Shown: positions 1 through 64,000 of the stretch, piece by piece | Numbering within the stretch: the stretch's first letter is position 1 | How the letters are laid out: every line of letters begins with the position of its first letter | Origin: an uncultured Verrucomicrobiae bacterium | GTDB taxonomy: Bacteria > Verrucomicrobiota > Verrucomicrobiia > Chthoniobacterales > JAATET01 | Length of the DNA stretch: 64,000 bases | Reading direction: 5' to 3' | NCBI GenBank assembly: GCA_963719495.1 | Contig: CAVRCI010000014.1 | Coordinates: 1-64,000 of the forward strand | The notes under the pieces: model-generated | Seen by the model: only the letters and a program-made list of their open reading frames with translations | Told to the model about the DNA's origin: nothing | The model's database searches: none | Program-made: the position numbers and the translations under genes

Positions 1-579
1 ATCGACGCGATCGAAATTTGTTCCGTCGGCTCCTGTTTTGGTGAACTTCAAGACGACTCGGTAGGCGGTATCTCCATTTACACCTCCAGCCGACGTGCCG
101 TTTGGAGCGAACGCAGTATTCCGACCGCGGGTCTGAAACTCAGATGGAGACCCACCCCCAGGAGTCTGAACGACGAAACCAAGAGAATTGGTGTCGGCAG
201 CGCTGGAACCTGCCGCGAACCAGAAGAAAGCACTATTATCAACATTGGCGGTGCTGCCGGTGTCGAAAAGTAGCGTTGTTCCGGCGTAGAACGTGGACGA
301 CTGCGCGGTGAAGCCGATGGAGGCGCGGGCGTTGGAGGAAAAACTCGTGATCGAAGCCGACTGGCTGCCGCCGGGGACGCCGGTGTAGCTGATGCCGGGC
401 GTGGTGACGTCGATGACGCTGTTCGCGGTCCAACCGTTCTGTCCATTCAGGTCGCCGGTGGTGAAGCCGGGAGATTCGAAGTTTGAGCTGCTCAGCAGGG
501 TCGCGTGGCCGAGTGGCAACGAGGCGAGAGCAAAGGCGGTCGCCAGGGAGAATGTCTTGAAGGGGTGTGGGATGTTCAT
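1..579 (-). CDS. Secreted Ser/Thr/Gly-rich protein, probably PEP-CTERM type (partial, runs off the left edge)
   Basis: Hand translation from ATG 579 gives MNIPHPFKTFSLATAFALASLPLGHATLLSSSNFESPGFTTGDLNGQNGW, with a signal peptide. It is absent from the ORF track because its stop is outside the window, and the C-terminal sorting motif is not visible. Confidence 0.65.
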   Translation of the reverse strand, partial: MNIPHPFKTFSLATAFALASLPLGHATLLSSSNFESPGFTTGDLNGQNGWTANSVIDVTTPGISYTGVPGGSQSASITSFSSNARASIGFTAQSSTFYAGTTLLFDTGSTANVDNSAFFWFAAGSSAADTNSLGFVVQTPGGGSPSEFQTRGRNTAFAPNGTSAGGVNGDTAYRVVLKFTKTGADGTNFDRVD

Positions 580-672
580 GATTAGGGATTTGGTTCGTTG
601 ATGTCGTCTTTAGGATCGGTAATTGGTGAAGGGTGTCAATTCGCGCCGCCCCAAACGCGGGCGATCATTCGT

Positions 673-685
673 TGCAAGCGTTGCA
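673..685. promoter_or_regulatory. LacI-type operator-like palindrome TGCAAGCGTTGCA
   Basis: Imperfect palindrome upstream of the 1-579 gene. A similar site, CGCAAACCGTTGCA, lies at 4959-4972 next to the LacI gene. Confidence 0.45.
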
Positions 686-697
686 TTTAGGGGGTTC

Positions 698-1546
698 TCA
701 TCCCTTGACGGCTCCGGCGCTGAGACCGCGGACGAAGAGTTTCATGGTCGAGAGGAACAGAATAATGAGCGGAATGGAGGCGAGGAAGAAGGCGGCCATG
801 ATGCGGCCCCACTCCTTGACGTATTCGCCGTCGAGGTAAATGAGGCCGACGCCGATGGTGAAGAGCGAGGGATCGCGCAGGACGATGAGGGGCATGAGGA
901 AGTCATTCCAGGAGGCGAGAAATTGCAGGATGGCGAGGGTGCCGAGGATGGGGCCGCTGAACGGGATGACGACGTGGAGGATCTGGCGAAGGTGCGAGGC
1001 ACCATCCATCTCGGCGGCCTCGAAGAGGTCGCGCGGAATCTCCTTGATGAACTCGCGGAGGATGAAAATGCAGAAGACCTGGCCGCCGGCGATGCCGAGC
1101 GCGATGAGCGCCCAGAGGGTGTTCAGGAGATTGAGACTGTCGAGGACGGCGAAGAGCGGGACGATATTCGTCACGCTGGGCATGAGCATGATGAGGAGGT
1201 AGGCGGCCCACAGGAAGCGGCTGCCGGGGACGGTGTAGCGGGAGAAAAAGTAGGCGCCGAGGATGGCGAAGGCGAGGCAGCCGGCGGTGGCGGTGACGGA
1301 GACGACGAGGGAATTGGCGACGTAGGGGAGGATGAGGCGGGCGGCGAAGGCGAAATTTGCCCACACCCATTCGGAGGGAGCGGCGGGGAGCCAGGGATTC
1401 TCGTAGAACATCTGGTTCGATTTGAAGCTCATCTGGAGCATCATGTAAAAAGGGAGTAGCTCGATGGCCAGGAGGCTGAGGATGCAGACGTGCTTGACGC
1501 CTTCGCGGAGGCGCTTGCGGGAGCGTTGGGGGTGGGGGCGGCTCAT
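698..1546 (-). CDS. Carbohydrate ABC transporter permease (MalG-like)
   Basis: EAA loop (LFEAAEMDGAS), FLASWNDFLMPLIVL and C-terminal GLSAGAVKG. ATG 1546 overlaps the stop of the upstream permease. Confidence 0.92.
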   Translation of the reverse strand: MSRPHPQRSRKRLREGVKHVCILSLLAIELLPFYMMLQMSFKSNQMFYENPWLPAAPSEWVWANFAFAARLILPYVANSLVVSVTATAGCLAFAILGAYFFSRYTVPGSRFLWAAYLLIMLMPSVTNIVPLFAVLDSLNLLNTLWALIALGIAGGQVFCIFILREFIKEIPRDLFEAAEMDGASHLRQILHVVIPFSGPILGTLAILQFLASWNDFLMPLIVLRDPSLFTIGVGLIYLDGEYVKEWGRIMAAFFLASIPLIILFLSTMKLFVRGLSAGAVKG

Positions 1547-2484
1547 TTGTCGACGCGCACGAAGCGGTTGTTGATCCAGGTGAGCAGGAGGATGAAGAGG
1601 AAGAGGAAGAGCCCGAGAGCGCAGGCGTATCCGAACTCTCCGGCGACGAAGCCGCGGTTGAACATCCAGAGTCCCGGGACCATGCCGGCTTGGGCGGGGC
1701 CGCCATTTGGTCCGAGCAGGAGGAACTGGAAGCCGTAGCTCTGGAGGGTGCCGATGATGAGCAGCACGAGGGTGAGGCGGACCTGCGTGAGGATGAGGGG
1801 GAACTCGATGTGGCGGAATTTCTGCCACGAACCGACGCCGTCGAGGTCGGCGGCTTCGTAGACTTCGGTGCCGATGGACTGGAGACCGGCGAGGTAAACG
1901 AGGACGCCGACGGCCCCGATCCACGGGAAGCCCCAGAGGACGAGCGCGGGAACGATGAGGCCCGGGGTGCTGAGCCAGCCGATGGGGACGCCCTCGAGGA
2001 AGACGCCCCAGCCGAAGAGCCCGTCGAGGCCGACGAGCAGGGTCTTGAGGCCGGTGGCGTCGAGGGCGTTGTTCATGACGCCCTGGGTGGGGTCGAAGAA
2101 GAACTTCCAGATGAAGAGGGTGACGAGTCCGGGCACGATCATCGGCAGGACGACGAGGACGCGGTAGAGGTATTGGGCGCGGGGACTGTCGAGGCGGTGG
2201 ATGACGACGGCGACGAAGATCGAGGGGGCGAGCTTGACGACGTTGGCGGCGACGAGGATGGCGATCACGCCGAAGCTGTCCCAGAAGATGCCGTCGGAGA
2301 AGACGCGGGTGAAATTTTCGAAGCCGATGAATTCCTTGGCGTCGCCGCCAGCCCAGCGGAAGAAGCTGTGGTAGATGGTGCTGAGGGCGGGGAGGTAGGC
2401 GAGCGTGGCGACGAAGAGCAACGACGGCACGAGCAGGAGATAGAATCTCCATTCACCAAGGGCGCGGCGGAAGGTGGTGGTCAC
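1543..2484 (-). CDS. Carbohydrate ABC transporter permease (MalF-like)
   Basis: FIGFENF, YLAGLQSI...YEAADLDG EAA loop and several hydrophobic segments. Confidence 0.92.
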   Translation of the reverse strand: MTTTFRRALGEWRFYLLLVPSLLFVATLAYLPALSTIYHSFFRWAGGDAKEFIGFENFTRVFSDGIFWDSFGVIAILVAANVVKLAPSIFVAVVIHRLDSPRAQYLYRVLVVLPMIVPGLVTLFIWKFFFDPTQGVMNNALDATGLKTLLVGLDGLFGWGVFLEGVPIGWLSTPGLIVPALVLWGFPWIGAVGVLVYLAGLQSIGTEVYEAADLDGVGSWQKFRHIEFPLILTQVRLTLVLLIIGTLQSYGFQFLLLGPNGGPAQAGMVPGLWMFNRGFVAGEFGYACALGLFLFLFILLLTWINNRFVRVDK

Positions 2485-4100
2485 GGGGAAGTTGGGTCGG
2501 GTTGGGCGACGGACTCGCGCAGACGGAGGATGGCGACGTCGCGGGCGGCGACGGCGGCGGATTCGAACGCCATGGAGCGGCGGCGATCCGCGCCCGGATC
2601 CGCGTCGGGTCGGGCGGCCAGCCAGGCGAGAGCGGCGGCCTGGGTGTCGGAGCGCTGGAGGCTCTCGTGGCGGGAGCGGGCGAGGCGGGCGAGGTCGGAG
2701 AGCCAGGCGGCGCGATAGTCACCGCGAATCTCGTCGAGGAAAGCGTCGACGCCGCCGCGGGGATCGTAGAGGCGGTAGAGGGCGTTTTCGAAGACGCGGC
2801 GGAGGTCGCCCATGCCGTCGGCGGCGATTTTGTAGTGGAGCGGGAAGCCCTCGGGATCGGGGAGGAAGACGGCGACCTCGGGAGTGGGGGTCACCCCGAG
2901 GACGGCGGGCACCCAGCCACTGGAGTCGGTCCAGAGCTGGTTGACGGGCTGGCTCGCGAGGAAGCGGAGGAAGTCGCGGGCGACGTCGGGGTGCTCGGAC
3001 GCGCGGTTGAGGCCGAAGGTGATGCCGGTCGAGGCCCGCTCGGCGGGGACGTCGAGGGTTTGCTCGCCGAAGTCGGGATCGTCGGGGCTCGGGAAGGGCA
3101 CGCGGGCGGCGCCGACCGGGAACGGCGACTGGGCGCGCAGGCCGGTGGCGTCCCAGCTGCCGCTGCAGATCATGAGGGCGCGGCCCTGGACGAAGAGCAG
3201 CATGGCGTCGTCCCGATCGAGCTGCGTGAAGCCGGGTTGCATGTGGGTGGCGACCTGGCGGGTGAGCGCGAGGCCGGAGCGAATGCCGGGAGCGTCGAGC
3301 GTCCAGTCGCCGCGCAGGTAGGCGAGACCCTGGGTGATGGGGCTGGCACGGAGTTCGCCGGTCGGCGAGGTGTCGCGGGCGAGGGTCTGCGTCTGGCTGG
3401 CGAAGAGGTCCGCCATGAGGTAGGGCGCGTTGAATTTCGACCCGGCGATGGGGACGAGCGATTGCCCGGTGCCGCGTGCGTATTCCTCGGCGGCTTCGCA
3501 GAGCGCGATGAAGGCGCGGTAATCGCGCGGTGGCTCGCGGTGGCCGGTGATTTTCTCCAGCAGATCGAGGTTGTAAAAGAGCCGCGTCGACGAGCCGGAG
3601 ATCGGGAGTGAGTAGTAGTCGAGCAGGGCATCCTTGTAGCCGCTGCCCATGCCATCGAGGTAGGTCTCGCGGAGCGGGACGTCGGCGAGCGGGGTGTCGG
3701 CGTTGTAGGGATTGGGCGCGTCGGCGAGGTCGCCGAGGGGAGCGAAAAACCTCGCGACGCGCTCGTCGGTCGTGCCCTGGACGTCGCTGCCGAGCTGGAG
3801 GATGTCGGGCGCGGTGCCGCCGACGAGTTGGGTGATGAACCAGTTGGCGTAGATGCGGTCGGGGATGGCGATCTGCTCGACGCGGACGTTGGGATGGCGG
3901 GCGGTGTAGGCGGCGGCGATGCGGTCGAATGTTTCGCGAACGCCGTTTTCGAGTTGCCAGTGGGCGAGGCGGATCGTGACGGTGTCGCCGGAGCCGGGGG
4001 AGGAACGCGAATCGTTGAAGAACACGACCCGCGCCACCGAGACGACGAACGCAACGCCGAAGAGAAAGAGGCCGAAATGGCGGGCCGCGCGACGGATCAT
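2481..4100 (-). CDS. ABC sugar extracellular solute-binding protein
   Basis: N-terminal anchor, TIRLAHW, HPNVRVE, GTAPDI, LFYNLDLL and FVQGRALM..GSWD motifs. Directly upstream of the two permeases. Confidence 0.85.
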   Translation of the reverse strand: MIRRAARHFGLFLFGVAFVVSVARVVFFNDSRSSPGSGDTVTIRLAHWQLENGVRETFDRIAAAYTARHPNVRVEQIAIPDRIYANWFITQLVGGTAPDILQLGSDVQGTTDERVARFFAPLGDLADAPNPYNADTPLADVPLRETYLDGMGSGYKDALLDYYSLPISGSSTRLFYNLDLLEKITGHREPPRDYRAFIALCEAAEEYARGTGQSLVPIAGSKFNAPYLMADLFASQTQTLARDTSPTGELRASPITQGLAYLRGDWTLDAPGIRSGLALTRQVATHMQPGFTQLDRDDAMLLFVQGRALMICSGSWDATGLRAQSPFPVGAARVPFPSPDDPDFGEQTLDVPAERASTGITFGLNRASEHPDVARDFLRFLASQPVNQLWTDSSGWVPAVLGVTPTPEVAVFLPDPEGFPLHYKIAADGMGDLRRVFENALYRLYDPRGGVDAFLDEIRGDYRAAWLSDLARLARSRHESLQRSDTQAAALAWLAARPDADPGADRRRSMAFESAAVAARDVAILRLRESVAQPDPTSP

Positions 4101-4891
4101 GACGGTTCGGAAGGGGGGGCGATCTCGGCGAGCCGCTGGCGGACGAGGGTGGCGCGCTCGTCGCGGGGGTAGGTCTCGAGGATGCGGGTGTAGTAGCGCT
4201 CCGCGACGGCCGGGCGGTCGAGTTGGCGGGCGAGTTCCGCGATCTGGAACCAGGCGCGGAGTTCGATCCGGGGCGAGGCGATGCCGAGTGAGTCGGCGTT
4301 CAGAAGTTGGTCCAGCGCGAGGTCGGGCGGGAGGTCGAGGTCGAGCGCGGCCTGACCCAGGGCGAGCGCGAAGTTCGCGTGGGCGGCGGGGTCTCGGAGG
4401 GTGTCGCCAATGGCCGCGAAGTCGGTGAAGCGGGTGACGAGTTCGGCGGGCGGCAGGTCCGCGTAGACCTCGAGGAAGACGAGCTGGGTCGCGCTCTGCT
4501 CCGCGAGGGGATGGCCGGGGTGGGCGGCGAGGAGTTCGCGGTAGCGGGTGGCGGCGGCGGCGGGACGCGGGGGATCCGCGTAGTCCTGATCGAGGCGGGC
4601 GAGGTAGAAAGCCGCGAAGATCGCGGCTTCGTCACCGGGGTCCGTGGCGACGAGCGATTCGAGCAACTCGTGGGCTTCGTCGAGATTGCCCTGGGTGCGG
4701 GGCTGGCGATTGAGGAGCGTGACGGCGCGACCGAGGCGAACTTCGCGCGGGACGGGGTCGGACTGGCGGGCGGCGGCGGCAAACTCGGTGTTGGCCTGGT
4801 CGACGAGGAAGGTGGCCGCGTGCTCCCACGTTCCCGCCAGCGGGGCGTTCGCCAGGACGAGGGCGGGAAGGGCGAGAGCGAGGTGATACAC
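4097..4891 (-). CDS. Secreted helical-repeat (TPR-like) hypothetical protein
   Basis: Signal peptide and repeated A..Y..L...P helical patterns (AATRYRELLAAHP, AERYYTRILETYP). Stop overlaps the start of the binding protein. Confidence 0.6.
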   Translation of the reverse strand: MYHLALALPALVLANAPLAGTWEHAATFLVDQANTEFAAAARQSDPVPREVRLGRAVTLLNRQPRTQGNLDEAHELLESLVATDPGDEAAIFAAFYLARLDQDYADPPRPAAAATRYRELLAAHPGHPLAEQSATQLVFLEVYADLPPAELVTRFTDFAAIGDTLRDPAAHANFALALGQAALDLDLPPDLALDQLLNADSLGIASPRIELRAWFQIAELARQLDRPAVAERYYTRILETYPRDERATLVRQRLAEIAPPSEPS

Positions 4892-5003
4892 GGGGCGCGG
4901 GTAGGGAGAGGTGGCTGCAGGCTAGCTCCGCTCAACGGGGCGGGCTAAGTCACGGTTGCGCAAACCGTTGCAAAAAACGGGAGGATTGGGTAGGAATTTG
5001 AGG

Positions 5004-6071
5004 GTGTCTTCTTCGAGTGCGCCCACGATCCAAAGCATAGCCGCGGCGTGCGGAGTGAACGCGAGCACGGTGTCGCGAGCGCTTCGGCACGACCCGCGGA
5101 TCGCGACGGCGACGAGGGATCGGATCCAGCGGATGGCGCGGGAGCTCGGTTACCGGACGAACCCGTTGGTCTCGGCGTTGATGACGCAGGTCCGGACGTC
5201 GCGGCCGGCGACCTACTATTCGACGCTGGGTTACATCGACACGTTTTTGTTGCGGGACGAGTGGAAGCTGTATTCGACGACGCGAAAGATCTGGGAGGGC
5301 GCGTCCGCCCGGGCGGTCGAGCTGGGTTACCGGCTGGAGCGTTTCTGGTATTACGAACCCGGGGTCAGCCCCGCCCGGTTGTCGTCGATCCTGCGGGCGC
5401 GCGGGATCACGGGATTGATCGTCAAATTCAACCCGCCCAAGAGCGACCTGAGCCACCGCTTGGAAATGGATTTCTCGCCCTTCGCGGTGACGACCGTCGA
5501 GACGCAGATGGCGGATCCGATCCTGCACGCGGTCACGAACGACCAGTTCCGCTCGACGTTGCTGGCGCTCAACGAGACGGCGAAGTTCGGTTACCGGCGA
5601 ATCGGTTTGGTGATCTCGGAATTCAACAACTACCAATTCTTCGGACGGGTCGTCGCCGCGCTCCTGAGCTTTCAGCAGGGCGTCGATCCGCGGGATCGGG
5701 TGACGGCTTTCGTCCGTCCCGATGAGCGGATGACGCCGGAGGAATTCAGCGCCTGGCTCGGCGATGAGCGCCCGGACGCCCTCGTGGCCTTCGGCGCGGA
5801 GTGCGCGATCTTGCTGAAGCGGCTGGGCATCCGGGTGCCGAAGGACATCGGGCTCGCCCACCTGGACTGGGATGCTTCGATGGGGAGCGTCGCGGGGGTG
5901 AATCAATTCAACGACGCCGTCGGATCGGCCGCGGTCGACCTCCTGACCGCGCATCTGCAGCGCAACGAGACCGGCATTCCAGCCTGGGGGAAGACCGTGA
6001 TGCTGGAGGGCGAATGGGTGCCGGGCGATTCGCTGCGCCGCGTTCGTCCGCGGCGGGTCGCGGCGCGGTGA
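5004..6071 (+). CDS. LacI-family transcriptional regulator
   Basis: TIQSIAAACGVNASTVSRAL HTH, ARELGYRTNP hinge and a sugar-binding domain (GYRRIGL, VPKDIGL). GTG 5004 chosen as start; the ORF opens at 4956. Confidence 0.92.
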   Translation: MSSSSAPTIQSIAAACGVNASTVSRALRHDPRIATATRDRIQRMARELGYRTNPLVSALMTQVRTSRPATYYSTLGYIDTFLLRDEWKLYSTTRKIWEGASARAVELGYRLERFWYYEPGVSPARLSSILRARGITGLIVKFNPPKSDLSHRLEMDFSPFAVTTVETQMADPILHAVTNDQFRSTLLALNETAKFGYRRIGLVISEFNNYQFFGRVVAALLSFQQGVDPRDRVTAFVRPDERMTPEEFSAWLGDERPDALVAFGAECAILLKRLGIRVPKDIGLAHLDWDASMGSVAGVNQFNDAVGSAAVDLLTAHLQRNETGIPAWGKTVMLEGEWVPGDSLRRVRPRRVAAR

Positions 6072-6128
6072 GTGGCGCTGGCCCGGGCGTCGGCGCTCCC
6101 GCGTCGGGCGGGAAGCCCGAGTTCTCCG

Positions 6129-8237
6129 TCAATCGACGTCCCGCACGCCGAAGAAGACGATGGCCGCCGATGGCTCGTGGAAGAGCGCGGTGATCTCGAC
6201 GCGGCCATCGGGCAGGCGGCGGGCGGTGGTCCCGGGCGTCATCGCCATGCCCGCGTCCGCCGGGATGGCGGTGGTGATGTGGCGATGTTGGACGCCGGCG
6301 TCTCCGTTCGGCGGATCGGCGGCGTCGTTGGCGAAGATCACGACGACTCCGCGCGCGGAGTCGGGATGGATTTTTTCGTAAATTTCCGGACTGGCTCCCG
6401 GTTCGCCGGTCCGTTGCAGCGGGGTCGCGGCGAGGTCGTGGCGGACTTGCTTGTAGAGGTCGAGCCAGCGTCGAAAGCGGGAGCGGCCCTCGGGCGAGAT
6501 CGCGGGCAGGTCTCCCCAGAGGCCGTTAGAGCCGAGGATGAGGGAGCCGAGAGCGATCCACTGATTCGCGGCGGGATCGTCGGGGAGATGGTGGGTGAGG
6601 AGCAGCGTGGACGGGATCCAGCGGTCGAAGGTGAGCGGGGCGCGGCAGATCCAACCGCGGGCGGGACCGGGAAAAAAGAAGACGTTGTCGTTCCCGGTCG
6701 GCGGCTCGGCGAAGTCGAAATTGCGGAAGTAAGGCCCGTTGTTGACGAGAAAATATTTGCCCGCGGTGAGCCAGGTGAGGCCGAAGCAGCGGTGGGATTC
6801 GGTGACGTCGAAATCGACGATGGCCTCGGGGCAGACTTCGGACACCCGGCGGGCGATGCGGGCCATCGCGCGGACTTGTTCGAAGGCGTGGAGGTCGGCC
6901 CGCGTGCGCGGAGAGTCGTCGGGGCCACCGTGGTCGTGACCGGGGTCGTCGCAGCCGTATTGGTCGACGGCGTCCCATTTGAAGTAGGTGACGCCGACCT
7001 CGCGGACGAGGCGGATGAGTTCGTCGGCAAAAGCGTCGCCGTATCGCGAAACGAGGCACATCGGCTGACTGGCCTCGGTCTCCCAGATCGGGGCGGGGGG
7101 GCGGGCGACGCCGTCCAGCGTCTGCACGCAGTCCTCGTAGTCGCGGCGGATGCGGCTCGTGAGAGCGGCGGTGGTGGGATTGAACCAAAGTCCGAGACGC
7201 ATTCCGTGAGCGGTGAGGCGCTCGCGGATCGGGTCGAGGCCAGCGGGAAAACGGGCGAGATCGACCTCCCAGTCGCCGGTGCGCGAATACCAACCGGTGT
7301 CGATGACGAACACCTCGATGCCGATCTCGGCGGCGGCGTCGATCTCGGCGAGCATCCGGGATTCGGTCATCTCGGCAAGGTAGGGGAGCGAGCGAAGGTT
7401 GCGGTTTCTTTCCTGGTGGTTCCAGGTGTTGTAAAAAATCCACGGCTCGCGTGAGGCGGTGAAATCCGCGAGGTCCGCGCGAACGAATTCGCGGTAGCGG
7501 TCAGCGAGGTCGTCGGGCGTCCCGGCGACGGCGGCAACCTGGAACCAGGCTGATCGGAAGGTCTCGCGGTCGAGTGGTTGCCCGTCGCGATGGTGGCCCT
7601 TCACGGCCGTCACCTCGCAGCGGCCACCGGGTCGACAGTCGAAAGCGAGGAAGGCGTCCGGGTAGGTCGAGCCGTGTTCGTAGCCGACCAGCCAGGACGT
7701 GTCGGCGGCGCGCCCAACGAGCAGGGGGCCAAAAACGCGTGACTCGGCGGCGAACGTTTCGTCCCGGAGGGCGACCTCCGCCGGCAGGAAACTGTGGAAA
7801 AGCTCGGAGAAGCCGGAGAGTCGGATCTCGGTCCGGTCGGTCCAGCCGGTCGTGTCGAAACCGAAGTGGGTGATCCGGTCGCGGCCGGAAGTGCGGGTGA
7901 GGCGGTGCGGCGCGGTGGCGCGGAGTTCGTAGGCGAAGCGGATGACGGGGCTGTCCGGCGAGAGGCGGATACGGATCAGTAGCTCGACGTCGGGAAGAGC
8001 CCGGAGGGGACCGCGGAAGACGGTCTCGCGAGCGGTGCCTGGCGTGGCGGCTGGCGGTTCTCCGCTCCAATCCGTGACGACTCCGGCAATGATGTCGCCG
8101 TCGATTTCGAAGGTTGGTGGCGAGAGCACCAGGCGGGCACCGGTGTCGGCGCAAACGACGATCAGTCCGCCGGAGTCATCCGGCGGAAGTTCGACCGAGA
8201 CGAATTGATTGGCGGGTTGGTGGTGGGCGGTGGTCAT
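6129..8237 (-). CDS. Alpha-galactosidase (GH36-like)
   Basis: YNTWN, FVIDTGW...GDW, GLWFNP and YFKWD (nucleophile) motifs. Confidence 0.85.
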   Translation of the reverse strand: MTTAHHQPANQFVSVELPPDDSGGLIVVCADTGARLVLSPPTFEIDGDIIAGVVTDWSGEPPAATPGTARETVFRGPLRALPDVELLIRIRLSPDSPVIRFAYELRATAPHRLTRTSGRDRITHFGFDTTGWTDRTEIRLSGFSELFHSFLPAEVALRDETFAAESRVFGPLLVGRAADTSWLVGYEHGSTYPDAFLAFDCRPGGRCEVTAVKGHHRDGQPLDRETFRSAWFQVAAVAGTPDDLADRYREFVRADLADFTASREPWIFYNTWNHQERNRNLRSLPYLAEMTESRMLAEIDAAAEIGIEVFVIDTGWYSRTGDWEVDLARFPAGLDPIRERLTAHGMRLGLWFNPTTAALTSRIRRDYEDCVQTLDGVARPPAPIWETEASQPMCLVSRYGDAFADELIRLVREVGVTYFKWDAVDQYGCDDPGHDHGGPDDSPRTRADLHAFEQVRAMARIARRVSEVCPEAIVDFDVTESHRCFGLTWLTAGKYFLVNNGPYFRNFDFAEPPTGNDNVFFFPGPARGWICRAPLTFDRWIPSTLLLTHHLPDDPAANQWIALGSLILGSNGLWGDLPAISPEGRSRFRRWLDLYKQVRHDLAATPLQRTGEPGASPEIYEKIHPDSARGVVVIFANDAADPPNGDAGVQHRHITTAIPADAGMAMTPGTTARRLPDGRVEITALFHEPSAAIVFFGVRDVD

Positions 8238-8333
8238 CGGGCGGCGGGCGGCGGGCGGTTTTTTGGGCCGTCGTTCTCGTCCGCCTCGTGAGAACGGTCA
8301 AGCTCGCCGCTGTTTTTTGGTCAACCGCTGTTT

Positions 8334-11300
8334 TCAGGTCAGGACGAGTTTTTGGCAGGGTGAGGGGAGTTGAGATTTCTCTTCGGATGGTGAGATTCCG
8401 AAAAAGAGGCTGAAGAGCACGGGGACAACGCCGAGGGTGAGGACGGTTCCGACGAAGAGGCCAATGCCGATCGCGGCGGACATCCCGGCGAAGAGGGCGT
8501 CGCCGGTAATGATGAGCGGTGAGAGGCCAACCACGGTGGTAAGCGTGGTCATCACGATCGGTTTGAGTCGGCGGACGCAGGCGCTCACGATGGCTTCGAG
8601 GTCGCTTTGGCTGGCTTCGCTGCGCTCGATGTCGATGCGATCAATGAGGACAATGGCGTTGTTCATGAGGATACCCATGAGTGCATAGAGGCCGAGGATG
8701 ATCATGAAGCCGAAGTTTTCGCGGAAGAGGTAGAGCCCAGCCACGGCGCCGATGAGGATGAGCGGAAGAGTGATGAGAATGATGGCGGTGCGCTTGAAGG
8801 AATTAAACTGGCCGACGAGGAGAACGGTGATGATGGCAAAGCAGAGGGGGACGTTCTTCGTGAGAGCCGCCTGGCCTTCGGCGGATTCCTTGATCACGCC
8901 TTCGGAGACCAGTTCGTAACCGGGTGGGAGCGCTTGGCGGAAGGCGGCGATTTCCTCCGAAACGAGTCCGTCCATGTCTTCGGCTGAGAGAGTGGTATTG
9001 CGGGCTTCGACGGTGATGGCCCGACTCAGGTCCCGACGGGCGATACGGGCGAATTCATTTTCGATGCGGAAGTCGGCGATCTGCATGAGCGGGACTGGAT
9101 CGGCGCTGCGCTGCGGGTAGATGTTGAGGGTCTTGAGGCGGTCGAGGTTGAAGCGTTCGGCTTCCTCGGCGCGAGCAATGATGGGGAAGGTGGAGTCGCC
9201 TTCGCGGAACTCAGAGATGACGCGGCCGGAAAAATATTGGTCGAGCGAGGCGCTGACGTCGGCCGAGGTGATGCCGACGCGGCGGGCGCTGGTCTGGTCG
9301 ACTTCGACGTTGATCTTTGGGACTCGATTTTCCCAATCGTGGCGGATGTCGATGGCACCGGGGATTGCGGCGAAGATGGCTTCGAGCCGAGTTGCTTGTT
9401 CGAAGAGAAAGTCGGCATCGGGGCCGCGCAGCTGATACTCGAGCTTTGTCGAATCGCTGGGTCCGAGGAACATCTTGGCGGGCCGGGCTTGGAGATCGGG
9501 GAAGTTCGCGAGGAAAACTTCGCGAAGAGTGGCTTCGGTTGCGTCGAGGTGCCGGGGCGAGTCGACGTTGAAGACGAAGAAGGCCTTGTTTGGCGCCGGG
9601 TCGATGGGAGTGAGCGAAAGAACAAAACGCGGGCCGCCGAACCCCACGTAACCAGAGACACTGCCGATGTGGGGGAAGCGGTCTTTGTCGTCGAGGGCTT
9701 CGAAAATACGACGGACGGCGTCGTCGGTCACTCGACTGGAGACACCAGCAGGCAGGTCGATGGTGGCGGTAATCTGGGCGCGGTCGGAGTCGGGAAAGAA
9801 TTTCTTCGGCACGAACGCGATGCCCGCGACGGCGGAGAAAAGGAGCGCGGCCATGAGGCAAAGAAAAACGCCGCGGTGCGCGAGAACGCCGCGGAGGATG
9901 CTTTCGTAGCGCGTATCCATCCAATGGAAGATGCGCTTCATGAAGTTGTCGCGGGCCGAAGCGGGGTTGTCGCTTTGGGTGGCTTCGACGCGGATGAAGT
10001 GGTGGCAGAGAAGCGGGGTGACGGTCATGGCCAGCAGCCAGGAGGTCAGCAGCGAGATGAGGATGACGAGGGAGATGGAGCGCGTGTATTCGCCGGCGGA
10101 GTGCTGGGCGAGCATGAGAGGGAGGAAGACGAGGATGGTCGTGAGGGAGGACGTCAGAAGCGGGACGGTGAGCTCCTTTCCGACGAGTCGGAGGGCTTCG
10201 TCGCGGTCGGCGCCTTCCTCGAGGCGGCGCTTGAAGTCTTCGGCGACGACGATGCCGTTGTCGACGAGGAGGCCGAGCGCGATAACGAGAGTGGCCAGGC
10301 TCATGCGCTCGAGCGTCATGCCGGTGAAGGCCATGATCGCGAGGGTGATCAGCATGACGGCGGGGACGATGGTGCCGACGATGAGGCCGGTCCGCAGACC
10401 GAGGAAAAGGACGACGACGGCAAGGACGATGAAGAGGGTCTGGAGGACGTTGATGGAAACGCCGTAGACGGCATTGGCGACTTGTTCAGCCTGGTAGGTG
10501 GCGATGCCGATCTGAAAGCCGACGGGCAGGGTGGCTTCGAGGTCGTGAAGGCGCTTTTTGACGATGACTCCGTAGTCGAGGACGCTGCGGCCTCGATCCA
10601 TGGCGATGGAGAAAATGATGGCGGGTTCGCCGTTGAAGTAGGCTTTGCGCTCGGGGGGATCGATGGTGCCGCGATGGACCTCGGCGACATCACCGAGGCG
10701 GATCGTGCCGGCATTGTCGGGGAGCGGGATCGGGAGCTGACGGATTTGAACGATGTCTTCGAAGTTGCCGGTTGGCTCGACAACGAAGCTGCGACCGCCG
10801 GAGTCGATCTCGCCTCCCGAGCTGATGATGTTCTGATCGGCGAGGATGCCGGCGAGTTGATCGACGGTGAGACCGAGGCCGGCGAGGCGGGCGTTGGAGA
10901 CTTCGACGTAAATGCGTTCCTCCTGAATTCCGAGAACGTCGACTCGTTTGGTGCCGGGGATGGCGTAGAGTTGGTCGCGGACGTGGTTGGCAATGTCGAC
11001 CAAGGTGGCGGTTTCGAAATCGGGAGCTGTGAGGGCGGCGGTGACGACCGCGACGTCACCAAAGTCATCGTTGACGAGGGGAGGGCGGGTGCCGTCGGGA
11101 AGGTTGGGCGTGGCGTCGCGGACGCGGTCGCGGAGATCGGTGAAAATGCGATCAAGGTCGAAATATTTGTCGTAAACCTTGGGATAGATGATGGATAGAC
11201 CGGCCTGAGAAACGGATCGGACTTCTTCAATCTCGGGCACTTGAACGATGGCTTCCTCCAACGGCTTGGTGATGAGGCGCTCGACGCGCTCGGGGGACAT

Positions 11301-11459
11301 GCCCGGGTAGGCTGTCGTGATGATCGCCTCGCGGATGGTGAGCTGCGGATCTTCGGTCGCCGGAAGACTGAAGTAGCTGACGCCGCCGAGCACCATGAGC
11401 GCGCCAACGATCATGAGGGTGAGCCGCTGATAGCGGAAGGCGAGGAGGGTTAGGTTCAT
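8334..11459 (-). CDS. RND efflux transporter permease (AcrB/AcrD/AcrF family)
   Basis: 1041 aa with YPGMSPERVE, GLLVDNGIVVAE, NNAIVLID and RLKPIVMTT motifs. Confidence 0.95.
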   Translation of the reverse strand: MNLTLLAFRYQRLTLMIVGALMVLGGVSYFSLPATEDPQLTIREAIITTAYPGMSPERVERLITKPLEEAIVQVPEIEEVRSVSQAGLSIIYPKVYDKYFDLDRIFTDLRDRVRDATPNLPDGTRPPLVNDDFGDVAVVTAALTAPDFETATLVDIANHVRDQLYAIPGTKRVDVLGIQEERIYVEVSNARLAGLGLTVDQLAGILADQNIISSGGEIDSGGRSFVVEPTGNFEDIVQIRQLPIPLPDNAGTIRLGDVAEVHRGTIDPPERKAYFNGEPAIIFSIAMDRGRSVLDYGVIVKKRLHDLEATLPVGFQIGIATYQAEQVANAVYGVSINVLQTLFIVLAVVVLFLGLRTGLIVGTIVPAVMLITLAIMAFTGMTLERMSLATLVIALGLLVDNGIVVAEDFKRRLEEGADRDEALRLVGKELTVPLLTSSLTTILVFLPLMLAQHSAGEYTRSISLVILISLLTSWLLAMTVTPLLCHHFIRVEATQSDNPASARDNFMKRIFHWMDTRYESILRGVLAHRGVFLCLMAALLFSAVAGIAFVPKKFFPDSDRAQITATIDLPAGVSSRVTDDAVRRIFEALDDKDRFPHIGSVSGYVGFGGPRFVLSLTPIDPAPNKAFFVFNVDSPRHLDATEATLREVFLANFPDLQARPAKMFLGPSDSTKLEYQLRGPDADFLFEQATRLEAIFAAIPGAIDIRHDWENRVPKINVEVDQTSARRVGITSADVSASLDQYFSGRVISEFREGDSTFPIIARAEEAERFNLDRLKTLNIYPQRSADPVPLMQIADFRIENEFARIARRDLSRAITVEARNTTLSAEDMDGLVSEEIAAFRQALPPGYELVSEGVIKESAEGQAALTKNVPLCFAIITVLLVGQFNSFKRTAIILITLPLILIGAVAGLYLFRENFGFMIILGLYALMGILMNNAIVLIDRIDIERSEASQSDLEAIVSACVRRLKPIVMTTLTTVVGLSPLIITGDALFAGMSAAIGIGLFVGTVLTLGVVPVLFSLFFGISPSEEKSQLPSPCQKLVLT

Positions 11460-11479
11460 TCCGGGCGTGGGACTTGGAC

Positions 11480-12598
11480 CTACGGGTTGTAGCGGTCGAT
11501 TCCTTCCCCAAGCAGTTCCACCGCCTGGCCGTCGCTGAGAAATGGGAGTCCCTTCGTCGCAATCACGTCGCCCGGGACGAGGCCGTTGCTGACGATGGCG
11601 TGATCTTCGTTCATCTCGGCGATCTCGACCTCGCGGAGAGTGAGAGTTTTTGCAGTCGGATCAAAAACGAAGGATTCCATCGTGTCGCGGGAACCGGACC
11701 GAAAGGCGGTGAGCGGGATCTGAACGGAGCCGGGACTGGCCGATCCGTCGGTGGGGACGGCCAGGGAGACTTCGGCGGTCATCCCGGGGCGGAGATCGGC
11801 GGGAGGGTCGACCAGGTGGAGCTTCGCGGGGATGGCGTTGCCATCGGACGTGCGGGAACTGATCTCGGTCACGCGACCGGTAAGGGTGAGGTCGGGGCGA
11901 GCTGGGAACGTCACGGCGTGGGAGGATCCAATCGGAAGCTTGCGACCGATGCGCTCGGGGACGGAGAAGATGGCCTCGATGCCGGCGGCGTGGCCTTGAA
12001 TCTCGTAGACGGGATCGCCGGGGGTGACCTGTTGCGCGGGCTCAACGAGGCGCTCGGAGACTTCGCCGGCGTAGGGGGCGTGGAGTTCGGTGTCGGCAAG
12101 GTCTTTTTCCGCGAGGGCAACGGCGGCTTCGGCTTGGGCCACGCGGCTGGCGGAAGAATTAGCCGTTTGCTGGGCGGCGTCGAATTCCTGGCGGGAGAAG
12201 ACGCCAGATGTGACAAGCTGGCTGGCGCGGCGGAAATTTTCGGACGCTTCGTTGGCCGCGGCGCGGGCCTCGATGAGGCTGGCGCGCCGCTGGGCAACGG
12301 AGAGGCGGTAGGTGCGATCATCGAGACTTGCGAGGACTTCTCCGGCTTCGAAGCGTTCTCCGATTTCCTTGGCCACCGAGGCAACGCGACCACCGACTTC
12401 GAAGGCGAGTGGTGCGCGTTGGACGGCGCGAACGGTGGCAGGAAGCCGGACTGCGAGCGTGGCTGGGAGCCGCTCGACCTCGGTCCAGGCGATGGGGCGC
12501 GGGGTCGGCGGAGGTGGCTCGGCACCGGGACCGCAACCGACGAAAAGAACGACTCCTCCGAGCGCGAGGGACGGAACTGAATGACGAATTGAAGGCAT
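11480..12598 (-). CDS. RND efflux periplasmic adaptor (MFP) lipoprotein
   Basis: Lipobox-like FVGC, AFEVGGRV, LHAPYAGEV and LRPGMTAEV. Adjacent to the RND permease. Confidence 0.92.
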   Translation of the reverse strand: MPSIRHSVPSLALGGVVLFVGCGPGAEPPPPTPRPIAWTEVERLPATLAVRLPATVRAVQRAPLAFEVGGRVASVAKEIGERFEAGEVLASLDDRTYRLSVAQRRASLIEARAAANEASENFRRASQLVTSGVFSRQEFDAAQQTANSSASRVAQAEAAVALAEKDLADTELHAPYAGEVSERLVEPAQQVTPGDPVYEIQGHAAGIEAIFSVPERIGRKLPIGSSHAVTFPARPDLTLTGRVTEISSRTSDGNAIPAKLHLVDPPADLRPGMTAEVSLAVPTDGSASPGSVQIPLTAFRSGSRDTMESFVFDPTAKTLTLREVEIAEMNEDHAIVSNGLVPGDVIATKGLPFLSDGQAVELLGEGIDRYNP

Positions 12599-12670
12599 GA
12601 TGAATCAGTCCGGGTATCGGGTTTACGTCCTGGCTTTCGTTTTCAGATTTGGAAGACGGAACGGTGAATA

Positions 12671-12689
12671 AAACGAAACGGTTTCGTTT
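12671..12689. promoter_or_regulatory. Probable TetR operator AAACGAAAC-G-GTTTCGTTT
   Basis: Perfect 9-bp inverted repeat with a 1-bp spacer between the divergent MFP and TetR genes. Confidence 0.7.
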
Positions 12690-12703
12690 CGTTTGGTGAC
12701 GTT

Positions 12704-13372
12704 ATGAACGGGTTGCCGCCTTGTCAATCGAGATGGTCACGATTAGCGTTTCGCGTGGCCTTGAGTGATTCGACCGTTTCCGACTCCCGCTTTTCAAAGA
12801 AAGCGCGGACCATCCTGAGTGCGGCGAGGGAGGTTTTCCTGGCTTCGGGATTCGAGGGAGCGAGCACGGATGAGATCGTGAGAAATGCGCGGGTTTCCAA
12901 AGCGACGGTGTATCGGCATTTCTCCGACAAGACGGCGTTGTTCGAGGCGGTGATCGAGCTGGAGTGCCAGGAAATGTCGCGGCGGACGGCGGCCGTGAAG
13001 GTCGGAAGCGGGACGCTGGAGGAGCAATTGGAGGAGTTGGCGAGTGACTACCTCAAATTCCTGCTGACGCCCTTTTGTCAACGGATCTACCGCATCGCGA
13101 TCGCGGAATCGTCGCGCAAGCCGGAAGTCGGCCGAGCCTTTTACAAGGCGGGGCCGGAGCTTGGCGCGAAATTGTTGGGCGCGCGCCTGCAGTCGATGGA
13201 GGGACTGCGGATCGGCGATCCGGACCTGGCGGCGCTTCAGTTCGTGGAGCTGTGCAAATGCGGAGGGTTCTGGCCGGTCTTTCTGGGGGTGAGAAAGCGA
13301 GTGACGAAGGCAGAGATCGCTTCAGCAGCACGTGAAGCGACGCGGATGTTTTTGCGCGGCTACGGAAATTAA
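12704..13372 (+). CDS. TetR/AcrR-family regulator
   Basis: ILSAAREVFLASGFEGASTDEIVRNARVSKATVYRHF HTH, divergent from the efflux genes. The true start may be downstream (about 12761). Confidence 0.92.
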   Translation: MNGLPPCQSRWSRLAFRVALSDSTVSDSRFSKKARTILSAAREVFLASGFEGASTDEIVRNARVSKATVYRHFSDKTALFEAVIELECQEMSRRTAAVKVGSGTLEEQLEELASDYLKFLLTPFCQRIYRIAIAESSRKPEVGRAFYKAGPELGAKLLGARLQSMEGLRIGDPDLAALQFVELCKCGGFWPVFLGVRKRVTKAEIASAAREATRMFLRGYGN

Positions 13373-14244
13373 GTCCGGCGCAGTGGTTGGGAAGCTTCGG
13401 CGAGGAGACCAGTCCAGACGTGGCGGATGTCGTCGCCGAGGACGATGGCGTCTTCCCAGACGTTGGGGAAGCAGTCGAGGCCGTATTCGCCGACGGGTCC
13501 CAGCTCGGGGACGACCCAGAGTTCATTGCCGGGGCGGGGACCCGCGAGCCAGTGGCGGAGTCCGGTGCGGATGAAGGGCTGGACGTTGCGGTAGGCGCGG
13601 GAAAATGCGCCACGCCCATCCGTGACGGGGACCTGGCAATGGCTGCCGTTGAAGGGGCGGACGTGCCAGAGGCGGCTCCGTTGGAAGAGCGGGATGTCGT
13701 CGAAGAGGCGCGCCGCGAACTCGTCGGGCGCGAGGTGTTTGATGATGGCGGGATGGGAGAAATCGAAATTCACGAGCGGCGCCCGCCCGGTCGCTCTCCG
13801 GACGCCGTCGATGATGGCGGTGGTCTTCTCCGGGGTCTCCGTGCAGGTGTTGCGGTGAATCTCGAGGTGGACGTGGGCTCTCTGGCGGTCGGCTTCTTCC
13901 ATGAGCAGGCCCGTGAGCCGGATCGCTTCGCCGGTGGGGGTGTCGTGATCGGCGAGTTGACAGTTCATCGGACCGTCGCCCACCGCGAGGTTGGCGCGGA
14001 TCGCGGGGGCAAATTGCTCGGTGGCGTCGGCGTCGAAAGCTCCGGCAAAACGGAGGCCGTGCCGGTTGAGAAGTCCGGCGAGAGCCGGGTCTCCAAGCGG
14101 GCAGCTGACGGCTTGGAATCCGGCCGCGGCGACGCGGGCCAGTTGCTCGTCGAGCGTCCAGGGACACTCCCGAGACGGGAGGTCGGTGAACGTCCAAAGG
14201 TTGACGCAGATGACGAGTCCCGGGGGTGGGGTCGGGGCACTCAA
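13369..14244 (-). CDS. Xylose-isomerase-like TIM barrel (sugar phosphate isomerase/epimerase family)
   Basis: C-terminal part of ORF 13369..14916 with LEIHRNTCTE, DFSHP, HVRPFNG and PELGP. TTG 14244 overlaps the upstream stop. Confidence 0.7.
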   Translation of the reverse strand: MSAPTPPPGLVICVNLWTFTDLPSRECPWTLDEQLARVAAAGFQAVSCPLGDPALAGLLNRHGLRFAGAFDADATEQFAPAIRANLAVGDGPMNCQLADHDTPTGEAIRLTGLLMEEADRQRAHVHLEIHRNTCTETPEKTTAIIDGVRRATGRAPLVNFDFSHPAIIKHLAPDEFAARLFDDIPLFQRSRLWHVRPFNGSHCQVPVTDGRGAFSRAYRNVQPFIRTGLRHWLAGPRPGNELWVVPELGPVGEYGLDCFPNVWEDAIVLGDDIRHVWTGLLAEASQPLRRT

Positions 14245-15059
14245 TGGGCTTTGATGCCTTTGTCGCGCCGCGCCTGCATGACCTCGGGATGGTCGCGGGT
14301 CGGGTCGGCGAGTTTTTGGTTCAACGGATTGCCGCCACGGGCCTGATACATGAGCTGCACGTCGGCAAACTCCGGGTTGAGCCGGCACGTCGCGGGGATG
14401 AATCGCATCGTCCAGCCGCAGCGGCGGAGGTCGGAGGTGTTCGGCGCGCTGCCGTGCTGGGTGCGGGCGTCGTGTAGCGAGCATTCGTTCGGATCGAGTT
14501 CGCAGGGGACGGCGAGTTCGTCCTTGCGCTGGCTGGCGAGGATCTCGGTGGGAAAAACGCTCTTGGTGACGTCGACGTCCTCGTAGTCCGAGAACCCCAT
14601 GCGACCGGTGTTGTGCGAGCGGGGGATGACGTTCATGCAGCCATTGATTTTTTTGGATGGATCCAAGGCGAGCCAGACGGTGGCGACCTCCATGGGCTCG
14701 AGCAGGCGCCGCCAGTAAGCGCTGTCCTCGTGCCAGGGGACGCGGCGTCCATCGCCCTTGGGTTTGCAGATGAAGTGGGTGGAAAACAGGAGGATGTCGG
14801 GGCCGAGGAGCGGCTCGACAAGGTCGACGACCTCGGGCGCGAGGGCCCACTCGAGCAGGGCGTGGTCGTTGAAATGGGGCGTGTCCATCGCCTCGGGGCG
14901 TTCGTCCTTCGGCCAATCGGCGAGCTTGGTATCGAAGTGATCGACGAGGCGGGTGAATTTGGCGTCTTCGAAGACTTTCACTCCCGGCAGCACGTAGCCC
15001 TCGGTGCGGTAGTGCTCGACGTGTTCGGGAGTCAGACGGGGAGTGGTTTGAGTGGTCAT
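14241..15059 (-). CDS. Phytanoyl-CoA dioxygenase-family (Fe/2OG) protein
   Basis: YRTEGY, CKPKGDG, PWHED (HxD), WLALD...NGCM and HGSAPNTSDLRR. Confidence 0.88.
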   Translation of the reverse strand: MTTQTTPRLTPEHVEHYRTEGYVLPGVKVFEDAKFTRLVDHFDTKLADWPKDERPEAMDTPHFNDHALLEWALAPEVVDLVEPLLGPDILLFSTHFICKPKGDGRRVPWHEDSAYWRRLLEPMEVATVWLALDPSKKINGCMNVIPRSHNTGRMGFSDYEDVDVTKSVFPTEILASQRKDELAVPCELDPNECSLHDARTQHGSAPNTSDLRRCGWTMRFIPATCRLNPEFADVQLMYQARGGNPLNQKLADPTRDHPEVMQARRDKGIKAH

Positions 15060-15161
15060 GATGGGAAGCATCGTAACCGGGTTGAATTGATATTTCGTCC
15101 TCTCAAATGACAAAAACATGCCCTTGATTGACATCGGAGGGGAGGGTGCGAATCTCGATTC

Positions 15162-16625
15162 ATGCCGACGCGCCCGCACCTGCTTCTGTTCAATCCCGAT
15201 CAGTGGCGGGGAGATTTCCTGGGCCACCTGGGCTGCCCGGCCGCGGCCACGCCGACGGTTGATCGCCTGGTGCGCGAGGAGGCGGTGTCGTTCCGAAATA
15301 CGTTCTGCCAGAATCCCGTCTGCACGCCGAGCCGGTGCTCGTTCATGACCGGTTGGTATCCGCACGTCCGGGGGCACCGCACGATGCATCACCTCCTGGA
15401 CCCCAGCGAGCCGTGTCTGCTGCGGCGACTGAAGGAATCGGGCTATTACGTCTTTTGGGCTGGGAAGAATGATCTGATTTCGGCCGAGCATTCGCTGGAT
15501 CCGTATTGCGACGAAAGGAGCGCGCCGGATGTCGAGCAGCCGTCGAGTCACTCGCTACTCGACGATGCCGCCGAGCCGTATTCCTTTTTTCTGGGTCGCC
15601 TCGCGCACGATCCCGCGGGGGGCGTTTATCGGGACGGAGATTGGGCGCACGTGTTGGCGGCGATCGAACGGATTCGATCGTATCCAGACAGCGACGCGGC
15701 GCGGGCCGGTCGACCGCTTTGCCTTTACCTCCCGATCAGCTATCCGCACCCGCCCTACGGAGTCGAGGAGCCGTTCTTTTCGATCATCGACCGGGGTGCG
15801 GTCACGGATCCTCTGCCCGCCGGGGATGACAAATCGTCCATGCTCGCAGGCATCAGGAAGAACCAGGGGCTTGAAGAGTGGACGCCGGAGCAGTGGCGCG
15901 AATTGCGGGCCGTCTATCTCGGGATGTGCGCGCGGGTGGACGAACAATTTCGGCGGGTGCTGGACGCGTTGCGAGAGGTGGGTCTTTACGACGAGACCGC
16001 CGCGTTCTTTTTCTCCGATCACGGGGACTACACGGGGGATTACGGCATCGTCGAGAAGGCGCAAAATACGTTTGAAGACTGCGTGACCCGGGTGCCGATG
16101 ATCGTAAAACCTCCGGCGGGCGTCGAGTGCCGCCCGGGCATTCGCGATGGGTTGGTGGAACTCATCGATCTCCCGGCGACCATCGAAGACCTCTGTGATC
16201 TGCCGGTCGAACACACGCATTTCGGGCGGTCGTTGCGGGAGGCTTTGTCGAATCCTCGGCCGGAGTTGCGCGAGGCGGTCTTCTGCGAAGGGGGGCGACT
16301 CCCGGACGAGCAGCACACGCGCGAGGCGCAATCGGGAGAGGACGCCGACCAGCACTCGCCTTACGACCCGCGGCTGGCGCTGCAAGTGGGCGACGGACCG
16401 GAACACGGCAAGGGGGTGATGTGCCGAACCGCCCGGTTCAAATACGTCCGCCGCTTGTTGGAGCGGGATGAATTCTACGATCTCGAACTCGATCCGGGTG
16501 AACTGACGAACCAGATCGATCATCCCGATTACGCGGACACCGTGTCCGAATTAAGGGACCGGATCCTCACCTGGTTCCTCGAGACGGGAGACGTCGTCCC
16601 GTTCGCGCAGGGACGGAGGTGGTAA
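15162..16625 (+). CDS. Cys-type sulfatase
   Basis: PDQWRGD, CTPSR (CxPxR), PHPP, SDHGD and EFYDLELDPGE. No signal peptide. Confidence 0.92.
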   Translation: MPTRPHLLLFNPDQWRGDFLGHLGCPAAATPTVDRLVREEAVSFRNTFCQNPVCTPSRCSFMTGWYPHVRGHRTMHHLLDPSEPCLLRRLKESGYYVFWAGKNDLISAEHSLDPYCDERSAPDVEQPSSHSLLDDAAEPYSFFLGRLAHDPAGGVYRDGDWAHVLAAIERIRSYPDSDAARAGRPLCLYLPISYPHPPYGVEEPFFSIIDRGAVTDPLPAGDDKSSMLAGIRKNQGLEEWTPEQWRELRAVYLGMCARVDEQFRRVLDALREVGLYDETAAFFFSDHGDYTGDYGIVEKAQNTFEDCVTRVPMIVKPPAGVECRPGIRDGLVELIDLPATIEDLCDLPVEHTHFGRSLREALSNPRPELREAVFCEGGRLPDEQHTREAQSGEDADQHSPYDPRLALQVGDGPEHGKGVMCRTARFKYVRRLLERDEFYDLELDPGELTNQIDHPDYADTVSELRDRILTWFLETGDVVPFAQGRRW

Positions 16626-16642
16626 TCCTAGAAACGCAAATG

Positions 16643-16772
16643 GACAGGATTGCCAGGATTTTAAGGATTCAATTCCAGTTTCTTCCGCGAAATTTTCATC
16701 TCTCTCAGCGAGTGAAGAAGTCGATCGGCCCAACTTCCTCTTCATCATCCTGTCAATCCCGTAGATCCTGTC
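16643..16772. repeat. Small inverted-repeat element with 9-nt periodic (AC)AGGAT / ATCCTGT arms
   Basis: GACAGGATTGCCAGGATTTTAAGGAT at 16643-16668 faces ATCCTGTCAATCCCGTAGATCCTGTC at 16747-16772, around an AT-richer spacer. Confidence 0.55.
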
Positions 16773-16922
16773 TCAATATTCTTTCAAGGGTGACGTGCGC
16801 TCCGCAGCGGACCCCGGGCGGCGCCCTGATGCAACCAAACGAATCGACCCTTCGGTTCACGGGTGGTCTCGCGCAACGCTCGCCTGATCGGATCTGCACC
16901 GCTTCATCCCCTACTACTCACT

Positions 16923-17876
16923 TTGAAATCGATCATTTTCCCCGAAAAAGAAGTCGCCATCCTGTTGGAGACTTCCGCGAAACTTCCGGACCCAGCCCCT
17001 GGCGAAGTGACGGTGAAGACCGTTGGGTGCGGCATCTGCCAGGTCGAAATTAAAACGTTCAAAGGTCTTCTGGACCCGGCATTTCCCGCGCACTCCCTCG
17101 GCCACGAGAGCGTGGGCTTCGTTGACAAGGTCGGGAGCGACGTTCGGGATCTGCACGAGGGGGACTTCGTCACCACACTCTGGGCGCCCGGGTTCAACGA
17201 GCAATTCAACGTGCGCGCCGATTGGGCGGTGAAATTGGGTGAGCCGGATCCAGAAAATGCGTGCCATTGGATCTCGGAACCGGCTGCCTGCGCGCTGAAT
17301 GGCTTCATCAGCGCCGACATCAAGCCTGGTGACCGGGTCTGTCTGCTCGGCGCCGGATACATGGGGCTGCTGCTGACGCAGATCGGCCAGCGGTCGGCCC
17401 GTTCCGAGTTCGTGGTCTGCGACCGCGTTCCGGGCAAACTTCAGCACGCCATGGCGCTGGGGGCCACCAGCGTGATCGATGCAAATCACACGGACGTCGC
17501 GGAGGCGGCGGCATCGCGTCCGTTTGACTTAGTCATCGAAGCCACCGGAGCGGCGAACATGATTCAAAAATCCGTCGAATGCTGCCGGGTGGGCGGCAGG
17601 GTCGTGGTCTTCGCGGACCACCGCCATCATCGGAACGAGACGGTGGACTGGGCACCCTTCGTGGAAAAAGCGGTGACGCTGGCGGTCTCCAATCCCGGAA
17701 GTCATCCGGATTTTCCCGCCGTCTGGCGCCAGAGCGTCTCCCTGATGAAGTCTGGATTTTTCGACCAGACGTCGCTGATCAGCCACCGGTGGAACGTCGA
17801 GCAATGCGGCGAAGCGATGCGCGATGCCGCGCATCCAGGCGAAGACTACATCAAGGGATATTTTTCCTGGGAGTAG
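16923..17876 (+). CDS. Zn-dependent (MDR) alcohol/sugar dehydrogenase
   Basis: CGIC, LGHE, EPAACA, GAGYMG Rossmann motif and DLVIEATG. The four-Cys structural Zn loop is absent. TTG start inferred. Confidence 0.85.
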   Translation: MKSIIFPEKEVAILLETSAKLPDPAPGEVTVKTVGCGICQVEIKTFKGLLDPAFPAHSLGHESVGFVDKVGSDVRDLHEGDFVTTLWAPGFNEQFNVRADWAVKLGEPDPENACHWISEPAACALNGFISADIKPGDRVCLLGAGYMGLLLTQIGQRSARSEFVVCDRVPGKLQHAMALGATSVIDANHTDVAEAAASRPFDLVIEATGAANMIQKSVECCRVGGRVVVFADHRHHRNETVDWAPFVEKAVTLAVSNPGSHPDFPAVWRQSVSLMKSGFFDQTSLISHRWNVEQCGEAMRDAAHPGEDYIKGYFSWE

Positions 17877-18163
17877 CTGACTAAGCGCCTTTCGCATCAA
17901 GAAGCACGCATTCGCGGTCGATGGGCCATCGCGGATTCCCGGCGGATGGCACCATGCGACGTGTTTTATCGTTGCCCCTTTTCCCTCCAAGAAATCGAAC
18001 CGCGTCCGGCAGAGCATGGAGCTCGTGGACACGGGACACCCTTTTCCCGGGGAACCCTGATAGACCCGCTTCTCGAAAAACGGGGGATTCCGTTCCGGCT
18101 CGCCGACGGGGTCCGTCGGGAGAGTGAGCGGTTACAGGCGTGCGGTGACGCTGTCGGGCCCCA

Positions 18164-19216
18164 TTATTTTTCACCCGTGGATTCCATAAAAAAGTAGAGA
18201 TCCCGCCACGTATCGACGTCCGGATACCCGAGGGTTCCCGGGGGGATCTCCAGTCGGGCTTCGCGGTCCGGAGTGCCATCGGCGCGAGTGGGAAACGACG
18301 CCGCGCGCCGCGCCGCTTCCACGTCCGCCGGATCGTCTTCGTCGGCAATGAACACCTCGTCGAACACGGTGGAGGAGCCCTCCCGCCGGATCATGTGGCC
18401 ATCGGGAAACGGGTCCGTCGTTTTCCCGCCGGGCACGACGTTGACGTTGGAGAGCGGGATGTTCCGATTCACGCCCGGTTCGGCGGGCTCGTCGAAGAGA
18501 AAGACAAACGCGTAGCGCGTGTTCGGCTCGAGCGGGATCTGATCGTCGCCGGTGAACTCCCACCGCAGGTAATCGTTCGTCTCCAGCCCATCGGGGATGA
18601 CTCCGCCCGTCGCGACGTGGAAAGGCCGATAAGTTTCCCCCTCGAGAAAGTCGTCGGTGAAAGCCTTGATCGGTCGGCGGTCCGGCACGTTGCCGTCCGC
18701 TGGATCGTGCGGCCAGGAGAACGCAAACGTGTCCCAGCGGGGGTTCGCGTGCTGGTCGCCCGGCTCGGTGCCGTTGGCGTTGACCTTCGGCTCACCGTCC
18801 ACCTCGAAGAATTGAACCGACACGGGTGCGCCGGTCGGATCCGCCTCCGCGACGTCGACCGGCTGCAGCCGCACGGTGATCGCGCCGAGGCGGAAGCCGT
18901 CAGCGCCCGTCCGAAAGGTCTGACCCAGATCGCGGTCCCGGAAGAAGTAATGGGCTTCCGCTGGATCCGCCTGGATCGCGGCGTCGTCCCGGGTGGGATC
19001 GGGATCGAACGCGAGGGGATCCGTCTTGGTCGCCGCACCCGAGCGCGGGGCGTAGTAACGAAAACTCGTCGGACCCGTCTCGTCGCGGATCGTTTGCTTG
19101 ATCTGGACGAGATCTCCGGTCGGCGGACCCTCGACTTCGGTCACGGCGAGGCCAGCCATTGCCGGCAGAATCGGGGCGATGGCGACGAGGAAGATCGGGT
19201 GTCTGATGGGGAACAT
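18164..19216 (-). CDS. Secreted hypothetical protein
   Basis: Signal-like N-terminus MFPIRHPIFLVAIAPILPAMA and an acidic, beta-rich body. No family recognised. Confidence 0.65.
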   Translation of the reverse strand: MFPIRHPIFLVAIAPILPAMAGLAVTEVEGPPTGDLVQIKQTIRDETGPTSFRYYAPRSGAATKTDPLAFDPDPTRDDAAIQADPAEAHYFFRDRDLGQTFRTGADGFRLGAITVRLQPVDVAEADPTGAPVSVQFFEVDGEPKVNANGTEPGDQHANPRWDTFAFSWPHDPADGNVPDRRPIKAFTDDFLEGETYRPFHVATGGVIPDGLETNDYLRWEFTGDDQIPLEPNTRYAFVFLFDEPAEPGVNRNIPLSNVNVVPGGKTTDPFPDGHMIRREGSSTVFDEVFIADEDDPADVEAARRAASFPTRADGTPDREARLEIPPGTLGYPDVDTWRDLYFFMESTGEK

Positions 19217-19251
19217 AATCGGGAAAGTGTGCGCGGCATCGAGCCGCACGA

Positions 19252-20253
19252 TCAAGCGGCGGGGTGCAAGCTCCCGGCAAGGTCCGCGATGCGGGTGTTG
19301 GGTAGATATTCCCAAGTCTCGGAGCGTTCGATGGACTGGCCGGGGGCGATGATTTCGAGCGGGCCGTGGTGTTCGAGTTCGAGGAGATCGGGTTCGCCGG
19401 GGGTTCGTCCGCGGAAAATTTCGACCGGCGCGTGTCCCGGCGGGACGCGGTCCGGCGGGGTGAGGTCGAAGCGAATGACGATGAGGCCGCCACCGACCTC
19501 ACTGGCGATGAGCCCGGCGCTGGGGCGAAGGAAAGCCTTGGCCCGCGTCTCACCGGGCCTGAGCTCGACGGAATGGAAGCCGTTCACGTATCGGCTGATT
19601 CCCCCGTCGGCGAGGCGGACGTGGGAGGCCGTGCGGATAGGAACGAACTCGCGACCGGTCGCGGGAGCGCGGAAATTGAACCAGAGATTGCGCGCGATGG
19701 GACGGTCGCGGGTATTGGTCAGCCGGGCGTGACAGCGGACTCGGCCGTCGGGGAGGATCTCGAAGGTCTTTCGGAGAGCGGTGCCCGTGTGCGGCGACGC
19801 CGGACTCTCGAACGCGAGGCGGGCCACGTCGCGCTCGACCAGGCAATGGGGCGCGGCGGTGAGAATGGGATCCGGTGGCCAGACGGAGCGGCTGTCGCGG
19901 AAGTCGGAGTGGAGATCCTGATCGGTCCACCAGGTTGATTGCGGACCAACCCACACGACGTGACCGCGACCGGGATCGCAATCGAGGAGCGGGGTCGGAT
20001 CGGGCCAGCCGACCGGGTGGGTCGCGCCCCCGGCTGGAGTCGGGTCGAGCAGGTCCGGGCTGCCGTCGTGCTTCCAGACGATGGCGCGGGCACCGAGGCC
20101 GGGGAGAATTCCGAGGGTCGTCCGCGCCGCCGAGAGGGTGATCATCCGCGGCGGGCCGAGCGCGGCCGACCGCGGGGATTCGTGAGCCCGCCGATCCCGG
20201 TCCGCCCGCGATGCTTTGGGGGCAGGCTCCGCGAGCAGCGTGTCGTTCGTCAT
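19252..20253 (-). CDS. DUF4380-like / aldose-epimerase-fold protein
   Basis: PGLGARAI..., GHVVWVGPQ..W...WPPDP and ELEHHGP...PGQSIE..ETW pattern. Start at 20253 inferred. Confidence 0.5.
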   Translation of the reverse strand: MTNDTLLAEPAPKASRADRDRRAHESPRSAALGPPRMITLSAARTTLGILPGLGARAIVWKHDGSPDLLDPTPAGGATHPVGWPDPTPLLDCDPGRGHVVWVGPQSTWWTDQDLHSDFRDSRSVWPPDPILTAAPHCLVERDVARLAFESPASPHTGTALRKTFEILPDGRVRCHARLTNTRDRPIARNLWFNFRAPATGREFVPIRTASHVRLADGGISRYVNGFHSVELRPGETRAKAFLRPSAGLIASEVGGGLIVIRFDLTPPDRVPPGHAPVEIFRGRTPGEPDLLELEHHGPLEIIAPGQSIERSETWEYLPNTRIADLAGSLHPAA

Positions 20254-20303
20254 GTCGACGAAGGTCGTCCCATGAGCGGCCGCGGGCGGCAAGGGCGGTG
20301 GTG

Positions 20304-20348
20304 TGCAATTCGATGCGTCCGCGCCGCGACAGCTTGCAACAAATTGCA
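20304..20348. promoter_or_regulatory. Two TGCA-N6-TGCA-type operator-like sites
   Basis: TGCAATTCGATGCG (20304-20317) and TGCAACAAATTGCA (20335-20348) lie between divergent genes. Confidence 0.6.
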
Positions 20349-20413
20349 CGCGATCCGACTTTTCTGGCAGACCACGGATGGACACGCTACCTCTCCGTTT
20401 CAACCCCGCTCTG

Positions 20414-21583
20414 ATGAATTTCGACCAAAACCTCCACCGTCTTCTCACCCGTCATCAAGCTCTGATCGAGCGTCCCAATCCCGTTGCGGACGATTGGTTC
20501 AACGGCATTTTCGAGCGCTACGAATTCCCCATCCTGACGGCGGACCACTTTCCCATCGACTGGAGATTCGATCTGAATCCGAAGACGAATCCGCACCTCC
20601 TCGAGCGGTTGGGGGTCAACGGCGTGATGAACGCCGGGGCGATCGAGTGGGAGGGGAAATGCGTCGTCGTGGCGCGGGCGGAGGGCAGCGATCGCAAATC
20701 GTTCTTCGCCATCGCGGAGAGCGCCAGCGGCATCGACGGCTTCCGCTTCTGGGACGAGCCGCTCGTCATGCCCGAGACGGTAGACCCCGACACGAACGTC
20801 TACGACCTGCGACTCACGCGGCACGAGGATGGCTGGATCTACGGGTTGTTCTGCACCGAGCGGAAGGATCCCGCGGCGTCCGCGCACGACACGTCCGCCG
20901 CCATCGCGCAGTGCGGCATCGCTCGAACGAAGGACCTGCGCACTTGGGAGCGCCTGCCTGATCTGAAATCCCGCTCCGCGCAGCAGCGAAACGTCGTGCT
21001 GCACCCGGAATTCGTCGATGGGAAATACGGCCTCTACACCCGACCACAGGATAGCTTCATCGAAGCGGGGAAGGGCGGCGGCATCGGCTGGGCGGTGTGC
21101 GAGACGATGGACGGTGCGGAGATCGGCGAGGAGAGTATCGTCGACGCTCGCGTCTACCACACCATCACCGAGGCTAAAAATGGCCAGGGCCCGGCTCCGA
21201 TCCGCACGGAGCGAGGCTGGTTGCACCTCGCGCACGGGGTGCGGAATTGCGCGGCGGGTCTTCGCTACGTGCTCTACGTTTTCGTGACAGACCTGGCCGA
21301 GCCTTGGCGGGTGATCGCCAAGCCCCAGGGGTATTTCATCGCGCCGCGGGGTGCGGAGAGGGTCGGCGACGTGTCGAACGTTGTCTTCGCCAATGGCTGG
21401 ATCGCGCGCGGCAATGGCGACGTCTTTATTTACTACGCGTCGTCGGACACGCGGTTGCACGTCGCGACGACCACGGTGGAGAAACTGCTCGATTACGCCT
21501 TCAACACTCCCGCCGACGGTTTGCGCTCGGCGGCGAGTGTCGAGCAGCGAATCGAGCTGATCCGGAGAAACCGCGCCCGTTGA
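20414..21583 (+). CDS. GH130 4-O-beta-D-mannosyl-D-glucose phosphorylase-like
   Basis: [55 protein letters not shown] and YYASSDTR. Confidence 0.9.
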
Positions 21584-21605
21584 CCTGGCGGATCACCAGC
21601 CGCCG

Positions 21606-21619
21606 CGCATCCAATTGCA
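21606..21619. promoter_or_regulatory. Operator-like site CGCATCCAATTGCA
   Basis: Same motif as at 20304, 51492 and 58281. About 50 bp upstream of the next ATG. Confidence 0.6.
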
Positions 21620-21666
21620 CGAAGTTCGGGGTGCAATCGGCGAGGGAACCGGGCAGGGTTTTTGGG

Positions 21667-22212
21667 ATGAAATTTGTCCCCCTCTTCGCGGCTCTCCTCG
21701 CCTCCACCACCCTCCTCCACGCCGCCGAGGAACTTGATTTTGGCACCGACGGAAACGTCACCGAAGTCGCCGGCAACGGCGGCAACAAAGCTGCCCTCGA
21801 AATGTCGGACACGGCCCTCGTGATTCGAGGCGATAACTTCTGGACGATCCAGGCCATCGTGAAGGACGTGGATTTCGAGGTCGGCGAGGTCAGCGAAAAG
21901 CGCTACCTGGAAGTCACGATGCTCGGGACCGTGCAGGATGAAGGTCCCAAGCTGAGGGTGGTGTTGCTTTCTTCGGATTGGTCGGAGAAATACGAATACG
22001 AGCTCGATCTGACCGGCATCGACCCCGCCGAGGCGAAGACGTTCCGCGCGACGACGCCGCTCGATCAACCCGTCCCCGCGATGGGTGAATCCGGGGAGCC
22101 GGCCGCACCGGAATCCGCCGCCATGATCGACAACGTCCTCTTTCTTACCTCCGCCGAGCTCGGCAACAAACCTTGGGACCTCGAGATCGAGGGGCTGAAG
22201 GTCGTGGAATAA
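21667..22212 (+). CDS. Secreted hypothetical protein (possible carbohydrate-binding beta-sandwich)
   Basis: Signal peptide MKFVPLFAALLASTTLLHA and an acidic body. Confidence 0.7.
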   Translation: MKFVPLFAALLASTTLLHAAEELDFGTDGNVTEVAGNGGNKAALEMSDTALVIRGDNFWTIQAIVKDVDFEVGEVSEKRYLEVTMLGTVQDEGPKLRVVLLSSDWSEKYEYELDLTGIDPAEAKTFRATTPLDQPVPAMGESGEPAAPESAAMIDNVLFLTSAELGNKPWDLEIEGLKVVE

Positions 22213-22288
22213 TCCATCGCGTCGAGACGCGTGCGGGGCTTCCTCGCGCGCGTGTCCCGTTTGTCCGAAACCGGTTCCGCCCCCCACG

Positions 22289-23080
22289 ATGAAAGTTTTT
22301 CTCTCCGTCAGCCTCGTCCTCGCTTTGGCCCCACTCGTTGCCGGGGCCGATCCGCTTTTTTACGAAGGCTTCGATTATCCCGGCGGCGCGCTCGCCGGAA
22401 ACGACGGCTGGACCCAGTCGGAGAACATCTCGTCCGGCGAGGAGTGGATCGTCGAGGAAGGCGAATCGCTGGGGTATTCCAAAAACGGGAAAACGCTCGC
22501 GACCAGTGGCGGTCGGGTCCGGGCGATGGCCGTTGATCCGGAACTCTCCACGGCCCACCGCGCGATGGGTCAAGCCTTCGACAGCGGCGTGTTCTGGGTG
22601 AGTTACCTGGTCTCGCGGGACTCCGAACTCGACAAGACGACGCTCGCCCTCGAGTTGTCGCAGTCGAAAGAGGAGGAGGCGGGTGCCTTCTACAAAAACG
22701 TGGCGCTGGGCAGCGACGCGGCGGCGTTGGGCTACGGCGCTTACGTCAATCCGGGTCCGTTTGCGGTGATTCCCGGCACCGAGGCCGTGCCGAGCGTCGA
22801 TCCCGCCGAGGCCGATCTGCTCGTGGCCGAGATCGTCCTTCCGGATGGCGATGGCAACGATCCGACGGGGCGCGTGACCCTTTACGTCAACCCCGAACCC
22901 GGCAACGCGGACCCGGCGGAGACCGCTGAGTTCACGATGGAAGTGGATGGGAAAAACCGATTTCAACTTCGTTTCGAGATCGTGGCGCTCACCTCCGGTT
23001 GGGCGCTTCAGAGCAGCGGATCCATCGACGAGATTCGGGTCGGCGAAACTTTTGAGATCGTGACCCCGCTCGCCGAATAG
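22289..23080 (+). CDS. Secreted hypothetical protein
   Basis: Signal peptide, FYEGFDY..GALAG..GW N-terminus and IDEIRVG C-terminus, suggesting a lectin-like beta fold. Confidence 0.7.
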   Translation: MKVFLSVSLVLALAPLVAGADPLFYEGFDYPGGALAGNDGWTQSENISSGEEWIVEEGESLGYSKNGKTLATSGGRVRAMAVDPELSTAHRAMGQAFDSGVFWVSYLVSRDSELDKTTLALELSQSKEEEAGAFYKNVALGSDAAALGYGAYVNPGPFAVIPGTEAVPSVDPAEADLLVAEIVLPDGDGNDPTGRVTLYVNPEPGNADPAETAEFTMEVDGKNRFQLRFEIVALTSGWALQSSGSIDEIRVGETFEIVTPLAE

Positions 23081-23117
23081 ATCGGACCGGTCGCGAGTCC
23101 TCCATCCACTCTTTTTC

Positions 23118-24875
23118 ATGGCGACCGGTATCCAACGATCTCTGCTTTTCTCCCAGGTCGGCTACGAGCCCGACTTTCCGATTCGCGTGATCGTCCGGGC
23201 CGACGATCCCGGGACGATTGCCGCGGACGCCGTTTGTCGGCTCGACTTCGACCGGCGGGAGGGCGGGGGCGCGGGGCCGTTTGGCTTGGATACGGACTCG
23301 CACGAACGCCCCCTGCAGGAATGGGGGGAACTCTGGGGAACGCACTGGTGGGTGGCGGAGTTTCCCGCCGGTTCGGTGGGCGAGGGGTCGTGGCGGGTGA
23401 GCGTGGTCGCGGATGACACGACGATTCTCGCCGCGGATGGTTTGCTGGTGGGCCGGGGGACGTTGTGGGATCAGGCCCTTTTTCCGATGGCGGTGGAGAT
23501 GCTCGAGCCACGGGCGGTGATGGCGAAGGCGAAGTGCGGGTGGATGGACGCGGGCGCGATGTGGCAGGAGAGCAACGCGCAGAGTTCGATGATCATTGGG
23601 CTGACCGATGTCCTGGAATTCGCCGCCGACCGGTTGGATTCGGACGTGCGGGCGCGGATCGAAGCGCAGGTGATGACCGGTTGCGATTACCTCGTGCTCA
23701 CGCAGGAGCGGGCGAAGGCGCACGGGTTTCCCGACGGCGCGCTGTCGCACGACGCGCTCGAGAACGAGAAGGTCGTGCTGCCGAACGACGCGTCGAAGGC
23801 CGTGGTGGCTTGGCGCCGAGCCGCGCGACTGCTCCCGGAGAGTGCCGCCGCGTCGCGCCGCCGCTACGTCGAGGCCGCCGACCGGGCGCTGCACTGGCTC
23901 ACGACGGAGGCGGCCCCGCTCGGCGACACGGGTCTCAGCCGAATCCAGAGAGGGCTGGCGGCGGACACGCCGATCCCGGCGGACGAATGGACGACGCGCG
24001 ATCTGGTGATGCTCTGCTGGGGCGCACTCGAGACGTGGCGTGGCGGGCGGGAGGACGCGCGCGAGCTGGCTTGCGAGATTGCGCGGGCGATCATAGCGCG
24101 ACAGATCCACGAGGACGCCGCGGAGTCGGGGTTGCACGGTCATTTTCGCGAATACGATTCCGCGCCGTGGAGCGAGGTGTCGTGGACGCATTCGATCTCG
24201 CAGGGGACGTTTGGCACCGACGCCGGGGGCACATTTCCGAATTACGTCCTGCCGTTGATCGAGATGTCACGGCTCTGGCCGGACCACGCCGACGCGGCGG
24301 CGTGGCGCGATGCGCTGGAGCGATTCGTCCACGGTTACCTGATCCCGGGCTGTCGGCGAAATCCGTTTCTCATCGTGCCGCAGGGCGTCTTCGGCGACGA
24401 CGGCGCGTTGTTTTTTGTCGGCCCGTGGCACGGCATGAACGTGATCTACGGTCTGACCGCCGCGCTCGCGTTCGAGCTGGCGGATTTCCTCGACGAACCG
24501 TCGCTGCGCGAGATCGCCTACGGGAATTTGCAATGGGTCGCGGGGCTCAACGCCGGTCTCACGCGGCAGGCCATCGAGACGGGTTGCACGATTTTTCGCG
24601 ACGACGTGCCGGAGGGTGTGGCGGTGCCGGTGAGCATGATCCACCGCGTCGGGAAGCGGACGGCGGGCGCGTGGTTTGGCACGCGCGGGGTCGTCTGCAA
24701 CGGGTTTGCGACCGGCGCGCAGTTTCGCTTCGACGTGGAGGTCAGCGCCGCAAACGACGGTCCCCATTCTTTCACCGATGAAGACTGGATCCCCCACAGC
24801 GCGGGCTGGCTCTCGGGATTGGCGCGGCTGATGAATCAGCCCGGTGAAGAGCCCGCGACCAACCACCATTCCTGA
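23118..24875 (+). CDS. Divergent GH9-like (Ig + (alpha/alpha)6) protein
   Basis: SQVGYEP (CelD_N-like), GWMDAG, LQWVAGLN and C-terminal FTDEDWIPHSAGWL. No signal peptide. Confidence 0.55.
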   Translation: MATGIQRSLLFSQVGYEPDFPIRVIVRADDPGTIAADAVCRLDFDRREGGGAGPFGLDTDSHERPLQEWGELWGTHWWVAEFPAGSVGEGSWRVSVVADDTTILAADGLLVGRGTLWDQALFPMAVEMLEPRAVMAKAKCGWMDAGAMWQESNAQSSMIIGLTDVLEFAADRLDSDVRARIEAQVMTGCDYLVLTQERAKAHGFPDGALSHDALENEKVVLPNDASKAVVAWRRAARLLPESAAASRRRYVEAADRALHWLTTEAAPLGDTGLSRIQRGLAADTPIPADEWTTRDLVMLCWGALETWRGGREDARELACEIARAIIARQIHEDAAESGLHGHFREYDSAPWSEVSWTHSISQGTFGTDAGGTFPNYVLPLIEMSRLWPDHADAAAWRDALERFVHGYLIPGCRRNPFLIVPQGVFGDDGALFFVGPWHGMNVIYGLTAALAFELADFLDEPSLREIAYGNLQWVAGLNAGLTRQAIETGCTIFRDDVPEGVAVPVSMIHRVGKRTAGAWFGTRGVVCNGFATGAQFRFDVEVSAANDGPHSFTDEDWIPHSAGWLSGLARLMNQPGEEPATNHHS

Positions 24876-24880
24876 AGAAC

Positions 24881-26326
24881 ATGCCCGACCAACCGTCGCC
24901 CCCAACCCCCGCCGCCGCTCCGAAATCGAACGGTGAGGAGGCCGCGGGCGAGTATCGAGTCCCTCGCAACGAGCTGATCGCCTACAGTCTGCCGGAGGGT
25001 GTGAACACGCTCGCCAGCAACGCGATGTCGTCGATGGCGAATCCGATCCTCGTCACGACGATGGGGATCGCGCCCGGCATCGTTGGCATCATTCTCATGC
25101 TGCGCGGGCTGTGGGACGCGGTGACCGATCCGGTGATGGGCTTCGTCTCCGACAACGCCCGCACGCGGATGGGGCGGCGGCGACCGTTCATCATCATCGG
25201 CGCCGTCATGATGGCGCTCACCATGACGGCGGCGTGGATGTTCCCAGTCGATGCGAGCCAGACGACGGTGCTCACGTTTTTTGCGGTCGGGCTGGTGCTG
25301 TTCGCGACGTCGCAGACCGTTTACGCCGTGCCCTACGGCGCGCTGGGACTCGAGTTGTCGCAGACCTACCACGGGCGGACGCGGGTGCAGATGGCGAAGG
25401 CGCTGGCCGGGCGGATCGCCTACTTCGGCATCCCGTATCTCTTCCCGTTCTGCCTGCTGGGGATCTTCCCCGATGCGGTGCACGGCATGCGCTGGCTCAC
25501 GGGCGGGCTCGCGGTGTTGATGGTGATCGCGGCGGTCATCGCGGGACTCACGACGCGCGAGCGAATGAAGGTGACGGCCGCGAAGGACAACTTCTTCCGC
25601 GCGATCTCGGAGACGTTTCGGTCGCCGGATTTCCTGCGGATCGCGTTCATTTACGTCGTGCTCCTGTTCACGGTCGTCGCGTTCGGCGTCTTCAATTACT
25701 TCCTCGGGATCTACTACGTCTTCGGCGGAAACGTGGTGAAGGGTGCCGGGTTCCTGGCGCTGGTCGAGACGTTGGCCAACGTCCTCGCGCTGGCTGGCAT
25801 CCCGATCGTCACGTGGATCTGCAAGAAATACGGCAAGCACAACGCGCTCAAGCTCGCGCTGTGGATGATGATCATCGGATCGGGCCTGCAATACGTGCTT
25901 CTCAACCCCGAGCATCCGTATCTCATGTTCATTAGCCCGTTCTTCTATTCGATGGGCATCGTGTCGACGTTCATGGTGCTGGGGACGATGATGGCGGACG
26001 TGGTCGACGCGGACGAACTCCGCACCCACCGTCGGCGCGAGGGGCTCTTCAGTGCAACGGCCGCGTTCATGATGAAGACCGTCGTGGCCGTGGCGACGGG
26101 GTTGTCGGGATTTTTGGTCGAGGCGACGGGATTCGACATTGCGCTGGAAGCCAATCAAGCCCCGGGCGTGTTCCACAACATGCTGCTGCTCTTCAGCGGC
26201 AAATGTGTGCTGCTCGGGCTGTGCCTGTTGGTGCTGCGCAACTATCCGCTGACGGAGGCGCGGGTCCTGGAGATCCAGGCCATTCTCCGGCGGCGCGGGG
26301 AATTTCCAGAGAAGCCAGCGGCGTGA
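24881..26326 (+). CDS. MFS sugar:cation symporter (GPH family)
   Basis: WDAVTDPVMGFVSD, RMGRRRPF, PYGALGLEL and ADVVDADEL..RREG. Confidence 0.92.
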   Translation: MPDQPSPPTPAAAPKSNGEEAAGEYRVPRNELIAYSLPEGVNTLASNAMSSMANPILVTTMGIAPGIVGIILMLRGLWDAVTDPVMGFVSDNARTRMGRRRPFIIIGAVMMALTMTAAWMFPVDASQTTVLTFFAVGLVLFATSQTVYAVPYGALGLELSQTYHGRTRVQMAKALAGRIAYFGIPYLFPFCLLGIFPDAVHGMRWLTGGLAVLMVIAAVIAGLTTRERMKVTAAKDNFFRAISETFRSPDFLRIAFIYVVLLFTVVAFGVFNYFLGIYYVFGGNVVKGAGFLALVETLANVLALAGIPIVTWICKKYGKHNALKLALWMMIIGSGLQYVLLNPEHPYLMFISPFFYSMGIVSTFMVLGTMMADVVDADELRTHRRREGLFSATAAFMMKTVVAVATGLSGFLVEATGFDIALEANQAPGVFHNMLLLFSGKCVLLGLCLLVLRNYPLTEARVLEIQAILRRRGEFPEKPAA

Positions 26327-27429
26327 GTCGGCTCCGAATCGCTCTCCTCGGCACCGGTGCCATCGCGGGTTATCACGTTCGCCCCGACGCCGACCCGTCG
26401 ATCGCATTATTCCCGGACGGTGATGCTGAATTCGTCGCGGTGATGGACGTGGACGCGGATCGAGCCCGGGCATTCGCGGAAAAGTTTGGCATCCCGCGAT
26501 TCCACACCGACGTGGACCGGCTCCTCGCGGAAGAAAAACCGGACATCGTCGTCATCGCGACGCCGCCGGCGTTCCATGCGTCGCTCTCGATCCGGGCGAT
26601 GGAGGCGGGGGCGTGGGTGCTGTGCGAGAAGCCGCTGTGTGCGTCCCTGCGCGAATTGGACGCGATCCAGCAGGTCGAGGCCCGGACCGGGCGTTTCTGT
26701 TCTTCGGTTTTTCAAAGTCGTTTCGGGAGCGCGCAGCGGCACGTCAAGCGGCTCGTGGAGGAGCGGGTTGCGGGCAGGATCCTCGTCGGGACCTGCCACA
26801 CGACTTGGTATCGCGATGCGAGTTACTACGCGACCGGGTGGCACGGGACGTGGAAGAGCGATTTCGGCGGACCGACGATGGGGCTCGGGATTCACGCGAT
26901 GGATTGCTTTCTTTGGACGATGGGTGATTGGGAAACGGTGAGCGCGCTGGCCGCGACGATCGACCGGGACATCGAGGTCGAGGACACTTCGTCGGCGAGC
27001 GTGCGGTTTGCCAACGGAGCCGTGGGCAATATTCTCAACTCCGCCCTCTGCCCGGCGCAGCGAACGTTCCTGCGCTATGATTTCGAGCGGGGCTCGGCGT
27101 GGACGGAAGGCGCGCTCTACAACCTCGACAACGACAAGTGGCGCTTCCAGACGCTGCCCGACGTTGACCCGGCGGCGGCGGAGGAATTCCGAACGATCCC
27201 GGAGGAAATTTCCGCCCAACCTTCCTCCCAGCTCCAGGCGATGGTGCGCGATTTTCAAGCCGGGCGGCGGCCGCTCGTGAGTGGCCCCGAAGTCCGGACC
27301 ACGATCGAGTTTCTGTCTTCGCTCTACAAATCCGCCGCGACGGGCCGGGCCGTCGAGCGCGGCTCGATCGTGCCCGGCGATCCGTTTTACGAACACGTTG
27401 CCGGGACGCTGGCACTGAGCCAGTCGTAG
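26323..27429 (+). CDS. Gfo/Idh/MocA oxidoreductase
   Basis: IALLGTGAIA, IATPPAFH, VLCEKP and GIHAMD. GTG overlaps the MFS stop. Confidence 0.92.
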   Translation: MSRLRIALLGTGAIAGYHVRPDADPSIALFPDGDAEFVAVMDVDADRARAFAEKFGIPRFHTDVDRLLAEEKPDIVVIATPPAFHASLSIRAMEAGAWVLCEKPLCASLRELDAIQQVEARTGRFCSSVFQSRFGSAQRHVKRLVEERVAGRILVGTCHTTWYRDASYYATGWHGTWKSDFGGPTMGLGIHAMDCFLWTMGDWETVSALAATIDRDIEVEDTSSASVRFANGAVGNILNSALCPAQRTFLRYDFERGSAWTEGALYNLDNDKWRFQTLPDVDPAAAEEFRTIPEEISAQPSSQLQAMVRDFQAGRRPLVSGPEVRTTIEFLSSLYKSAATGRAVERGSIVPGDPFYEHVAGTLALSQS

Positions 27430-27457
27430 GCGGCGCTTTTTCCGCCACCCAAGGGAG

Positions 27458-28420
27458 CTACTTTTCGGAGAGACGTTCGATCCGGAGATTTTCGAGGCGG
27501 GCACCGTTCGACTGCGCGCCCGGCTGGAGTTGCGCGAGGAAGGTGAGTGATTGAGCGTCGGCAGGGATCCAGTATTCGGCCCGGATCGTGCGCGGCTCGC
27601 CCGCGGGGGCCGCGTGGCCGATGGGAAGCCAGAAGGGCGCCGGAGTCGATTCGAGGACGGTGGACGATCCGGCGGCGTCGGTGGCGCGAAGCTCGGCGAC
27701 GACGCCGGCCCAATTCTTCGCGGGCTCGGCAACGGAGTCGTAGGTGACGTCGAGCCAGACGCGGACATGGTTTCCGGCCAGTCCGTCGACCGGGATGTCG
27801 CGGGAAATCGAGGAGGGAATTGGCGCCTGGTCCACGGCGAGTTCGCTTTCGCCGCCGAGCGGGATCGAGGTCGTGGCGTCCGGGGCGGGAGCGGGCGACG
27901 GCGCGTCCGGATCCTCGCTCGCTCGGCGCACTTCCAGATCGTCGATCCAGATGTCGGCGTCGCCGGATTGAAAGGCGGTGACGAGGATCTCGCCGGTGCG
28001 GGGACCTGGGTAGGGATCGCTCACCGGCACGACCGCGCGGTATTCCCGCCAGTCTTCGGAGGGCTCGATCGTGATGGAATGAGGGTCCTCCGCTGGCTTG
28101 CCGTCGGCACCCGGACTGATGACCTTCAGCACGACTTCGAGTCGACTCTCGGCGCGGGCGTGGAAGGAGACTTCGAAATCGCCGGTCCCGTCGGTGAGCA
28201 GTTCAAGGTGTTGGTAGCCCGGTTGGATCTTCCAAGCCCGGGTTCCGCCCGGCGTGTGATTGGTGCCGGTCTCGAGTTGGACGTTTTTCGCGGAGCTGAA
28301 GTTCCCCCCGAAGACGGCCCCCTCGAACGTGCCCGGCCAATAAAGATTCGGCGAATCGGCGGCAAAGAGCGGGGTCGCGGCGGCGACGGCGAGGAGGGAC
28401 AAAAGTCGGGTGGGAGACAT
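27458..28420 (-). CDS. Secreted two-domain carbohydrate-binding-like protein
   Basis: Signal peptide and two beta-sandwich-like halves (ending IWIDDLEV and ARLENLRI) joined by a Pro/Ala linker. Confidence 0.6.
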   Translation of the reverse strand: MSPTRLLSLLAVAAATPLFAADSPNLYWPGTFEGAVFGGNFSSAKNVQLETGTNHTPGGTRAWKIQPGYQHLELLTDGTGDFEVSFHARAESRLEVVLKVISPGADGKPAEDPHSITIEPSEDWREYRAVVPVSDPYPGPRTGEILVTAFQSGDADIWIDDLEVRRASEDPDAPSPAPAPDATTSIPLGGESELAVDQAPIPSSISRDIPVDGLAGNHVRVWLDVTYDSVAEPAKNWAGVVAELRATDAAGSSTVLESTPAPFWLPIGHAAPAGEPRTIRAEYWIPADAQSLTFLAQLQPGAQSNGARLENLRIERLSEK

Positions 28421-28568
28421 CGTCTGCAGCGTTCATGAACTGGCGGCAGCGGCCAAGGTCGGGCGTGAGCATATGGTTGCACCACCTGGGCGAGAAGCGA
28501 ACGGCGGTCACCGACCGCCGCCACGACCGAAGTCAGGTCAATTGTGAACGCTCGCAAGACTCGGTTCA

Positions 28569-28727
28569 GGGTGTGATTGCGAAAGTGGGCCGAGAGAGCG
28601 AGGGAACGCGCGGCGCGACGTTCCCTACCCGACTGGGTAGGGCTGGTCGCGCCGCGCCAGCCGTCTTCAATCTCCGCGGTGCCACTTTCTTCGTCTCGCC
28701 CCGGTGACCTTTTTCGCAATCACACCC
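28569..28727. mobile_element. 159-bp MITE, copy 1
   Basis: Perfect 16-bp TIR GGGTGTGATTGCGAAA/TTTCGCAATCACACCC. 9-bp direct repeat CTCGGTTCA at 28560-28568 and 28728-28736. Homologous copy at 54064. Confidence 0.9.
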
Positions 28728-29480
28728 CTCGGTTCACCCACTCTGAACCAACCATCAGCCTGCCCCCGCCGACGAATTAGCCCGGACCTCCGAGCTACCG
28801 GAAGCGAGCGTCGGCGCGTCGGATGCCGGGCGGTCGGTGCAATCTGCATCCGGCGTTACGACGCGGGCGCATGCCGCGAACCGGCGGTAATTCGGGGGGG
28901 GATTTCTTTGAGTAAGCGGGCATCGGATGCGAATTCTGAACCAATGAACGGACTGACACGTTCTACGACGGCGATGGAGTGAGCGCAGATCAGAACGCGA
29001 ACGCGGGAGTCGCGGCAGGGGCACAGGTTGTCGACGTCGATGCGGTTGTTGAAGCGGAAGCCGCGAGGAATTCTTTACCGCCCTCCGAGACTCGTCCTTT
29101 GAGCAACGGCGGCTCGTAGGTCGCTTCGGTCACGTGACCGCCTTCGTGGATGGCTCGCGCCTGCTTCCAAATCTGCCAACCGCCCATGCCCGTGAGGGAT
29201 TTTTCGGTCAGGACGATGGTCGGATCGGTCGCGGGCGGCATCCGGCGCATGATGCCCGCGCGACTCCATTGCGCAACGGGGTAGACTCGGCGAAGGTCCC
29301 GTTTCTTTTGCGCCTGCGCGCTCGCCGTGATGTGTGTCGGCTGTGCGACCAAGCCCACCGGATCGTCCGTGGTGTTGACGGGAGCGGTGACGTCACCCGC
29401 TGAATTTTCGCTCCCGCCCACGACCCCTTTCCGACCCCTTTCCGCGGGAAGTAGGAATTCGTTTTTGCATACTGACCCCC
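28705..29480. repeat. About 0.78-kb direct duplication, copy A (copy B at 31609-32397)
   Basis: Near-identical sequence with about a dozen substitutions counted by eye and small indels. Confidence 0.92.
28960..29241 (-). pseudogene. 5' fragment of a SWIM-zinc-finger (SNF2 helicase-type) gene, frameshifted
   Basis: MPPATDPTIVLTEKSLTGMGGWQIWKQAR...KEFLA, then a frameshift into FRFNNRIDVDNLCPCRDSRVRVLICAHSIAV (CxC...CxH). Truncated at a GTGTCAGTCCG motif. Confidence 0.7.
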
Positions 29481-29670
29481 CACTTCTGACCCCCACTTCC
29501 CTCTCCGAATCTGAGCCCGACAGTGAAAGTCGAAAATCGATGGAAAGTTGCGAGCGCCGAATGTGCCAATGCTATGGACCGACCCCTTCACGTGACCCCT
29601 TCCGCTAGCTAAGCGTCGTCAGAATTCATCGGCTGACCCCTACCGCTTTGAAGAATTCATCGGCTGACCC
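29420..29670 (-). repeat. Cluster of GGGGTC-core repeats (minus strand)
   Basis: Tandem (C/T)GACCCC units at about 29422, 29432, 29473, 29486, 29580, 29594, 29634 and 29665, including two copies of GAATTCATCGGCTGACCC. Confidence 0.85.
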
Positions 29671-29678
29671 GAATGGCA

Positions 29679-30032
29679 CTAACTTAAGGAGGATTTAGGA
29701 GGCGGCTCGCGTTTGGGAATCGGGGAGGGATCTGGGGTTCTCAAGATGAGTTTCTGGGTTATCTCGCGCATCTCGGTAACGTTCTTTTCCAGCTTTCGAT
29801 GGTTGGCGATGGCTAGTTTCATCCTTTGGGCTTTGAGGGGACTGAGCCCAACGGTGACGGTTTTTCCGGCAACTTTGCGGGTCCACCGCCAAGCCCGGGG
29901 AGGTTGGGGCATCACGCTTCCCTGACTCAATTCGGGGAAGCTTCCCAGCTCCGAGGCCAGGGTGCTGTAGCGTGCTTCGAGTCGACGGATTTCCCGGGCG
30001 GTGAGGTCGGATTTTTTAGCGGTTTTCGGCAT
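29679..30032 (-). CDS. Small basic IS-associated protein (DUF6788-like)
   Basis: SQGSV...WRWTRKVAGKTVT pattern. Lies inside the IS, divergent from the transposase, with its stop in the left TIR. Confidence 0.6.
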   Translation of the reverse strand: MPKTAKKSDLTAREIRRLEARYSTLASELGSFPELSQGSVMPQPPRAWRWTRKVAGKTVTVGLSPLKAQRMKLAIANHRKLEKNVTEMREITQKLILRTPDPSPIPKREPPPKSSLS

Positions 30033-30074
30033 AATTCACTGGCGGCTTCGATTAAGTATATATACTTGTATTGG

Positions 30075-31580
30075 ATGCGTTCTTTCAACCCGTTTTTCCC
30101 AAATTTTAGTTCGCGGCTTTTTGGACGACCGCCAGTCTCACCCCTGACGCAGGCCCTTGCCAAGCTCAGGCAGAGCGGTTCGCTCTCGGTGTTGGTCAAC
30201 GTCTTTGGCTCCTACATTTCACGGAAGTTACTTAGCTCAACGCCCAGCTGTGCTCACAGCCGCAAGCGCATTTTCTCGCTCGAACGTGTCTTCTGGAGCT
30301 TCCTGGATCAGGTGCAAACCCCGAACGGTTCCTGTCGCGAAGCCGTGTGCAAGGTCATGGCTTTGGTGAGCAGAAAATCCAAACCGTCTGGCACTACAGA
30401 GACCGAGGTCATGAGTGGCAATACCAGCGCTTATTGCCAGGCGCGAGCCAAGCTCCCGGTGGCGACACTGGAAGGAATCAACACCCATCTGGCCGTGCGC
30501 ATGGAAGCCAATATTCCCAGCGGCGCTCTCTGGCATGGTCGCCAGGTACGGCTCGTGGACGGCACGGGTGTCTCCATGCCCGACACCGAAGCCAATCAAG
30601 ATCGTTGGCCGCAGAGCAGCAGTCAGAAGCCGGGGTGTGGCTTTCCCGCAATCAATCTGGTTGGCGTTTTCTGCCTTCTCACCGGAGCTCTTCTCAAGGC
30701 GGATTGGGGCGATCGTCTCACCCATGAGACCCGGCTTTTTCGCAACCTTTGGAGCATTTTCAATCGTGGCGATCTCGTTCTCACCGACCGGGGATTTTGT
30801 TCCTTCGGGGCTATTGCCGGTCTGCTCTCCCTGGGCGTGGACTCGTTGATGCGCTTGCCCGAAAAACGGATCCGCAAGGCCATTGGTGCTCAGCTTCCCA
30901 AGTCGGCAAATTTCGATGTGAACATTGTCTGGAAGCGCCCCGCGCAGCGACCACGCGGGATGACGCCCGAGGAGTTCGCGCTCTGGCCCGCGGATATTCC
31001 AGTGCGCGTCGTGCGCTACACCATCGCCCAACCCGGCTTCCGCACCCAGACCGTGACCTTGGTGACCACCCTGCTGCTCTCCGAGACGGCCATTCCCGCC
31101 GATGATCTCGCCTCCCTCTACTTCCGCCGCTGGAGCGTCGAACTCCATTTTCGCGAGATCAAGATCGCTCTCAACATGGACGTCTTGCGCTGCAAATCCC
31201 CGGCCCTCATCGAGCGCGAACTCCTCATGCACTTCATCGCCTACAACCTCGTCCGCAGCGTCATGCAGAAAGCCGCCCTGATTCACGAACTCGACCTGGA
31301 TCGCGTCTCCTTCAAGGGCACTCTCGATACCGTCCGTCAGTTCGCCAACGCCACCAGTGGGGCCAACGCTAAACCCCGCACCATCTCCGCCATCCTCGAC
31401 GCCATGCTCTCTGCCATCGCCAGCGATCTCGTTCCGCTGCGCCCAGACCGATCCGAACCCAGAGTCAGAAAACGCCGCCCCAAAAACTATCGCCTCTTGA
31501 CCAAGCCCCGCCGCCAAATGGGACCGCTCCCTCACCGAAAATCCGGGGTCGAAAATCCTCCCAAATCCCCCTTATCTTAG
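30075..31580 (+). CDS. IS4-family DDE transposase
   Basis: VDGT, DRGF, YFRRWSVELHFREIK (YREK motif) and the RSEPRVRKRRPKNY tail. Confidence 0.95.
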   Translation: MRSFNPFFPNFSSRLFGRPPVSPLTQALAKLRQSGSLSVLVNVFGSYISRKLLSSTPSCAHSRKRIFSLERVFWSFLDQVQTPNGSCREAVCKVMALVSRKSKPSGTTETEVMSGNTSAYCQARAKLPVATLEGINTHLAVRMEANIPSGALWHGRQVRLVDGTGVSMPDTEANQDRWPQSSSQKPGCGFPAINLVGVFCLLTGALLKADWGDRLTHETRLFRNLWSIFNRGDLVLTDRGFCSFGAIAGLLSLGVDSLMRLPEKRIRKAIGAQLPKSANFDVNIVWKRPAQRPRGMTPEEFALWPADIPVRVVRYTIAQPGFRTQTVTLVTTLLLSETAIPADDLASLYFRRWSVELHFREIKIALNMDVLRCKSPALIERELLMHFIAYNLVRSVMQKAALIHELDLDRVSFKGTLDTVRQFANATSGANAKPRTISAILDAMLSAIASDLVPLRPDRSEPRVRKRRPKNYRLLTKPRRQMGPLPHRKSGVENPPKSPLS

Positions 31581-31608
31581 TGCCATTCTCGGCTGACCCC
31601 TACCGCTT

Positions 31609-32397
31609 TGACCTTTTTCGCAATCACACCCCTCGGTTCACCCACTCTGAACCAACCATCAGCCTGCCCCCGCCGACGAATTAGGCCGGACCTCCGAGCT
31701 ACCGGAAGCGAGCGTCGGCGCGTCGGATGCCGGGCGGTCGGGGCAATATGCATCCGGCGTTACGACGCGGGCGCATGCCGCGGACCGGCGGTAATTCGGG
31801 GGGGATTTCTTTGAGTAAGCGGGCATCGGATGCGAATTCTGAACCAATGAACGGACTGACACGTTCTACTGACACGTTCTACGACGGCGATGGAGTGAGC
31901 GCAGATCAGAACGCGAACGCGGGAGTCGCGGCAGGGGCACAGGTTGTCGACGTCGATGCGGTTGTTGAAGCGGAGGCCGCGAGGAATTCCTTACCGCCCT
32001 CCGAGACTCGTCCTTTGAGCAACGGCGGCTCGTAGGTCGCTTCGATCACGTGACCGCCTTCGTGGATGGCTCGCGCCTGCTTCCAAATCTGCCAACCGCC
32101 CATGCCCGTGAGGGATTTTTCGGTCAGGACGATGGTCGGATCGGTCGCGGGCGGCATCCGGCGCATTATGCCCGCGCGACTCCATTGCGCAACGGGGTAG
32201 ACTCGGCAAAGGTCCCGTTTCCTTGGCGCCTGCGCGCTCGCCGTGATGTGTGTCGGCTGTGCGACCAAGCCCACCGGATCGTCCGTGGTGTTGACGGGAG
32301 CGGTGACGTCACCCGCTGAATTTTCGCTCCCGCCCACGACCCCTTTCCGACCCCTTTCCGCGGGAAGTAGGAATTCGTTTTTGCACACTGACCCCCA
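31609..32397. repeat. About 0.79-kb direct duplication, copy B, starting with the terminal about 24 bp of the MITE
   Basis: Matches 28705-29480 and carries an extra 13-bp tandem duplication CTGACACGTTCTA at about 31856-31881. Confidence 0.92.
31876..32157 (-). pseudogene. Second copy of the frameshifted SWIM/SNF2 5' fragment
   Basis: Same translation and same frameshift as 28960-29241. Confidence 0.7.
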
Positions 32398-32399
32398 TT

Positions 32400-33201
32400 T
32401 CCCCAGCCCACTCAGCACTCCCATTAGCGAAATCGCACCGCCGACTCGCACCGCTTCAAGCGTCCGGTTGAACGTTTCCGGCCCCGAGACATCGACCGCA
32501 AGATCCACCCCGCGACCTTCGGTCCACGCGGTCACGGCCTGCGGCCAATCCGAATGGCTCCGCGTATCCCAAACGGCTTCCGCTCCCAACTCCCTCAGGC
32601 GCGGAATTTTTTCTGCGCTGCTCGTCGTCGCAACCACCCGCGCGCCAGCCATCCGCGCGAACTGGAGGCCAAACAGGGAGACTCCGCCCGAACCGATGAC
32701 CAGCACCGTGTCGCCCGGCAGGATCCGATTGCCTTCAAAAAGAGCAAACCATGCGGTTACTGCGGCGCAGGGCAGAGTCGCGGCTTCTTCATCGCTGAGG
32801 TGCTCGGGCACACGCACCAGCCCCTCGGCCGGAACCATGACATATTCAGCAAGCATCCCATCGACCCGACCGCCCCAAAGAGCGCTGGCTGATTTTTCCG
32901 TCGATAGCTCCCCATTGATCCAGCCGGGCATGAAGGCCGACGCGACGCGCTCGCCCACCTTGACACGGTCCACTCCAGGCCCGACGGCATCCACGAGGCC
33001 AACGCCATCGGATAAGGGAACGATCGGCGAGTAGTCCGATGGAGAAGAGTAAGTCCGACGCATGACCAGCAGGTCACGGTAGTTTAGTGAAGCCGCCAGC
33101 ATCCGCAGCCGGACCTGGCCGTGGGCCGGATCGGGAGGAGTTGCCTCACGAAGGATGAGGCCGGGTGTTTGATCGAAGGGAGTGAGTTGCCAAAATCGCA
33201 T
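32400..33201 (-). pseudogene. 3'-truncated MDR-family NAD(P)-dependent oxidoreductase
   Basis: AASLNYRD, PLSDGVG, AATLPCAAVTAW and GSGGVS. Family similarity ends at GVLSGL, where the ORF runs into GGGGTCAGTGTGCAAAAA and the duplicated segment (stop at 31906). Confidence 0.8.
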
Positions 33202-33276
33202 AGGGTATTTAGGTTGCCCCGAATTCTAGCACCGTCCCGCCACTGCTGTGGTGGTTCCATTTTTGTCACTGCATTG

Positions 33277-33682
33277 ATGACCAATAAAGAACATCTCCGA
33301 TTGCCCGTCACCGCCAACCACCGCTACCGGAGCGGGCGGTTGCCCCATCGAGGTGATCTTCGATGTGCTCGGAGGTCGCTGGAAGCCGATCCTACTCTTC
33401 GCCTTCTGGGAGGGCGCACAACGTTTCTCCGAACTGCGCCGTCAGATCCCACAGATCGGTTCTCGCATTCTTGCCCGCCAATTGAGGGAAATGGAACGCG
33501 ACGGCCTGATCAAGCGTTGCGAGGACCCCGATCGCCCGCGGACCTGCATCTACGCACTCACTCCGATGGCGGCTCCCCTGGGAGAAGTCCTTGTCCCATT
33601 GCGCGACTGGGGTGCACGCTATATTCGTCACCGCCTCCAAACTGCCGAGCTGCCCGCAGAACCGCGGAGGGTCAGCCGATGA
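33277..33682 (+). CDS. HxlR-family winged-helix regulator (start frameshifted, possibly a pseudogene)
   Basis: GCPIEVIFDVLGGRWK, RFSELRR, LARQLREMERDGLI and YALT. ATG 33277 is one base out of frame with the conserved part, and the stop is supplied by a repeat motif. Confidence 0.75.
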
Positions 33683-34095
33683 TTTCTGACACACTACTTA
33701 ATCGGCGGGAAATCGGGGTCGGGGAAATCGGGGTCGGTGTGCAAAAAGCAATTATCTCACCTCCGGGTCGGGGAAATCGGGGTCGCTGTGCAAAAAGCAA
33801 TTATCTCACCTCCGCACCGCTCCGTTCGAGCCATGCTGCGAACTCATTGCGGAAGGGGTCAGCCGACGGAAGGGGTCAGCGGAAGGGGTCAGCCGAGAAT
33901 GGCACTAACTTAAGCGCTGCTTTCAAAGTAAATTACCCTTCAATGCCATCCCAAAGCGTCCTTAAGTTAGTGCCATTCGGGTCAGCCGATGAATTCTGCG
34001 TCGAAGGGGTTATCGAAGGGGTCAGTCCGTCGAAGGGGTCTCGAAGGGGTCAGTCCGTGCATTCGAAGGGGTCAGTCCGTGCATTGGTTCGGAAA
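33669..34095 (+). repeat. Dense GGGGTC-core repeat array (plus strand)
   Basis: 49-bp tandem at 33716-33764 and 33765-33813, GGAAGGGGTCAGC x3 at 33851-33896, and CGAAGGGGT x5 at about 34002-34080. Confidence 0.9.
33897..33978. mobile_element. 82-bp miniature (MITE) of the IS4 element
   Basis: Perfect 18-bp TIR GAATGGCACTAACTTAAG, identical to the IS4 left end. 11-bp target duplication GGGTCAGCCGA at 33886-33896 and 33979-33989. Confidence 0.93.
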
Positions 34096-34185
34096 CTGTC
34101 CTGAGGCGAGCCGCGGGATGAGCATCGGAATGCACGGCGCGTCGGGTGACAGAGCTGCGAAGTGCCGCAACGATCCTTGCTTCTA

Positions 34186-34458
34186 ATGTCAAACCCCACC
34201 GCACCCGCCCGTTTTTTCAGCGACGACAGCTATTGGAATCAGCCCATTCCGGACGATGCGCCGATCGCGCCGGAGACGGCTCGCTGGGTTCGTTTTCTGG
34301 AGCAGTCCAGCCGCGAGCCCGGATTTTATCTGAGCCTGCGGCGCTGGACGCTGCCGATCTACGAGACAAAGCCCGACACGAAGTGGGTGGAGATCGGACG
34401 GCGCTTTCACGAGCCATTCGCCGAGGCTCAGCGGAAGGGGTCAGCCGATGAATTCTGA
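34186..34458 (+). pseudogene. 5' partial duplicate of the 36510 gene
   Basis: MSNPTAPARFFSDDSYWNQPIP...RRFHEPFAEAQ, then fused to GGAAGGGGTCAGCCGATGAATTCTGA. The upstream region is also duplicated (about 34065-34427 vs about 36390-36751). Confidence 0.88.
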
Positions 34459-34475
34459 TAGCAGCGCGGAAGGGC

Positions 34476-34626
34476 GGAAGGGGTCAGCCGATGAATTCTG
34501 ATAGCAGGGTGAGAAAGCGAGTTCTGCGGAAGGCAATAACCAATAGATTGTGTGGTCCCAAATCAATGGATAGCTTCTGCCCAAAACAAAAGCGAATTGG
34601 TGAGAAATCATCGGCTGACCCCTTCC
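34476..34626. repeat. REPIN-like hairpin unit
   Basis: Perfect 19-bp inverted arms GGAAGGGGTCAGCCGATGA (34476-34494) and TCATCGGCTGACCCCTTCC (34608-34626) around an AT-rich spacer, with tandem partial arms outside on both sides. Confidence 0.85.
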
Positions 34627-34743
34627 AGACCCCTTCCACTGACCCCTTCCCCGGCGGAGCGGGTCCAAAGCGCGGCGTCGAAGTGATGGAGGAGAGTATC
34701 CGGCATGAGAGAGCTGCTTGTGCCGGTGACGAGACTAATTCCA

Positions 34744-36230
34744 TGTCGGGGCCTGTTCAAAAGTGAACGGAGACTGTTCAAAAGCGGAATGAGAGACTGT
34801 TCAAAAGTGGATTGGGGGTTTTGGGGCGTTGTATTGGGAGACGCGGGAAGCGCCTCGGAGGAGGCCGGAGCGTAGCGGAGGCTGACGGAGAGGCGCTTCC
34901 CGCGTGCGCGCCTGCTCCCCGGCCCCAGTGCCCCAAGGATACCAGCCGTTGGGGTGAAGCGTTTGTGGAACGCGCTGGCTTGCGCGCTCGCCTGGTCGAT
35001 TATCCCGGATTGAAAAGAAGCAGATTACCCACCGTCTCCCGCCAGATTTTGTCCGTCGCACACTTGCAGATTTCAATGCAGGACTTCTCGATGCCAGCAA
35101 TGCCGCAAGCCAGTTAGGCATCGGCAAAACCAGGCTCTATGAACTCCGCACGGCCTACCTCGCAAATCGTAATTCCTACGCCCCGGCTGCCAGCGGGGGC
35201 GCTCGTCGCGCCGACTGGCCGCCCGAAGTTGAACGCTTTCTCCAAGAGTTTCTGCCGCTTCAGAACCCACCCAATTACCAGTTAGTCGCCGACGAACTTG
35301 AGCGACTCTGCGGATTCGTTCGGGCGCGCTCGGTCGTCGAGACCCACGTCAAAGCGCGCTACGCCCATCTGGTGCCCTCGCCGACCCGCAAGCCTCGCGT
35401 TTATCGGCGCTTCCGTCGCGCTCGCATCGGCGAACTTTGGCAGCACGACAGTTCGATCCACCAATGGTGGCCCGCCGCCGCTAAACAGACTTTACTGCTC
35501 ACCGTCGACGACCATTCGGGCCTGAATCTAGCAGGTCGCTTCGTGGAATCCGATACCACTTGGAACCATTTCGGACATTTCCGCGAATCCTTCGAGACCT
35601 GGGGCCTGCCGCAGATCGTTTACACTGATGGCCTCAGCCTCTTCGGGCCAAGTTCCAGCGGCGATCACTGCGATCCTAAGAGTGAATTCCAACGCGCCCT
35701 CCGCGGACTCGGCGTCGCTCACTTAGTGGCACCGACCCCACAAGCTAAGGGTAAGATCGAGCGCCGTTTCGGGACTTTCCAGAGACGGCTCGTCACACTA
35801 CTCGCCCATGCCAGCGCCAAAACTTGGCCCCAGGCCGACGAAATTCTTCAGATGGAGATTGCCAGGCAGAACCGTACCGTCAATCGCTCCACCGGCAAGG
35901 TCCCGCTCCATCTGTGGGAAGCGCAGTCGCTTGGCGACAGCGGGCGCATGCGCCCCATCCCGCCTTCCGCGCTCCTAGACTTACACCTCTCAATCCGCTG
36001 CTCCCGCCGGGTGAACAATGACCACACCATCGACTTCGATGGCTCCAACTACGAGATCTCCAACACCCAGCGCAAGAGCGTCACCATCGTCCACCATCCC
36101 GGAAGCCGTTTCTGGGTCGTCGAACACCCTCCCAAAACCGTCTGGCCCCCCATTCTAGGCCACTTCAGCCTCTAAAATCGCTGTTCGCTTTTGAACAGGC
36201 GAGAATTCCGCTTTTGAACAGTCGCCGACA
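34744..36230 (+). mobile_element. IS1202/IS481-like (ISNCY) insertion sequence, 1487 bp
   Basis: TGT...ACA ends with a 20-bp imperfect TIR, subterminal CTGTTCAAAAG x3 left and x2 right, and a 16-bp direct repeat GACGAGACTAATTCCA at 34728-34743 and 36231-36246. Confidence 0.92.
35009..36175 (+). CDS. DDE (rve-type) transposase, IS481/IS1202-like
   Basis: LWQHDSS, VDDHS, YTDG and PQAKGKIERRF. The frame is open upstream of GTG 35372 and includes an HTH (AASQLGIGKTRLYEL). ATT 35009 is the inferred start. Confidence 0.85.
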   Translation: MEKKQITHRLPPDFVRRTLADFNAGLLDASNAASQLGIGKTRLYELRTAYLANRNSYAPAASGGARRADWPPEVERFLQEFLPLQNPPNYQLVADELERLCGFVRARSVVETHVKARYAHLVPSPTRKPRVYRRFRRARIGELWQHDSSIHQWWPAAAKQTLLLTVDDHSGLNLAGRFVESDTTWNHFGHFRESFETWGLPQIVYTDGLSLFGPSSSGDHCDPKSEFQRALRGLGVAHLVAPTPQAKGKIERRFGTFQRRLVTLLAHASAKTWPQADEILQMEIARQNRTVNRSTGKVPLHLWEAQSLGDSGRMRPIPPSALLDLHLSIRCSRRVNNDHTIDFDGSNYEISNTQRKSVTIVHHPGSRFWVVEHPPKTVWPPILGHFSL

Positions 36231-36509
36231 GACGAGACTAATTCCATTGCGGCTTCGTGTAAATGGTGCGCCTCCCGACGGGCACCGCGCGTCGAATCGG
36301 CTGAGGACAGCCGATGGTTCAACGCCGCCAAACTGGCCGAAACGAATGCCCGGCGCCCGCCACGAGGTCATCGAAGGGGTCAGTCCGTCGAAGGGGTCAG
36401 TCCGTGCATTGGTTCAGAAACTGTCCTCAGGCGAGCTGGGGGCGAGCATCGGAATGCACGTCGCGTCGGGTGACAGAGCTCCAGAGTGTCGGAAAGCTTC
36501 CCGCCCTCG

Positions 36510-37634
36510 ATGTCAAATTCCACCCCACCCGCTCGGTTTTTCAGCGACGACAGTTATTGGAATCAGCCCATCCCGGACGACTCGCCCATCGCGCCGGAGA
36601 CGGATCGCTGGGTTCGGTTTTTGGAGCAGTCCAGTCGCGAGCCCGGATTTTATTTGAGTCTGCGCCGTTGGACGCTGCCGATCTACGAGACGAAGCCCGA
36701 CACGAAGTGGGTCACGATTAAGCGGCGCTTTCACGAGCCGTTCGCCGAGGCGCAGTATTTGTATCGCCATTCCAAGTATCTGCTGGAGGCTCGCCCGGAT
36801 CACCCGGTTGGGTTTGGCGAGGGCTTCGGTCCGACCATTCCGATGCCGGAGGACGCGGTGCCGGACGCGATGACCGATGGCCACCTCAGTATCATCGACC
36901 GCGAGCGGAACAAGGTGTGGGATCTGTGGGGTGCACGGCGCAACGACGACGGCACGTGGTCGACGTGGTCGGGGATCACCTACCCGCTGGACGGGCCGGG
37001 GACGTTTGATCCGAAGCGGTTTGCGATTTCGAACGGCGAGACCATTCACCTCTACGGTCCCTGCCGGGCATCGGGGACGCCGAGCATCGCGGGCATCACC
37101 CGCTACGACGAAGTCCTGAGCGGGCGGATCGAGCACAAGCTGTCCTTTGCCACGCGCTTCGCGGGCCTGCTGGCGCACTGCTTCCCCGCGACCTGGACGG
37201 ACGGTGGCATCCTGGGCGGCATCCCGGAGGGGATCACGATGCAACTCGATCCGACGCTGGATCTTTCGACGCTGGGGCTGAACGACGGCGCGCGGGTGAT
37301 CGCGACGGCGATGCAGGAATATGGCGCGGTGCTCATCGACGTCTGTCTTGGCTCCACCATCGGCGCCGAGAACCTCAACGGACACGCGAGCAAATCTTGG
37401 GACGGCATTCTGGACGAACGCGATCTCAACGCGATTCCGTTCGAGCATTTCCGCTTCATTCAGCCCGCGACCATCGTCGAAAAGGGCCTGATTCCGGCGG
37501 TGCATCCGACGACATTCCAGACCTACCACGAACTCATGCAACTCCACGACGAGGTCGAAACGGAGCAGGGGACGTTCGTCGGGTGGCCGAAGGATTGGTA
37601 TCAGCGTCACGCGGCGAAATACGAGCCCGCGTAG
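36510..37634 (+). CDS. Hypothetical protein of unknown function
   Basis: Long clean ORF with SYWNQPI, DGHLSIID...WDLW, RASG, IEHKL and MQEYGAVLID. No family assigned. Confidence 0.75.
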   Translation: MSNSTPPARFFSDDSYWNQPIPDDSPIAPETDRWVRFLEQSSREPGFYLSLRRWTLPIYETKPDTKWVTIKRRFHEPFAEAQYLYRHSKYLLEARPDHPVGFGEGFGPTIPMPEDAVPDAMTDGHLSIIDRERNKVWDLWGARRNDDGTWSTWSGITYPLDGPGTFDPKRFAISNGETIHLYGPCRASGTPSIAGITRYDEVLSGRIEHKLSFATRFAGLLAHCFPATWTDGGILGGIPEGITMQLDPTLDLSTLGLNDGARVIATAMQEYGAVLIDVCLGSTIGAENLNGHASKSWDGILDERDLNAIPFEHFRFIQPATIVEKGLIPAVHPTTFQTYHELMQLHDEVETEQGTFVGWPKDWYQRHAAKYEPA

Positions 37635-37836
37635 AATATGAACGAGACTTTGCGGCGGAATTTCTTGGGAGGACAGGGATGCTTTGTTTTTGTTTGGTTC
37701 AAGAGAAACGCGGTTACGCAGGATCCATTTCGATTGTGATCAATAATTTTGATCATGTGCTTGTCTCGACGTATCCCGACGCCTGAGCGCCCGTGCACAA
37801 GCGCCCGGCGCTGGGAGAGATCACATTGGCGGTGAC

Positions 37837-39294
37837 TCAAGGGATGAGTTGAAGTAGGCGAATGACATCCACGATGGCATCTGGATGGTTGATGACGTTG
37901 TGGCCGCTGGGCACGACGGTTTCGCTCGTTGCGCCGTGGAGGTTGCTGCTCGCGTAGGGGACAACGCCGTCAGAACTTTTCGCCAGCGGCGCATCGCCCT
38001 TCCACCCGATGATGCTGTGAAACGGCACCGGAATCGGGAGTTCCGCGAGAGCGCTCAGCGCGGGGCTGTTGGCTGAAAGCGTGCGCACGGCTGAGAAGCG
38101 CCCATCGGCGTAGAAGGCACGGGCGGCAGGGGTGATGGCTCCTTCGTTGGCTCGAGCAAGTTCGGCGAAGCCGGACTCGGCGATGGGGGCAAGGCGGGTT
38201 AGCGTTGTTCCGAAGCGACCGAGGAGGTTGTCGGCGATGGGACTTCCTCGGTGGGGGGCGGCCATGAAGATAACGCGTTCGACCCGCGGGTTGCGGTCGA
38301 AGGTGAGCAGGTGGCGGAGGGTTTTGATTGTCTCGGGGTCTCCCTTTAGTTTTTCGGGCGGGGCGGAGAAGACGCTTGACCAGAGGGCTTCGCCGCTGTC
38401 GCTGACGAGGGTGTGGGAGATCACTCCGCCCATGCTGTGGCCGAGGACGACAAGGCGCTGGGTAGCGGGATCGCGGTCGGCGGGATCGAGGGTGGCGAGT
38501 GTCGTTGCGAGGCTGTCGCGAAGGGCGGCGGCGTTGGCGAGAAGGGGATTTCCGCTGGGGTAGTAAAATTGCCAGAGCTGGTATCGCTCGCGGGTTACGG
38601 GGTCGGAGCGGAGGGCGTTGACCAGAGTGGCGAAGGCGACCGGGGTCGATTGCAATCCGTGGACCATGAGCAGCGGGACTTTCGCCGGGTCGTAAGGATC
38701 AAGGAGGTAGATCTGCGGTTTGCGCTCGAGGGAGAGCGGGCGGATCATACTGACGAAGCCAGTAGCCCGTAGCTTCCTGGCTTGGGCGGCGAGTTCGTTG
38801 CCGGCGGCGTTGGGCACGGTGGCGAGCGGATAGGTGCCGCCGAAGAGGTCGACCTCATTAGTGGAGGTGAGAATGCGAAGCCGGGGGCCGTCGGGAGCAG
38901 GCGAGTAGATGGCGGTGGCGTTGACGTAGAGTCCCTCGGGTGGATGGAGTGGGTGGCTGGCGGTGTCGAATTCGAGGACGAGGGGCGTGCCGATGGAGCC
39001 GGTAACGAAGCGGTCGGAGATCGCGATGACGCGGATGGCGACGAGGGGAAGGTCGGTGTCTGGGAGGGTGAGCCGGACGCCAAGTGAGGTCAGTCGCTCG
39101 GACCACGTCGCCGGGTCGGGAGAATCGACGGCTTCGCAGAGTGCGCGGGCGGCGGCGTTGTAGCGGGGGATGTCGGTGGGCAGGGCGAGGGTGGCGTTGT
39201 CGGCCTCGGCGAGGCGACTTTCGATTGGGATGCTGGCACAGCCAACGAGGCTGAGGGCGATGAGAATGGGAATTGCAGTGGTGGCAATTTTCAA
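37837..39294 (-). CDS. Alpha/beta-hydrolase (lipase/esterase) lipoprotein
   Basis: Lipobox LVGC, VHGLQS, GHSMGG, APHRGS, SDGVVPY and SGH. TTG start overlaps the upstream stop. Confidence 0.85.
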   Translation of the reverse strand: MKIATTAIPILIALSLVGCASIPIESRLAEADNATLALPTDIPRYNAAARALCEAVDSPDPATWSERLTSLGVRLTLPDTDLPLVAIRVIAISDRFVTGSIGTPLVLEFDTASHPLHPPEGLYVNATAIYSPAPDGPRLRILTSTNEVDLFGGTYPLATVPNAAGNELAAQARKLRATGFVSMIRPLSLERKPQIYLLDPYDPAKVPLLMVHGLQSTPVAFATLVNALRSDPVTRERYQLWQFYYPSGNPLLANAAALRDSLATTLATLDPADRDPATQRLVVLGHSMGGVISHTLVSDSGEALWSSVFSAPPEKLKGDPETIKTLRHLLTFDRNPRVERVIFMAAPHRGSPIADNLLGRFGTTLTRLAPIAESGFAELARANEGAITPAARAFYADGRFSAVRTLSANSPALSALAELPIPVPFHSIIGWKGDAPLAKSSDGVVPYASSNLHGATSETVVPSGHNVINHPDAIVDVIRLLQLIP

Positions 39295-40751
39295 AATCGG
39301 ATGACGGCTTCGAGCCCGAGGAAGTGAGTGGTCTCGGCGGGGCCGGTGTCGGAGATGAAGGCTCCTGGGTGGAATTGTGAATAGCTGATCAGGAAGGCGA
39401 GTTCGCGGGTGGGATTCCATTCCGCGACGAACTCGCACTGGGTGCCGATGAATCGTTCGTTGCTGTTGGTGCCGGTGCCGTCGCCGGCGGAGCGGACGAG
39501 ATTCCCGCCGACGCCGTAAACGCCGTCTTCGGTGCTGGCACGCCAGTAGGGTCCACCCTGAAAGTAGAACGTGAGATCGGGTCGGGGCGTGAGGATGAGC
39601 GCGCCCTGGAGGTTGATGAGGTTGTAGGGGCCGACGGGGGTGAGTTCACCGAAGTATTTTCCCTTGGGGTAGAGCGGATTGAAGGTCTGGAGGTCCGCGT
39701 CGGAAGAGTCCTGATCTCCGCTCACGTAGTTGGCGCGGATGAAGAGTCGGGGTGCGGCGGGTAGGGTGGCGAGGGTGTAGCCGAGTTCGGTGGCGGTGCT
39801 GTTGGCGAAGATGAGACCGTGGCCTCGGTCGCTGTCGAAGGTGCCGAATTGCACCATACTTTCGAGGTTCCAATCGAGTGTGCCGAAGCCGACTTCGCGT
39901 TCGCCGAAAATGCGGGTGCCGAGCGTGTGGCGAAGTTCGCGACCGGTGCCGGAGTTGTAAGTCGCGTCGGCGTCGAAGAAGCCGAGGTAGTAAAAATCGA
40001 ACGCCGTCCCGCTGACGACCGGGGGTGGGGTGGCGGGTGTCCAGGTAGAGTAGAGGCCCCAGAGTTGCTGGCGGTCGGAGCTGAGATCGTCGAGGGGGTC
40101 GGGAACCGTCTGGATGGGCCGGAGGTAGAAGCCGTCGATGTCCCAGCCGGATGCCGTCCAATGGAGGATGCCGCCGTCGAAGCCGAGCGGGACGTTTGGG
40201 CCATAGCGGGTCCCGAGGAGGCGCTCGGTGCCGTAGGAGATCATCTGCCGTCCGGCCTGGAGTTCGATTTCGCCGGGGCCGACGGCGATCTTCACCCGGG
40301 CGAAGGCTTGGAGGATGCCGAAGTTTTCCTTGTCGATGGGGCCGGGACCGCGGGCGTCCCCTTCACTGTGGGCGATGATGGGCTGGAAAACGAGTTGGAG
40401 GGTGGAGTCCAGCGGGAGGTCGGGGAAGGTGATCGCGGCGAAAGGAAGAAATCGGGTGAGAAGGTAGCCGCCATCGTCCTGCGGGCCGGAGCCGAAGTCG
40501 GCGTTGCGGATGGCTTCGTAACGGACGCGGACTTCGCCGCCGAGGGTAAGAAAGGCGGTTCCGGAGTGGATGTTTTGAAATTTGAGAGGCTCCCACCACT
40601 GTCCTTGGCGGAAGTCGGGATTCGCGAGATAGCCGTAGTCTTCGAGTTGACGGAGGGGGCGGATCTGCGGGACGCCTTGCGGGAGCGACTGCGCGATGGC
40701 CGCGTCGAAGGTGAGGCAGGCGAGGGCGATCGCAGCGCGGCGCGGATTCAC
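39291..40751 (-). CDS. Alginate-export-family outer-membrane beta-barrel
   Basis: EDY..L, LGGEVRVRYE, GRQ..YGTERL, SGD...TFNPLYP and a C-terminal Phe. Confidence 0.85.
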   Translation of the reverse strand: MNPRRAAIALACLTFDAAIAQSLPQGVPQIRPLRQLEDYGYLANPDFRQGQWWEPLKFQNIHSGTAFLTLGGEVRVRYEAIRNADFGSGPQDDGGYLLTRFLPFAAITFPDLPLDSTLQLVFQPIIAHSEGDARGPGPIDKENFGILQAFARVKIAVGPGEIELQAGRQMISYGTERLLGTRYGPNVPLGFDGGILHWTASGWDIDGFYLRPIQTVPDPLDDLSSDRQQLWGLYSTWTPATPPPVVSGTAFDFYYLGFFDADATYNSGTGRELRHTLGTRIFGEREVGFGTLDWNLESMVQFGTFDSDRGHGLIFANSTATELGYTLATLPAAPRLFIRANYVSGDQDSSDADLQTFNPLYPKGKYFGELTPVGPYNLINLQGALILTPRPDLTFYFQGGPYWRASTEDGVYGVGGNLVRSAGDGTGTNSNERFIGTQCEFVAEWNPTRELAFLISYSQFHPGAFISDTGPAETTHFLGLEAVIRF

Positions 40752-41662
40752 CTCGCGGTGATCTTGAGGTGGATGGAAACGAGGTCGCTGACGAGGTGCT
40801 GGCCGAGGCGGGCGAAGAATTTGCCCGAGCCGTAAAGGACGTTCCATTTCGTGCGGTCGATCTGGAGGGTGGCTTGGGCGACAAGGTCGCCGGTGGCGGT
40901 CGCTCCGATGGCGGCGAGAAAATCGACGGGTTGCGTGATGCCTTTGAGCGTGAGGGTGCCGGAGACGAAATGGTTTGGCTCGCCCGGGCTGCACGACTCG
41001 ACGGGGCGGATCGCGGTGAGCGTGAACGTGCTGGCAGGGAACTGCTCGCTGTCCAAGAAATCGGGAGACATGAGGTGTCCGGCGAGGGCGCGTTCGAGCT
41101 TCGGATCGGTGAGGTCGGTGGATTTGATCGTCGTGAGGTCGAGTTGAATTTCGCCAGTGGTGGGCTCACCGTCGCGGAGTTCGATCCGACCGCCGAGGAC
41201 GTCGATGGTGCCGTGATGGCGGTTGGCGATGTTACGCCCGGTCCATTCGAGAAGGCTCTGGCCGGGGTCGACCGTGAGGGTGCGGGTGAGTGGAGTCGGC
41301 GCCTGATCTTCGTCGGTCAAACCCTCGATGGCGAAGCCGGCTTGGCGCCATTCGGCAAGACCGCCTCGAAAGTCGAGGACGCGCCGGTATCCCGCGCTGG
41401 TGAGGCGGTCGGCGGCCATGGCGGAGGCGAGGCTGTCGGTGTTCAGATCGTAAACGACGACGAGCTGATCGGGATTGGGGATGAGGGGGCGGGCGACGTC
41501 GAGGAAATCGGTCTGGTAGACGCAGGCGTTCACGGCGCCGGGGATACGCTCGGCCTCGAAGGACTCGGGGGGGAGGACGTCGAGGAGGATGAGGGCTTCG
41601 GGGCCAGTGAGGAGGGCTTGGAGGTCAGAGGCGGTGATTGGCTCGGTGGTGGAGAAACTCAT
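40748..41662 (-). CDS. Rhodanese-YceI fusion protein
   Basis: N-terminal LLDV...RIPGAVN...GGLAEW and C-terminal HHGTI, HLMSPDFLD..QFP, GTLTLKGIT, IDRTKWNVLYGS. Confidence 0.85.
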   Translation of the reverse strand: MSFSTTEPITASDLQALLTGPEALILLDVLPPESFEAERIPGAVNACVYQTDFLDVARPLIPNPDQLVVVYDLNTDSLASAMAADRLTSAGYRRVLDFRGGLAEWRQAGFAIEGLTDEDQAPTPLTRTLTVDPGQSLLEWTGRNIANRHHGTIDVLGGRIELRDGEPTTGEIQLDLTTIKSTDLTDPKLERALAGHLMSPDFLDSEQFPASTFTLTAIRPVESCSPGEPNHFVSGTLTLKGITQPVDFLAAIGATATGDLVAQATLQIDRTKWNVLYGSGKFFARLGQHLVSDLVSIHLKITAR

Positions 41663-41685
41663 TGCTGGATATTGTCGAAGTGGGC

Positions 41686-43533
41686 CTAGAAAGCGAAGCA
41701 GTCGCAGCCGCCATCGAGCAGTCCCCGAGGTCCGAGCATCCACTGGGGGATCATCGAACGGTTGGCTTTCGTGGATGGCGCTGGGTGGTGCGAGCAGCAG
41801 TTCGTGCCGGGGTGCTGGTGGAGCTGCTCCCCGAAGCGAGGTTGCCAGTAGCCGGGAAATTTCTGGACCGGCGACCAGTCGGGCATGACGGGGAGTTCGC
41901 CGGGGTCGTGGGGTTTGAACTCCTGCGCTGCGTAGACGGGTTTGCCGCCCATGATGGTGAGCACGGATTCGAGGGCTTTGATCTCTTCGTCCGGCACGGC
42001 GAAATAGTCGTCACTCAACACCGCGACGTCGGCGAATTGGCCGACTTTGAGATTCCCGCGCGTCGCCGACTGGCGCGACATCCACGCGCTGCCCTCGGTG
42101 AAGAGTCGGAGCGCTTCCTCGCGACTGAGTTGCGCCTTTTCGGGATAGAGCGAGAGACCGCCCACGGTGCGCCCGGTCGTCAGCCAATACAGCGAGACGA
42201 ACGGGTTGAAACTCGCCACGCGCGTCGCGTCGGTCCCCGCTCCGACGGGCACGCCCATCTCGAGCATGCGGCGGATGGGCGGCGTGCGCTCGGCGGCCGC
42301 CGCGCCGTAGCGGTCGACGAAGTATTCGCCCTGGAAGGCCATGCGGTGCTGCACGGCGATGCCGCCGTCGAGCGCTTTCACGCGCTCGATGTTCCGGTCG
42401 GAGATCGTCTCGCAGTGGTCGAAGAACCAATGCAGGCCCTCAAGCGGCGCGTGGGCGTTCACGCGCTCGAAGACGTCGAGGAAACGCGAGATCGATTCGT
42501 CGTAGGTCGCGTGCAGGCGGAAGGGCCAGCGGCTCTCGGCGAGGAATCCCACGACCCGCTCGAGTTCGCTCTCCAGCTTGTCGTCGAGGTCGGGCCGCGG
42601 CTCGAGGAAGTCCTCGAAGTCCGCCGCCGAGAAGACGAGCATTTCGCCCGCGCCGTTGCAGCGCAGCAGTTCGTCGCCGTCGTCGGGCTTGATGATTTTC
42701 GACCAGCGCACGAAGTCCTCGAGTTCGCCGCCGGGCTTCTGGGTGAAGAGGTTGTAGGCGATGCGCAGCGTCATCTCGCCGCGCTCGTGAAGCTGGCGGA
42801 TGATCTCGTAATCCTCGGGATAATTCTGAAACCCGCCGCCCGCGTCGCACACGCCGGTGAGTCCGAGGCGGTTCAATTCGCGCATGAAGTGGCGCGTCGA
42901 GTTGTATTGATACTCCATCGGGAGCTTCGGCCCCATCGCGAGCGTGGCGTAGAGGATCATCGCGTTGGGCCGCGCCACCAGCATGCCGGTCGGATTGCCG
43001 GCCTTGTCGCGCACGATCTCGCCGCCGGGCGGGTTCGGCGTGTCCTTCGTGTAGCCGCACGCCTTGAGCGCGGCCTGGTTCAGCATCGCGCGGCAGTAAA
43101 GGTGCAGCACGAAGACGGGCGTGTCGGGCGCGGCGGCGTTGATCTCCGCCAGCGTCGGCATGCGGCGCTCGGCGAACTGGAATTCGCTCCACCCACCGAC
43201 CACGCGCACCCACTGCGGCGCGGGCGTGCGCTCGGCCTGGTCGCGCAGCATTTGCAGCGCGATCGAAACGGACGGCACGCCTTCCCAGCGCAGCTCGAGG
43301 TTGTAATTCAACCCGCCGCGGATGACGTGCAGGTGCGAGTCGTAAAGGCCGGGAATGGCGCGACGGCCTCCGAGATCGATGACTTTCGACTCCAGGCCGC
43401 GCTCGAAATCGGCGGCGTTGTCCACTCCGGCGATGCGCCCGTCCTTGATGACGAGTTCCTTCGCTTCGGGGTGCTGACGGTCGAGAGTCGTGATGCGACC
43501 GTTGATGAGAATGAGATCGGCGGTGGGTTTCAT
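41686..43533 (-). CDS. YtcJ-like amidohydrolase (amidohydrolase_3)
   Basis: IPGLYDSHLH, LHAT, DHCE, GTDA, GQFADVAVL and a Cys/His-rich tail. Confidence 0.92.
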   Translation of the reverse strand: MKPTADLILINGRITTLDRQHPEAKELVIKDGRIAGVDNAADFERGLESKVIDLGGRRAIPGLYDSHLHVIRGGLNYNLELRWEGVPSVSIALQMLRDQAERTPAPQWVRVVGGWSEFQFAERRMPTLAEINAAAPDTPVFVLHLYCRAMLNQAALKACGYTKDTPNPPGGEIVRDKAGNPTGMLVARPNAMILYATLAMGPKLPMEYQYNSTRHFMRELNRLGLTGVCDAGGGFQNYPEDYEIIRQLHERGEMTLRIAYNLFTQKPGGELEDFVRWSKIIKPDDGDELLRCNGAGEMLVFSAADFEDFLEPRPDLDDKLESELERVVGFLAESRWPFRLHATYDESISRFLDVFERVNAHAPLEGLHWFFDHCETISDRNIERVKALDGGIAVQHRMAFQGEYFVDRYGAAAAERTPPIRRMLEMGVPVGAGTDATRVASFNPFVSLYWLTTGRTVGGLSLYPEKAQLSREEALRLFTEGSAWMSRQSATRGNLKVGQFADVAVLSDDYFAVPDEEIKALESVLTIMGGKPVYAAQEFKPHDPGELPVMPDWSPVQKFPGYWQPRFGEQLHQHPGTNCCSHHPAPSTKANRSMIPQWMLGPRGLLDGGCDCFAF

Positions 43534-44093
43534 GGGATTTCGGTGTTGGAGATGGGGTTGGGTTGGAGCCACGGGTGGGCGAGCCGGACGAGGAGCGGCA
43601 TCGCGATCCAAGTGAGGACGGCCGTGATGCCGGCCGCTATCGCGCCAGCGACGAGGAGCCCAGGGATCACGCCAGTGAGAAGCGGCCCGAGCGCAGCGGG
43701 AACGATCATGCTCACCGGCCAGACGGCGATCCACGTGAGCAGCGCCATCTTCCAGACCGGCGGATGACCGCCGGCGGGATCGCGGAACCACGCTTCGAGG
43801 CCCGTCAGTTTGCGGTAATCGGCGTGGCCTTCGACGAGCGGTTCGATCTCGGCGACCCACTCCTGGTAGAGGCTCGATTGGTAAAAAGCGTCCCGGTCGT
43901 CCGCCGTCGCGAAGCTGCGAAGGATGCCGTATTCGCGGGCCTCGGACCCTGGCGGGGGGTGCAAGAGATGCACCCCCCGCGATCCGGGTTCCGCGAGCGA
44001 GCGACTGGCAAAGGTCGCCAGCGCGCTCTCGAATTCCGCGACGTGCTCCGGTCGGACGCGCCGCGTGATCGCGATGTGAAGAGACTCGCTCAT
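43530..44093 (-). CDS. ABM-domain (antibiotic biosynthesis monooxygenase-like) membrane protein
   Basis: AITRRVRP..., TGLEAWF and PPVWKMALLTW followed by hydrophobic helices. Confidence 0.75.
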   Translation of the reverse strand: MSESLHIAITRRVRPEHVAEFESALATFASRSLAEPGSRGVHLLHPPPGSEAREYGILRSFATADDRDAFYQSSLYQEWVAEIEPLVEGHADYRKLTGLEAWFRDPAGGHPPVWKMALLTWIAVWPVSMIVPAALGPLLTGVIPGLLVAGAIAAGITAVLTWIAMPLLVRLAHPWLQPNPISNTEIP

Positions 44094-44115
44094 CGGATGG
44101 ACGGGGAGGCTGGGA

Positions 44116-44793
44116 TCAGTGGCCGAGACCGCCCTTGACGACCTGCGGGGACCGCGCCGACTGCGGTGCCTTGTGCACCATCGTGTAGGCGTATTCCACG
44201 CCGATGCCGTAGGCTCCGCCGTGTTCCTTCACGATCCCCATCAGCGCGTCGTAGTGCTCGCGCCGCGCCCAGTCGCGCTGCCATTCCAGCAGACCCGGGA
44301 TCGCCGTCGTGCGCACCGCGCCCGCCTGCACCATCCGGCTGAGTGCCGCATCGTGCGCCGCGACCGAAGTCGCCCCGCAGCAATCGTCCACCACGAAGAC
44401 GTTGTAGCCCTCGCCCAGCATTTCGATGGTCGGCCACGTCACGCAGACCTCCGTCCAGAGGCCGGTCATGATGATGTTTTTCTTCCCGGTCGCCTTGATC
44501 GCATCGCGGAATTCCGAGCTGTCCCACGAGTTCATGCTCGTGCGTTCGATCACCTCCTGGCCCTCGAAGACGTCGAGCAGCTCGGGCCAAATGTAGCCGG
44601 AGAAACTCTCCGTCTCGACGGCGGTCAACACCGTCGGGATGCCGAAGAGCTTCGCGACTTTGGCGATCATGATGACGTTGTTCTTGAGCGCCTGCTTGTC
44701 GATGTTCGCCACGCCGAAGGACATCTGCGGCTGGTGGTCGATGAAGGCGATGGCCGAGTCCTCGGCCGTGAAGAGTTGGTGGTATTTATTCAT
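44116..44793 (-). CDS. ycaC: YcaC-like isochorismatase-family hydrolase
   Basis: IDHQPQ, RTSMNSW, GLWTEVC and EWQRDW. Confidence 0.88.
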   Translation of the reverse strand: MNKYHQLFTAEDSAIAFIDHQPQMSFGVANIDKQALKNNVIMIAKVAKLFGIPTVLTAVETESFSGYIWPELLDVFEGQEVIERTSMNSWDSSEFRDAIKATGKKNIIMTGLWTEVCVTWPTIEMLGEGYNVFVVDDCCGATSVAAHDAALSRMVQAGAVRTTAIPGLLEWQRDWARREHYDALMGIVKEHGGAYGIGVEYAYTMVHKAPQSARSPQVVKGGLGH

Positions 44794-44826
44794 TATGTGG
44801 TTTGGGTTGGGTTTGCTCTGAGGGAT

Positions 44827-45525
44827 TCATCGAAGGTCGAAAAGCAGCGCCTCGAACGCGCTGCCAGCGGTCAGCACGACGGGTCCGGCCTCTTCGCTGG
44901 AGACCGCGTCACCGGCGGCCACGGCCGTTCCGTTGACGTCGGCGGAGCCGCCGATCACCTGTAGCCAGACGGCCCGCCCCGGGGCGATGTGGTGCTCGGC
45001 GGAGGCACCCGCGTCGAGTCGGACGCGGAAGACCGAGACATCCTGGTGGATCGTCGCCGACCCATCCCGTCCGTCCTCCGAGATCACGAGCACCATCGCG
45101 TCACCGTCCGGGCCGTCCTTCGGATGCCATTCCGTGTAGCCGGGCGTGAGTCCGCGCTCCTTCGGGAGGATCCAGATCTGCAGAAAGTGGAGCGGGTCCG
45201 TCGCCGACGGATTGAATTCGCTGTGCCGCACCCCCGTCCCGGCACTCATGAGCTGGATCTGCCCCGGTCGCAACTGCCGACCATTTCCCAGGCTGTCCCG
45301 GTGCTCCAGCGTCCCGTCGAGCACGTAGCTGAAGATCTCCATGTCCTGATGGGGGTGGGTCGGAAACCCGCCGCCCGGCGCCACGACGTCCTGATTGAGC
45401 ACCCGCAGTGACCGAAATCCCAGGTGCTCCGGGTCGTGGTAGCCCGCGAAACTGAAGCTATGCCGACTCTTCAGCCAACCGTGGTCGGCGCGGCCCCGCT
45501 CGTTGCTTGGTCGGATCTTCAACAT
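44827..45525 (-). CDS. Pirin-family protein (YhhW-like)
   Basis: HGWLKSRHSFSF, HPHQDMEI, HRDSLGN, MSAGTGVRHSE and LQIWI. Confidence 0.93.
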   Translation of the reverse strand: MLKIRPSNERGRADHGWLKSRHSFSFAGYHDPEHLGFRSLRVLNQDVVAPGGGFPTHPHQDMEIFSYVLDGTLEHRDSLGNGRQLRPGQIQLMSAGTGVRHSEFNPSATDPLHFLQIWILPKERGLTPGYTEWHPKDGPDGDAMVLVISEDGRDGSATIHQDVSVFRVRLDAGASAEHHIAPGRAVWLQVIGGSADVNGTAVAAGDAVSSEEAGPVVLTAGSAFEALLFDLR

Positions 45526-45647
45526 GCCCCCACCGTCCCCGCCAGCTGCTCCGCCCACAAGGGCGCGGACGGAGGGGGTCCGCCCCTCCCAAATGGGAGA
45601 AGCGTAAAGTCCTGCCACGAACAGCGGTCGCATTGTAAGCTTGGGAA

Positions 45648-48488
45648 ATGGCATCCCTTGTCGATCGACCCGAAAACCTCGCGCTATCCAGCGATCCCCT
45701 TTCAGGCGCGGTGCTGACAATCTCGGAAAAACTGCTGCGACTCCAAGACTTCGACGAAGCCGTGCGCTCGTCTCTCGAAGTGCTCTGCAAGGCGGTCGAG
45801 ATGGATCGATGCGCGCTACTTGACAACGTGACGGCCGCTGGCGAACCCGGTCTGGAGTTGTGGCGCGGAGTAGCCGAGTATTGCCAGCCTGGTATCACCC
45901 CTCAATTGACGTCGGATCATTCGACGGGCTCGCTCGAGGACATGCGTGTCTGGCTGGACATGGCTCTCGCGGGGGCGACTTCCCTCGACGCCCGCGCGGG
46001 CGAATTCCCTGATGCCGCCTTGAATGTCGCAATGGCGGCACTGGAAACCCGCTACACGGTGGTATTCCCGATCTGGATCGACGGAGCGCTGTGGGGTTGG
46101 CTCGGATTCGATGACTGCACGACGGACCGCGTGCGCTCTGGGAAAGAGAAGCGTGCTTTGACGACCGCGGCCCAGATCTTTGGGCTGTCGATCGACCGCC
46201 ACCGCAAGCAAGCCCGGCTCATCGAGGTGGAGCGACAGAAGGCGTCCGCCGACCGCGCCGCCCGCGCCGTCGCGGAAAAACGCCGCCGTCTCCTCGAAGT
46301 GCTCAAAGACGTTTCGGACCAACTGTTGGCAACCTCTTCCTGGCGTCACCTCGCCAACCGTATCACCGCCAACGTCGGCTCAGCCCTAAAAGTCGACCGC
46401 TTCCGCCTCGTTCGCTACCTCCCCCCGGACGAACACAGCGAGCGCGGCTATCTCGAAATCCTGAACGAATGGACCCGACCCGGCGTGTCCCGGCAGACCG
46501 AAGATCCCAACCAGCGGGTCTTCTCGATGGATCCATACCCGGATGTCTTCGACCAGATGAGCGTCGGCGTTCTCGTTCAGGCCTTGATCGAAGGGTTGGA
46601 AATCGAAGCCGGTCGCGAGGAACAGGCCGCCACCGGGGCCAAATCGCAATTCCAGTATCCGATCCTGGTCGATGGCACGCTCTGGGGCTCCATCGGCGTG
46701 GACGATTGCTCCGAGCCGCGCGTCTGGCCGGAGGAAGAAATTTCCACGCTACAGATTCTGGCCTCCGCCTTGGCCAACGTCATCAAGCGCGAGTCTCTCG
46801 AAGAGGAACGCATTCACCTCGCAGAGTCGCGAGCCAACGAAAACGCGGCGCACGCCAGGCTGCTGCAGGACATTCTCACCGCGTCGCGCGACCTGCTCGA
46901 CGGCGACAACTACGAAGAAAAGCTCGTGGGCTGGCTCGCCCGCCTCGGCACCGCGTGCGGCGCCCATTCGGCCGGCTACGGCACGAACGAACTCGACCAG
47001 CAAACCGGGGAACCCAAAAATCTTCCGCAAGCCACCTGGAATGCGGCTGAGTATTCCCATCTCCGAATGACGGACGCGATTCCAGTAACCACGGATTTCC
47101 ACGACTGGACCGAGCGGCTCAGCCACGGCGAATCGATTTGGGAGGTCTATTCGGAGTTGCGCGATCCGGCATCCCGGCGGTTCTGGGATTCCACCGGTTG
47201 CCGGACCTCAGCCATCGTCCCGGTTGGTCTCGAGGAAGGAACCTTCGGATGGCTGTTTTTCGATTTTGCCGATGAACGTCCGAAAAACCCGATCCAACTC
47301 TCCGCCCTGCAAACCGCGGCGGAAAGTCTCGGTGCCGTCATCCGCCAGACCACCGCCCGACGCCGCCTCTTCGCGGAAAAACGACACCGCCTCGACGACC
47401 TTGCGCGCACCAACAACGCGCTGTCCGCCAGCATGAACGCGCTCGCCGGGAGCAACACTCCGCAGGCGGTGGTCGCACGGATCACCACCCTCATCACCCG
47501 CACCCTGGGTGGACGCGACAGCCGCATCCACCCCATCACCGCGAGCAACGAGACCGCCCCTTCCTCACCCGCGGCGCACCCGAGCACCCCGGAACCGACC
47601 ATCCTGCGCCGGTCGTCGGAGAGTTCCGACGAGATCGACCCCGAGATCTGCAGCGAGATGAAGGCCGCTGGAACGACCTGGCTCATCCACCTCCCGCTGC
47701 GAGCCGACGGTGAGACCAAGTGGACACTGGCCGTGACCGGACGAGATGAGGAAGGGCTGACCCCGCCAAACCTTCGGCTGCTGAAGACGCTTTCCCAGCA
47801 ACTCACGCTCGCCCTCGAACTCGAGCGCCTCGGCGAAGAATCCCGCGATGCCCTCGTGGCCGAAAGCCGGATCAATTCCCAAAAAGCCGCGCTCCAGGAG
47901 CGAACCCGGATCGCCGGGCAGATCCACGACACGCTCGCGCAGAGTTTCACCGCCATGATGCTCCACCTCGAGGCCCTCGCCGTCCGCACGGCGCAAGGTC
48001 ACCCCCCCGCCGAGGCCGAATTGCGCAGAGTGAGAAACATCGCCGCCCTGGGACTCTCGGAAGCGCGGCGATCCACTCTCGTCATCCGGCCGCTGGAACT
48101 CGACGGCATCGACCTATCCACGGCCCTCAGCCAACTCGTTGATCGCTCGCGCTTGCCCAGCCTGCTCGAATGCCACTATCGTCAGGCGGGCACGCCATTT
48201 TCGCTCGGCCATTCCACCCAGGACGCCTTCCTCAACATCGCCCACGAATCGGTCAACAACGCCATTCGACACGCCGAGGCCCGGACGATCACCATCGAAC
48301 TCGCGTTCGCCGCCGCCGCCGTCACATTGAAGATCAGCGACGATGGCCGCGGGTTCGAAGCGACGGCGCACGACCGGACGTTCGGCCTGCGGTCGATGCG
48401 CGAACGCGCCAGCGCGATTCAAGCCACCCTCGACGTGCAATCGTTCCCCAACCGGGGAACGACGATCTCCGTTCATCTGCTCAAATGA
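45648..48488 (+). CDS. Soluble multi-GAF histidine kinase (HisKA_3)
   Basis: Repeated PI..DG.LWG..G.DDC GAF motif, ERTRIAGQIHDTLAQ, NNAIRHA, DDGRGF and FGLRSMRER. No obvious TM helix. Confidence 0.9.
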   Translation: MASLVDRPENLALSSDPLSGAVLTISEKLLRLQDFDEAVRSSLEVLCKAVEMDRCALLDNVTAAGEPGLELWRGVAEYCQPGITPQLTSDHSTGSLEDMRVWLDMALAGATSLDARAGEFPDAALNVAMAALETRYTVVFPIWIDGALWGWLGFDDCTTDRVRSGKEKRALTTAAQIFGLSIDRHRKQARLIEVERQKASADRAARAVAEKRRRLLEVLKDVSDQLLATSSWRHLANRITANVGSALKVDRFRLVRYLPPDEHSERGYLEILNEWTRPGVSRQTEDPNQRVFSMDPYPDVFDQMSVGVLVQALIEGLEIEAGREEQAATGAKSQFQYPILVDGTLWGSIGVDDCSEPRVWPEEEISTLQILASALANVIKRESLEEERIHLAESRANENAAHARLLQDILTASRDLLDGDNYEEKLVGWLARLGTACGAHSAGYGTNELDQQTGEPKNLPQATWNAAEYSHLRMTDAIPVTTDFHDWTERLSHGESIWEVYSELRDPASRRFWDSTGCRTSAIVPVGLEEGTFGWLFFDFADERPKNPIQLSALQTAAESLGAVIRQTTARRRLFAEKRHRLDDLARTNNALSASMNALAGSNTPQAVVARITTLITRTLGGRDSRIHPITASNETAPSSPAAHPSTPEPTILRRSSESSDEIDPEICSEMKAAGTTWLIHLPLRADGETKWTLAVTGRDEEGLTPPNLRLLKTLSQQLTLALELERLGEESRDALVAESRINSQKAALQERTRIAGQIHDTLAQSFTAMMLHLEALAVRTAQGHPPAEAELRRVRNIAALGLSEARRSTLVIRPLELDGIDLSTALSQLVDRSRLPSLLECHYRQAGTPFSLGHSTQDAFLNIAHESVNNAIRHAEARTITIELAFAAAAVTLKISDDGRGFEATAHDRTFGLRSMRERASAIQATLDVQSFPNRGTTISVHLLK

Positions 48489-49120
48489 AAAAGCGACCCA
48501 AACCGAAAGCGATCCGCATTTTGCTCGCCGACGATCATCCCGTGGTCACGCAGGGCCTGGCCGCGATCATCGCGACCTCGCCAGGGTTGGAGGTCGTCGG
48601 CACCGCCTGCGACGGAGCGGAAGCAATCCGGATGGTCGACGAGTTGCGACCCGACGCCCTCATCCTCGATCTTCGCATGCCCGGAATGGACGGCTTCGAA
48701 GTCGTCAAGCGCTTGATCGAAGCATCGGTGCCGACGGGAATTCTGATCATGACGACCTACGACACCGACGAAGACATCTGGCGTTGCCTCAAAGCCGGCG
48801 CAAAAGGCTACCTGCTCAAGGATGCCAGCCAGCCCGAGATCGTGGCCGCCATCCGGACGGTGGCGGCTGGGGGATCGGTCACGGCGCCGTCGCTCACGGC
48901 GAAGATCGTCCGCCGGGCGAACGCCCGGGAGCTGACGGACCGCGAATCAGCCGTGCTGGAACACATCGCGGCTGGGCGAACGAACAAGGAAATTGCGATG
49001 GCGCTGGAGATCGGAGAGGGCACGGTCAAAACGCACGTCAAACACCTGTTGGAGAAATTAGAGGCGACGACCCGCACCGAAGCCGCGCGAAATGCTCGGT
49101 TGCGCGGTCTGGTGGAATGA
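48485..49120 (+). CDS. NarL/LuxR-family response regulator
   Basis: ADDH, LDLRMPGMDG, GYLLK and LTDRE...NKEIA...TVKTHV. Confidence 0.95.
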   Translation: MKKRPKPKAIRILLADDHPVVTQGLAAIIATSPGLEVVGTACDGAEAIRMVDELRPDALILDLRMPGMDGFEVVKRLIEASVPTGILIMTTYDTDEDIWRCLKAGAKGYLLKDASQPEIVAAIRTVAAGGSVTAPSLTAKIVRRANARELTDRESAVLEHIAAGRTNKEIAMALEIGEGTVKTHVKHLLEKLEATTRTEAARNARLRGLVE

Positions 49121-49240
49121 TCCCACCGAACTCGACTATCTCTCAAGACACGAACGCTTGGCTTTCCCCCAATCGGGGGAGTTGGACCTCTTCCGAGTGC
49201 TTGGGCGACGGCTCGGAAGGCGGGCGTTACGGTCGAGGGC

Positions 49241-49723
49241 ATGGCAACTCGGAAGGCAGTCAGAAAGCTGGGACTCGCCGCTCTAGCTCCCACCGGGTTA
49301 AGGTGGACCGAGGACGTGGGCATCCTCGGATTGCGGGTCGCAGCCGGGTCCATGATCGCGGTCTTCCACGGTTGGCACAAACTGACGCAGGGACTGGCGT
49401 TCCTGAGAGACGGTTCGTCCTGGCCGCTGCTGGCCGACGTGGAGGCGCTGGGGTTGCCGGGGCCGATATTCGGGGCATTCGCCGCGACGATTACGCAACT
49501 CGTCGGGGGAATCTGCGTGACGGTTGGATTCCTGACCCGTCCGGCGGCATTGGCGATCTTCGGCTCATTGACAGTGGCCGTCTTCGCGAACGTGGCTATG
49601 GGGGACGATCCGCAGTTGGCGGCGGTTTATGCGGTGATGTTCGCCGCCTTGACGTTGATCGGGGGCGGGCGCTGGTCGATCGATGCCGTGGTCTTCGGAA
49701 GGGGAAAATATGGAGCGATCTAA
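49241..49723 (+). CDS. DoxX-family membrane protein
   Basis: LRV..G.....HGWHK, GFLTRPAA and GGGRWSID. Confidence 0.88.
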   Translation: MATRKAVRKLGLAALAPTGLRWTEDVGILGLRVAAGSMIAVFHGWHKLTQGLAFLRDGSSWPLLADVEALGLPGPIFGAFAATITQLVGGICVTVGFLTRPAALAIFGSLTVAVFANVAMGDDPQLAAVYAVMFAALTLIGGGRWSIDAVVFGRGKYGAI

Positions 49724-51314
49724 GAGCGAAGCGGGGCCGAAGGGCGGGAGTGCATTTGCCCCTCTGCGGAACCCGCTCTTTCGAGCGTTGTGGATCGCGA
49801 CAGTCGTGTCGAATGTCGGGACGTGGATGCAAAACGTCGGGGCGTCGTGGCTGATGACCTCGCTGGCTCCCTCGCCGACGATGGTCGCGTTGGTGCAGGC
49901 TGCAACGAGTTTGCCGATGTTTTTTCTCGCCCTTCCAGCTGGTGCGCTGGCGGACGTGCTCGACCGTCGGAAGGTCTATATGTGGACGCAAGGGTGGATG
50001 GCGGCGACGGCGCTTCTGCTCGCAGTGTCGACAGCGATGGGGTGGATGAATGCGTGGACGTTGCTGGCATTCACGTTTGCTCTGGGCATCGGCGTGGCGC
50101 TCAACACGCCGGCGTCTCAGGCGATCACGCCGGAGCTGGTGTCGCGGGAAGATCTGCCCTCAGCTATCGCGCTCAGTAGCGCGGGCTTCAACGTTGCGCG
50201 GGCGATCGGCCCGGCGGTGGGTGGAATCCTGGTGGCGGTGACGGGCCCGGCGGCGAATTTTGCCTTGAACGGGGTTTCATTTCTCGGAGCGCTCGTCGTG
50301 ATCTACCGTTGGCGACGGGAGCCGAGGTCAAGCGTTCTTCCTGCGGAGCGCTTGATCGGGGCAATGCGAGCGGGTGCGCGATTCGTCTTCCATGCGCCTG
50401 CGTTGCAGACGGTGCTAGTGCGGGCAGTTGTCTTCATCCTCGCTGGGACAGCGCTGTGGGCGCTGCTGCCGCTGATCGCGCGGGAGGAGCTCGGGATGGG
50501 GCCGCTGGGCTACGGCCTTCTTCTGGGGTGTCTCGGGGCCGGCGCTTTGGCGGGTGCGATCGTGTTGCCGAGGGCGCGCGGGAAAGTTTCGGTGGATGAG
50601 CTGGTGGTGGGATCGACGGTGATCTTTGCGGGGGTGACGGTGGCGGTCGGGTTTTTGCAAAACCCGTGGGTGCTGGGGGTCGTGATGTTTTTCGGCGGTA
50701 GCGCGTGGCTGGCCGTGCTGTCGAGTCTGAACGTGGCGACTCAATCGTCGATTCCGTCCTGGGTGCGGGCGCGGGCGTTGGCGGTTTACCTGCTGGTTTT
50801 CTTGGGAAGCATGGCCTTCGGGAGCGTCCTGTGGGGGGCGGTCGCGGGAGCGGTGGGGATCCCGGTGGCGCTGGCGATCTCGGCCGGGGCGCTGGTGGTG
50901 GGATTGGTGGCCACGCCGTGGTTTCGATTGGCGGCGGGGGATGGAGTGGACTTCACGCCATCCGGGCACTGGGCGCAGCCGGTCGTGCTGGGCGAGCCAC
51001 CTCTGGAGGGCACGCCGGTGCTGGTGTCGGTGGAATACGAGGTCGAGCCGGAGCGAGGCTACGAGTTCGCGGAACTGATGCGGACTTTGCGGCATCACCG
51101 GCTGAGGGATGGCGCGATCCGGTGGGAGCTTTTCCACGATGCGGCGGCACCTGGGATTTTCGTCGAGGCTTTCCTGGTCGAGTCCTGGGTGGAACATTTA
51201 CGTCAGCATGAGCGAGCGACGGCGAGTGACAGGGAGTATCACGAACGGGCGCGGGCCTATCATGTGGGGGAGAAGCCACCTGTCGTGAAACACCTCCTAG
51301 CGAACCGGAATTGA
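49710..51314 (+). CDS. MFS transporter (MFS_3/DUF894) with C-terminal soluble domain
   Basis: FRALWIATVVSNVGTWMQ, GALADVLDRR, ARAIGPAVGG and W.EHLRQHER. Confidence 0.9.
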   Translation: MERSKSEAGPKGGSAFAPLRNPLFRALWIATVVSNVGTWMQNVGASWLMTSLAPSPTMVALVQAATSLPMFFLALPAGALADVLDRRKVYMWTQGWMAATALLLAVSTAMGWMNAWTLLAFTFALGIGVALNTPASQAITPELVSREDLPSAIALSSAGFNVARAIGPAVGGILVAVTGPAANFALNGVSFLGALVVIYRWRREPRSSVLPAERLIGAMRAGARFVFHAPALQTVLVRAVVFILAGTALWALLPLIAREELGMGPLGYGLLLGCLGAGALAGAIVLPRARGKVSVDELVVGSTVIFAGVTVAVGFLQNPWVLGVVMFFGGSAWLAVLSSLNVATQSSIPSWVRARALAVYLLVFLGSMAFGSVLWGAVAGAVGIPVALAISAGALVVGLVATPWFRLAAGDGVDFTPSGHWAQPVVLGEPPLEGTPVLVSVEYEVEPERGYEFAELMRTLRHHRLRDGAIRWELFHDAAAPGIFVEAFLVESWVEHLRQHERATASDREYHERARAYHVGEKPPVVKHLLANRN

Positions 51315-51491
51315 ATCCACCCAACGACTCCCGGTGCACCGTCCGAGAGTCGGTTGCGTTCGATGGAAAGAGCCGTTGAAATGGTGGCAGGAATCGGGCT
51401 TATGAAGTCGAATGAAGTTTTGAGTTAGCGAATGGTTTAGGGATCTCGCAATAAGTTGGTGATTACGACAATTGGAAGCCGAGCTGGTCTA

Positions 51492-51505
51492 TGCATCCAA
51501 TTGCA
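51492..51505. promoter_or_regulatory. Operator-like site TGCATCCAATTGCA
   Basis: Same motif as at 21606, about 55 bp upstream of the GH9 start. Confidence 0.6.
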
Positions 51506-51559
51506 CCATTCTCGCGCTGACTGAATGAGGGAAGCGGGCAAGGGTGGCCGTTCTCTCTT

Positions 51560-54031
51560 ATGAAAATCCCCTTCCCCCGCCGTTTGGTCGGCTCCGTTTT
51601 TGCGTTCCTGCCTCTACTTTGCCTGCTGCCGGATGCGGTCGGTCAGGAGCCCGCGCCGGGCGCGCCCGTCGTCGAGCGGGTGAGCACGATCTCGCCAGAT
51701 CTCCTTGCAATCGAAATCATCGACGGGGAGCGGCGCCAGTTTCCCGGCGAGCCCTACGTGGCGCAGCCGGATGACGAGATCAAATACGAGGGCGAGGAAG
51801 TCCTTGTCCTGGAAGAGGGCGAGATGAAGACGCGGGGGATCAACCGCCAGCTCTACCGCCGGGTCGATGGTCGCAAGCAGTTGGTCGGCTATATCGTCGG
51901 CGGGCGGGACGGGGAGCCGCAGTTTCAGCCCAGCGAGCAGCGGGTGGGCGAGCCGCTCGACGTCGGTGCGGCCGAGGAAAAGAAGTCCTACCGGGTCGCC
52001 GGCAAGACGCCAGCGGAGGTCCATCGCAAGACGAAGCCGATCGACCGGCTGCAGCCGAACAACGAGCAGATCTTCCGCCACGTGATTTACCTGAAGCTGG
52101 CGGAGCCGCTGACGGAGGGCGAGACGGTGAAGATCGATTTTCCGGGACTGGCGCTCGACCAGCCGACGATGAATTTCACCTACGACTCGAAGAAGGTGCG
52201 GAGCGAGGCGATCCACGCAAGCCTGCTGGGATACCGTCCGGACGATCCGTTCAAGCGCGCCTACCTCAGCATCTGGCTCGGGACCGGCGGGGCGTATTCG
52301 TTCGACGGTGTCGACAAGTTCGAGCTGCTGGACGCCGCGACCGGCGAGGCGGTTTTCGAGGGGAAGGTCGAGGAATTGATGGCCGCCGACGGGACGGAGA
52401 AGCTGCGGTTGGAGAAAAACTATTCGATGACGGCGGTTTACGGACTGGATTTTTCGGAGTTCGATCAGCCGGGCGAGCATCTCGTGCACGTGCCGGGGGT
52501 GGGGGTTTCGGACCCGGTGCGGATCGCGGACGACGTGTGGACGGAGGCATTCAAGGTCTCGATGCGCGGTCTGCTGCATAACCGCAGTGGGATTCACCTG
52601 GAGAAGCCGTGGTCGGAATTTGACCGTCCCCGGGACTTCCACCCGGACGACGGGGTCAAGGTCTTTCAGTCGAAGGTTGGTTTCGAGGAGGGAAATTTTT
52701 TCTCGGGCGATAGCTGGTTCAAGTTGCTGACGGATACGCGAACCGACGAGGTGGTGCCCGACGCCTGGGGCGGCTACCACGACGCCGCGGACTTCGACCG
52801 CTACTCGCGGCACATCATCATCCCCTACCTCAACCTCGAACTCTACGAGATGTTCCCCGAGACCGTCGGCGGGATCAAACTGGCGCTGCCTCCGGACGAA
52901 GCCGGCGACAACGTGCCGGACATTCTCAACGAGGCCCAATGGGGACTCGCAGTCTGGAAACGCCTTCAGACGGAGGACGGCGGCATCCGCACCGGAATCG
53001 AATCATCCGCGCACCCGCGTCCGGCCGAGACGAGTTGGGAGGATTCCCTCGTGCTCATGGCCTACCACCCGGAGCCGTCTGGCACCTGGCTCTACGCCGG
53101 GACGGCGGCGAAATACGCCCGCGCGATCAAGCCCTTCGACGAAGCCCAGGCCAACGACTACGCCGACAGCGCGGAGCGGGCGTTCACGTGGGCGGAGTCG
53201 AACATCGGGCCGTTCATGAAATCGGATCCGAAATTCAACGATGGTTTCGAAGCTCTGCAGCGGAAGCCGCGCGCGTTGGCGGCCGTTGAACTCTATGCGC
53301 TCACGAACGACGAAAAGTATCACGAGATCTTCAAGGAGGCGTCGGGGATTACTGGCGGCCAGGTCCCCGACGGGGACGAGATGCACGCCGCGCTCTTCAC
53401 CTACGCGAACCTGCCGGACGAGTTGGGCGATGAGAAATTCAAGGCTAAGGCGACGAAATTGCTCACCAACAGCGCGGATCGCGCGTTGCGCTTTGCCGAG
53501 GGGAATTCGTTTGGTCTCACGACACCCTACCCCGGACTCCCGGAGATGGGGCCGGTCGGTTACTTCAGCACGCCGGAGATGACGACGCGCGTGCTACCGC
53601 GCGCGCACTACCTCACCCACAAGGAAAAATACCTGGCGGGCGCGGTCCGGGCGGCCAACTTCTCGCTTGGGGCCAACCCCGACAACATGACGTTCACCAC
53701 GGGCGTGGGTCAACGCCACCCCGAAAATCCGATGCACTTCGACTCGCGTTGGAGTCAGCAGCCAGCCCCGTCGGGAATCACGATTTACGGCCAGTCCGAT
53801 CCCGCCCGGAACGACAAGTTCAACGCCTGGGTGCACAAGTTCTTCCTGAAAAAGATGGTGCCTGAGAGCCTGGAATGGCCCGCCACCGAAGCGCACGTCG
53901 ACGACTTCATGTGGCCGATGATGAGCGAGTTCACCGTCTGGCAAAACATCGCGCCGACGTCGTATTACTGGGGCTACCTCGCCGCTCGCGAGGCGGAGAA
54001 CAAGAAGCCCGAAGAGCCGAAGAGCGAGTGA
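51560..54031 (+). CDS. Secreted GH9 glycoside hydrolase with Ig-like domains
   Basis: Signal peptide, LGYRP, DFSEFDQPG, GGYHDAADFD, PDILNEA.WGL, LGANP....TTGVG...P..PMH and EFTVWQN. Confidence 0.88.
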   Translation: MKIPFPRRLVGSVFAFLPLLCLLPDAVGQEPAPGAPVVERVSTISPDLLAIEIIDGERRQFPGEPYVAQPDDEIKYEGEEVLVLEEGEMKTRGINRQLYRRVDGRKQLVGYIVGGRDGEPQFQPSEQRVGEPLDVGAAEEKKSYRVAGKTPAEVHRKTKPIDRLQPNNEQIFRHVIYLKLAEPLTEGETVKIDFPGLALDQPTMNFTYDSKKVRSEAIHASLLGYRPDDPFKRAYLSIWLGTGGAYSFDGVDKFELLDAATGEAVFEGKVEELMAADGTEKLRLEKNYSMTAVYGLDFSEFDQPGEHLVHVPGVGVSDPVRIADDVWTEAFKVSMRGLLHNRSGIHLEKPWSEFDRPRDFHPDDGVKVFQSKVGFEEGNFFSGDSWFKLLTDTRTDEVVPDAWGGYHDAADFDRYSRHIIIPYLNLELYEMFPETVGGIKLALPPDEAGDNVPDILNEAQWGLAVWKRLQTEDGGIRTGIESSAHPRPAETSWEDSLVLMAYHPEPSGTWLYAGTAAKYARAIKPFDEAQANDYADSAERAFTWAESNIGPFMKSDPKFNDGFEALQRKPRALAAVELYALTNDEKYHEIFKEASGITGGQVPDGDEMHAALFTYANLPDELGDEKFKAKATKLLTNSADRALRFAEGNSFGLTTPYPGLPEMGPVGYFSTPEMTTRVLPRAHYLTHKEKYLAGAVRAANFSLGANPDNMTFTTGVGQRHPENPMHFDSRWSQQPAPSGITIYGQSDPARNDKFNAWVHKFFLKKMVPESLEWPATEAHVDDFMWPMMSEFTVWQNIAPTSYYWGYLAAREAENKKPEEPKSE

Positions 54032-54063
54032 ACCGAGCGGCTTGGTCCGCGACGGCTCCAGTG

Positions 54064-54222
54064 GGGTGTGATTGCGAAAAAGGTCAAAGGGGCGAGACGA
54101 AGAAAATGGCACCGCGGCGATTGAGGACGGCCGGCGCGGCGCGACCAGCCCCACCCAATAGGGTAGGGAACGTCGCGCCGCGCGTTCCCTCGCCCTCTCT
54201 GCCCACTTTCGCAATCGCGCCC
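54064..54222. mobile_element. 159-bp MITE, copy 2 (inverted relative to copy 1)
   Basis: GGGTGTGATTGCGAAA ... TTTCGCAATCGCGCCC, flanked by GCTCCAGTG (54055-54063) and GCTCCACTG (54223-54231), an 8/9 match. Confidence 0.88.
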
Positions 54223-54343
54223 GCTCCACTGGTCGACGGACGAGCGGGTAACCGTGCAACGAATAGCACCGATATTTAGTGGCTTTGGGTTTCGCTTCGC
54301 GAGAGGATCATTTCACCCCTCATAACCCTCAAATCCCCCCAAA

Positions 54344-55075
54344 ATGAAAACCCTCGGAAACCCATCATCCCTCGCCCTCGTTTTATCCGCCAAATCGGTC
54401 GGACGTTTCATGATCCTGTCGGCCTGCTTGCTCGCTGCTGCGACCGTCGAAGCCGGACCCGTGATCATCGATTTTGGGACCGATCCGGGCAAGGTTTCCG
54501 CTCCGGCGGACGCGTTCGACTACCCCTTTGGCGACGTCACTTCGACCCGCTCATTCTCCGCCGACGCTTACAACGTGAGCGGGAGCTTTCCGGCGACCTT
54601 CAATGTCGCCGGGGTCGGGGTTGGCGGCGACTTCAACAACAAATCGCTGATCGGCGACGTCCCATTTCCCGCCGTTAGCCTCACGGAATTCCTCACCCTC
54701 GAAGGTCAGTCCAGCACTCCGACGATCTCGCTGTTCGCATTTCGCGTGATTCTGCTGGCGGTCGGCGGGGCCACCAGTGAGTGGGAATTCGTCTCCTCCG
54801 GCCAGATGCCCTTTGGCAGCAGCATCTCGAGCGTCCAGGCCACCACTGATCTGGCCAACCCCGTTGCGAGCAGTTCCGGCGGGTTCTTGTTTGGCGCGAG
54901 CACGCTCGATCAGATCCAGATCTTCGTGCAAAACTCAGATACCCCGGCGTCGTTCGCCTACAGCATCGACAACATCTCGATCACGGCGGTGCCGGAGGCG
55001 TCCACGCTGGCTTGTCTCGGGATTGCGCTGGTCGTCGTGGCTGGTTTCCGGCTGCGCCGGGTTCGCCAGAGCTAA
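54344..55075 (+). CDS. PEP-CTERM-type exported protein (VPEA variant)
   Basis: Signal peptide and C-terminal AVPEAST + hydrophobic helix + RLRRVR. Confidence 0.85.
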   Translation: MKTLGNPSSLALVLSAKSVGRFMILSACLLAAATVEAGPVIIDFGTDPGKVSAPADAFDYPFGDVTSTRSFSADAYNVSGSFPATFNVAGVGVGGDFNNKSLIGDVPFPAVSLTEFLTLEGQSSTPTISLFAFRVILLAVGGATSEWEFVSSGQMPFGSSISSVQATTDLANPVASSSGGFLFGASTLDQIQIFVQNSDTPASFAYSIDNISITAVPEASTLACLGIALVVVAGFRLRRVRQS

Positions 55076-55294
55076 GGCATACGAAGCGCGCGGTGGGAGA
55101 AAGTGCGCTGTCTCTTTTCACCGAATGGATGAGAGCGTTCGCGCATTTGCGTTGATCAATGGGGCCAAGCGCTCGTCGAGGATGGGACCGTCCCTTTCGA
55201 CGGGGCGGGCGATGTTTCGCGTCGCGTCGTTGCGGCTGCGCTAGTATTGATTTGCGGAAGGTTCCCGCCCGTTCGCTCCCTTTCCATCCCTTCC

Positions 55295-56326
55295 ATGTCC
55301 GACAGAAATCCCAAGCGACCGATCACGATGCGAGATATCGCGACCGATCTCGGGGTCGCCCAATCAACCGTCTCGCGAGCGCTGAGCAGTGATCCGCGCA
55401 TCTCCGAACCGATGCGGGTGAAGGTGAAGGCGGCGGCTGAGCGCCTGGGATATCGACCGAATCCGTTCGTGGCCGCGTTCACGGCGCAGGTGCGATCCTA
55501 CCGGCACTCGCCGGAGGGGGCGACCATCGCTATTCTCCACTGTGGTCCGCGGGATGAGAAGGACGCGGATCTTTACACGACGGGAGCCCGGGAACGCGCG
55601 GAGGCACTTGGATTCGGCGTCGAAGTCTTCTGGTTCGAGGATTTGGCGAGGTCGGAGCAGACGTTGAAGCGGATGTTGTGGACGCGTTCGATTCCAGGGT
55701 TGCTGATTCTCCCGGTGCCGAGCGGTTTCGATTTCTCCGGGATGCCGCTGGACCATCTCGCGATCTCCACCGTTGATCCGAGTCTACAGCGACCGATGCT
55801 CCATCGGGCGACGCCGGATTACTTTCAGGCCATGCGGCTGACCTTGGGCACGCTCGTCGAGCGGGGATACCAGCGGATTGCGGTTTGCACGTTCCCGCAG
55901 GAGATGGATCGCATCGGAGCGCGCTGGGTGGGGGCGCAACTCTACTGGCAGTTTCGGCACAAGCTGCCGAGGATCGACCCTCACGTCGTGGATCCGAAGT
56001 GGGATCGGGGCCGGTTTGAAAAATGGTTCGCTCGCGCCCGACCGGAGGTGCTCGTGTCGAATCTCCCCATCATCCACCGCTGGCTGTCGGAGATGGGTCT
56101 GAAGTTGCCGAAGGACGTCGGGTTCGTCGGACTCTACCCGCGTCACGAGGGCGATCTGGACATGGCCAGGATCGATCAGCGCACGAACGAGGTGGCCGCG
56201 GCCGCCATCGATCTCATCGTGGGCCAGATTCATCGTAACGAATACGGACAGCCGGACGTTGCGAAGTCGGTCTCCGTGCTGGCCAACTGGGTGGACGGAC
56301 CGACGATTCGAGCTTCGGCGGAGTAG
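55295..56326 (+). CDS. LacI-family transcriptional regulator
   Basis: TMRDIATDLGVAQSTVSRAL, AERLGYRPNP, GYQRIA and LPKDVGF. Confidence 0.93.
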   Translation: MSDRNPKRPITMRDIATDLGVAQSTVSRALSSDPRISEPMRVKVKAAAERLGYRPNPFVAAFTAQVRSYRHSPEGATIAILHCGPRDEKDADLYTTGARERAEALGFGVEVFWFEDLARSEQTLKRMLWTRSIPGLLILPVPSGFDFSGMPLDHLAISTVDPSLQRPMLHRATPDYFQAMRLTLGTLVERGYQRIAVCTFPQEMDRIGARWVGAQLYWQFRHKLPRIDPHVVDPKWDRGRFEKWFARARPEVLVSNLPIIHRWLSEMGLKLPKDVGFVGLYPRHEGDLDMARIDQRTNEVAAAAIDLIVGQIHRNEYGQPDVAKSVSVLANWVDGPTIRASAE

Positions 56327-56347
56327 CTCGGGCGGCTCGGGGTGCCG

Positions 56348-58195
56348 TCAGAGCGAGATCCGGCAGGACCCGGCGGGGGTGTCGAGAGTCAGCGAAGTCT
56401 CGCCGAGTGGCAGCGATCCCCAGCGCGTCGCGATGCGGGCACCGAGTGTGTTCACGGGGAGACCACCGATGGTGGGTCCCCGCGAATGGGTCACGCCGAC
56501 GCGGTCGCTCTCGCCAAGAACGACCGCCGAGAGTTCTTCGTCGTTCCACGCCGGGGCGCATTGCCGGGCTGCGTTTTGAAAGGCGGAGAATGACGCATCG
56601 GTCGTTGGATCGCCGATGACGGCGAAGATCGCGCACCGGGGAGCGTCGATCACGGCTTCGCATCCGGCCCAGAAACCAGTCGAGGTGAAGGTCGGCGGCG
56701 AGGAGCACCAGATGGCCCCGTATCCCGAGCCGTGTTGCAGGAAGATCCAGTGATCGGAGGTGATGACCTCATCGAAGGCTGGCTTCGGCAGAAACAAGTG
56801 GACCCACGGCAGCGGGTCGTTCGGTGGAACGTCGTAGATCAGAAAGGCCGCACGCCCGCGCCCGTAGCCGCGCGGATGGTGGGCGTTGCCCTGCCAGTAG
56901 CCGGGGCGGAGTTCGCCGGGGTGGCCCGGCGGCATGTTGGCGTGGCCCCAGAACCAAGGCGTCCCGTCGGCGCGGCGTGGCGCGGCATCGAGGCCCGGCG
57001 TGGAGTCGCGGTAATGAGCGAGGCCGTCGGTGAGGTTCTTGTGCTGGCGGCCCTGGTCGCGAAGGACCCAGGTGTGGGAGTTCTCCAGCGATGGGTGGTT
57101 GGAAAAGACGAGCGCGGATTCGCCGAGAGTCATCTGCCAGATTTGCTCCGAGTAGCCTCCCTCGCCGCCGGGGGTATTCGTGATCGAGAGCATGGCGTGG
57201 GGCAGTCGGTGATTGTGTTTGCCAATGTGGTCGTCGGGGTTCGTCTGATCCGTCCAGAGACCGACCCGGTGCGTGGTCCCGCTCTCGTCGGGAGCACCCG
57301 ACCGCGCGATCCAGGCGACGGGGGCCGGGGGGCGGTAAGCGCTGGTGGCGGCCTGGAGCACGCCGCCGATGAAGTTCAGGTTGAACGGTGCGTCGAGGTA
57401 TTCGAGACCGAACCAGAGGTAGTGCAGGGGGCGGGAGGGACTCTCCCGGAGATCCATCCGGTAGACGGAATACGATCGCCGCGCCGCGCCGGCCACGCTG
57501 CCGCGGAAGCTGTCCAGTGCCTCGTCGAGCGCGAAGAGGTCGAGCGCGGCGTGGGCGTGCGAGCGGATGCGCGGATCGTCGGAGAAATCGTAGAGGTTGA
57601 GCAGCGCGAGGAGATTTACGTTGTAGTAAATGTCCGCGCCCCACTCGCCGCTTCCGCGTCGCACCCAGTCGTCGATCCACGCGAGGATGCCGTCGCGGGA
57701 GGTCTCGCGTGATTCGGGCACTTCGGCGTGGGGCCACGTCTGGAGGGTGAGATGGTGGGCGGCGAGGTGGAGAAGATTGTGGTTCTCGGAGAGATCGCCG
57801 AAATGAAAGAGGAAGCCCCGCGCCGTGGCGGCGATGCGTTCCCAGACCGGGTCACCGGGAAGGTGCTTCTCGCGGTAGAGGAACCACGCCCGGATCAACG
57901 GATGGAGGGCGAAGTCGGCGAGGTGCCACTTGTCCTCCGGATTGGCGCGTTCCCCGGCGAGGTTTTCATCGATCATGTCGAGCGTCCCATTCAGGAGGTC
58001 GCGCCCCCGCGTGAGGTCCTCGCCAAAAGCGAAAAACGCCAGGCCGTGAACGTCGAAACCGCTGTAAGGACCCCATTGGGTCGTCAGATCGCGGGCGGAA
58101 CCTTCCGACGCGACGAAGTGCAGGAAGGCGTCCGCTCGGTCGCAGAACGCGTCGTTTGAATTGGCGGGAGGTGGGATGGTTGGCGGCGGGTTCAC
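56348..58195 (-). CDS. Hypothetical protein, possible helical-toroid carbohydrate enzyme
   Basis: Long ORF with SENH, GSGEW...YY and LLNLYDF in a helical N-half and a beta-rich C-half. GTG 58195 inferred. Confidence 0.6.
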   Translation of the reverse strand: MNPPPTIPPPANSNDAFCDRADAFLHFVASEGSARDLTTQWGPYSGFDVHGLAFFAFGEDLTRGRDLLNGTLDMIDENLAGERANPEDKWHLADFALHPLIRAWFLYREKHLPGDPVWERIAATARGFLFHFGDLSENHNLLHLAAHHLTLQTWPHAEVPESRETSRDGILAWIDDWVRRGSGEWGADIYYNVNLLALLNLYDFSDDPRIRSHAHAALDLFALDEALDSFRGSVAGAARRSYSVYRMDLRESPSRPLHYLWFGLEYLDAPFNLNFIGGVLQAATSAYRPPAPVAWIARSGAPDESGTTHRVGLWTDQTNPDDHIGKHNHRLPHAMLSITNTPGGEGGYSEQIWQMTLGESALVFSNHPSLENSHTWVLRDQGRQHKNLTDGLAHYRDSTPGLDAAPRRADGTPWFWGHANMPPGHPGELRPGYWQGNAHHPRGYGRGRAAFLIYDVPPNDPLPWVHLFLPKPAFDEVITSDHWIFLQHGSGYGAIWCSSPPTFTSTGFWAGCEAVIDAPRCAIFAVIGDPTTDASFSAFQNAARQCAPAWNDEELSAVVLGESDRVGVTHSRGPTIGGLPVNTLGARIATRWGSLPLGETSLTLDTPAGSCRISL

Positions 58196-58252
58196 GGGGA
58201 GTGGAAACGTGGAGAATACTGGAAGCCTCCGGATTCGGAGCATCCCGCGTGG

Positions 58253-58294
58253 TGCAATTCGATGTTCAGCGTTGCGAGCGCGCATCCAAATGCA
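58253..58294. promoter_or_regulatory. Two operator-like sites
   Basis: TGCAATTCGATGTT (58253-58266) and CGCATCCAAATGCA (58281-58294) lie between divergent genes. Confidence 0.55.
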
Positions 58295-58356
58295 CGCCGC
58301 CGCTCTCGGGTTATCCCGCCCGTGGGGCGAGCGTCCTCGTTCCTCCTTGAATATCC

Positions 58357-59874
58357 ATGAGCACTCTGACCATTGAAAATCCCCTCGACCTCATCTCCCC
58401 AGCTACCCGCGATTTCCTCTCCGGGACAAAACTGAACGTCATCGACGGCAAGGCCCGGCCCGCCGCATCGGGGCGGACGTTTGACAGTTACGACCCGGCG
58501 ACGGGCGACGTGCTGGCCACGGTCGCCGAGGGTGGCGCGGAGGACATCGACCAGGCGGTGGCGGCTGCACGGCGGGCGTTCGACGACGGTCCGTGGCGAC
58601 GAATGACGCCGTCGGAGCGGGGGCGGATCATTTGGAAACTCGGCGATCTGATTTTGGAAAACCTCCAGCAGCTCGCCGAGCTCGACTCTTTGGACAACGG
58701 CAAACCCCTGGCCGTGGCCAAGGTCGCGGACGTGCCCCTCGCGGCGGATCTCTTTCATTACATGGCCGGCTGGGCCACGAAGATCGAGGGTCAGTCGATC
58801 TCCATCTCGGTGCCCTACGCGCCCGGGGCGAAATTTCACGTCTACACGACGCGCGATCCGATCGGGGTGGTGGGTCAGATCATTCCGTGGAATTTCCCGC
58901 TCCTGATGGCCGCGTGGAAACTCGGCCCCGCGCTGGCCACCGGCAATACCGTCGTGCTGAAGCCCGCCGAGCAGACGCCCTTGTCGGCGATCCGGCTGGC
59001 CGAGCTCGCGCTCGAAGCCGGTCTGCCGCCCGGCGTGCTCAACGTCGTCAATGGTCTGGGCGAGACCGCCGGAGCGGCGCTGGCTTCCCACGACGGCGTG
59101 GACAAGGTCGCGTTCACCGGCTCGACGGAGGTTGGAAAAATGATCGTCAAGGCGGCGGTGGGCAACCTCAAGAAAGTGACGCTCGAGCTGGGCGGAAAAT
59201 CGCCGACGATCGTCTTCAAGGACGTCGCCGACATCGAGTCGGCGGTCGCGGGGGCGGCGAACGCGATTTTCTTCAATCACGGGCAATGCTGCGCCGCCGG
59301 CTCGCGATTGCTCGTCGAGAAGGACATCTTCGACGACGTCGTCGAAGGCGTGGCCCGGCTCGCCGCGGACATCAAGCTCGGCGCGGGAGTGAGCGAAGGC
59401 ACCGAGATGGGGCCGCTGGTTTCCAAGGAGCAACTCGAGCGCGTCTCCGGCTTCATCGAGTCGGGACAGCGGGAAGGTGCGACCGCCGTGGCTGGCGGCT
59501 GCCGCGTCGGGGATCGGGGCTACTTCGTCGCGCCGACGGTCTTCACCAACGTCGGTCCCGACATGGAAATCGTGCGGGAGGAGATCTTCGGCCCCGTCGT
59601 GGTCGCCGAACCCTTCGACGACGTGGCGGACATCGTCCGGCGGGCGAACGACACGCCCTACGGACTCGCGTCGAGCGTCTGGACCCGCGACATCGGCAAG
59701 GCGCACCGCACCGCGGCGGAGCTCCGCGCCGGGACGGTGTGGGTGAATTGCCACAACGTCTTCGACGCCGCGATGCCGTTCGGCGGATTCAAACAATCCG
59801 GCTGGGGCCGCGAGATGGGCAAGGAAGCGCTCGATCTCTACACCGAGACGAAGTCCGTCTGCGTCGCGCTCTGA
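58357..59874 (+). CDS. NAD-dependent aldehyde dehydrogenase
   Basis: [44 protein letters not shown] and PFGGFKQSG. Confidence 0.96.
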
Positions 59875-59882
59875 GCCCGGCG

Positions 59883-61577
59883 TCAGTCGCCGCCGTCAGC
59901 CGCCAGCGCGATCTCGAGGACCGAGATCGAGGCGGGCGGGAGGACGATCGGTTCGTCGGTGGCGATTTCCGAGGAAGACTCCTCGAAGACCGCGGTGGGT
60001 CCGCGGTCGGCTGACTTGAGAAACGGGTCACCGACGAGAGTCCGCAGGGTCGCCGTCGAGCCAACCGTCTCGAACGCCGACAAATCGAGCCGCACCGCGC
60101 TGGCCTCGCGGAGCCTGCGGTGGATGACGTGGACGTAGAGACGTTCGTCGTCGCGGGTGGCGACGGCATCGATCAAGGCCCCCTGGGGGGTGGGTGGATG
60201 ATCGTCGGTTTCGATGGTCGGGATCGGCACGTTGGTGGTGGCGGTCACGAGGCGGCGGTCGCCGTGGTGGCGGCTGTAAAAGCCGGTCGCCTGGCCTTGC
60301 GGCAGCACGTAGGGCGGCGTCTCTCCGGTTGGGTCGACGCGGATCGCGGTGATGCCCCACGAGCTGCCGACCAGCATGGATTGCGTCGCGAGATCGATTT
60401 GGTCGCCGTTGCGCATGAGATTGTGCAGGAACGCGGCGCTCCCCAGACCGGAGGCGACGTCGAATTGGACGGTCGGAGCGGGATCGATCTCGCCGTGAAA
60501 CCAACCGTTCCAATTCCATTCCGTGCAGCCACCGCGGTAGCCGAGGGCGAGTGCGGCGGCGGCTTTTTTCGTCAAACCATCGGCCAATCCAGCGTCCGAA
60601 TACCGACCCGGCATCGTCGTCCACGCGGCCCACCATTCGTCGTCGGAAAGTTGCGCGGGCGGGACTTCGGCGTCCCCGATCCGGATGATGTCGGCCTGCC
60701 AGGGCGCGTAGATGTGGAACGTCGTCATCGCAACCTCGGCACGCACGACGGGGTCGCGCAGGTAGACCTCCTGGGCGTCGAAGACGCAGTCGTCGTCGAT
60801 GGCGATCGTGATGTCGGGATCGACGGCGCGGATCGCGCGGACGTATTCGCGCACGCACTCGGCGATCCAGGCGGCACGCTCCTCGTCCGAGAGATCCGGC
60901 AGCGCTTTCTCGATCAGTTCCTTCTTCGGTTTGTGCCATAGCTCGTTGCCGATCTGGACGGATTCCGCGCCGAAGGGTTCCGGATGGCCGTTCCGCGCGC
61001 GGACGGCCGGCCAATCGGTCATGCCCTCGGGGAGGTCCGCGCCCTGGGGGGTGTTTGCGTAGGCGACGAGGCCGGCGGCTTCGAGAGCGGCCTCGCGGAG
61101 CGGCTTGCGCCGCGCGGCGGCGTCGAGGAAATTGAGGACGAGCATGGTCTTGCAGTGCAGTTCGTCGCGGACGGCGAAGTATTCGTCGTAGCCGAACTGA
61201 TTGGTGATCGTGCCTCCTTTGTAACCCGTGGTGACGGGTCGCGTGTCGCCCGGCCGACCGGGGACGTTGTCGATCAGGTCGCGCCAGTCGATGTAGTCGA
61301 TGTCGGTCCCACCGGGGAAACGAATGAGCGGAATGTTCATCCGCTCGAGCTCGTGCATGACGGGAGCGGGGAGGTAGGGAGGCTCGTCGACGTAGGCGGA
61401 CTCGGGGCCGGGTTCGCCCCAGGTGGCCCGCTCGAGGAACTGACCGAATAGCTCGGGCGCCACGGGGTTCGCGACCTCGTCGGAGACGCGGATCGAGATG
61501 GGACCGGACTCGTCGGCCAGGCCGTGGGAGCCGAGAGCGAGAACGAGAAAAGCTGGGAGGAGTTGGGTGCGGATCAT
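59883..61577 (-). CDS. Secreted GH51-like alpha-L-arabinofuranosidase
   Basis: LFGQFLE, IRFPGG, IGNELW, TEWN and LPPASISVL. Confidence 0.8.
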   Translation of the reverse strand: MIRTQLLPAFLVLALGSHGLADESGPISIRVSDEVANPVAPELFGQFLERATWGEPGPESAYVDEPPYLPAPVMHELERMNIPLIRFPGGTDIDYIDWRDLIDNVPGRPGDTRPVTTGYKGGTITNQFGYDEYFAVRDELHCKTMLVLNFLDAAARRKPLREAALEAAGLVAYANTPQGADLPEGMTDWPAVRARNGHPEPFGAESVQIGNELWHKPKKELIEKALPDLSDEERAAWIAECVREYVRAIRAVDPDITIAIDDDCVFDAQEVYLRDPVVRAEVAMTTFHIYAPWQADIIRIGDAEVPPAQLSDDEWWAAWTTMPGRYSDAGLADGLTKKAAAALALGYRGGCTEWNWNGWFHGEIDPAPTVQFDVASGLGSAAFLHNLMRNGDQIDLATQSMLVGSSWGITAIRVDPTGETPPYVLPQGQATGFYSRHHGDRRLVTATTNVPIPTIETDDHPPTPQGALIDAVATRDDERLYVHVIHRRLREASAVRLDLSAFETVGSTATLRTLVGDPFLKSADRGPTAVFEESSSEIATDEPIVLPPASISVLEIALAADGGD

Positions 61578-62965
61578 GGCTTGAATGGGAGTGGGGGTTT
61601 GTAGATGCGGAGGGCGGCGATCGGGGGTGCCTGCGCTGCCCTTAGCGTCAGCCGGTGCGCGGAGTTGGGAATTCCCTGGAAAAGGGTGACGGTGGATTCA
61701 GTCGGGCCGGATGGGGCCGGGCTCGCCGTGAAGTCCGTCTCGAACGTCGGGAGCACCTCCACTTCGATTTCCATCTCGCCGGGCAGCGGCAGGTCGAGAC
61801 CCTCGCGGCAGAACGCGAGGTTCCAGTCCTCCGGCTCGATCACGATGCGCCCGGAGGGGGCGATGAATTTTTCCCCCGCGATGCCCTCGCCGTCGGGACC
61901 AGTAACGGATCCTCTCACGGTGAAATTAAACTCCCGGCAATCCTCACTCGCTCCGGTCACGGTGAACGTCCACGTCTCCGGAATCACCGGGACCGATCCC
62001 CGTTGGACCCGCAGCAGGCAGGGCCAGGTCGAGCCGGGGTAGGGGGTCGCCCGCGTGAACCGGTAGGCGTCCGGGAAATCCGCCGGGCTTCGGCCATCGA
62101 TCAAGACGCCCACGTTCGTCGGATCGCCCGCCGGAGCGAGGATCGCATCGACCCGGTTGCCGCTGAACTCCAGCGTCATCTGTCCGTCCACCCAGTCCTC
62201 CGGGCCGACGGCGACGGTGGTGACGCGGTCGTCGGCGGAATCGGGTGGAGTCGGCGTCGCGGGCGGATGGAGGTAGCTCTCGACGATCTCGGCCATGAGA
62301 CGCTCGCCGCGCTCGTTGAGATGAACCTCGTCGTTGAGCAGATCGCCCGGCGCGAGGTCGTTTGCCCGGAGGTGGGCTTTCCAGAGGTCGCGTTGGCGGG
62401 CCAGCTGGACGCCGTATTTTTCCGCGATGTCCGGCAGGAAGACGGCATTGAACCACGGCGTCCATTGCCCCCGGGTCAGGTGGGCTGGATCGGTCTCTTC
62501 GTCCAACGAGGCGTCGGCGCGGAGGTGATCGGTCTGGATGAGGATGTCCGCCGTGGTCCGCTCACGAATGCGGCGGACGATTTGCTCGTAAGCCTCGGAA
62601 TCTCCGTAGACGTGGAAAATGAGCAGGTCGGGGTAGAAGGGGTAGAGGTCGGCCTCGGCGGTCTTCACCAGCAACGGCGAAGCGTGGCCGGGGATGGCGC
62701 GGTTCTCGATGACGAGATTCGCGTCGGGAAAGGTGCGGTGGAGGTGGTCCGCGACAGATTTCCACCACGCCTGCGCGGTGATGGATTGGCCGTAGAAGAG
62801 GATTTTCACGGTGTGCCGCTGCTTGGGCAAACTGTCGGCCATGAGCCCCAGGCTCCGCTGGAGGTTGGGAGCCGCGACGGGGGCGGGTTGAAGTTGGGGA
62901 TTTGAGGAGTCGAGCATGACCGCGAAAAACAGGAAAAGCAGGGGGAGGAGGGTGGCGGGGGTCAT
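61574..62965 (-). CDS. SGNH/GDSL hydrolase-family protein
   Basis: FYGQSIT, NRAIPG and DEVHLN, with a beta-rich C-terminal extension. Confidence 0.75.
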
Positions 62966-63897
62966 TTCGCGTCGGCGAGGAACGCGTCGATTTCGCTCCG
63001 CGTCGGGATCGAGGATTGGGCGCCGACCCTCGTGACGGAAAGGGCGGAGGCCGCCGAAGCGAAGCGCGCGGCTTCGCGAAGCGGTTGATCCTCGGCAAGG
63101 GCGACGGCCAGTGCGCCGCAGAAGGTGTCGCCCGCCGCCGTCGTGTCGACGGCTTTCACGTTGAAGGCTGCGACGGTCCAGGTGCCCGCGTCGTCCGCGA
63201 CGACGGCTCCGGCTTTCCCCAGGGTCACGACGACGAAGCGGTGCCCGCCGCGTGTCCGCAGGTCGGTCGCGATCCGGCGCGCGGTGGTCTCGTCCGCGCT
63301 CGGGAGAGGTTCGGCGGCGAGGGCGGCGGCTTCGATTTCGTTTACGACCAGTCCATGAACCGCGTCGTTGGGCTGGAGGCTGAGATCGTTCGCCGGGGCG
63401 TAGTTTAACAGCACGGGGCGGCGATGTTTGGCGGCCAGCTCGAGAGCGGAACGGTTCGAAGCGCCGGGGATCTCCTGCTGCAGAACGATCCAGTCACTCG
63501 CGGCGATCACATCCTCGGCGGCGCGGACGCGCTCGGGCGTCACCCGGTAGTTCGATCCCGGCGCGACGGTGAGGTAGTTCTCGCCTTCGCCATCGAACAT
63601 CACCAGCGCCGATCCGCCGGGGACGTCCGCTTCGAGCGTGACGTGGGCGGTGTCGATCCGGTCGGCGCGCAACGCGTCGAGGTAGCTGTGCGCGACGACG
63701 TCGCTGCCCAGCGCCGCGACGAAAGACACCGCTCCACCCGCGCGGGCGGCGGCGACGGCCTGGTTCGCGCCCTTTCCGCCGAACGTCTGGAAAAATTCGC
63801 AATCCGTGACCGTCTCACCCACGTCCGGCAGGTGGGGTGCGCGCATGATGAAGTCGACGTTGGCGCTGCCGATGACGGTGATCCTGGGGGAACTCAC
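62962..63897 (-). CDS. rbsK: Ribokinase
   Basis: [33 protein letters not shown] and [11 protein letters not shown]. Confidence 0.9.
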
Positions 63898-63905
63898 GGC
63901 GGGGT

Positions 63906-64000
63906 TCAGTAGCCGGTTCCCTGGACCTCGCCGCCCTCGCAGATTGCGCCGACCGAGGACCAATTCACGCCGAGTCGATGCACCCCCATCGCGACGAACA
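63906..64000 (-). CDS. 3' end of an upstream gene, possibly deoxyribose-phosphate aldolase (partial)
   Basis: Hand translation [30 protein letters not shown] resembles the DeoC C-terminus ending in Tyr, and it is adjacent to the ribokinase. Only 30 residues are visible. Confidence 0.4.

Follow-up and report, generated by a model that had tools for sequence, protein, structure and literature searches.

An insert of orphan TIR repeats with recurrent breakpoints five bases ahead of the repeat core

The window analyzed here, a continuous stretch of 64,000 nucleotides from the genome under study (G000), contains an insert of ~8 kb in which short repeat cores are concentrated. The motif GGGGTC[AG]G occurs 23 times between positions 28935 and 36420 (7.5 kb) versus nine times in the remaining 56.5 kb. 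A genome-wide count, which an earlier note on this DNA had called for, yielded 57 copies of AAGGGGTCAG versus 3.6 predicted by an order-3 Markov model. The three arm types described in that note were recovered with coordinate shifts of at most ~15 nt. Arm A is located at 28957 and 31860 on the reverse strand and at 34071 and 36396 on the forward strand; arm B at 29637, 29668, and 34619 (reverse) and 33671, 33981, 34440, and 34483 (forward); and arm C at 29476 and 32392 (reverse) and 33733 and 33782 (forward). The arm patterns were drawn up post hoc, with the data already seen. The reported stuttering of cores at junctions was also found, as CTGACACGTTCTA at 28953, 31856, and 31869, as CTGACCCCC(C)ACTT at 29472 and 29486, and as 17 copies of GAAGGGGT within the region. 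In the following, position −5 denotes five bases before the GGGGTC core.

The left part of the insert lies mainly on the reverse strand. Arm A (28936..28965, −), with the leader TAGAA (5 nt) and the degenerate core CGTGTCAG, is followed by a 5′ stub of a SWIM-SNF2 helicase gene (28966..29241, −), which contains a 1-nt frameshift, ends exactly at −5, and is 84% identical to an intact 786-aa gene at C13:578175. In the arm C that comes next (29460..29498, −) leader and core are stuttered (AAGTG-GGGGTCAG twice), and the upstream block breaks at −5 in comparison with the congener G005, as established via an identical copy at C13 (507807). A block of B- and E-type cores (29586, 29599, and 29640; 29499..29670, −) shares 87% identity with locus L063 of G005. 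An IS4-family element (29671..31588, +), also present at C2 and C13, interrupts the B arm and is flanked by an exact 11-bp target duplication; beyond it lies a B core at 31600 (31589..31605, −; leader CGGTA). A second unit of arm C, SWIM stub, and arm A (31609..32396, −) starts at core 32395 with the leader AAATG and is 96.7% identical to 28705–29480, with an additional 13-nt stutter. Next to it lie the first 267 codons of an MDR oxidoreductase gene (32401..33201, −), which lacks ~70 C-terminal residues.

The right part begins with an HxlR-family regulator gene (33353..33682, +) that runs into a degenerate B core at 33668. It is followed by two 49-nt copies of arm C with stuttered cores (33710..33810, +; leader AAATC), by a B-core stutter with three CGGAA leaders (33850..33997, +), which contains an 82-bp IS4-type MITE (33897–33978) with an exact 11-bp duplication, and by an arm A stutter with five TCGAA leaders (34001..34104, +), in which 7, 12, 6, and 17 nt were copied ahead of the complete arm. 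The next segment (34105..34431, +) comprises the upstream region and 82 codons of an allele of the gene at 36510, and ends exactly at −5 of core 34437. An inward-facing arm B dimer (34432..34651), stuttered at both outer ends, is 90–92% identical to dimers in G005. The multi-copy ISNCY-like element at 34743..36230 (+), with a 17-bp direct repeat, is a later passenger outside the system. Finally, an arm A with one stutter (36371..36429, +; leader TCGAA twice) is joined to the resident right flank, which carries an intact gene of 374 aa (36510..37634, +) that matched no Pfam or NCBIfam family. The whole insert is absent from the congener G004, which represents an empty site.

The earlier note had postulated a trans-acting HUH nuclease encoded outside the window, and such genes do share the arms. 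Arm A flanks a Y1 gene at C11:169331-170329, which bears the same arm as 28936..28965, and arm C flanks one at C1:181973-183022, both in this genome. Arm B flanks a Y1 gene in G005; no cognate gene of arm B was found in the assembly under study. For every arm type, the analysis thus shows a specific Y1 gene, extended by a C-terminal helical domain, that has this arm as its terminal repeat. Six of the 12 PF01797 matches in the genome are Y1 genes of 311–351 aa located between inverted cores, and these arms were absent from the flanks of the other six. PF01797 scored above the cut-off in all nine proteins tested, all 26 aligned homologues have H60, H62, and Y121, and the TnpA-REP structure 4ER8 was the top fold match to the structure model of a TIRYT protein. 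Subclass 2.1 is characterized by a C-terminal helix-turn-helix similar to DnaA_C, HTH_23, or HTH_28. No Pfam helix-turn-helix family matched any of the nine proteins; the C-terminal domain is helical in the model, with a match to the DnaA DNA-binding domain 3PVP (E 0.083, probability 1.0, TM 0.69 of target). Cores on both sides were found at 58 of 111 homologous loci.

GGGGTCAG of arms A, B, and C fits the TIR core consensus GGGG[AT][CG]A[CG]. The link between GGGG[AT]CA repeats and RAYT genes, drawn in the earlier note, is correct. Its notion of an undescribed system is not: repeats and genes belong to the known family TIR/TIRYT, which was described from sequence alone (Di Nocera et al. 2013, PMC3733652) and corresponds to TnpA-Y1 subclass 2.1 or RAYT group 1 (Quentin et al., 10.1101/279083). 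The insert is thus a chain of orphan terminal repeats (TIRs) of TIRYT/subclass 2.1 Y1 (HUH) transposases, with the proposed subclass based on the core, the inverted flanking repeats, and the Y1 HUH and tyrosine features. It shares with the published family the core GGGGWSAS, the inverted repeats around a long Y1 gene without a REP hairpin, and the occurrence of orphan singles, dimers, and clusters spread over the genome. Unlike the loci described there, it combines several TIRYT specificities at one hot spot. No cut site, stutters, breakpoint rule, or captured foreign fragments were found in these two accounts, although some of these features might be shown in Figure 9 and the additional files of Di Nocera et al. 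or in the supplementary figures of Quentin et al. Relative to the published accounts, the new element is the junction rule at −5, as read from sequence comparisons.

This rule emerges from both stutters and rearrangement junctions. The upstream sequence shared by consecutive cores peaks at 5 nt, with 36 of 127 arm-linked pairs versus four of 301 other pairs. In the genomes of relatives, 21 of 93 pairs had a 5-nt shared start and 13 of 93 shared only 4 nt. The last, downstream copy was complete in 44 of 48 stutter clusters and the first in eight. Among 69 informative rearrangement junctions, 18 lie exactly at −5 and 34 at −6 to −3, with only two inside −3, which shows that breakpoints are non-random relative to the motif, as the earlier note had expected. 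In a control with plain GGGGTC (3052 sites), the count was seven of 58 junctions. Of the 69 junctions, the other 35 lie outside −6 to −3, mostly between −13 and −7, and contain a short, often leader-like filler. The leader sequence differs between and within loci. Even for the degenerate arm A cores (CGTGTCAG) at 28960, where the rule is kept, and at 31863/31876, the break is found 5 nt ahead of the core. The fixed register was not noticed in the first reading of this DNA. Some exchanges occurred inside an arm and off −5, such as that between C13:502720 and 509946. The outermost joints of the insert (28482/28495 and 36430) are tail-side rather than −5 joints, and the founding event is therefore not accounted for by joining at −5.

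Not all genes said to end at a co-oriented core are truncated there. The claim holds for both SWIM stubs, the MDR oxidoreductase, and the copy of the 36510 gene, but not for HxlR, whose Pfam domain is complete (1–89 of 91) with little or nothing lost. A preferential pasting of promoters and 5′ gene ends, as the earlier note had proposed, was rejected, because 3′ and internal fragments were joined as well (e.g., C4:336533-336949 and an internal IS4 piece in L260). The polarity therefore refers to the core and not to genes.

The 36510 copy had been regarded as a duplicate. At 34105–34431, however, it shares 98.5% identity (99.2% in the coding part) with the congener G004 versus 88.6% with the resident gene, and differs by two synonymous codons from G004 versus 19 synonymous and six non-synonymous codons from the resident gene. 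We conclude that the stub is a foreign allele; an old intragenomic duplicate is ruled out by the codon differences. G004 has no arm A at the 36510 site although the stub carries one, and a metagenome scan for a donor with the arm A–gene junction gave no match. For five of seven pairs of a fragment and its resident counterpart, mismatches concentrate at one codon position, which in these alignments points to separately evolved alleles and not to decaying duplicates. Five pairs had congener matches, and in three of them the copy at the junction was only 1–4 percentage points closer to the congeners than the other copy, a gap too small to tell which copy is foreign. No gene closely homologous to the MDR oxidoreductase occurs in this genome or G001–G005, and the MDR–HxlR block has no DNA match in G001–G005 and a best protein match of 50% among 201 genomes. 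Without a source, the junctions of this block could not be placed with single-base precision. A ComEC gene is present, as it is in 10 of 14 control genomes, and was not counted as evidence.

Taken as a whole, these observations are probably best explained by assembly of the −5 chain through nick-and-reseal activity of TIRYT acting in trans. Since no account of the mechanism or biochemistry of subclass 2.1 was found in the literature searched, we infer the nick from the scars. A TIRYT encoded elsewhere would nick the GGGG strand between −6 and −5, stay on the cut 5′ end, and reseal it onto whatever 3′ end is available. If the free 3′-OH were extended by strand displacement over the leader, the core, and part of the arm before being rejoined to the enzyme-held 5′ end, truncated copies would arise upstream of a complete arm. 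An attacking 3′ end from another locus or a sister species would instead create a truncation, duplication, inversion, or captured fragment ending at −5. A cut in the C-rich strand was ruled out by inference, as it would duplicate the flank and not the core. The joined strand tends to end in CG, a bias spotted post hoc, which hints that the 3′ end often comes from a second, loosely specific cut.

Partial precedents for this mechanism exist in the E. coli TnpA-REP/BIME system (PMC3333891, PMC8266576), which uses the same HUH and tyrosine chemistry. According to these reports, a 3′-OH oligonucleotide attacks the phosphotyrosine link in vitro, amplification by nicking, extension, and rejoining has been proposed, and a sequestering of flanking genes was suggested. 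However, TnpA-REP is described there as binding single-stranded GTAG hairpins and cutting C|T at a variable distance, whereas the arms studied here do not fold and have a fixed register with a variable leader. None of six arms folded better than shuffled sequences (z from −1.15 to +1.45), the GTAG foot is absent from the arms, and NF047646 scored 54.7, below its cut-off of 80. REP-like hairpin recognition as in REP/RAYT groups 2 and 3 was ruled out on this basis.

The strongest rival, which we nevertheless regard as unlikely, is nested transposition: TIRtrons and TIR dimers with ends at −5 would accumulate at a hot spot, the far halves of the genes they hit would be lost in later deletions, and interspecies homologous recombination would bring in the foreign allele, leaving a scrap-heap without any capture. 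An arm C TIRtron that ends at the leader is indeed 97% identical to two copies elsewhere in G001, arm B dimers recur in G005, and a tract at ~52700–53676 with 94–99% identity to G004 represents interspecies exchange without arms. However, both halves of an interrupted sequence were never found around an element in the few cases tested (the C4 dimer and the two G001 TIRtron copies), single arms lie between ~190-bp repeats that have diverged by 9–12% (C1:391007 and C13:679150), and simple insertion leaves unexplained why the polar stutters begin at a fixed point but end at variable ones.

A mosaic built around passive arms by IS4-family and ISNCY elements, slippage, and RecA recombination between repeats is improbable. 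The IS4-family element at 29671–31588 has a DDE transposase gene (30075-31580; NF033592, 199 bits, cut-off 115), terminal inverted repeats, and target duplication, and additionally carries a DUF6788 gene (29679-30032, −). Consistent with a mosaic, 28 of 44 ends of IS4 elements and MITEs lie in arm-like sequence, and a 4.2-kb copy (C14:27360-31601/C13:505699-509941) begins at an IS4 end. Yet IS4 inserts within the arm in a register other than −5, and the element and the MITEs target the arms independently with their own 11-bp target duplications, a behaviour missed in the first reading. Slippage would yield no fixed start, IS ends are absent from most stuttered loci, and stutters beside TIRYT genes were also seen at 35 other loci. 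It is highly improbable that misassembly, or chimerism with a co-occurring sister species, produced the array or the foreign stub: the assembly is of metagenome type with 2.77% contamination and the stub junctions are bridged by none of the listed contigs of run X1 (low-depth DNA), but the same signature occurs in dozens of independent assemblies, one contig of X1, possibly the source sample, spans 33819–33997 with zero differences, the duplicated units have diverged by 1–3%, and neither the exact −5 end nor arms absent from G004 are expected of a chimera.

The preferred nick-and-reseal reading also resembles two other routes of DNA acquisition. In the one-ended rolling-circle transposition of IS91, ISCR, and Helitrons, which depends on a Y2/Rep enzyme, one end is fixed, the other is variable, and neighbouring DNA is carried along. 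The fixed and variable ends and the carried DNA are found here as well, but with a Y1 enzyme, action in trans on short orphan repeats, and parent elements whose ends are equivalent inverted repeats. No IS91/ISCR Y2 transposase was detected among the 14 window ORFs scanned, and the cognate genes are Y1 with symmetric ends. One-ended transposition of this type is also named in PMC3333891. Homology-facilitated illegitimate recombination, as outlined in PMC5361080, likewise places a foreign homologous allele beside the resident one with one non-homologous joint. In contrast to that process, the non-homologous joint has a fixed position at our locus, which implies an enzyme. Local diversification has been proposed as the effect of a prochlorosin-adjacent TnpA-REP of the same subclass 2.1 (10.1101/2020.03.09.984088), which comes with many truncated transposase fragments; that preprint found no inverted repeats, and its post-submission note states that there is no strong evidence for or against causality.

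Subclass 2.1 is reported as the second largest TnpA-REP subclass, present in 14.9% of strains (Quentin et al., 10.1101/279083). With the strand, the −5 position, the pairs of cognate enzymes and arms, the empty site, and the donor-like allele that the locus provides, the role of these ‘domesticated’ tyrosine transposases becomes testable with few oligonucleotides. As a more tentative extension, which we think possible but doubtful, TIRYT and the scattered orphan repeats may form a widespread, cassette-free DNA capture system, in which the enzyme would be parked on a nick five bases ahead of each repeat and ligate incoming or broken DNA, so that the repeats would serve as permanent entry points for alleles and genes of sister species. 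If this were true, TIRYT would be able to attach any 3′ end to a short, defined tag and offer a route of horizontal gene acquisition without att cassettes. The process would amount to homology-facilitated illegitimate recombination driven by an enzyme, and would build variable islands.

The motif GGGGTC[AG]G occurred 23 times in the insert at 28935–36420, compared with nine times in the other 56.5 kb of the window, which covers positions 1–64000 of contig C14. The three types of orphan end repeat built on this core (arms A, B, and C) and the stutters, which are successive partial repeats of the core and its leader (the five preceding nucleotides), were all found near the positions reported in an earlier note on this DNA. 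The genome-wide count proposed there yielded 57 occurrences of AAGGGGTCAG against 3.6 expected. Full arms numbered 53 at 25 loci for A, 10 at 4 loci for B, and 12 at 6 loci for C. SWIM gene start fragments (stubs) ended after ~92 codons, with an intact gene (786 aa) on contig C13; the MDR gene was ~70 residues short at its C terminus when compared with a homologue of 338 aa; and the stub at 34105–34431, a partial copy of the resident gene at 36510–37634, comprised 82 codons before homology stopped. HxlR also ran into a core as had been claimed, but little or nothing of it was lost, its domain being whole. Its in-frame ATG is apparently missing (33270–33360) and an upstream ATG lies in a different frame, so this gene may be frameshifted. 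The resident gene encodes a 374-aa protein without a Pfam or NCBIfam family, is patchily distributed in its order (4 of 40 relatives), and adjoins other unannotated sugar-metabolism-like genes.

The core of the arms agrees with GGGGWSAS, which PMC3733652 gives as the consensus for terminal inverted repeats (TIRs) at genes encoding the Y1 (HUH) transposase TIRYT. TIRYT is equated with TnpA-Y1 subclass 2.1 in 10.1101/279083, and this subclass (RAYT group 1) appears in the same source, in 10.1101/119735, and in 10.1101/2020.03.09.984088. Both repeat and enzyme family were thus already known, and the proposal of an undescribed system does not hold. Six of the 12 PF01797 matches in the genome under study (G000) were genes of 311–351 aa between inverted cores. 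Y1 genes bordered by the same arms, which the earlier note had sought, were present with arm A on both sides (contig C11) and with arm C on both sides (contig C1); arm B borders such a gene in the congener G005, and none was found with arm B in the G000 assembly. Residues H60, H62, and Y121 were invariant in all 26 aligned proteins. TnpA-REP was the best match of the predicted TIRYT structure (pLDDT 86), a weak match to the DnaA DNA-binding domain probably reflects the helical C-terminal part of the model, and Pfam detected no HTH domain in TIRYT proteins. Among 111 full-length homologous loci with sufficient flank, 79 carried a core upstream and 68 an inverted one downstream, with 58 carrying both; the named loci were mostly from Verrucomicrobiota, with a few from neighbouring groups. 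None of six arms folded better than shuffled sequences.

Many upstream arms of TIRYT genes, 51–75 nt ahead of the start codon, carry a TTGAC(A) box 10–12 nt past the core, which could be the −35 element of the gene and would then imply self-repression. At five loci (L051, L053, L055, L056, and L058), 5′ fragments of TIRYT genes lie beside full copies, each beginning at its own TIR, and some derive from different TIRYTs (67–71% identical). A separate REP-like repeat at 28569–28729 has many genomic copies and matches both sides of a short Y1 gene (C8:183857). Y1 domains also occur in frame within long ORFs of 926–1163 aa (C10:2659, C14:101784, and C13:379694; L009–L011), where the adjoining sequence presumably resembles leucyl-tRNA synthetase, RecG, and alanyl-tRNA synthetase.

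For each outermost core, we located the point at which upstream homology with another locus ended, excluding sites without a homologue, with homology ending at known IS ends, or with a core-bearing homologue. This left 37 of 113 sites in G000 and 32 of 100 in congeners. Breakpoints were enriched at the motif, as the earlier note had anticipated: 18 of these 69 fell exactly five bases before GGGGTC (−5) and 34 at −6 to −3, compared with 7 of 58 at −6 to −3 for plain GGGGTC control sites (drawn from 3052), although the nominal p-values (~1e-14) overstate the significance because kin loci are not fully independent. Two breaks lay inside −3; the rest were more distant from the core on its upstream side, and in many of these leader-like filler accompanied a break at −7 to −13. 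Within the window, −5 is the end point of both SWIM stubs, of the block that lies upstream of 29493, and of the 34105–34431 stub, and the joint at 31609 lies at −8. Two copies lie on C13, a 4.2-kb one of 27360–31601 and an inverted one of 1381 bp, and their ends fall at −4 and −5 relative to other cores. Specificity for gene 5′ ends, as originally suggested, was not upheld: at C4:336533 the 3′ part of a gene is joined at −5, so polarity follows the core rather than the direction of the gene. The joined strand ended in CG in 9 of the 18 exact junctions against a background of 12.7%, and the same ending was seen in 17 of 59 stutter units and at 25 of the 110 outermost cores; these counts were post hoc, and the bias is a lead only.

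Stutters started most often at the same position. With arm patterns defined after data inspection, the sequence shared upstream of GGGGTC by successive co-oriented cores peaked at 5 nt: of 127 pairs near arms, 36 shared 5 nt, 6 shared 4 nt, and 18 shared 6 nt, compared with 4 of 301 pairs away from arms. The ends varied, and 6 to 113 nt were copied before restart (80 units). The full arm stood in the last copy in 44 of 48 clusters and in the first copy in eight. The mode was again 5 nt in other genomes (21 of 93 pairs, with 4 nt shared in 13; stutters occurred at 35 loci) and 6 nt in a second congener set (16 of 65 pairs, 6 at 5 nt).

In the congener G004, the homologue of 27471–28482 adjoins that of 36430–37623 with no arm-bearing core between them, so ~8 kb was inserted in G000; the flanks are 86–93% identical (300-nt samples). 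A degenerate arm-like word occurs at this empty site (L050) and in the left flank at 28455–28482, and its presence at that site in G004 means that the arm carried by the stub may be ancestral. The 6-nt word GGCGAG is present at both insert ends. Farther along, ~14 kb (37624–51492) is missing from G004 at the syntenic position, and 52700–53676 is 94–99% identical to G004 against a background of ~89%, which suggests recent interspecies recombination.

Over 327 nt, the stub at 34105–34431 shares 98.5% identity with G004 (99.2% in coding sequence, with two synonymous changes) but 88.6% with the resident gene. This makes it an allele from a species similar to G004, not a duplicate of the resident gene. 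The SWIM stub is probably also foreign (83% identity to G004, versus the background 88% for the intact gene). Mismatches were concentrated at one codon position in five of seven fragment–resident pairs. Three further pairs had a junction-side copy slightly nearer to congeners, and two pairs had no congener match; in all of these, either copy may be the foreign one. The MDR–HxlR block, lying between back-to-back cores, has no close relative among G001–G005. Comparable back-to-back captures occur in congeners: two arm B dimers enclose an internal IS4 fragment of 297 bp, and a block of 3.9 kb shares 93% identity with G000. Single arms at C1:391007 and C13:679150 lie between ~190-bp repeats diverged by 9–12%, the former sequence being present once in G001.

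We consider it probable that a TIRYT, acting in trans, would make a nick between −6 and −5 in the GGGG strand, retaining the cut 5′ end as a phosphotyrosine, while the free 3′-OH would be extended by displacement and rejoined, leaving truncated copies upstream of a complete arm. The same link could also be attacked by a 3′ end of other origin, perhaps left by a loose second cut following CG, to yield truncations, duplications, and captured pieces. E. coli TnpA-REP provides a precedent for this chemistry, in an amplification model (PMC3333891) and a strand-transfer assay (PMC8266576). Tail-side outer joints, leader variation, intra-arm exchanges, and the absence of the stub's arm from G004 are not accounted for. 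The observations of the earlier note are confirmed and its interpretation is supported in part.

Whole TIRtrons (a TIRYT gene with its TIRs) do move, since two copies at other sites in G001 share 97% identity with the arm C element; nested transposition followed by deletions is nevertheless an unlikely origin of the locus. IS elements are also present: an IS4-family element accompanied by a DUF6788 ORF (29671–31588) and an 82-bp IS4-type MITE (33897–33978) each lie inside a B arm with an exact 11-bp duplication, and an ISNCY-like element (34743–36230; ~10 genome copies) has a 17-bp direct repeat. The IS4-family element and its MITEs (80–375 bp) prefer TIR arms as insertion sites, 28 of 44 ends genome-wide lying within arm-like sequence, and duplicate 11 bp of the target. 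A mosaic driven by IS elements is improbable, and misassembly more improbable still. The locus contributes junctions mapped to the base at orphan arms, together with an empty site and a donor-like allele. For TIRYT, the freely accessible main texts searched yielded no description of a cut site, a stutter rule, or capture, and the joining rule at this known repeat and enzyme family is undescribed and directly testable.

Follow-up and report, generated by a model that had tools for sequence, protein, structure and literature searches.

An IS4-family element and a miniature at the same 11-bp site in an uncultured Verrucomicrobiae bacterium: a probable case of palindromic target preference

Layout of the locus

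In a 64,000-nucleotide stretch of DNA from an uncultured Verrucomicrobiae bacterium (hereafter the window), an insertion sequence, IS-A, and a small element, MITE-A, both interrupt the local repeat GGGGTCAGCCGATGAATTC at one register, since at both elements the same 11-mer is followed by TGAATTC. This raises the question of what directs two elements to an identical site. The layout was as follows.

28705..29480: segment D1, about 780 bp, a direct copy of D2 (96.7% identical)
29660..29670: left target duplication of IS-A, 11 bp, TCGGCTGACCC, the same as 31589-31599
29671..31588, plus strand: IS-A, a 1918-bp insertion sequence of the IS4 family (IS4 subgroup)
31589..31599: right target duplication of IS-A, 11 bp, TCGGCTGACCC
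31609..32396: segment D2, the other direct copy of D, in which the junction repeat has one 13-nt unit more than in D1
33886..33896: left target duplication of MITE-A, 11 bp, GGGTCAGCCGA
33897..33978: MITE-A, an 82-bp non-coding miniature
33979..33989: right target duplication of MITE-A, 11 bp, GGGTCAGCCGA

Sequence and pattern searches confirmed the coordinates that a preliminary description had assigned to the two elements; its span, 29660-33989, begins exactly with the outer duplication of IS-A and ends exactly with that of the miniature. The 11-mers duplicated by MITE-A and by IS-A are exact reverse complements of each other. Both elements end in the 12-mer GAATGGCACTAA, which matched the window four times, at 29671(+), 31588(-), 33897(+) and 33978(-), with about 0.05 matches expected by chance and none of 100 shuffles giving four. 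The terminal inverted repeats of IS-A are imperfect, with 28 of the first 32 positions matching and the first 12 (GAATGGCACTAA) identical. The insertion sequence is bracketed by the direct copies D1 and D2. The 'stutter' at the junction was considered as a series of 11-bp insertion or excision footprints and ruled out, its periods being 11, 13, 17, 23 and 30.

Three copies of IS-A, 99.6-100% identical, were present in the genome. The copy on contig C13 shares with the window's copy (contig C14) 909 bp of identical left flank, the identical tract common to both corresponding to window positions 28762-31588, and these two copies therefore represent one insertion event and not two. Two of the three copies have mismatched flanks (8/11 and 9/11); for these, on C13 and C2, the further assumption of recombination between insertion sequences is proposed. 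Orientation relative to the motif was the same in 3/3 copies, two of which are not independent, while both orientations were seen for the related element IS-B.

Transposase and family assignment

Two divergent reading frames were identified in IS-A.

30075..31580, plus strand: transposase gene, 501 aa counted from the first ATG, with the stop codon TAG within the right inverted repeat
29679..30032, minus strand: DUF6788 ORF, 117 aa, divergent from the transposase gene, with its stop codon within the left inverted repeat

The assignment to the IS4 family made in the preliminary description was borne out by a score of 198.5 bits against the NCBIfam IS4 model NF033592 (cut-off 115) and by the presence of the DDE and YREK motifs. 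The transposase is encoded in one open frame without a frameshift (30075-31580), as is usual for the family, and its catalytic residues, placed by motif and by a Pfam DDE_Tnp_1 match (83.5 bits, residues 236-475 of the longer ORF), are D161, D237 and E356. Their spacings of 76 and 119 lie within the family range D(60-110)D(100-150)E (PMC2266710). The Y(2)R(3)E(6)K signature is formed by Y349, R352, E356 and K363 (YFRRWSVELHFREIK at residues 349-363). A tblastn search with the transposase reached annotated IS4, ISPa1635 and IS1675 transposases. In the C2 copy one extra C alters the last ~40 residues.

Within the family, the IS4 subgroup is characterized by ends of the form -AATR--------WTW---- and by direct repeats 10-13 bp long (PMC2266710 Table 1). 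IS-A agrees in both respects, its ends (GAATGGCACTAACTTAAGG) having AATG at 2-5 and TTA at 14-16 and its duplication measuring 11 bp; in distant genomes, 29/32 paired elements with these ends also had 11-bp duplications. With 1918 bp and a second, divergent ORF (DUF6788), IS-A lies outside the size of 1400-1650 bp and the single ORF listed for the subgroup (De Palmenaer et al. 2008, Table 1), which is a typical range and no strict criterion; its sister elements in the same genome, IS-B (1555 bp) and IS-C (1609 bp), are within it. Elements of the IS4 subgroup are named in supplement S4 of that paper, and S3 lists the IS4Sa subgroup.

Target sequence of related elements

The 11 bases abutting GAATGGC-type ends were tabulated in three sets, comprising 49 ends from this genome, 48 from related genomes and 109 from distant phyla. 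All three yielded one palindromic consensus, GGGWCWGWCCC, whose perfectly palindromic form is represented by GGGTCAGACCC-type sites. GGG at positions 1-3 or CCC at 9-11 was found at 42/49 ends in this genome (background 4.5%), at 31 of the 48 ends from relatives (G007, G009, G014, G017 and others; background 3.9%) and at 81/109 distant ends (background 2.9%), where the counts by position were G76 G76 G71 W92 C85 W83 G86 W90 C67 C64 C72. Among distant paired elements with 11-bp duplications the proportion was 20/29 against 3% (P ~3e-24), although such P values overstate the case for the motif, because the counted ends share ancestry among copies and flanks among repeat copies and are not independent events. 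The target sequences of other copies, whether in the same genome, among its relatives or in distant phyla, thus converge; unrelated target sequences, which the preliminary description had named as the outcome that would speak against its reading, were not what was seen. Since the consensus recurs in all three sets, the preference is likely a property of the IS clade. It is not absolute, neither triplet being present at 7/49 ends in this genome, 17/48 in relatives and 28/109 in the distant set.

Twenty paired GAATGGC-type elements were found in this genome, with duplications perfect (11/11) in nine and matching at 9-10 of 11 positions in seven. Perfect duplications outside the repeat included GGGACGGTCAT, GGGTAAGTGGC and GGCTCCGACTC. 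Where two ends faced each other less than 40 bp apart, the spacing was exactly 11 bp in 7/8 pairs, and an array on C2 is ordered IS-A, 11 bp, MITE-B, 11 bp, IS-B.

The same-site insertion of IS-A and the miniature is thus very probably due to a transposase, common to the IS clade, that prefers to join element ends 11 bp apart across the palindrome GGGWCWGWCCC. Following the Tn5/Tn10 paradigm, a transposase dimer would excise the element and capture target DNA, and, being two-fold symmetric, would read GGGWC as the half-site of either staggered cut; reading of both half-sites by such a dimer would explain why the consensus is palindromic and coincides with the duplicated 11 bp. One good half-site (GGGTCAG) may suffice. 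Every insertion would duplicate its target and so leave two fresh targets adjoining the element, from which the stacking of elements exactly 11 bp apart in the C2 array would follow.

Since insertions are tolerated in intergenic repeats, retention bias is possible and could inflate the enrichment of the motif. In its extreme form this argument holds that insertion is random, that only insertions into harmless intergenic repeats survive and that the motif is an artefact of survivorship. The evidence does consist of standing and not de novo insertions, and the occupied sites here lie mostly in intergenic repeat clusters. We nevertheless regard random insertion as highly improbable, given that the insertions have an exact register within the 11-mer in common, that the consensus is palindromic and coincides with the duplicated bases, that it recurs in genomes of other phyla without the repeat, and that the motif is also present at perfect-duplication sites outside the repeat (GGGACGGTCAT, GGGTAAGTGGC).

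The host repeat as landing site

The interrupted sequence is a local variant of a genus-specific repeat, GGGGTCAGTCCGTKCATTGGTTCAGAA. The 11-mer GGGTCAGCCGA occurred 10 times in the window against ~0.09 expected, and among its occurrences were several without an inserted element.

29629..29639, minus strand: unoccupied repeat arm, GGGTCAGCCGA then TGAATTC, 20 bp from the occupied arm; a paralogous empty site
34438..34448 and 34481..34491, plus strand: two unoccupied repeat arms, GGGTCAGCCGA then TGAATTC
33669, 33856 and 34611(-): 11-mers whose surrounding sequence is variant, found by pattern search

The comparison of empty and filled sites rests on these paralogous repeat copies. A search of 20 relatives with window positions 32400-34400 gave no usable orthologous empty site, the congeners being too divergent or rearranged; in one of them, G004, the whole block 28483-34104 is absent. 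A search of sequencing runs for empty and filled alleles returned no run with enough of the locus, the word shares in three metagenome runs being 0.12, 0.07 and 0.00.

All elements of the IS-A type (three insertion sequences and one miniature) were located in repeat arms of the GGGTCAG(C/T)C type, and 18/79 GGGTCAGTCCG sites and 6/16 GGGTCAGCCGA sites abutted an element end. The distributions of repeat and insertion sequence nevertheless differ. The repeat was counted 63 times in G000, 27 times in G003 and six times in G004, while the IS end pattern had no match in the congeners G003 and G004; G007, G009 and G014 had 20, 10 and 11 end matches and no repeats. Because of these differing distributions and the perfect duplications at non-repeat sites, the motif and not the repeat appears to be targeted: judging from sequence comparison, the repeat likely only carries the motif, and specificity would be for the short palindrome. 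The proposal of the preliminary description, a sequence-specific IS4 element landing on this repeat, accordingly stands as regards sequence specificity and the shared consensus and has to be amended as regards the target, which is the short palindrome and not the repeat itself. With its many near-consensus sites, the repeat is the main landing pad in this genome. The type 1 class of REP-targeting elements (Tobes and Pareja) does not apply, several perfect duplications of GAATGGC-ended elements lying off the repeat.

The relationship could also be reversed, the repeat being a product of the insertion sequences, composed of old duplications and stubs of IS ends, so that the elements would have made their own landing pads. 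By eye, GTGCATTGGTTCAG of the repeat looks like the right IS end joined to a duplication (GTGCCATTC/GGGTCAG), and the local arm GGGTCAGCCGA-TGAAT like a duplication running into the start of the inverted repeat; at a Pontiella locus (L026) stubs of IS ends stand between duplicated 11-mers. Such an origin is very unlikely, however. The repeat is abundant in congeners without matches to the IS ends (27 against 0 in G003, 6 against 0 in G004), while the search of other genera with these ends yielded no copy of it; its halves are non-identical 11-mers, where a duplication scar would require identity; and an excised IS4-family element should take all of its bases with it, as is established for the Tn5/Tn10 mechanism.

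The miniature element

MITE-A is small and non-coding, has IS-like inverted repeats and is flanked by a duplication of the same length as that of the insertion sequence (11 bp), all features of MITEs; the multiple dispersed copies that also characterize MITEs were not seen, as it is present once in the genome. It folds as a long hairpin (-19.9 kcal/mol, z-score -8.5). Multi-copy miniatures with related ends did occur, namely the ~265-bp MITE-B (~10 copies) and a 280-bp type, and a 92-bp miniature with related ends was located at C2:25391-25482. Both ends of MITE-A equal the left end of IS-A over 18 bases (left-end variant CTTAAG), unlike IS-A itself, in which left and right ends differ. MITE-A would thus retain only the transposase-binding ends and may be mobilized in trans by the IS-A transposase.

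One end of MITE-A resembles IS ends over ~32 bases, and an origin through internal deletion of an IS-A-like element is therefore plausible. The resemblance also lends some weight to the suggestion that MITE-A never transposed and is the deletion remnant of an IS copy lodged in the repeat, carried along as the repeat was copied. That history is improbable: MITE-A is single-copy, and therefore nothing was copied along with the repeat; the left-end variant stands at both of its ends, against the unlike left and right ends of the insertion sequence; and its duplication is perfect (11/11). Passive carriage with the repeat, which the preliminary description had offered as an alternative, is likewise disfavoured by the single copy, the perfect duplication and the empty repeat copies adjoining it.

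The DUF6788 gene

The divergent ORF of IS-A matched DUF6788 in Pfam with 41.3 bits (cut-off 27.2) and is kept in eight related ~1.9-kb elements of other genomes; with IS-A, the ~1.9-kb branch of this IS4 clade in which the gene is conserved counts nine elements from at least four phyla. An unrelated insertion sequence of the ISKra4 family, present in six copies in the same genome, likewise has a DUF6788-like ORF upstream of its transposase. The AlphaFold2 model (pLDDT 82.8) consists of a helix, three strands and a long helix. Foldseek gave no match in the PDB at E <= 0.001 (best 0.16), and a wide VIA-align search returned only generic helical-hairpin matches (Z <= 6.2), so that function could not be read from the fold; a literature text search did not find 'DUF6788' or 'PF20586'. 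Because 1.55-kb relatives without DUF6788 have the same target motif, the protein is not the target selector. It could regulate or assist transposition, and we tentatively raise the possibility, which we consider rather doubtful, that it is an unrecognized portable transposition cofactor.

Implications

For a branch of the IS4 subgroup that is widespread and has been little described, the result provides a checkable target rule, namely that GGGWCWGWCCC is the site and that 11 bp are duplicated. A target consensus for each subgroup is said to be given in Figure 3 of De Palmenaer et al. 2008, and GGG..CCC may already appear there. The rule should aid annotation of these elements and their many miniatures, and it accounts both for their head-to-tail piling exactly 11 bp apart and for the genus-specific repeat acting as a trap for insertion sequences and a seed of rearrangement. 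It leaves the understanding of IS4-family transposition and target choice unchanged.

Comparison with known systems

The feature is real, and the choice of site by IS-A and the miniature is of a kind already known from transposons, not a new kind. When the 11-mers and the end sequences were looked for in the literature, only chance matches turned up, in primer lists of unrelated papers.

E. coli IS4, the type element of the subgroup, shares with IS-A the end pattern xAATGxC...TTAAG (TAATGCCGATCAGTTAAG), and its homologous transposase aligns with that of IS-A at 25% identity (90% of the length covered, E values 1e-16 to 1e-17). It differs in its size of 1426 bp and its one ORF, and the duplications of three copies were 13, 12 and 12 bp without GGG..CCC, a count that leaves out one of four loci (L140, with an unrelated inverted repeat). 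A Nostocales insertion sequence, ISNpu3, is known together with the miniature Nezha (Zhou et al. 2008, described in Delihas 2011, PMC3184786). Copies on Nostocales plasmids, with ends GAATGGCACTAAGAAAAGC whose first 12 bases are the same as in IS-A, encode transposases 38-41% identical to that of IS-A, measure ~1.6-1.7 kb and are without the DUF6788 ORF; we infer that these copies, which the records call 'IS4 family transposase', are ISNpu3 itself. They had 11-bp duplications at 2/3 loci (the flanks at L143 did not match), and the two duplications, GTATCATAACC and GGATGTCATAG, fit GGGWCWGWCCC weakly. Given the IS4 copies without the motif and the weak fit of the ISNpu3-like copies, the preference is not family-wide.

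REP-targeting elements, among them IS1397, ISKpn1, ISPpu9/10, ISPa11, ISPsy8 and the IS4-family member ISRm22, are also described as entering an interspersed repeat at a single fixed position (Tobes and Pareja 2006, PMC1525189). Where their direct repeats are imperfect, the authors invoke recombination of one copy with another, the explanation also offered above for the copies on C13 and C2. In that account all or nearly all copies of such elements lie in the repeat, whereas the target here is an 11-bp motif, with many insertions off the repeat and the same motif used by the IS-A clade in repeat-free genomes.

Further parallels are found within the IS4 family. For IS10/Tn10 and IS50/Tn5, symmetric hot-spot consensus sequences are tabulated (GCTNAGC and AGNTYWRANCT; PMC2577343 Table 1), which, as expected of a two-fold symmetric transpososome, are centred on the duplicated bases; the duplications are of 9 bp and the motifs are others than the 11-bp GGGWCWGWCCC. 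IS231A, of the IS231 subgroup, makes an 11-bp duplication on GGGNNNNNCCC (Hallet et al. 1994, tabulated in Linheiro and Bergman 2008, PMC2577343 Table 1), a palindromic target with the same outer triplets as GGGWCWGWCCC. Target choice of this type, with an 11-bp duplication and outer GGG/CCC, was recovered here at the level of the consensus, single sites often having one half. According to the tabulated data, IS231A differs in its subgroup and its ends (CAT...; PMC2266710 Table 1), and the consensus described here also fixes the inner C5 and G7, with W at 4, 6 and 8.

Layout of IS-A and its miniature

The sequence GAATGGCACTAA is found four times in the window (about 0.05 matches expected) as two inverted pairs. 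The outer pair bounds IS-A, an insertion sequence (IS) of the IS4 family, and the inner pair the miniature:

29671-31588: IS-A, 1918 bp, with TCGGCTGACCC on each flank
29679-30032: DUF6788 ORF of IS-A, 117 aa, divergent (Pfam DUF6788, 41.3 bits, cut-off 27.2)
30075-31580: IS-A transposase gene, 501 aa
33897-33978: miniature, 82 bp, with flanks GGGTCAGCCGA, the reverse complement of TCGGCTGACCC
29629-29639 (20 bp from IS-A), 34438, 34481: intact arm copies
33669, 33856, 34611: further 11-mer copies, each in a variant context

The 11-mer duplicated by both elements opens the local repeat arm GGGGTCAGCCGATGAATTC. The uninterrupted copies are paralogous empty sites; they fix the boundaries of IS-A and the miniature and show the 11-mers to be target duplications lying outside the elements. 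The layout given in the preliminary description, an IS and an 82-bp miniature at the same 11-bp site, was borne out exactly by the window sequence. The miniature is devoid of ORFs, 18 bases at each of its ends are identical to the left end of IS-A, similarity to the IS ends extends over about 32 bases at one end, and a folding computation gave a hairpin.

Family assignment of IS-A

The transposase matched the NCBIfam IS4 model NF033592 (198.5 bits, cut-off 115) as well as Pfam DDE_Tnp_1, and a tblastn search of plasmids with it reached annotated IS4, ISPa1635 and IS1675 transposases. The IS4 family is defined by D(60-110)D(100-150)E together with Y(2)R(3)E(6)K (PMC2266710); the transposase conforms to both, with D161/D237/E356 spaced 76 and 119 and Y349-R352-E356-K363 in place. 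Similarly, PMC2266710 Table 1 gives -AATR--------WTW---- as the end signature of the IS4 subgroup and 10-13 bp as its duplication length, both of which IS-A fits with its ends and its 11-bp duplication. A second ORF is unusual within this subgroup; both IS-A ORFs terminate within the inverted repeats.

Copies and insertion sites in the genome

The 4.54-Mb genome (16 contigs, the window being C14:1-64000) contains three copies of IS-A (100%, 100% and 99.58% identity) and one of the miniature. Other elements with GAATGGC-type ends include IS-B (1555 bp), IS-C (1609 bp), MITEs of about 265 bp (around 10 copies), 280 bp and 375 bp, and an IS-C-type miniature of 92 bp. Among 20 elements paired by their ends, nine had 11/11 duplications and seven 9-10/11, while the other four had 8/11, 6/11, 5/11 and 5/11; 21 ends were left unpaired, several of which resemble chance matches to the loose end pattern. 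Perfect duplications were present at repeat sites (including GGGTCAGTCCG and GGGTCAGCCGA) and beyond the repeat (GGGACGGTCAT, CACGCTGACCC, AGAACGGACCC and CCGTCAGCCCC), and GGGTAAGTGGC and GGCTCCGACTC were also found as matching flanks.

The IS-A copy on contig C13 is 100% identical to the window copy from window position 28762 to the right end of the IS, a stretch that takes in 909 bp of flanking DNA and the IS, with 36 differences in the next 1.4 kb leftward. This identical tract points to duplication or gene conversion rather than a separate insertion as the origin of the C13 copy. In transposase orientation the flanks are TCGGCTGACCC / CGGACTGACCC for the C13 copy and CGGACTGACCC / TCGACTGACCC for the copy on contig C2; we infer that reciprocal exchange between two IS-A copies would account for both, with one mismatch remaining, and the same recombination explanation was given for ISRm22 by Tobes and Pareja (PMC1525189). 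The C2 copy (C2:753488-755406) carries seven substitutions and an extra C at IS position 1787, which alters the C-terminal ~40 transposase residues, and may be defective.

Target consensus across genomes

Relatives of the transposase occur in many phyla, the best being a Chthoniobacterales MAG protein (67% identity). The end pattern was present in 7 of 20 related genomes (G007, 20; G014, 11; G009, 10; G005, 3; G017, 3; G001, 1; G018, 1). Among the 80 loci kept from the transposase relatives, a scripted search found GAATGGC-type inverted repeats bordered by a duplication in 32, and this duplication was 11 bp long in 29. Consensus counts were taken with flanks read towards the element in three sets.

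Table. Flanks with GGG at positions 1-3 or CCC at positions 9-11
Set; ends; with GGG or CCC; background
This genome; 49; 42; 4.5%
Relatives; 48; 31; 3.9%
Distant genomes; 109; 81; 2.9%

Counts per position in the distant set (of 109) were G76 G76 G71 A/T92 C85 A/T83 G86 A/T90 C67 C64 C72, reading GGGWCWGWCCC. Tabulating the target duplications of other copies, the check proposed in the preliminary description, thus returned this same consensus in all three sets, and several duplications (GGGAGTGTCCC, GGGGCATTCCC and GGGCATCGCCC) fit it as complete palindromes. Because the ends are non-independent events, the binomial P values (1e-32 to 1e-99) exaggerate the strength of the evidence, and more weight belongs to the concordance of three sets drawn from different lineages.

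The DUF6788 ORF is kept in position, strand and sequence in eight related ~1.9-kb elements (mean column identity 49%). Elements of 1.55 kb that are related but lack this ORF show the same target motif, so DUF6788 is dispensable for target choice. Comparison of its predicted fold with known structures yielded no informative match. Upstream of the transposase in an ISKra4-family IS outside the window (C14:180775-182524, 1750 bp; NF033572, 237.6 bits, cut-off 205) there is also a DUF6788-like ORF, which at 26.5 bits just misses the cut-off of 27.2, so that in this genome DUF6788 accompanies two IS families that are unrelated to each other. The ISKra4-family IS has six copies, the five others being on C1, C2, C3, C10 and C13, with ends GGGTGCAGGACAAAA and duplications of 8-9 bp.

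The host repeat as landing pad

With at most one mismatch, the host repeat GGGTCAGTCCGTKCATTGG occurs 63 times in this genome, 27 times in G003, six times in G004 and four times in G001; searches of other genera returned none. A search for the end pattern gave no match in the congeners G003 and G004, while G007, G009, G014 and G017 have the end pattern and lack the repeat. GGGTCAGTCCG agrees with the consensus at 10 of 11 positions, and an element end adjoins 18 of 79 GGGTCAGTCCG and 6 of 16 GGGTCAGCCGA occurrences. These distributions argue that the IS and the repeat are distinct entities, and that the motif within the repeat is what makes it a landing pad. The earlier proposal that a sequence-specific IS4 element uses the repeat family as its landing site is supported, with the refinement that the specificity is for a short palindromic motif and not the repeat itself, as perfect duplications also lie outside the repeat.

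Targets were also re-used: facing ends no more than 40 bp apart were separated by exactly 11 bp in seven of eight pairs (three in this genome, four in others). The clearest stack (C2:753488-757260) reads IS-A, GGGTCAGTCCG, MITE-B, CGGACTGACCC, IS-B, CGGACTGACCC. The identical 11-mer is used at the Pontiella locus L026, where short IS-end stubs sit between the repeated 11-mers. In some elements, at C2:755418-755683 and at the loci L011 and L026, flanks are reverse-complementary rather than direct (GGGTCAGTCCG ... CGGACTGACCC), as would be expected from recombination between copies in oppositely oriented 11-mers.

Neighbouring segments and other repeats

At the 5' junction of the host repeat, a prefix specific to each locus (tcgaag, gaggag and caaaag among others) and a variable length of the repeat start are reiterated in tandem ahead of the full copy, a "stutter" with periods of 11, 13, 17, 23 and 30. 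Such sites are at window 34000-34095, 36360-36420 and 28953-28965 versus 31856-31881, outside it at C11:37440-37650, C1:166250-166420 and C13:501250-501340, and a similar stutter lies beside an IS in L026 (2070-2110). D1 (28705-29480) and D2 (31609-32396), the paralogous segments bracketing IS-A, differ by exactly one 13-nt unit, which places the stutter process after their duplication.

Window 28483-34104 (5.6 kb) is absent from G004, where 28482 directly adjoins 34105. This block, which is bounded on the right by a full host-repeat copy, contains D1, IS-A, D2, genes for a zinc-type alcohol dehydrogenase and an HxlR-family regulator, clusters of the repeat, and the miniature. The Pfam domains of the alcohol dehydrogenase ORF (31906-33201, minus strand, 431 aa) stop at residue 292, and its final ~140 codons extend into D2, whereas the D1 homologue of this frame (28990-29496) is a free-standing 168-aa ORF without a match in the family search. 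Segments 34105-34431 and 36430-36755 are paralogous gene-region starts, each preceded by the host repeat, to which the G004 orthologue is 98.5% and about 90% identical, respectively. Outside the window, C2:27024-175123 carries 186 same-strand copies of a conserved motif of at least ~25 nt containing GGGTTGGCTGCAGCGCC (median spacing 623 bp across 148 kb), an arrangement resembling a very large cassette array.

Comparison with known systems

Transposases of the IS4 family, such as those of Tn5 and Tn10, work as dimers that link the two 3' ends to the target at staggered positions. A two-fold symmetric complex in which each subunit reads one half-site would yield a palindromic consensus coinciding with the duplicated bases. 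IS231A likewise has an 11-bp duplication, with the target GGGNNNNNCCC, and the motifs of Tn10 and Tn5 are symmetric and 9 bp long (PMC2577343 Table 1, citing Hallet 1994 for IS231A). Nostocales relatives of the transposase share the first 12 end bases of IS-A and have 11-bp duplications but match the motif weakly, whereas duplications of IS4 itself (TAATGCCGATCAGTTAAG ends) are 13, 12 and 12 bp and lack it. De Palmenaer et al. describe a "spectacular apparent insertion specificity" in some IS4-subgroup elements (PMC2266710). Target-specific insertion of IS-A-type elements belongs to this known kind of behaviour, of which the IS-A preference is a further example.
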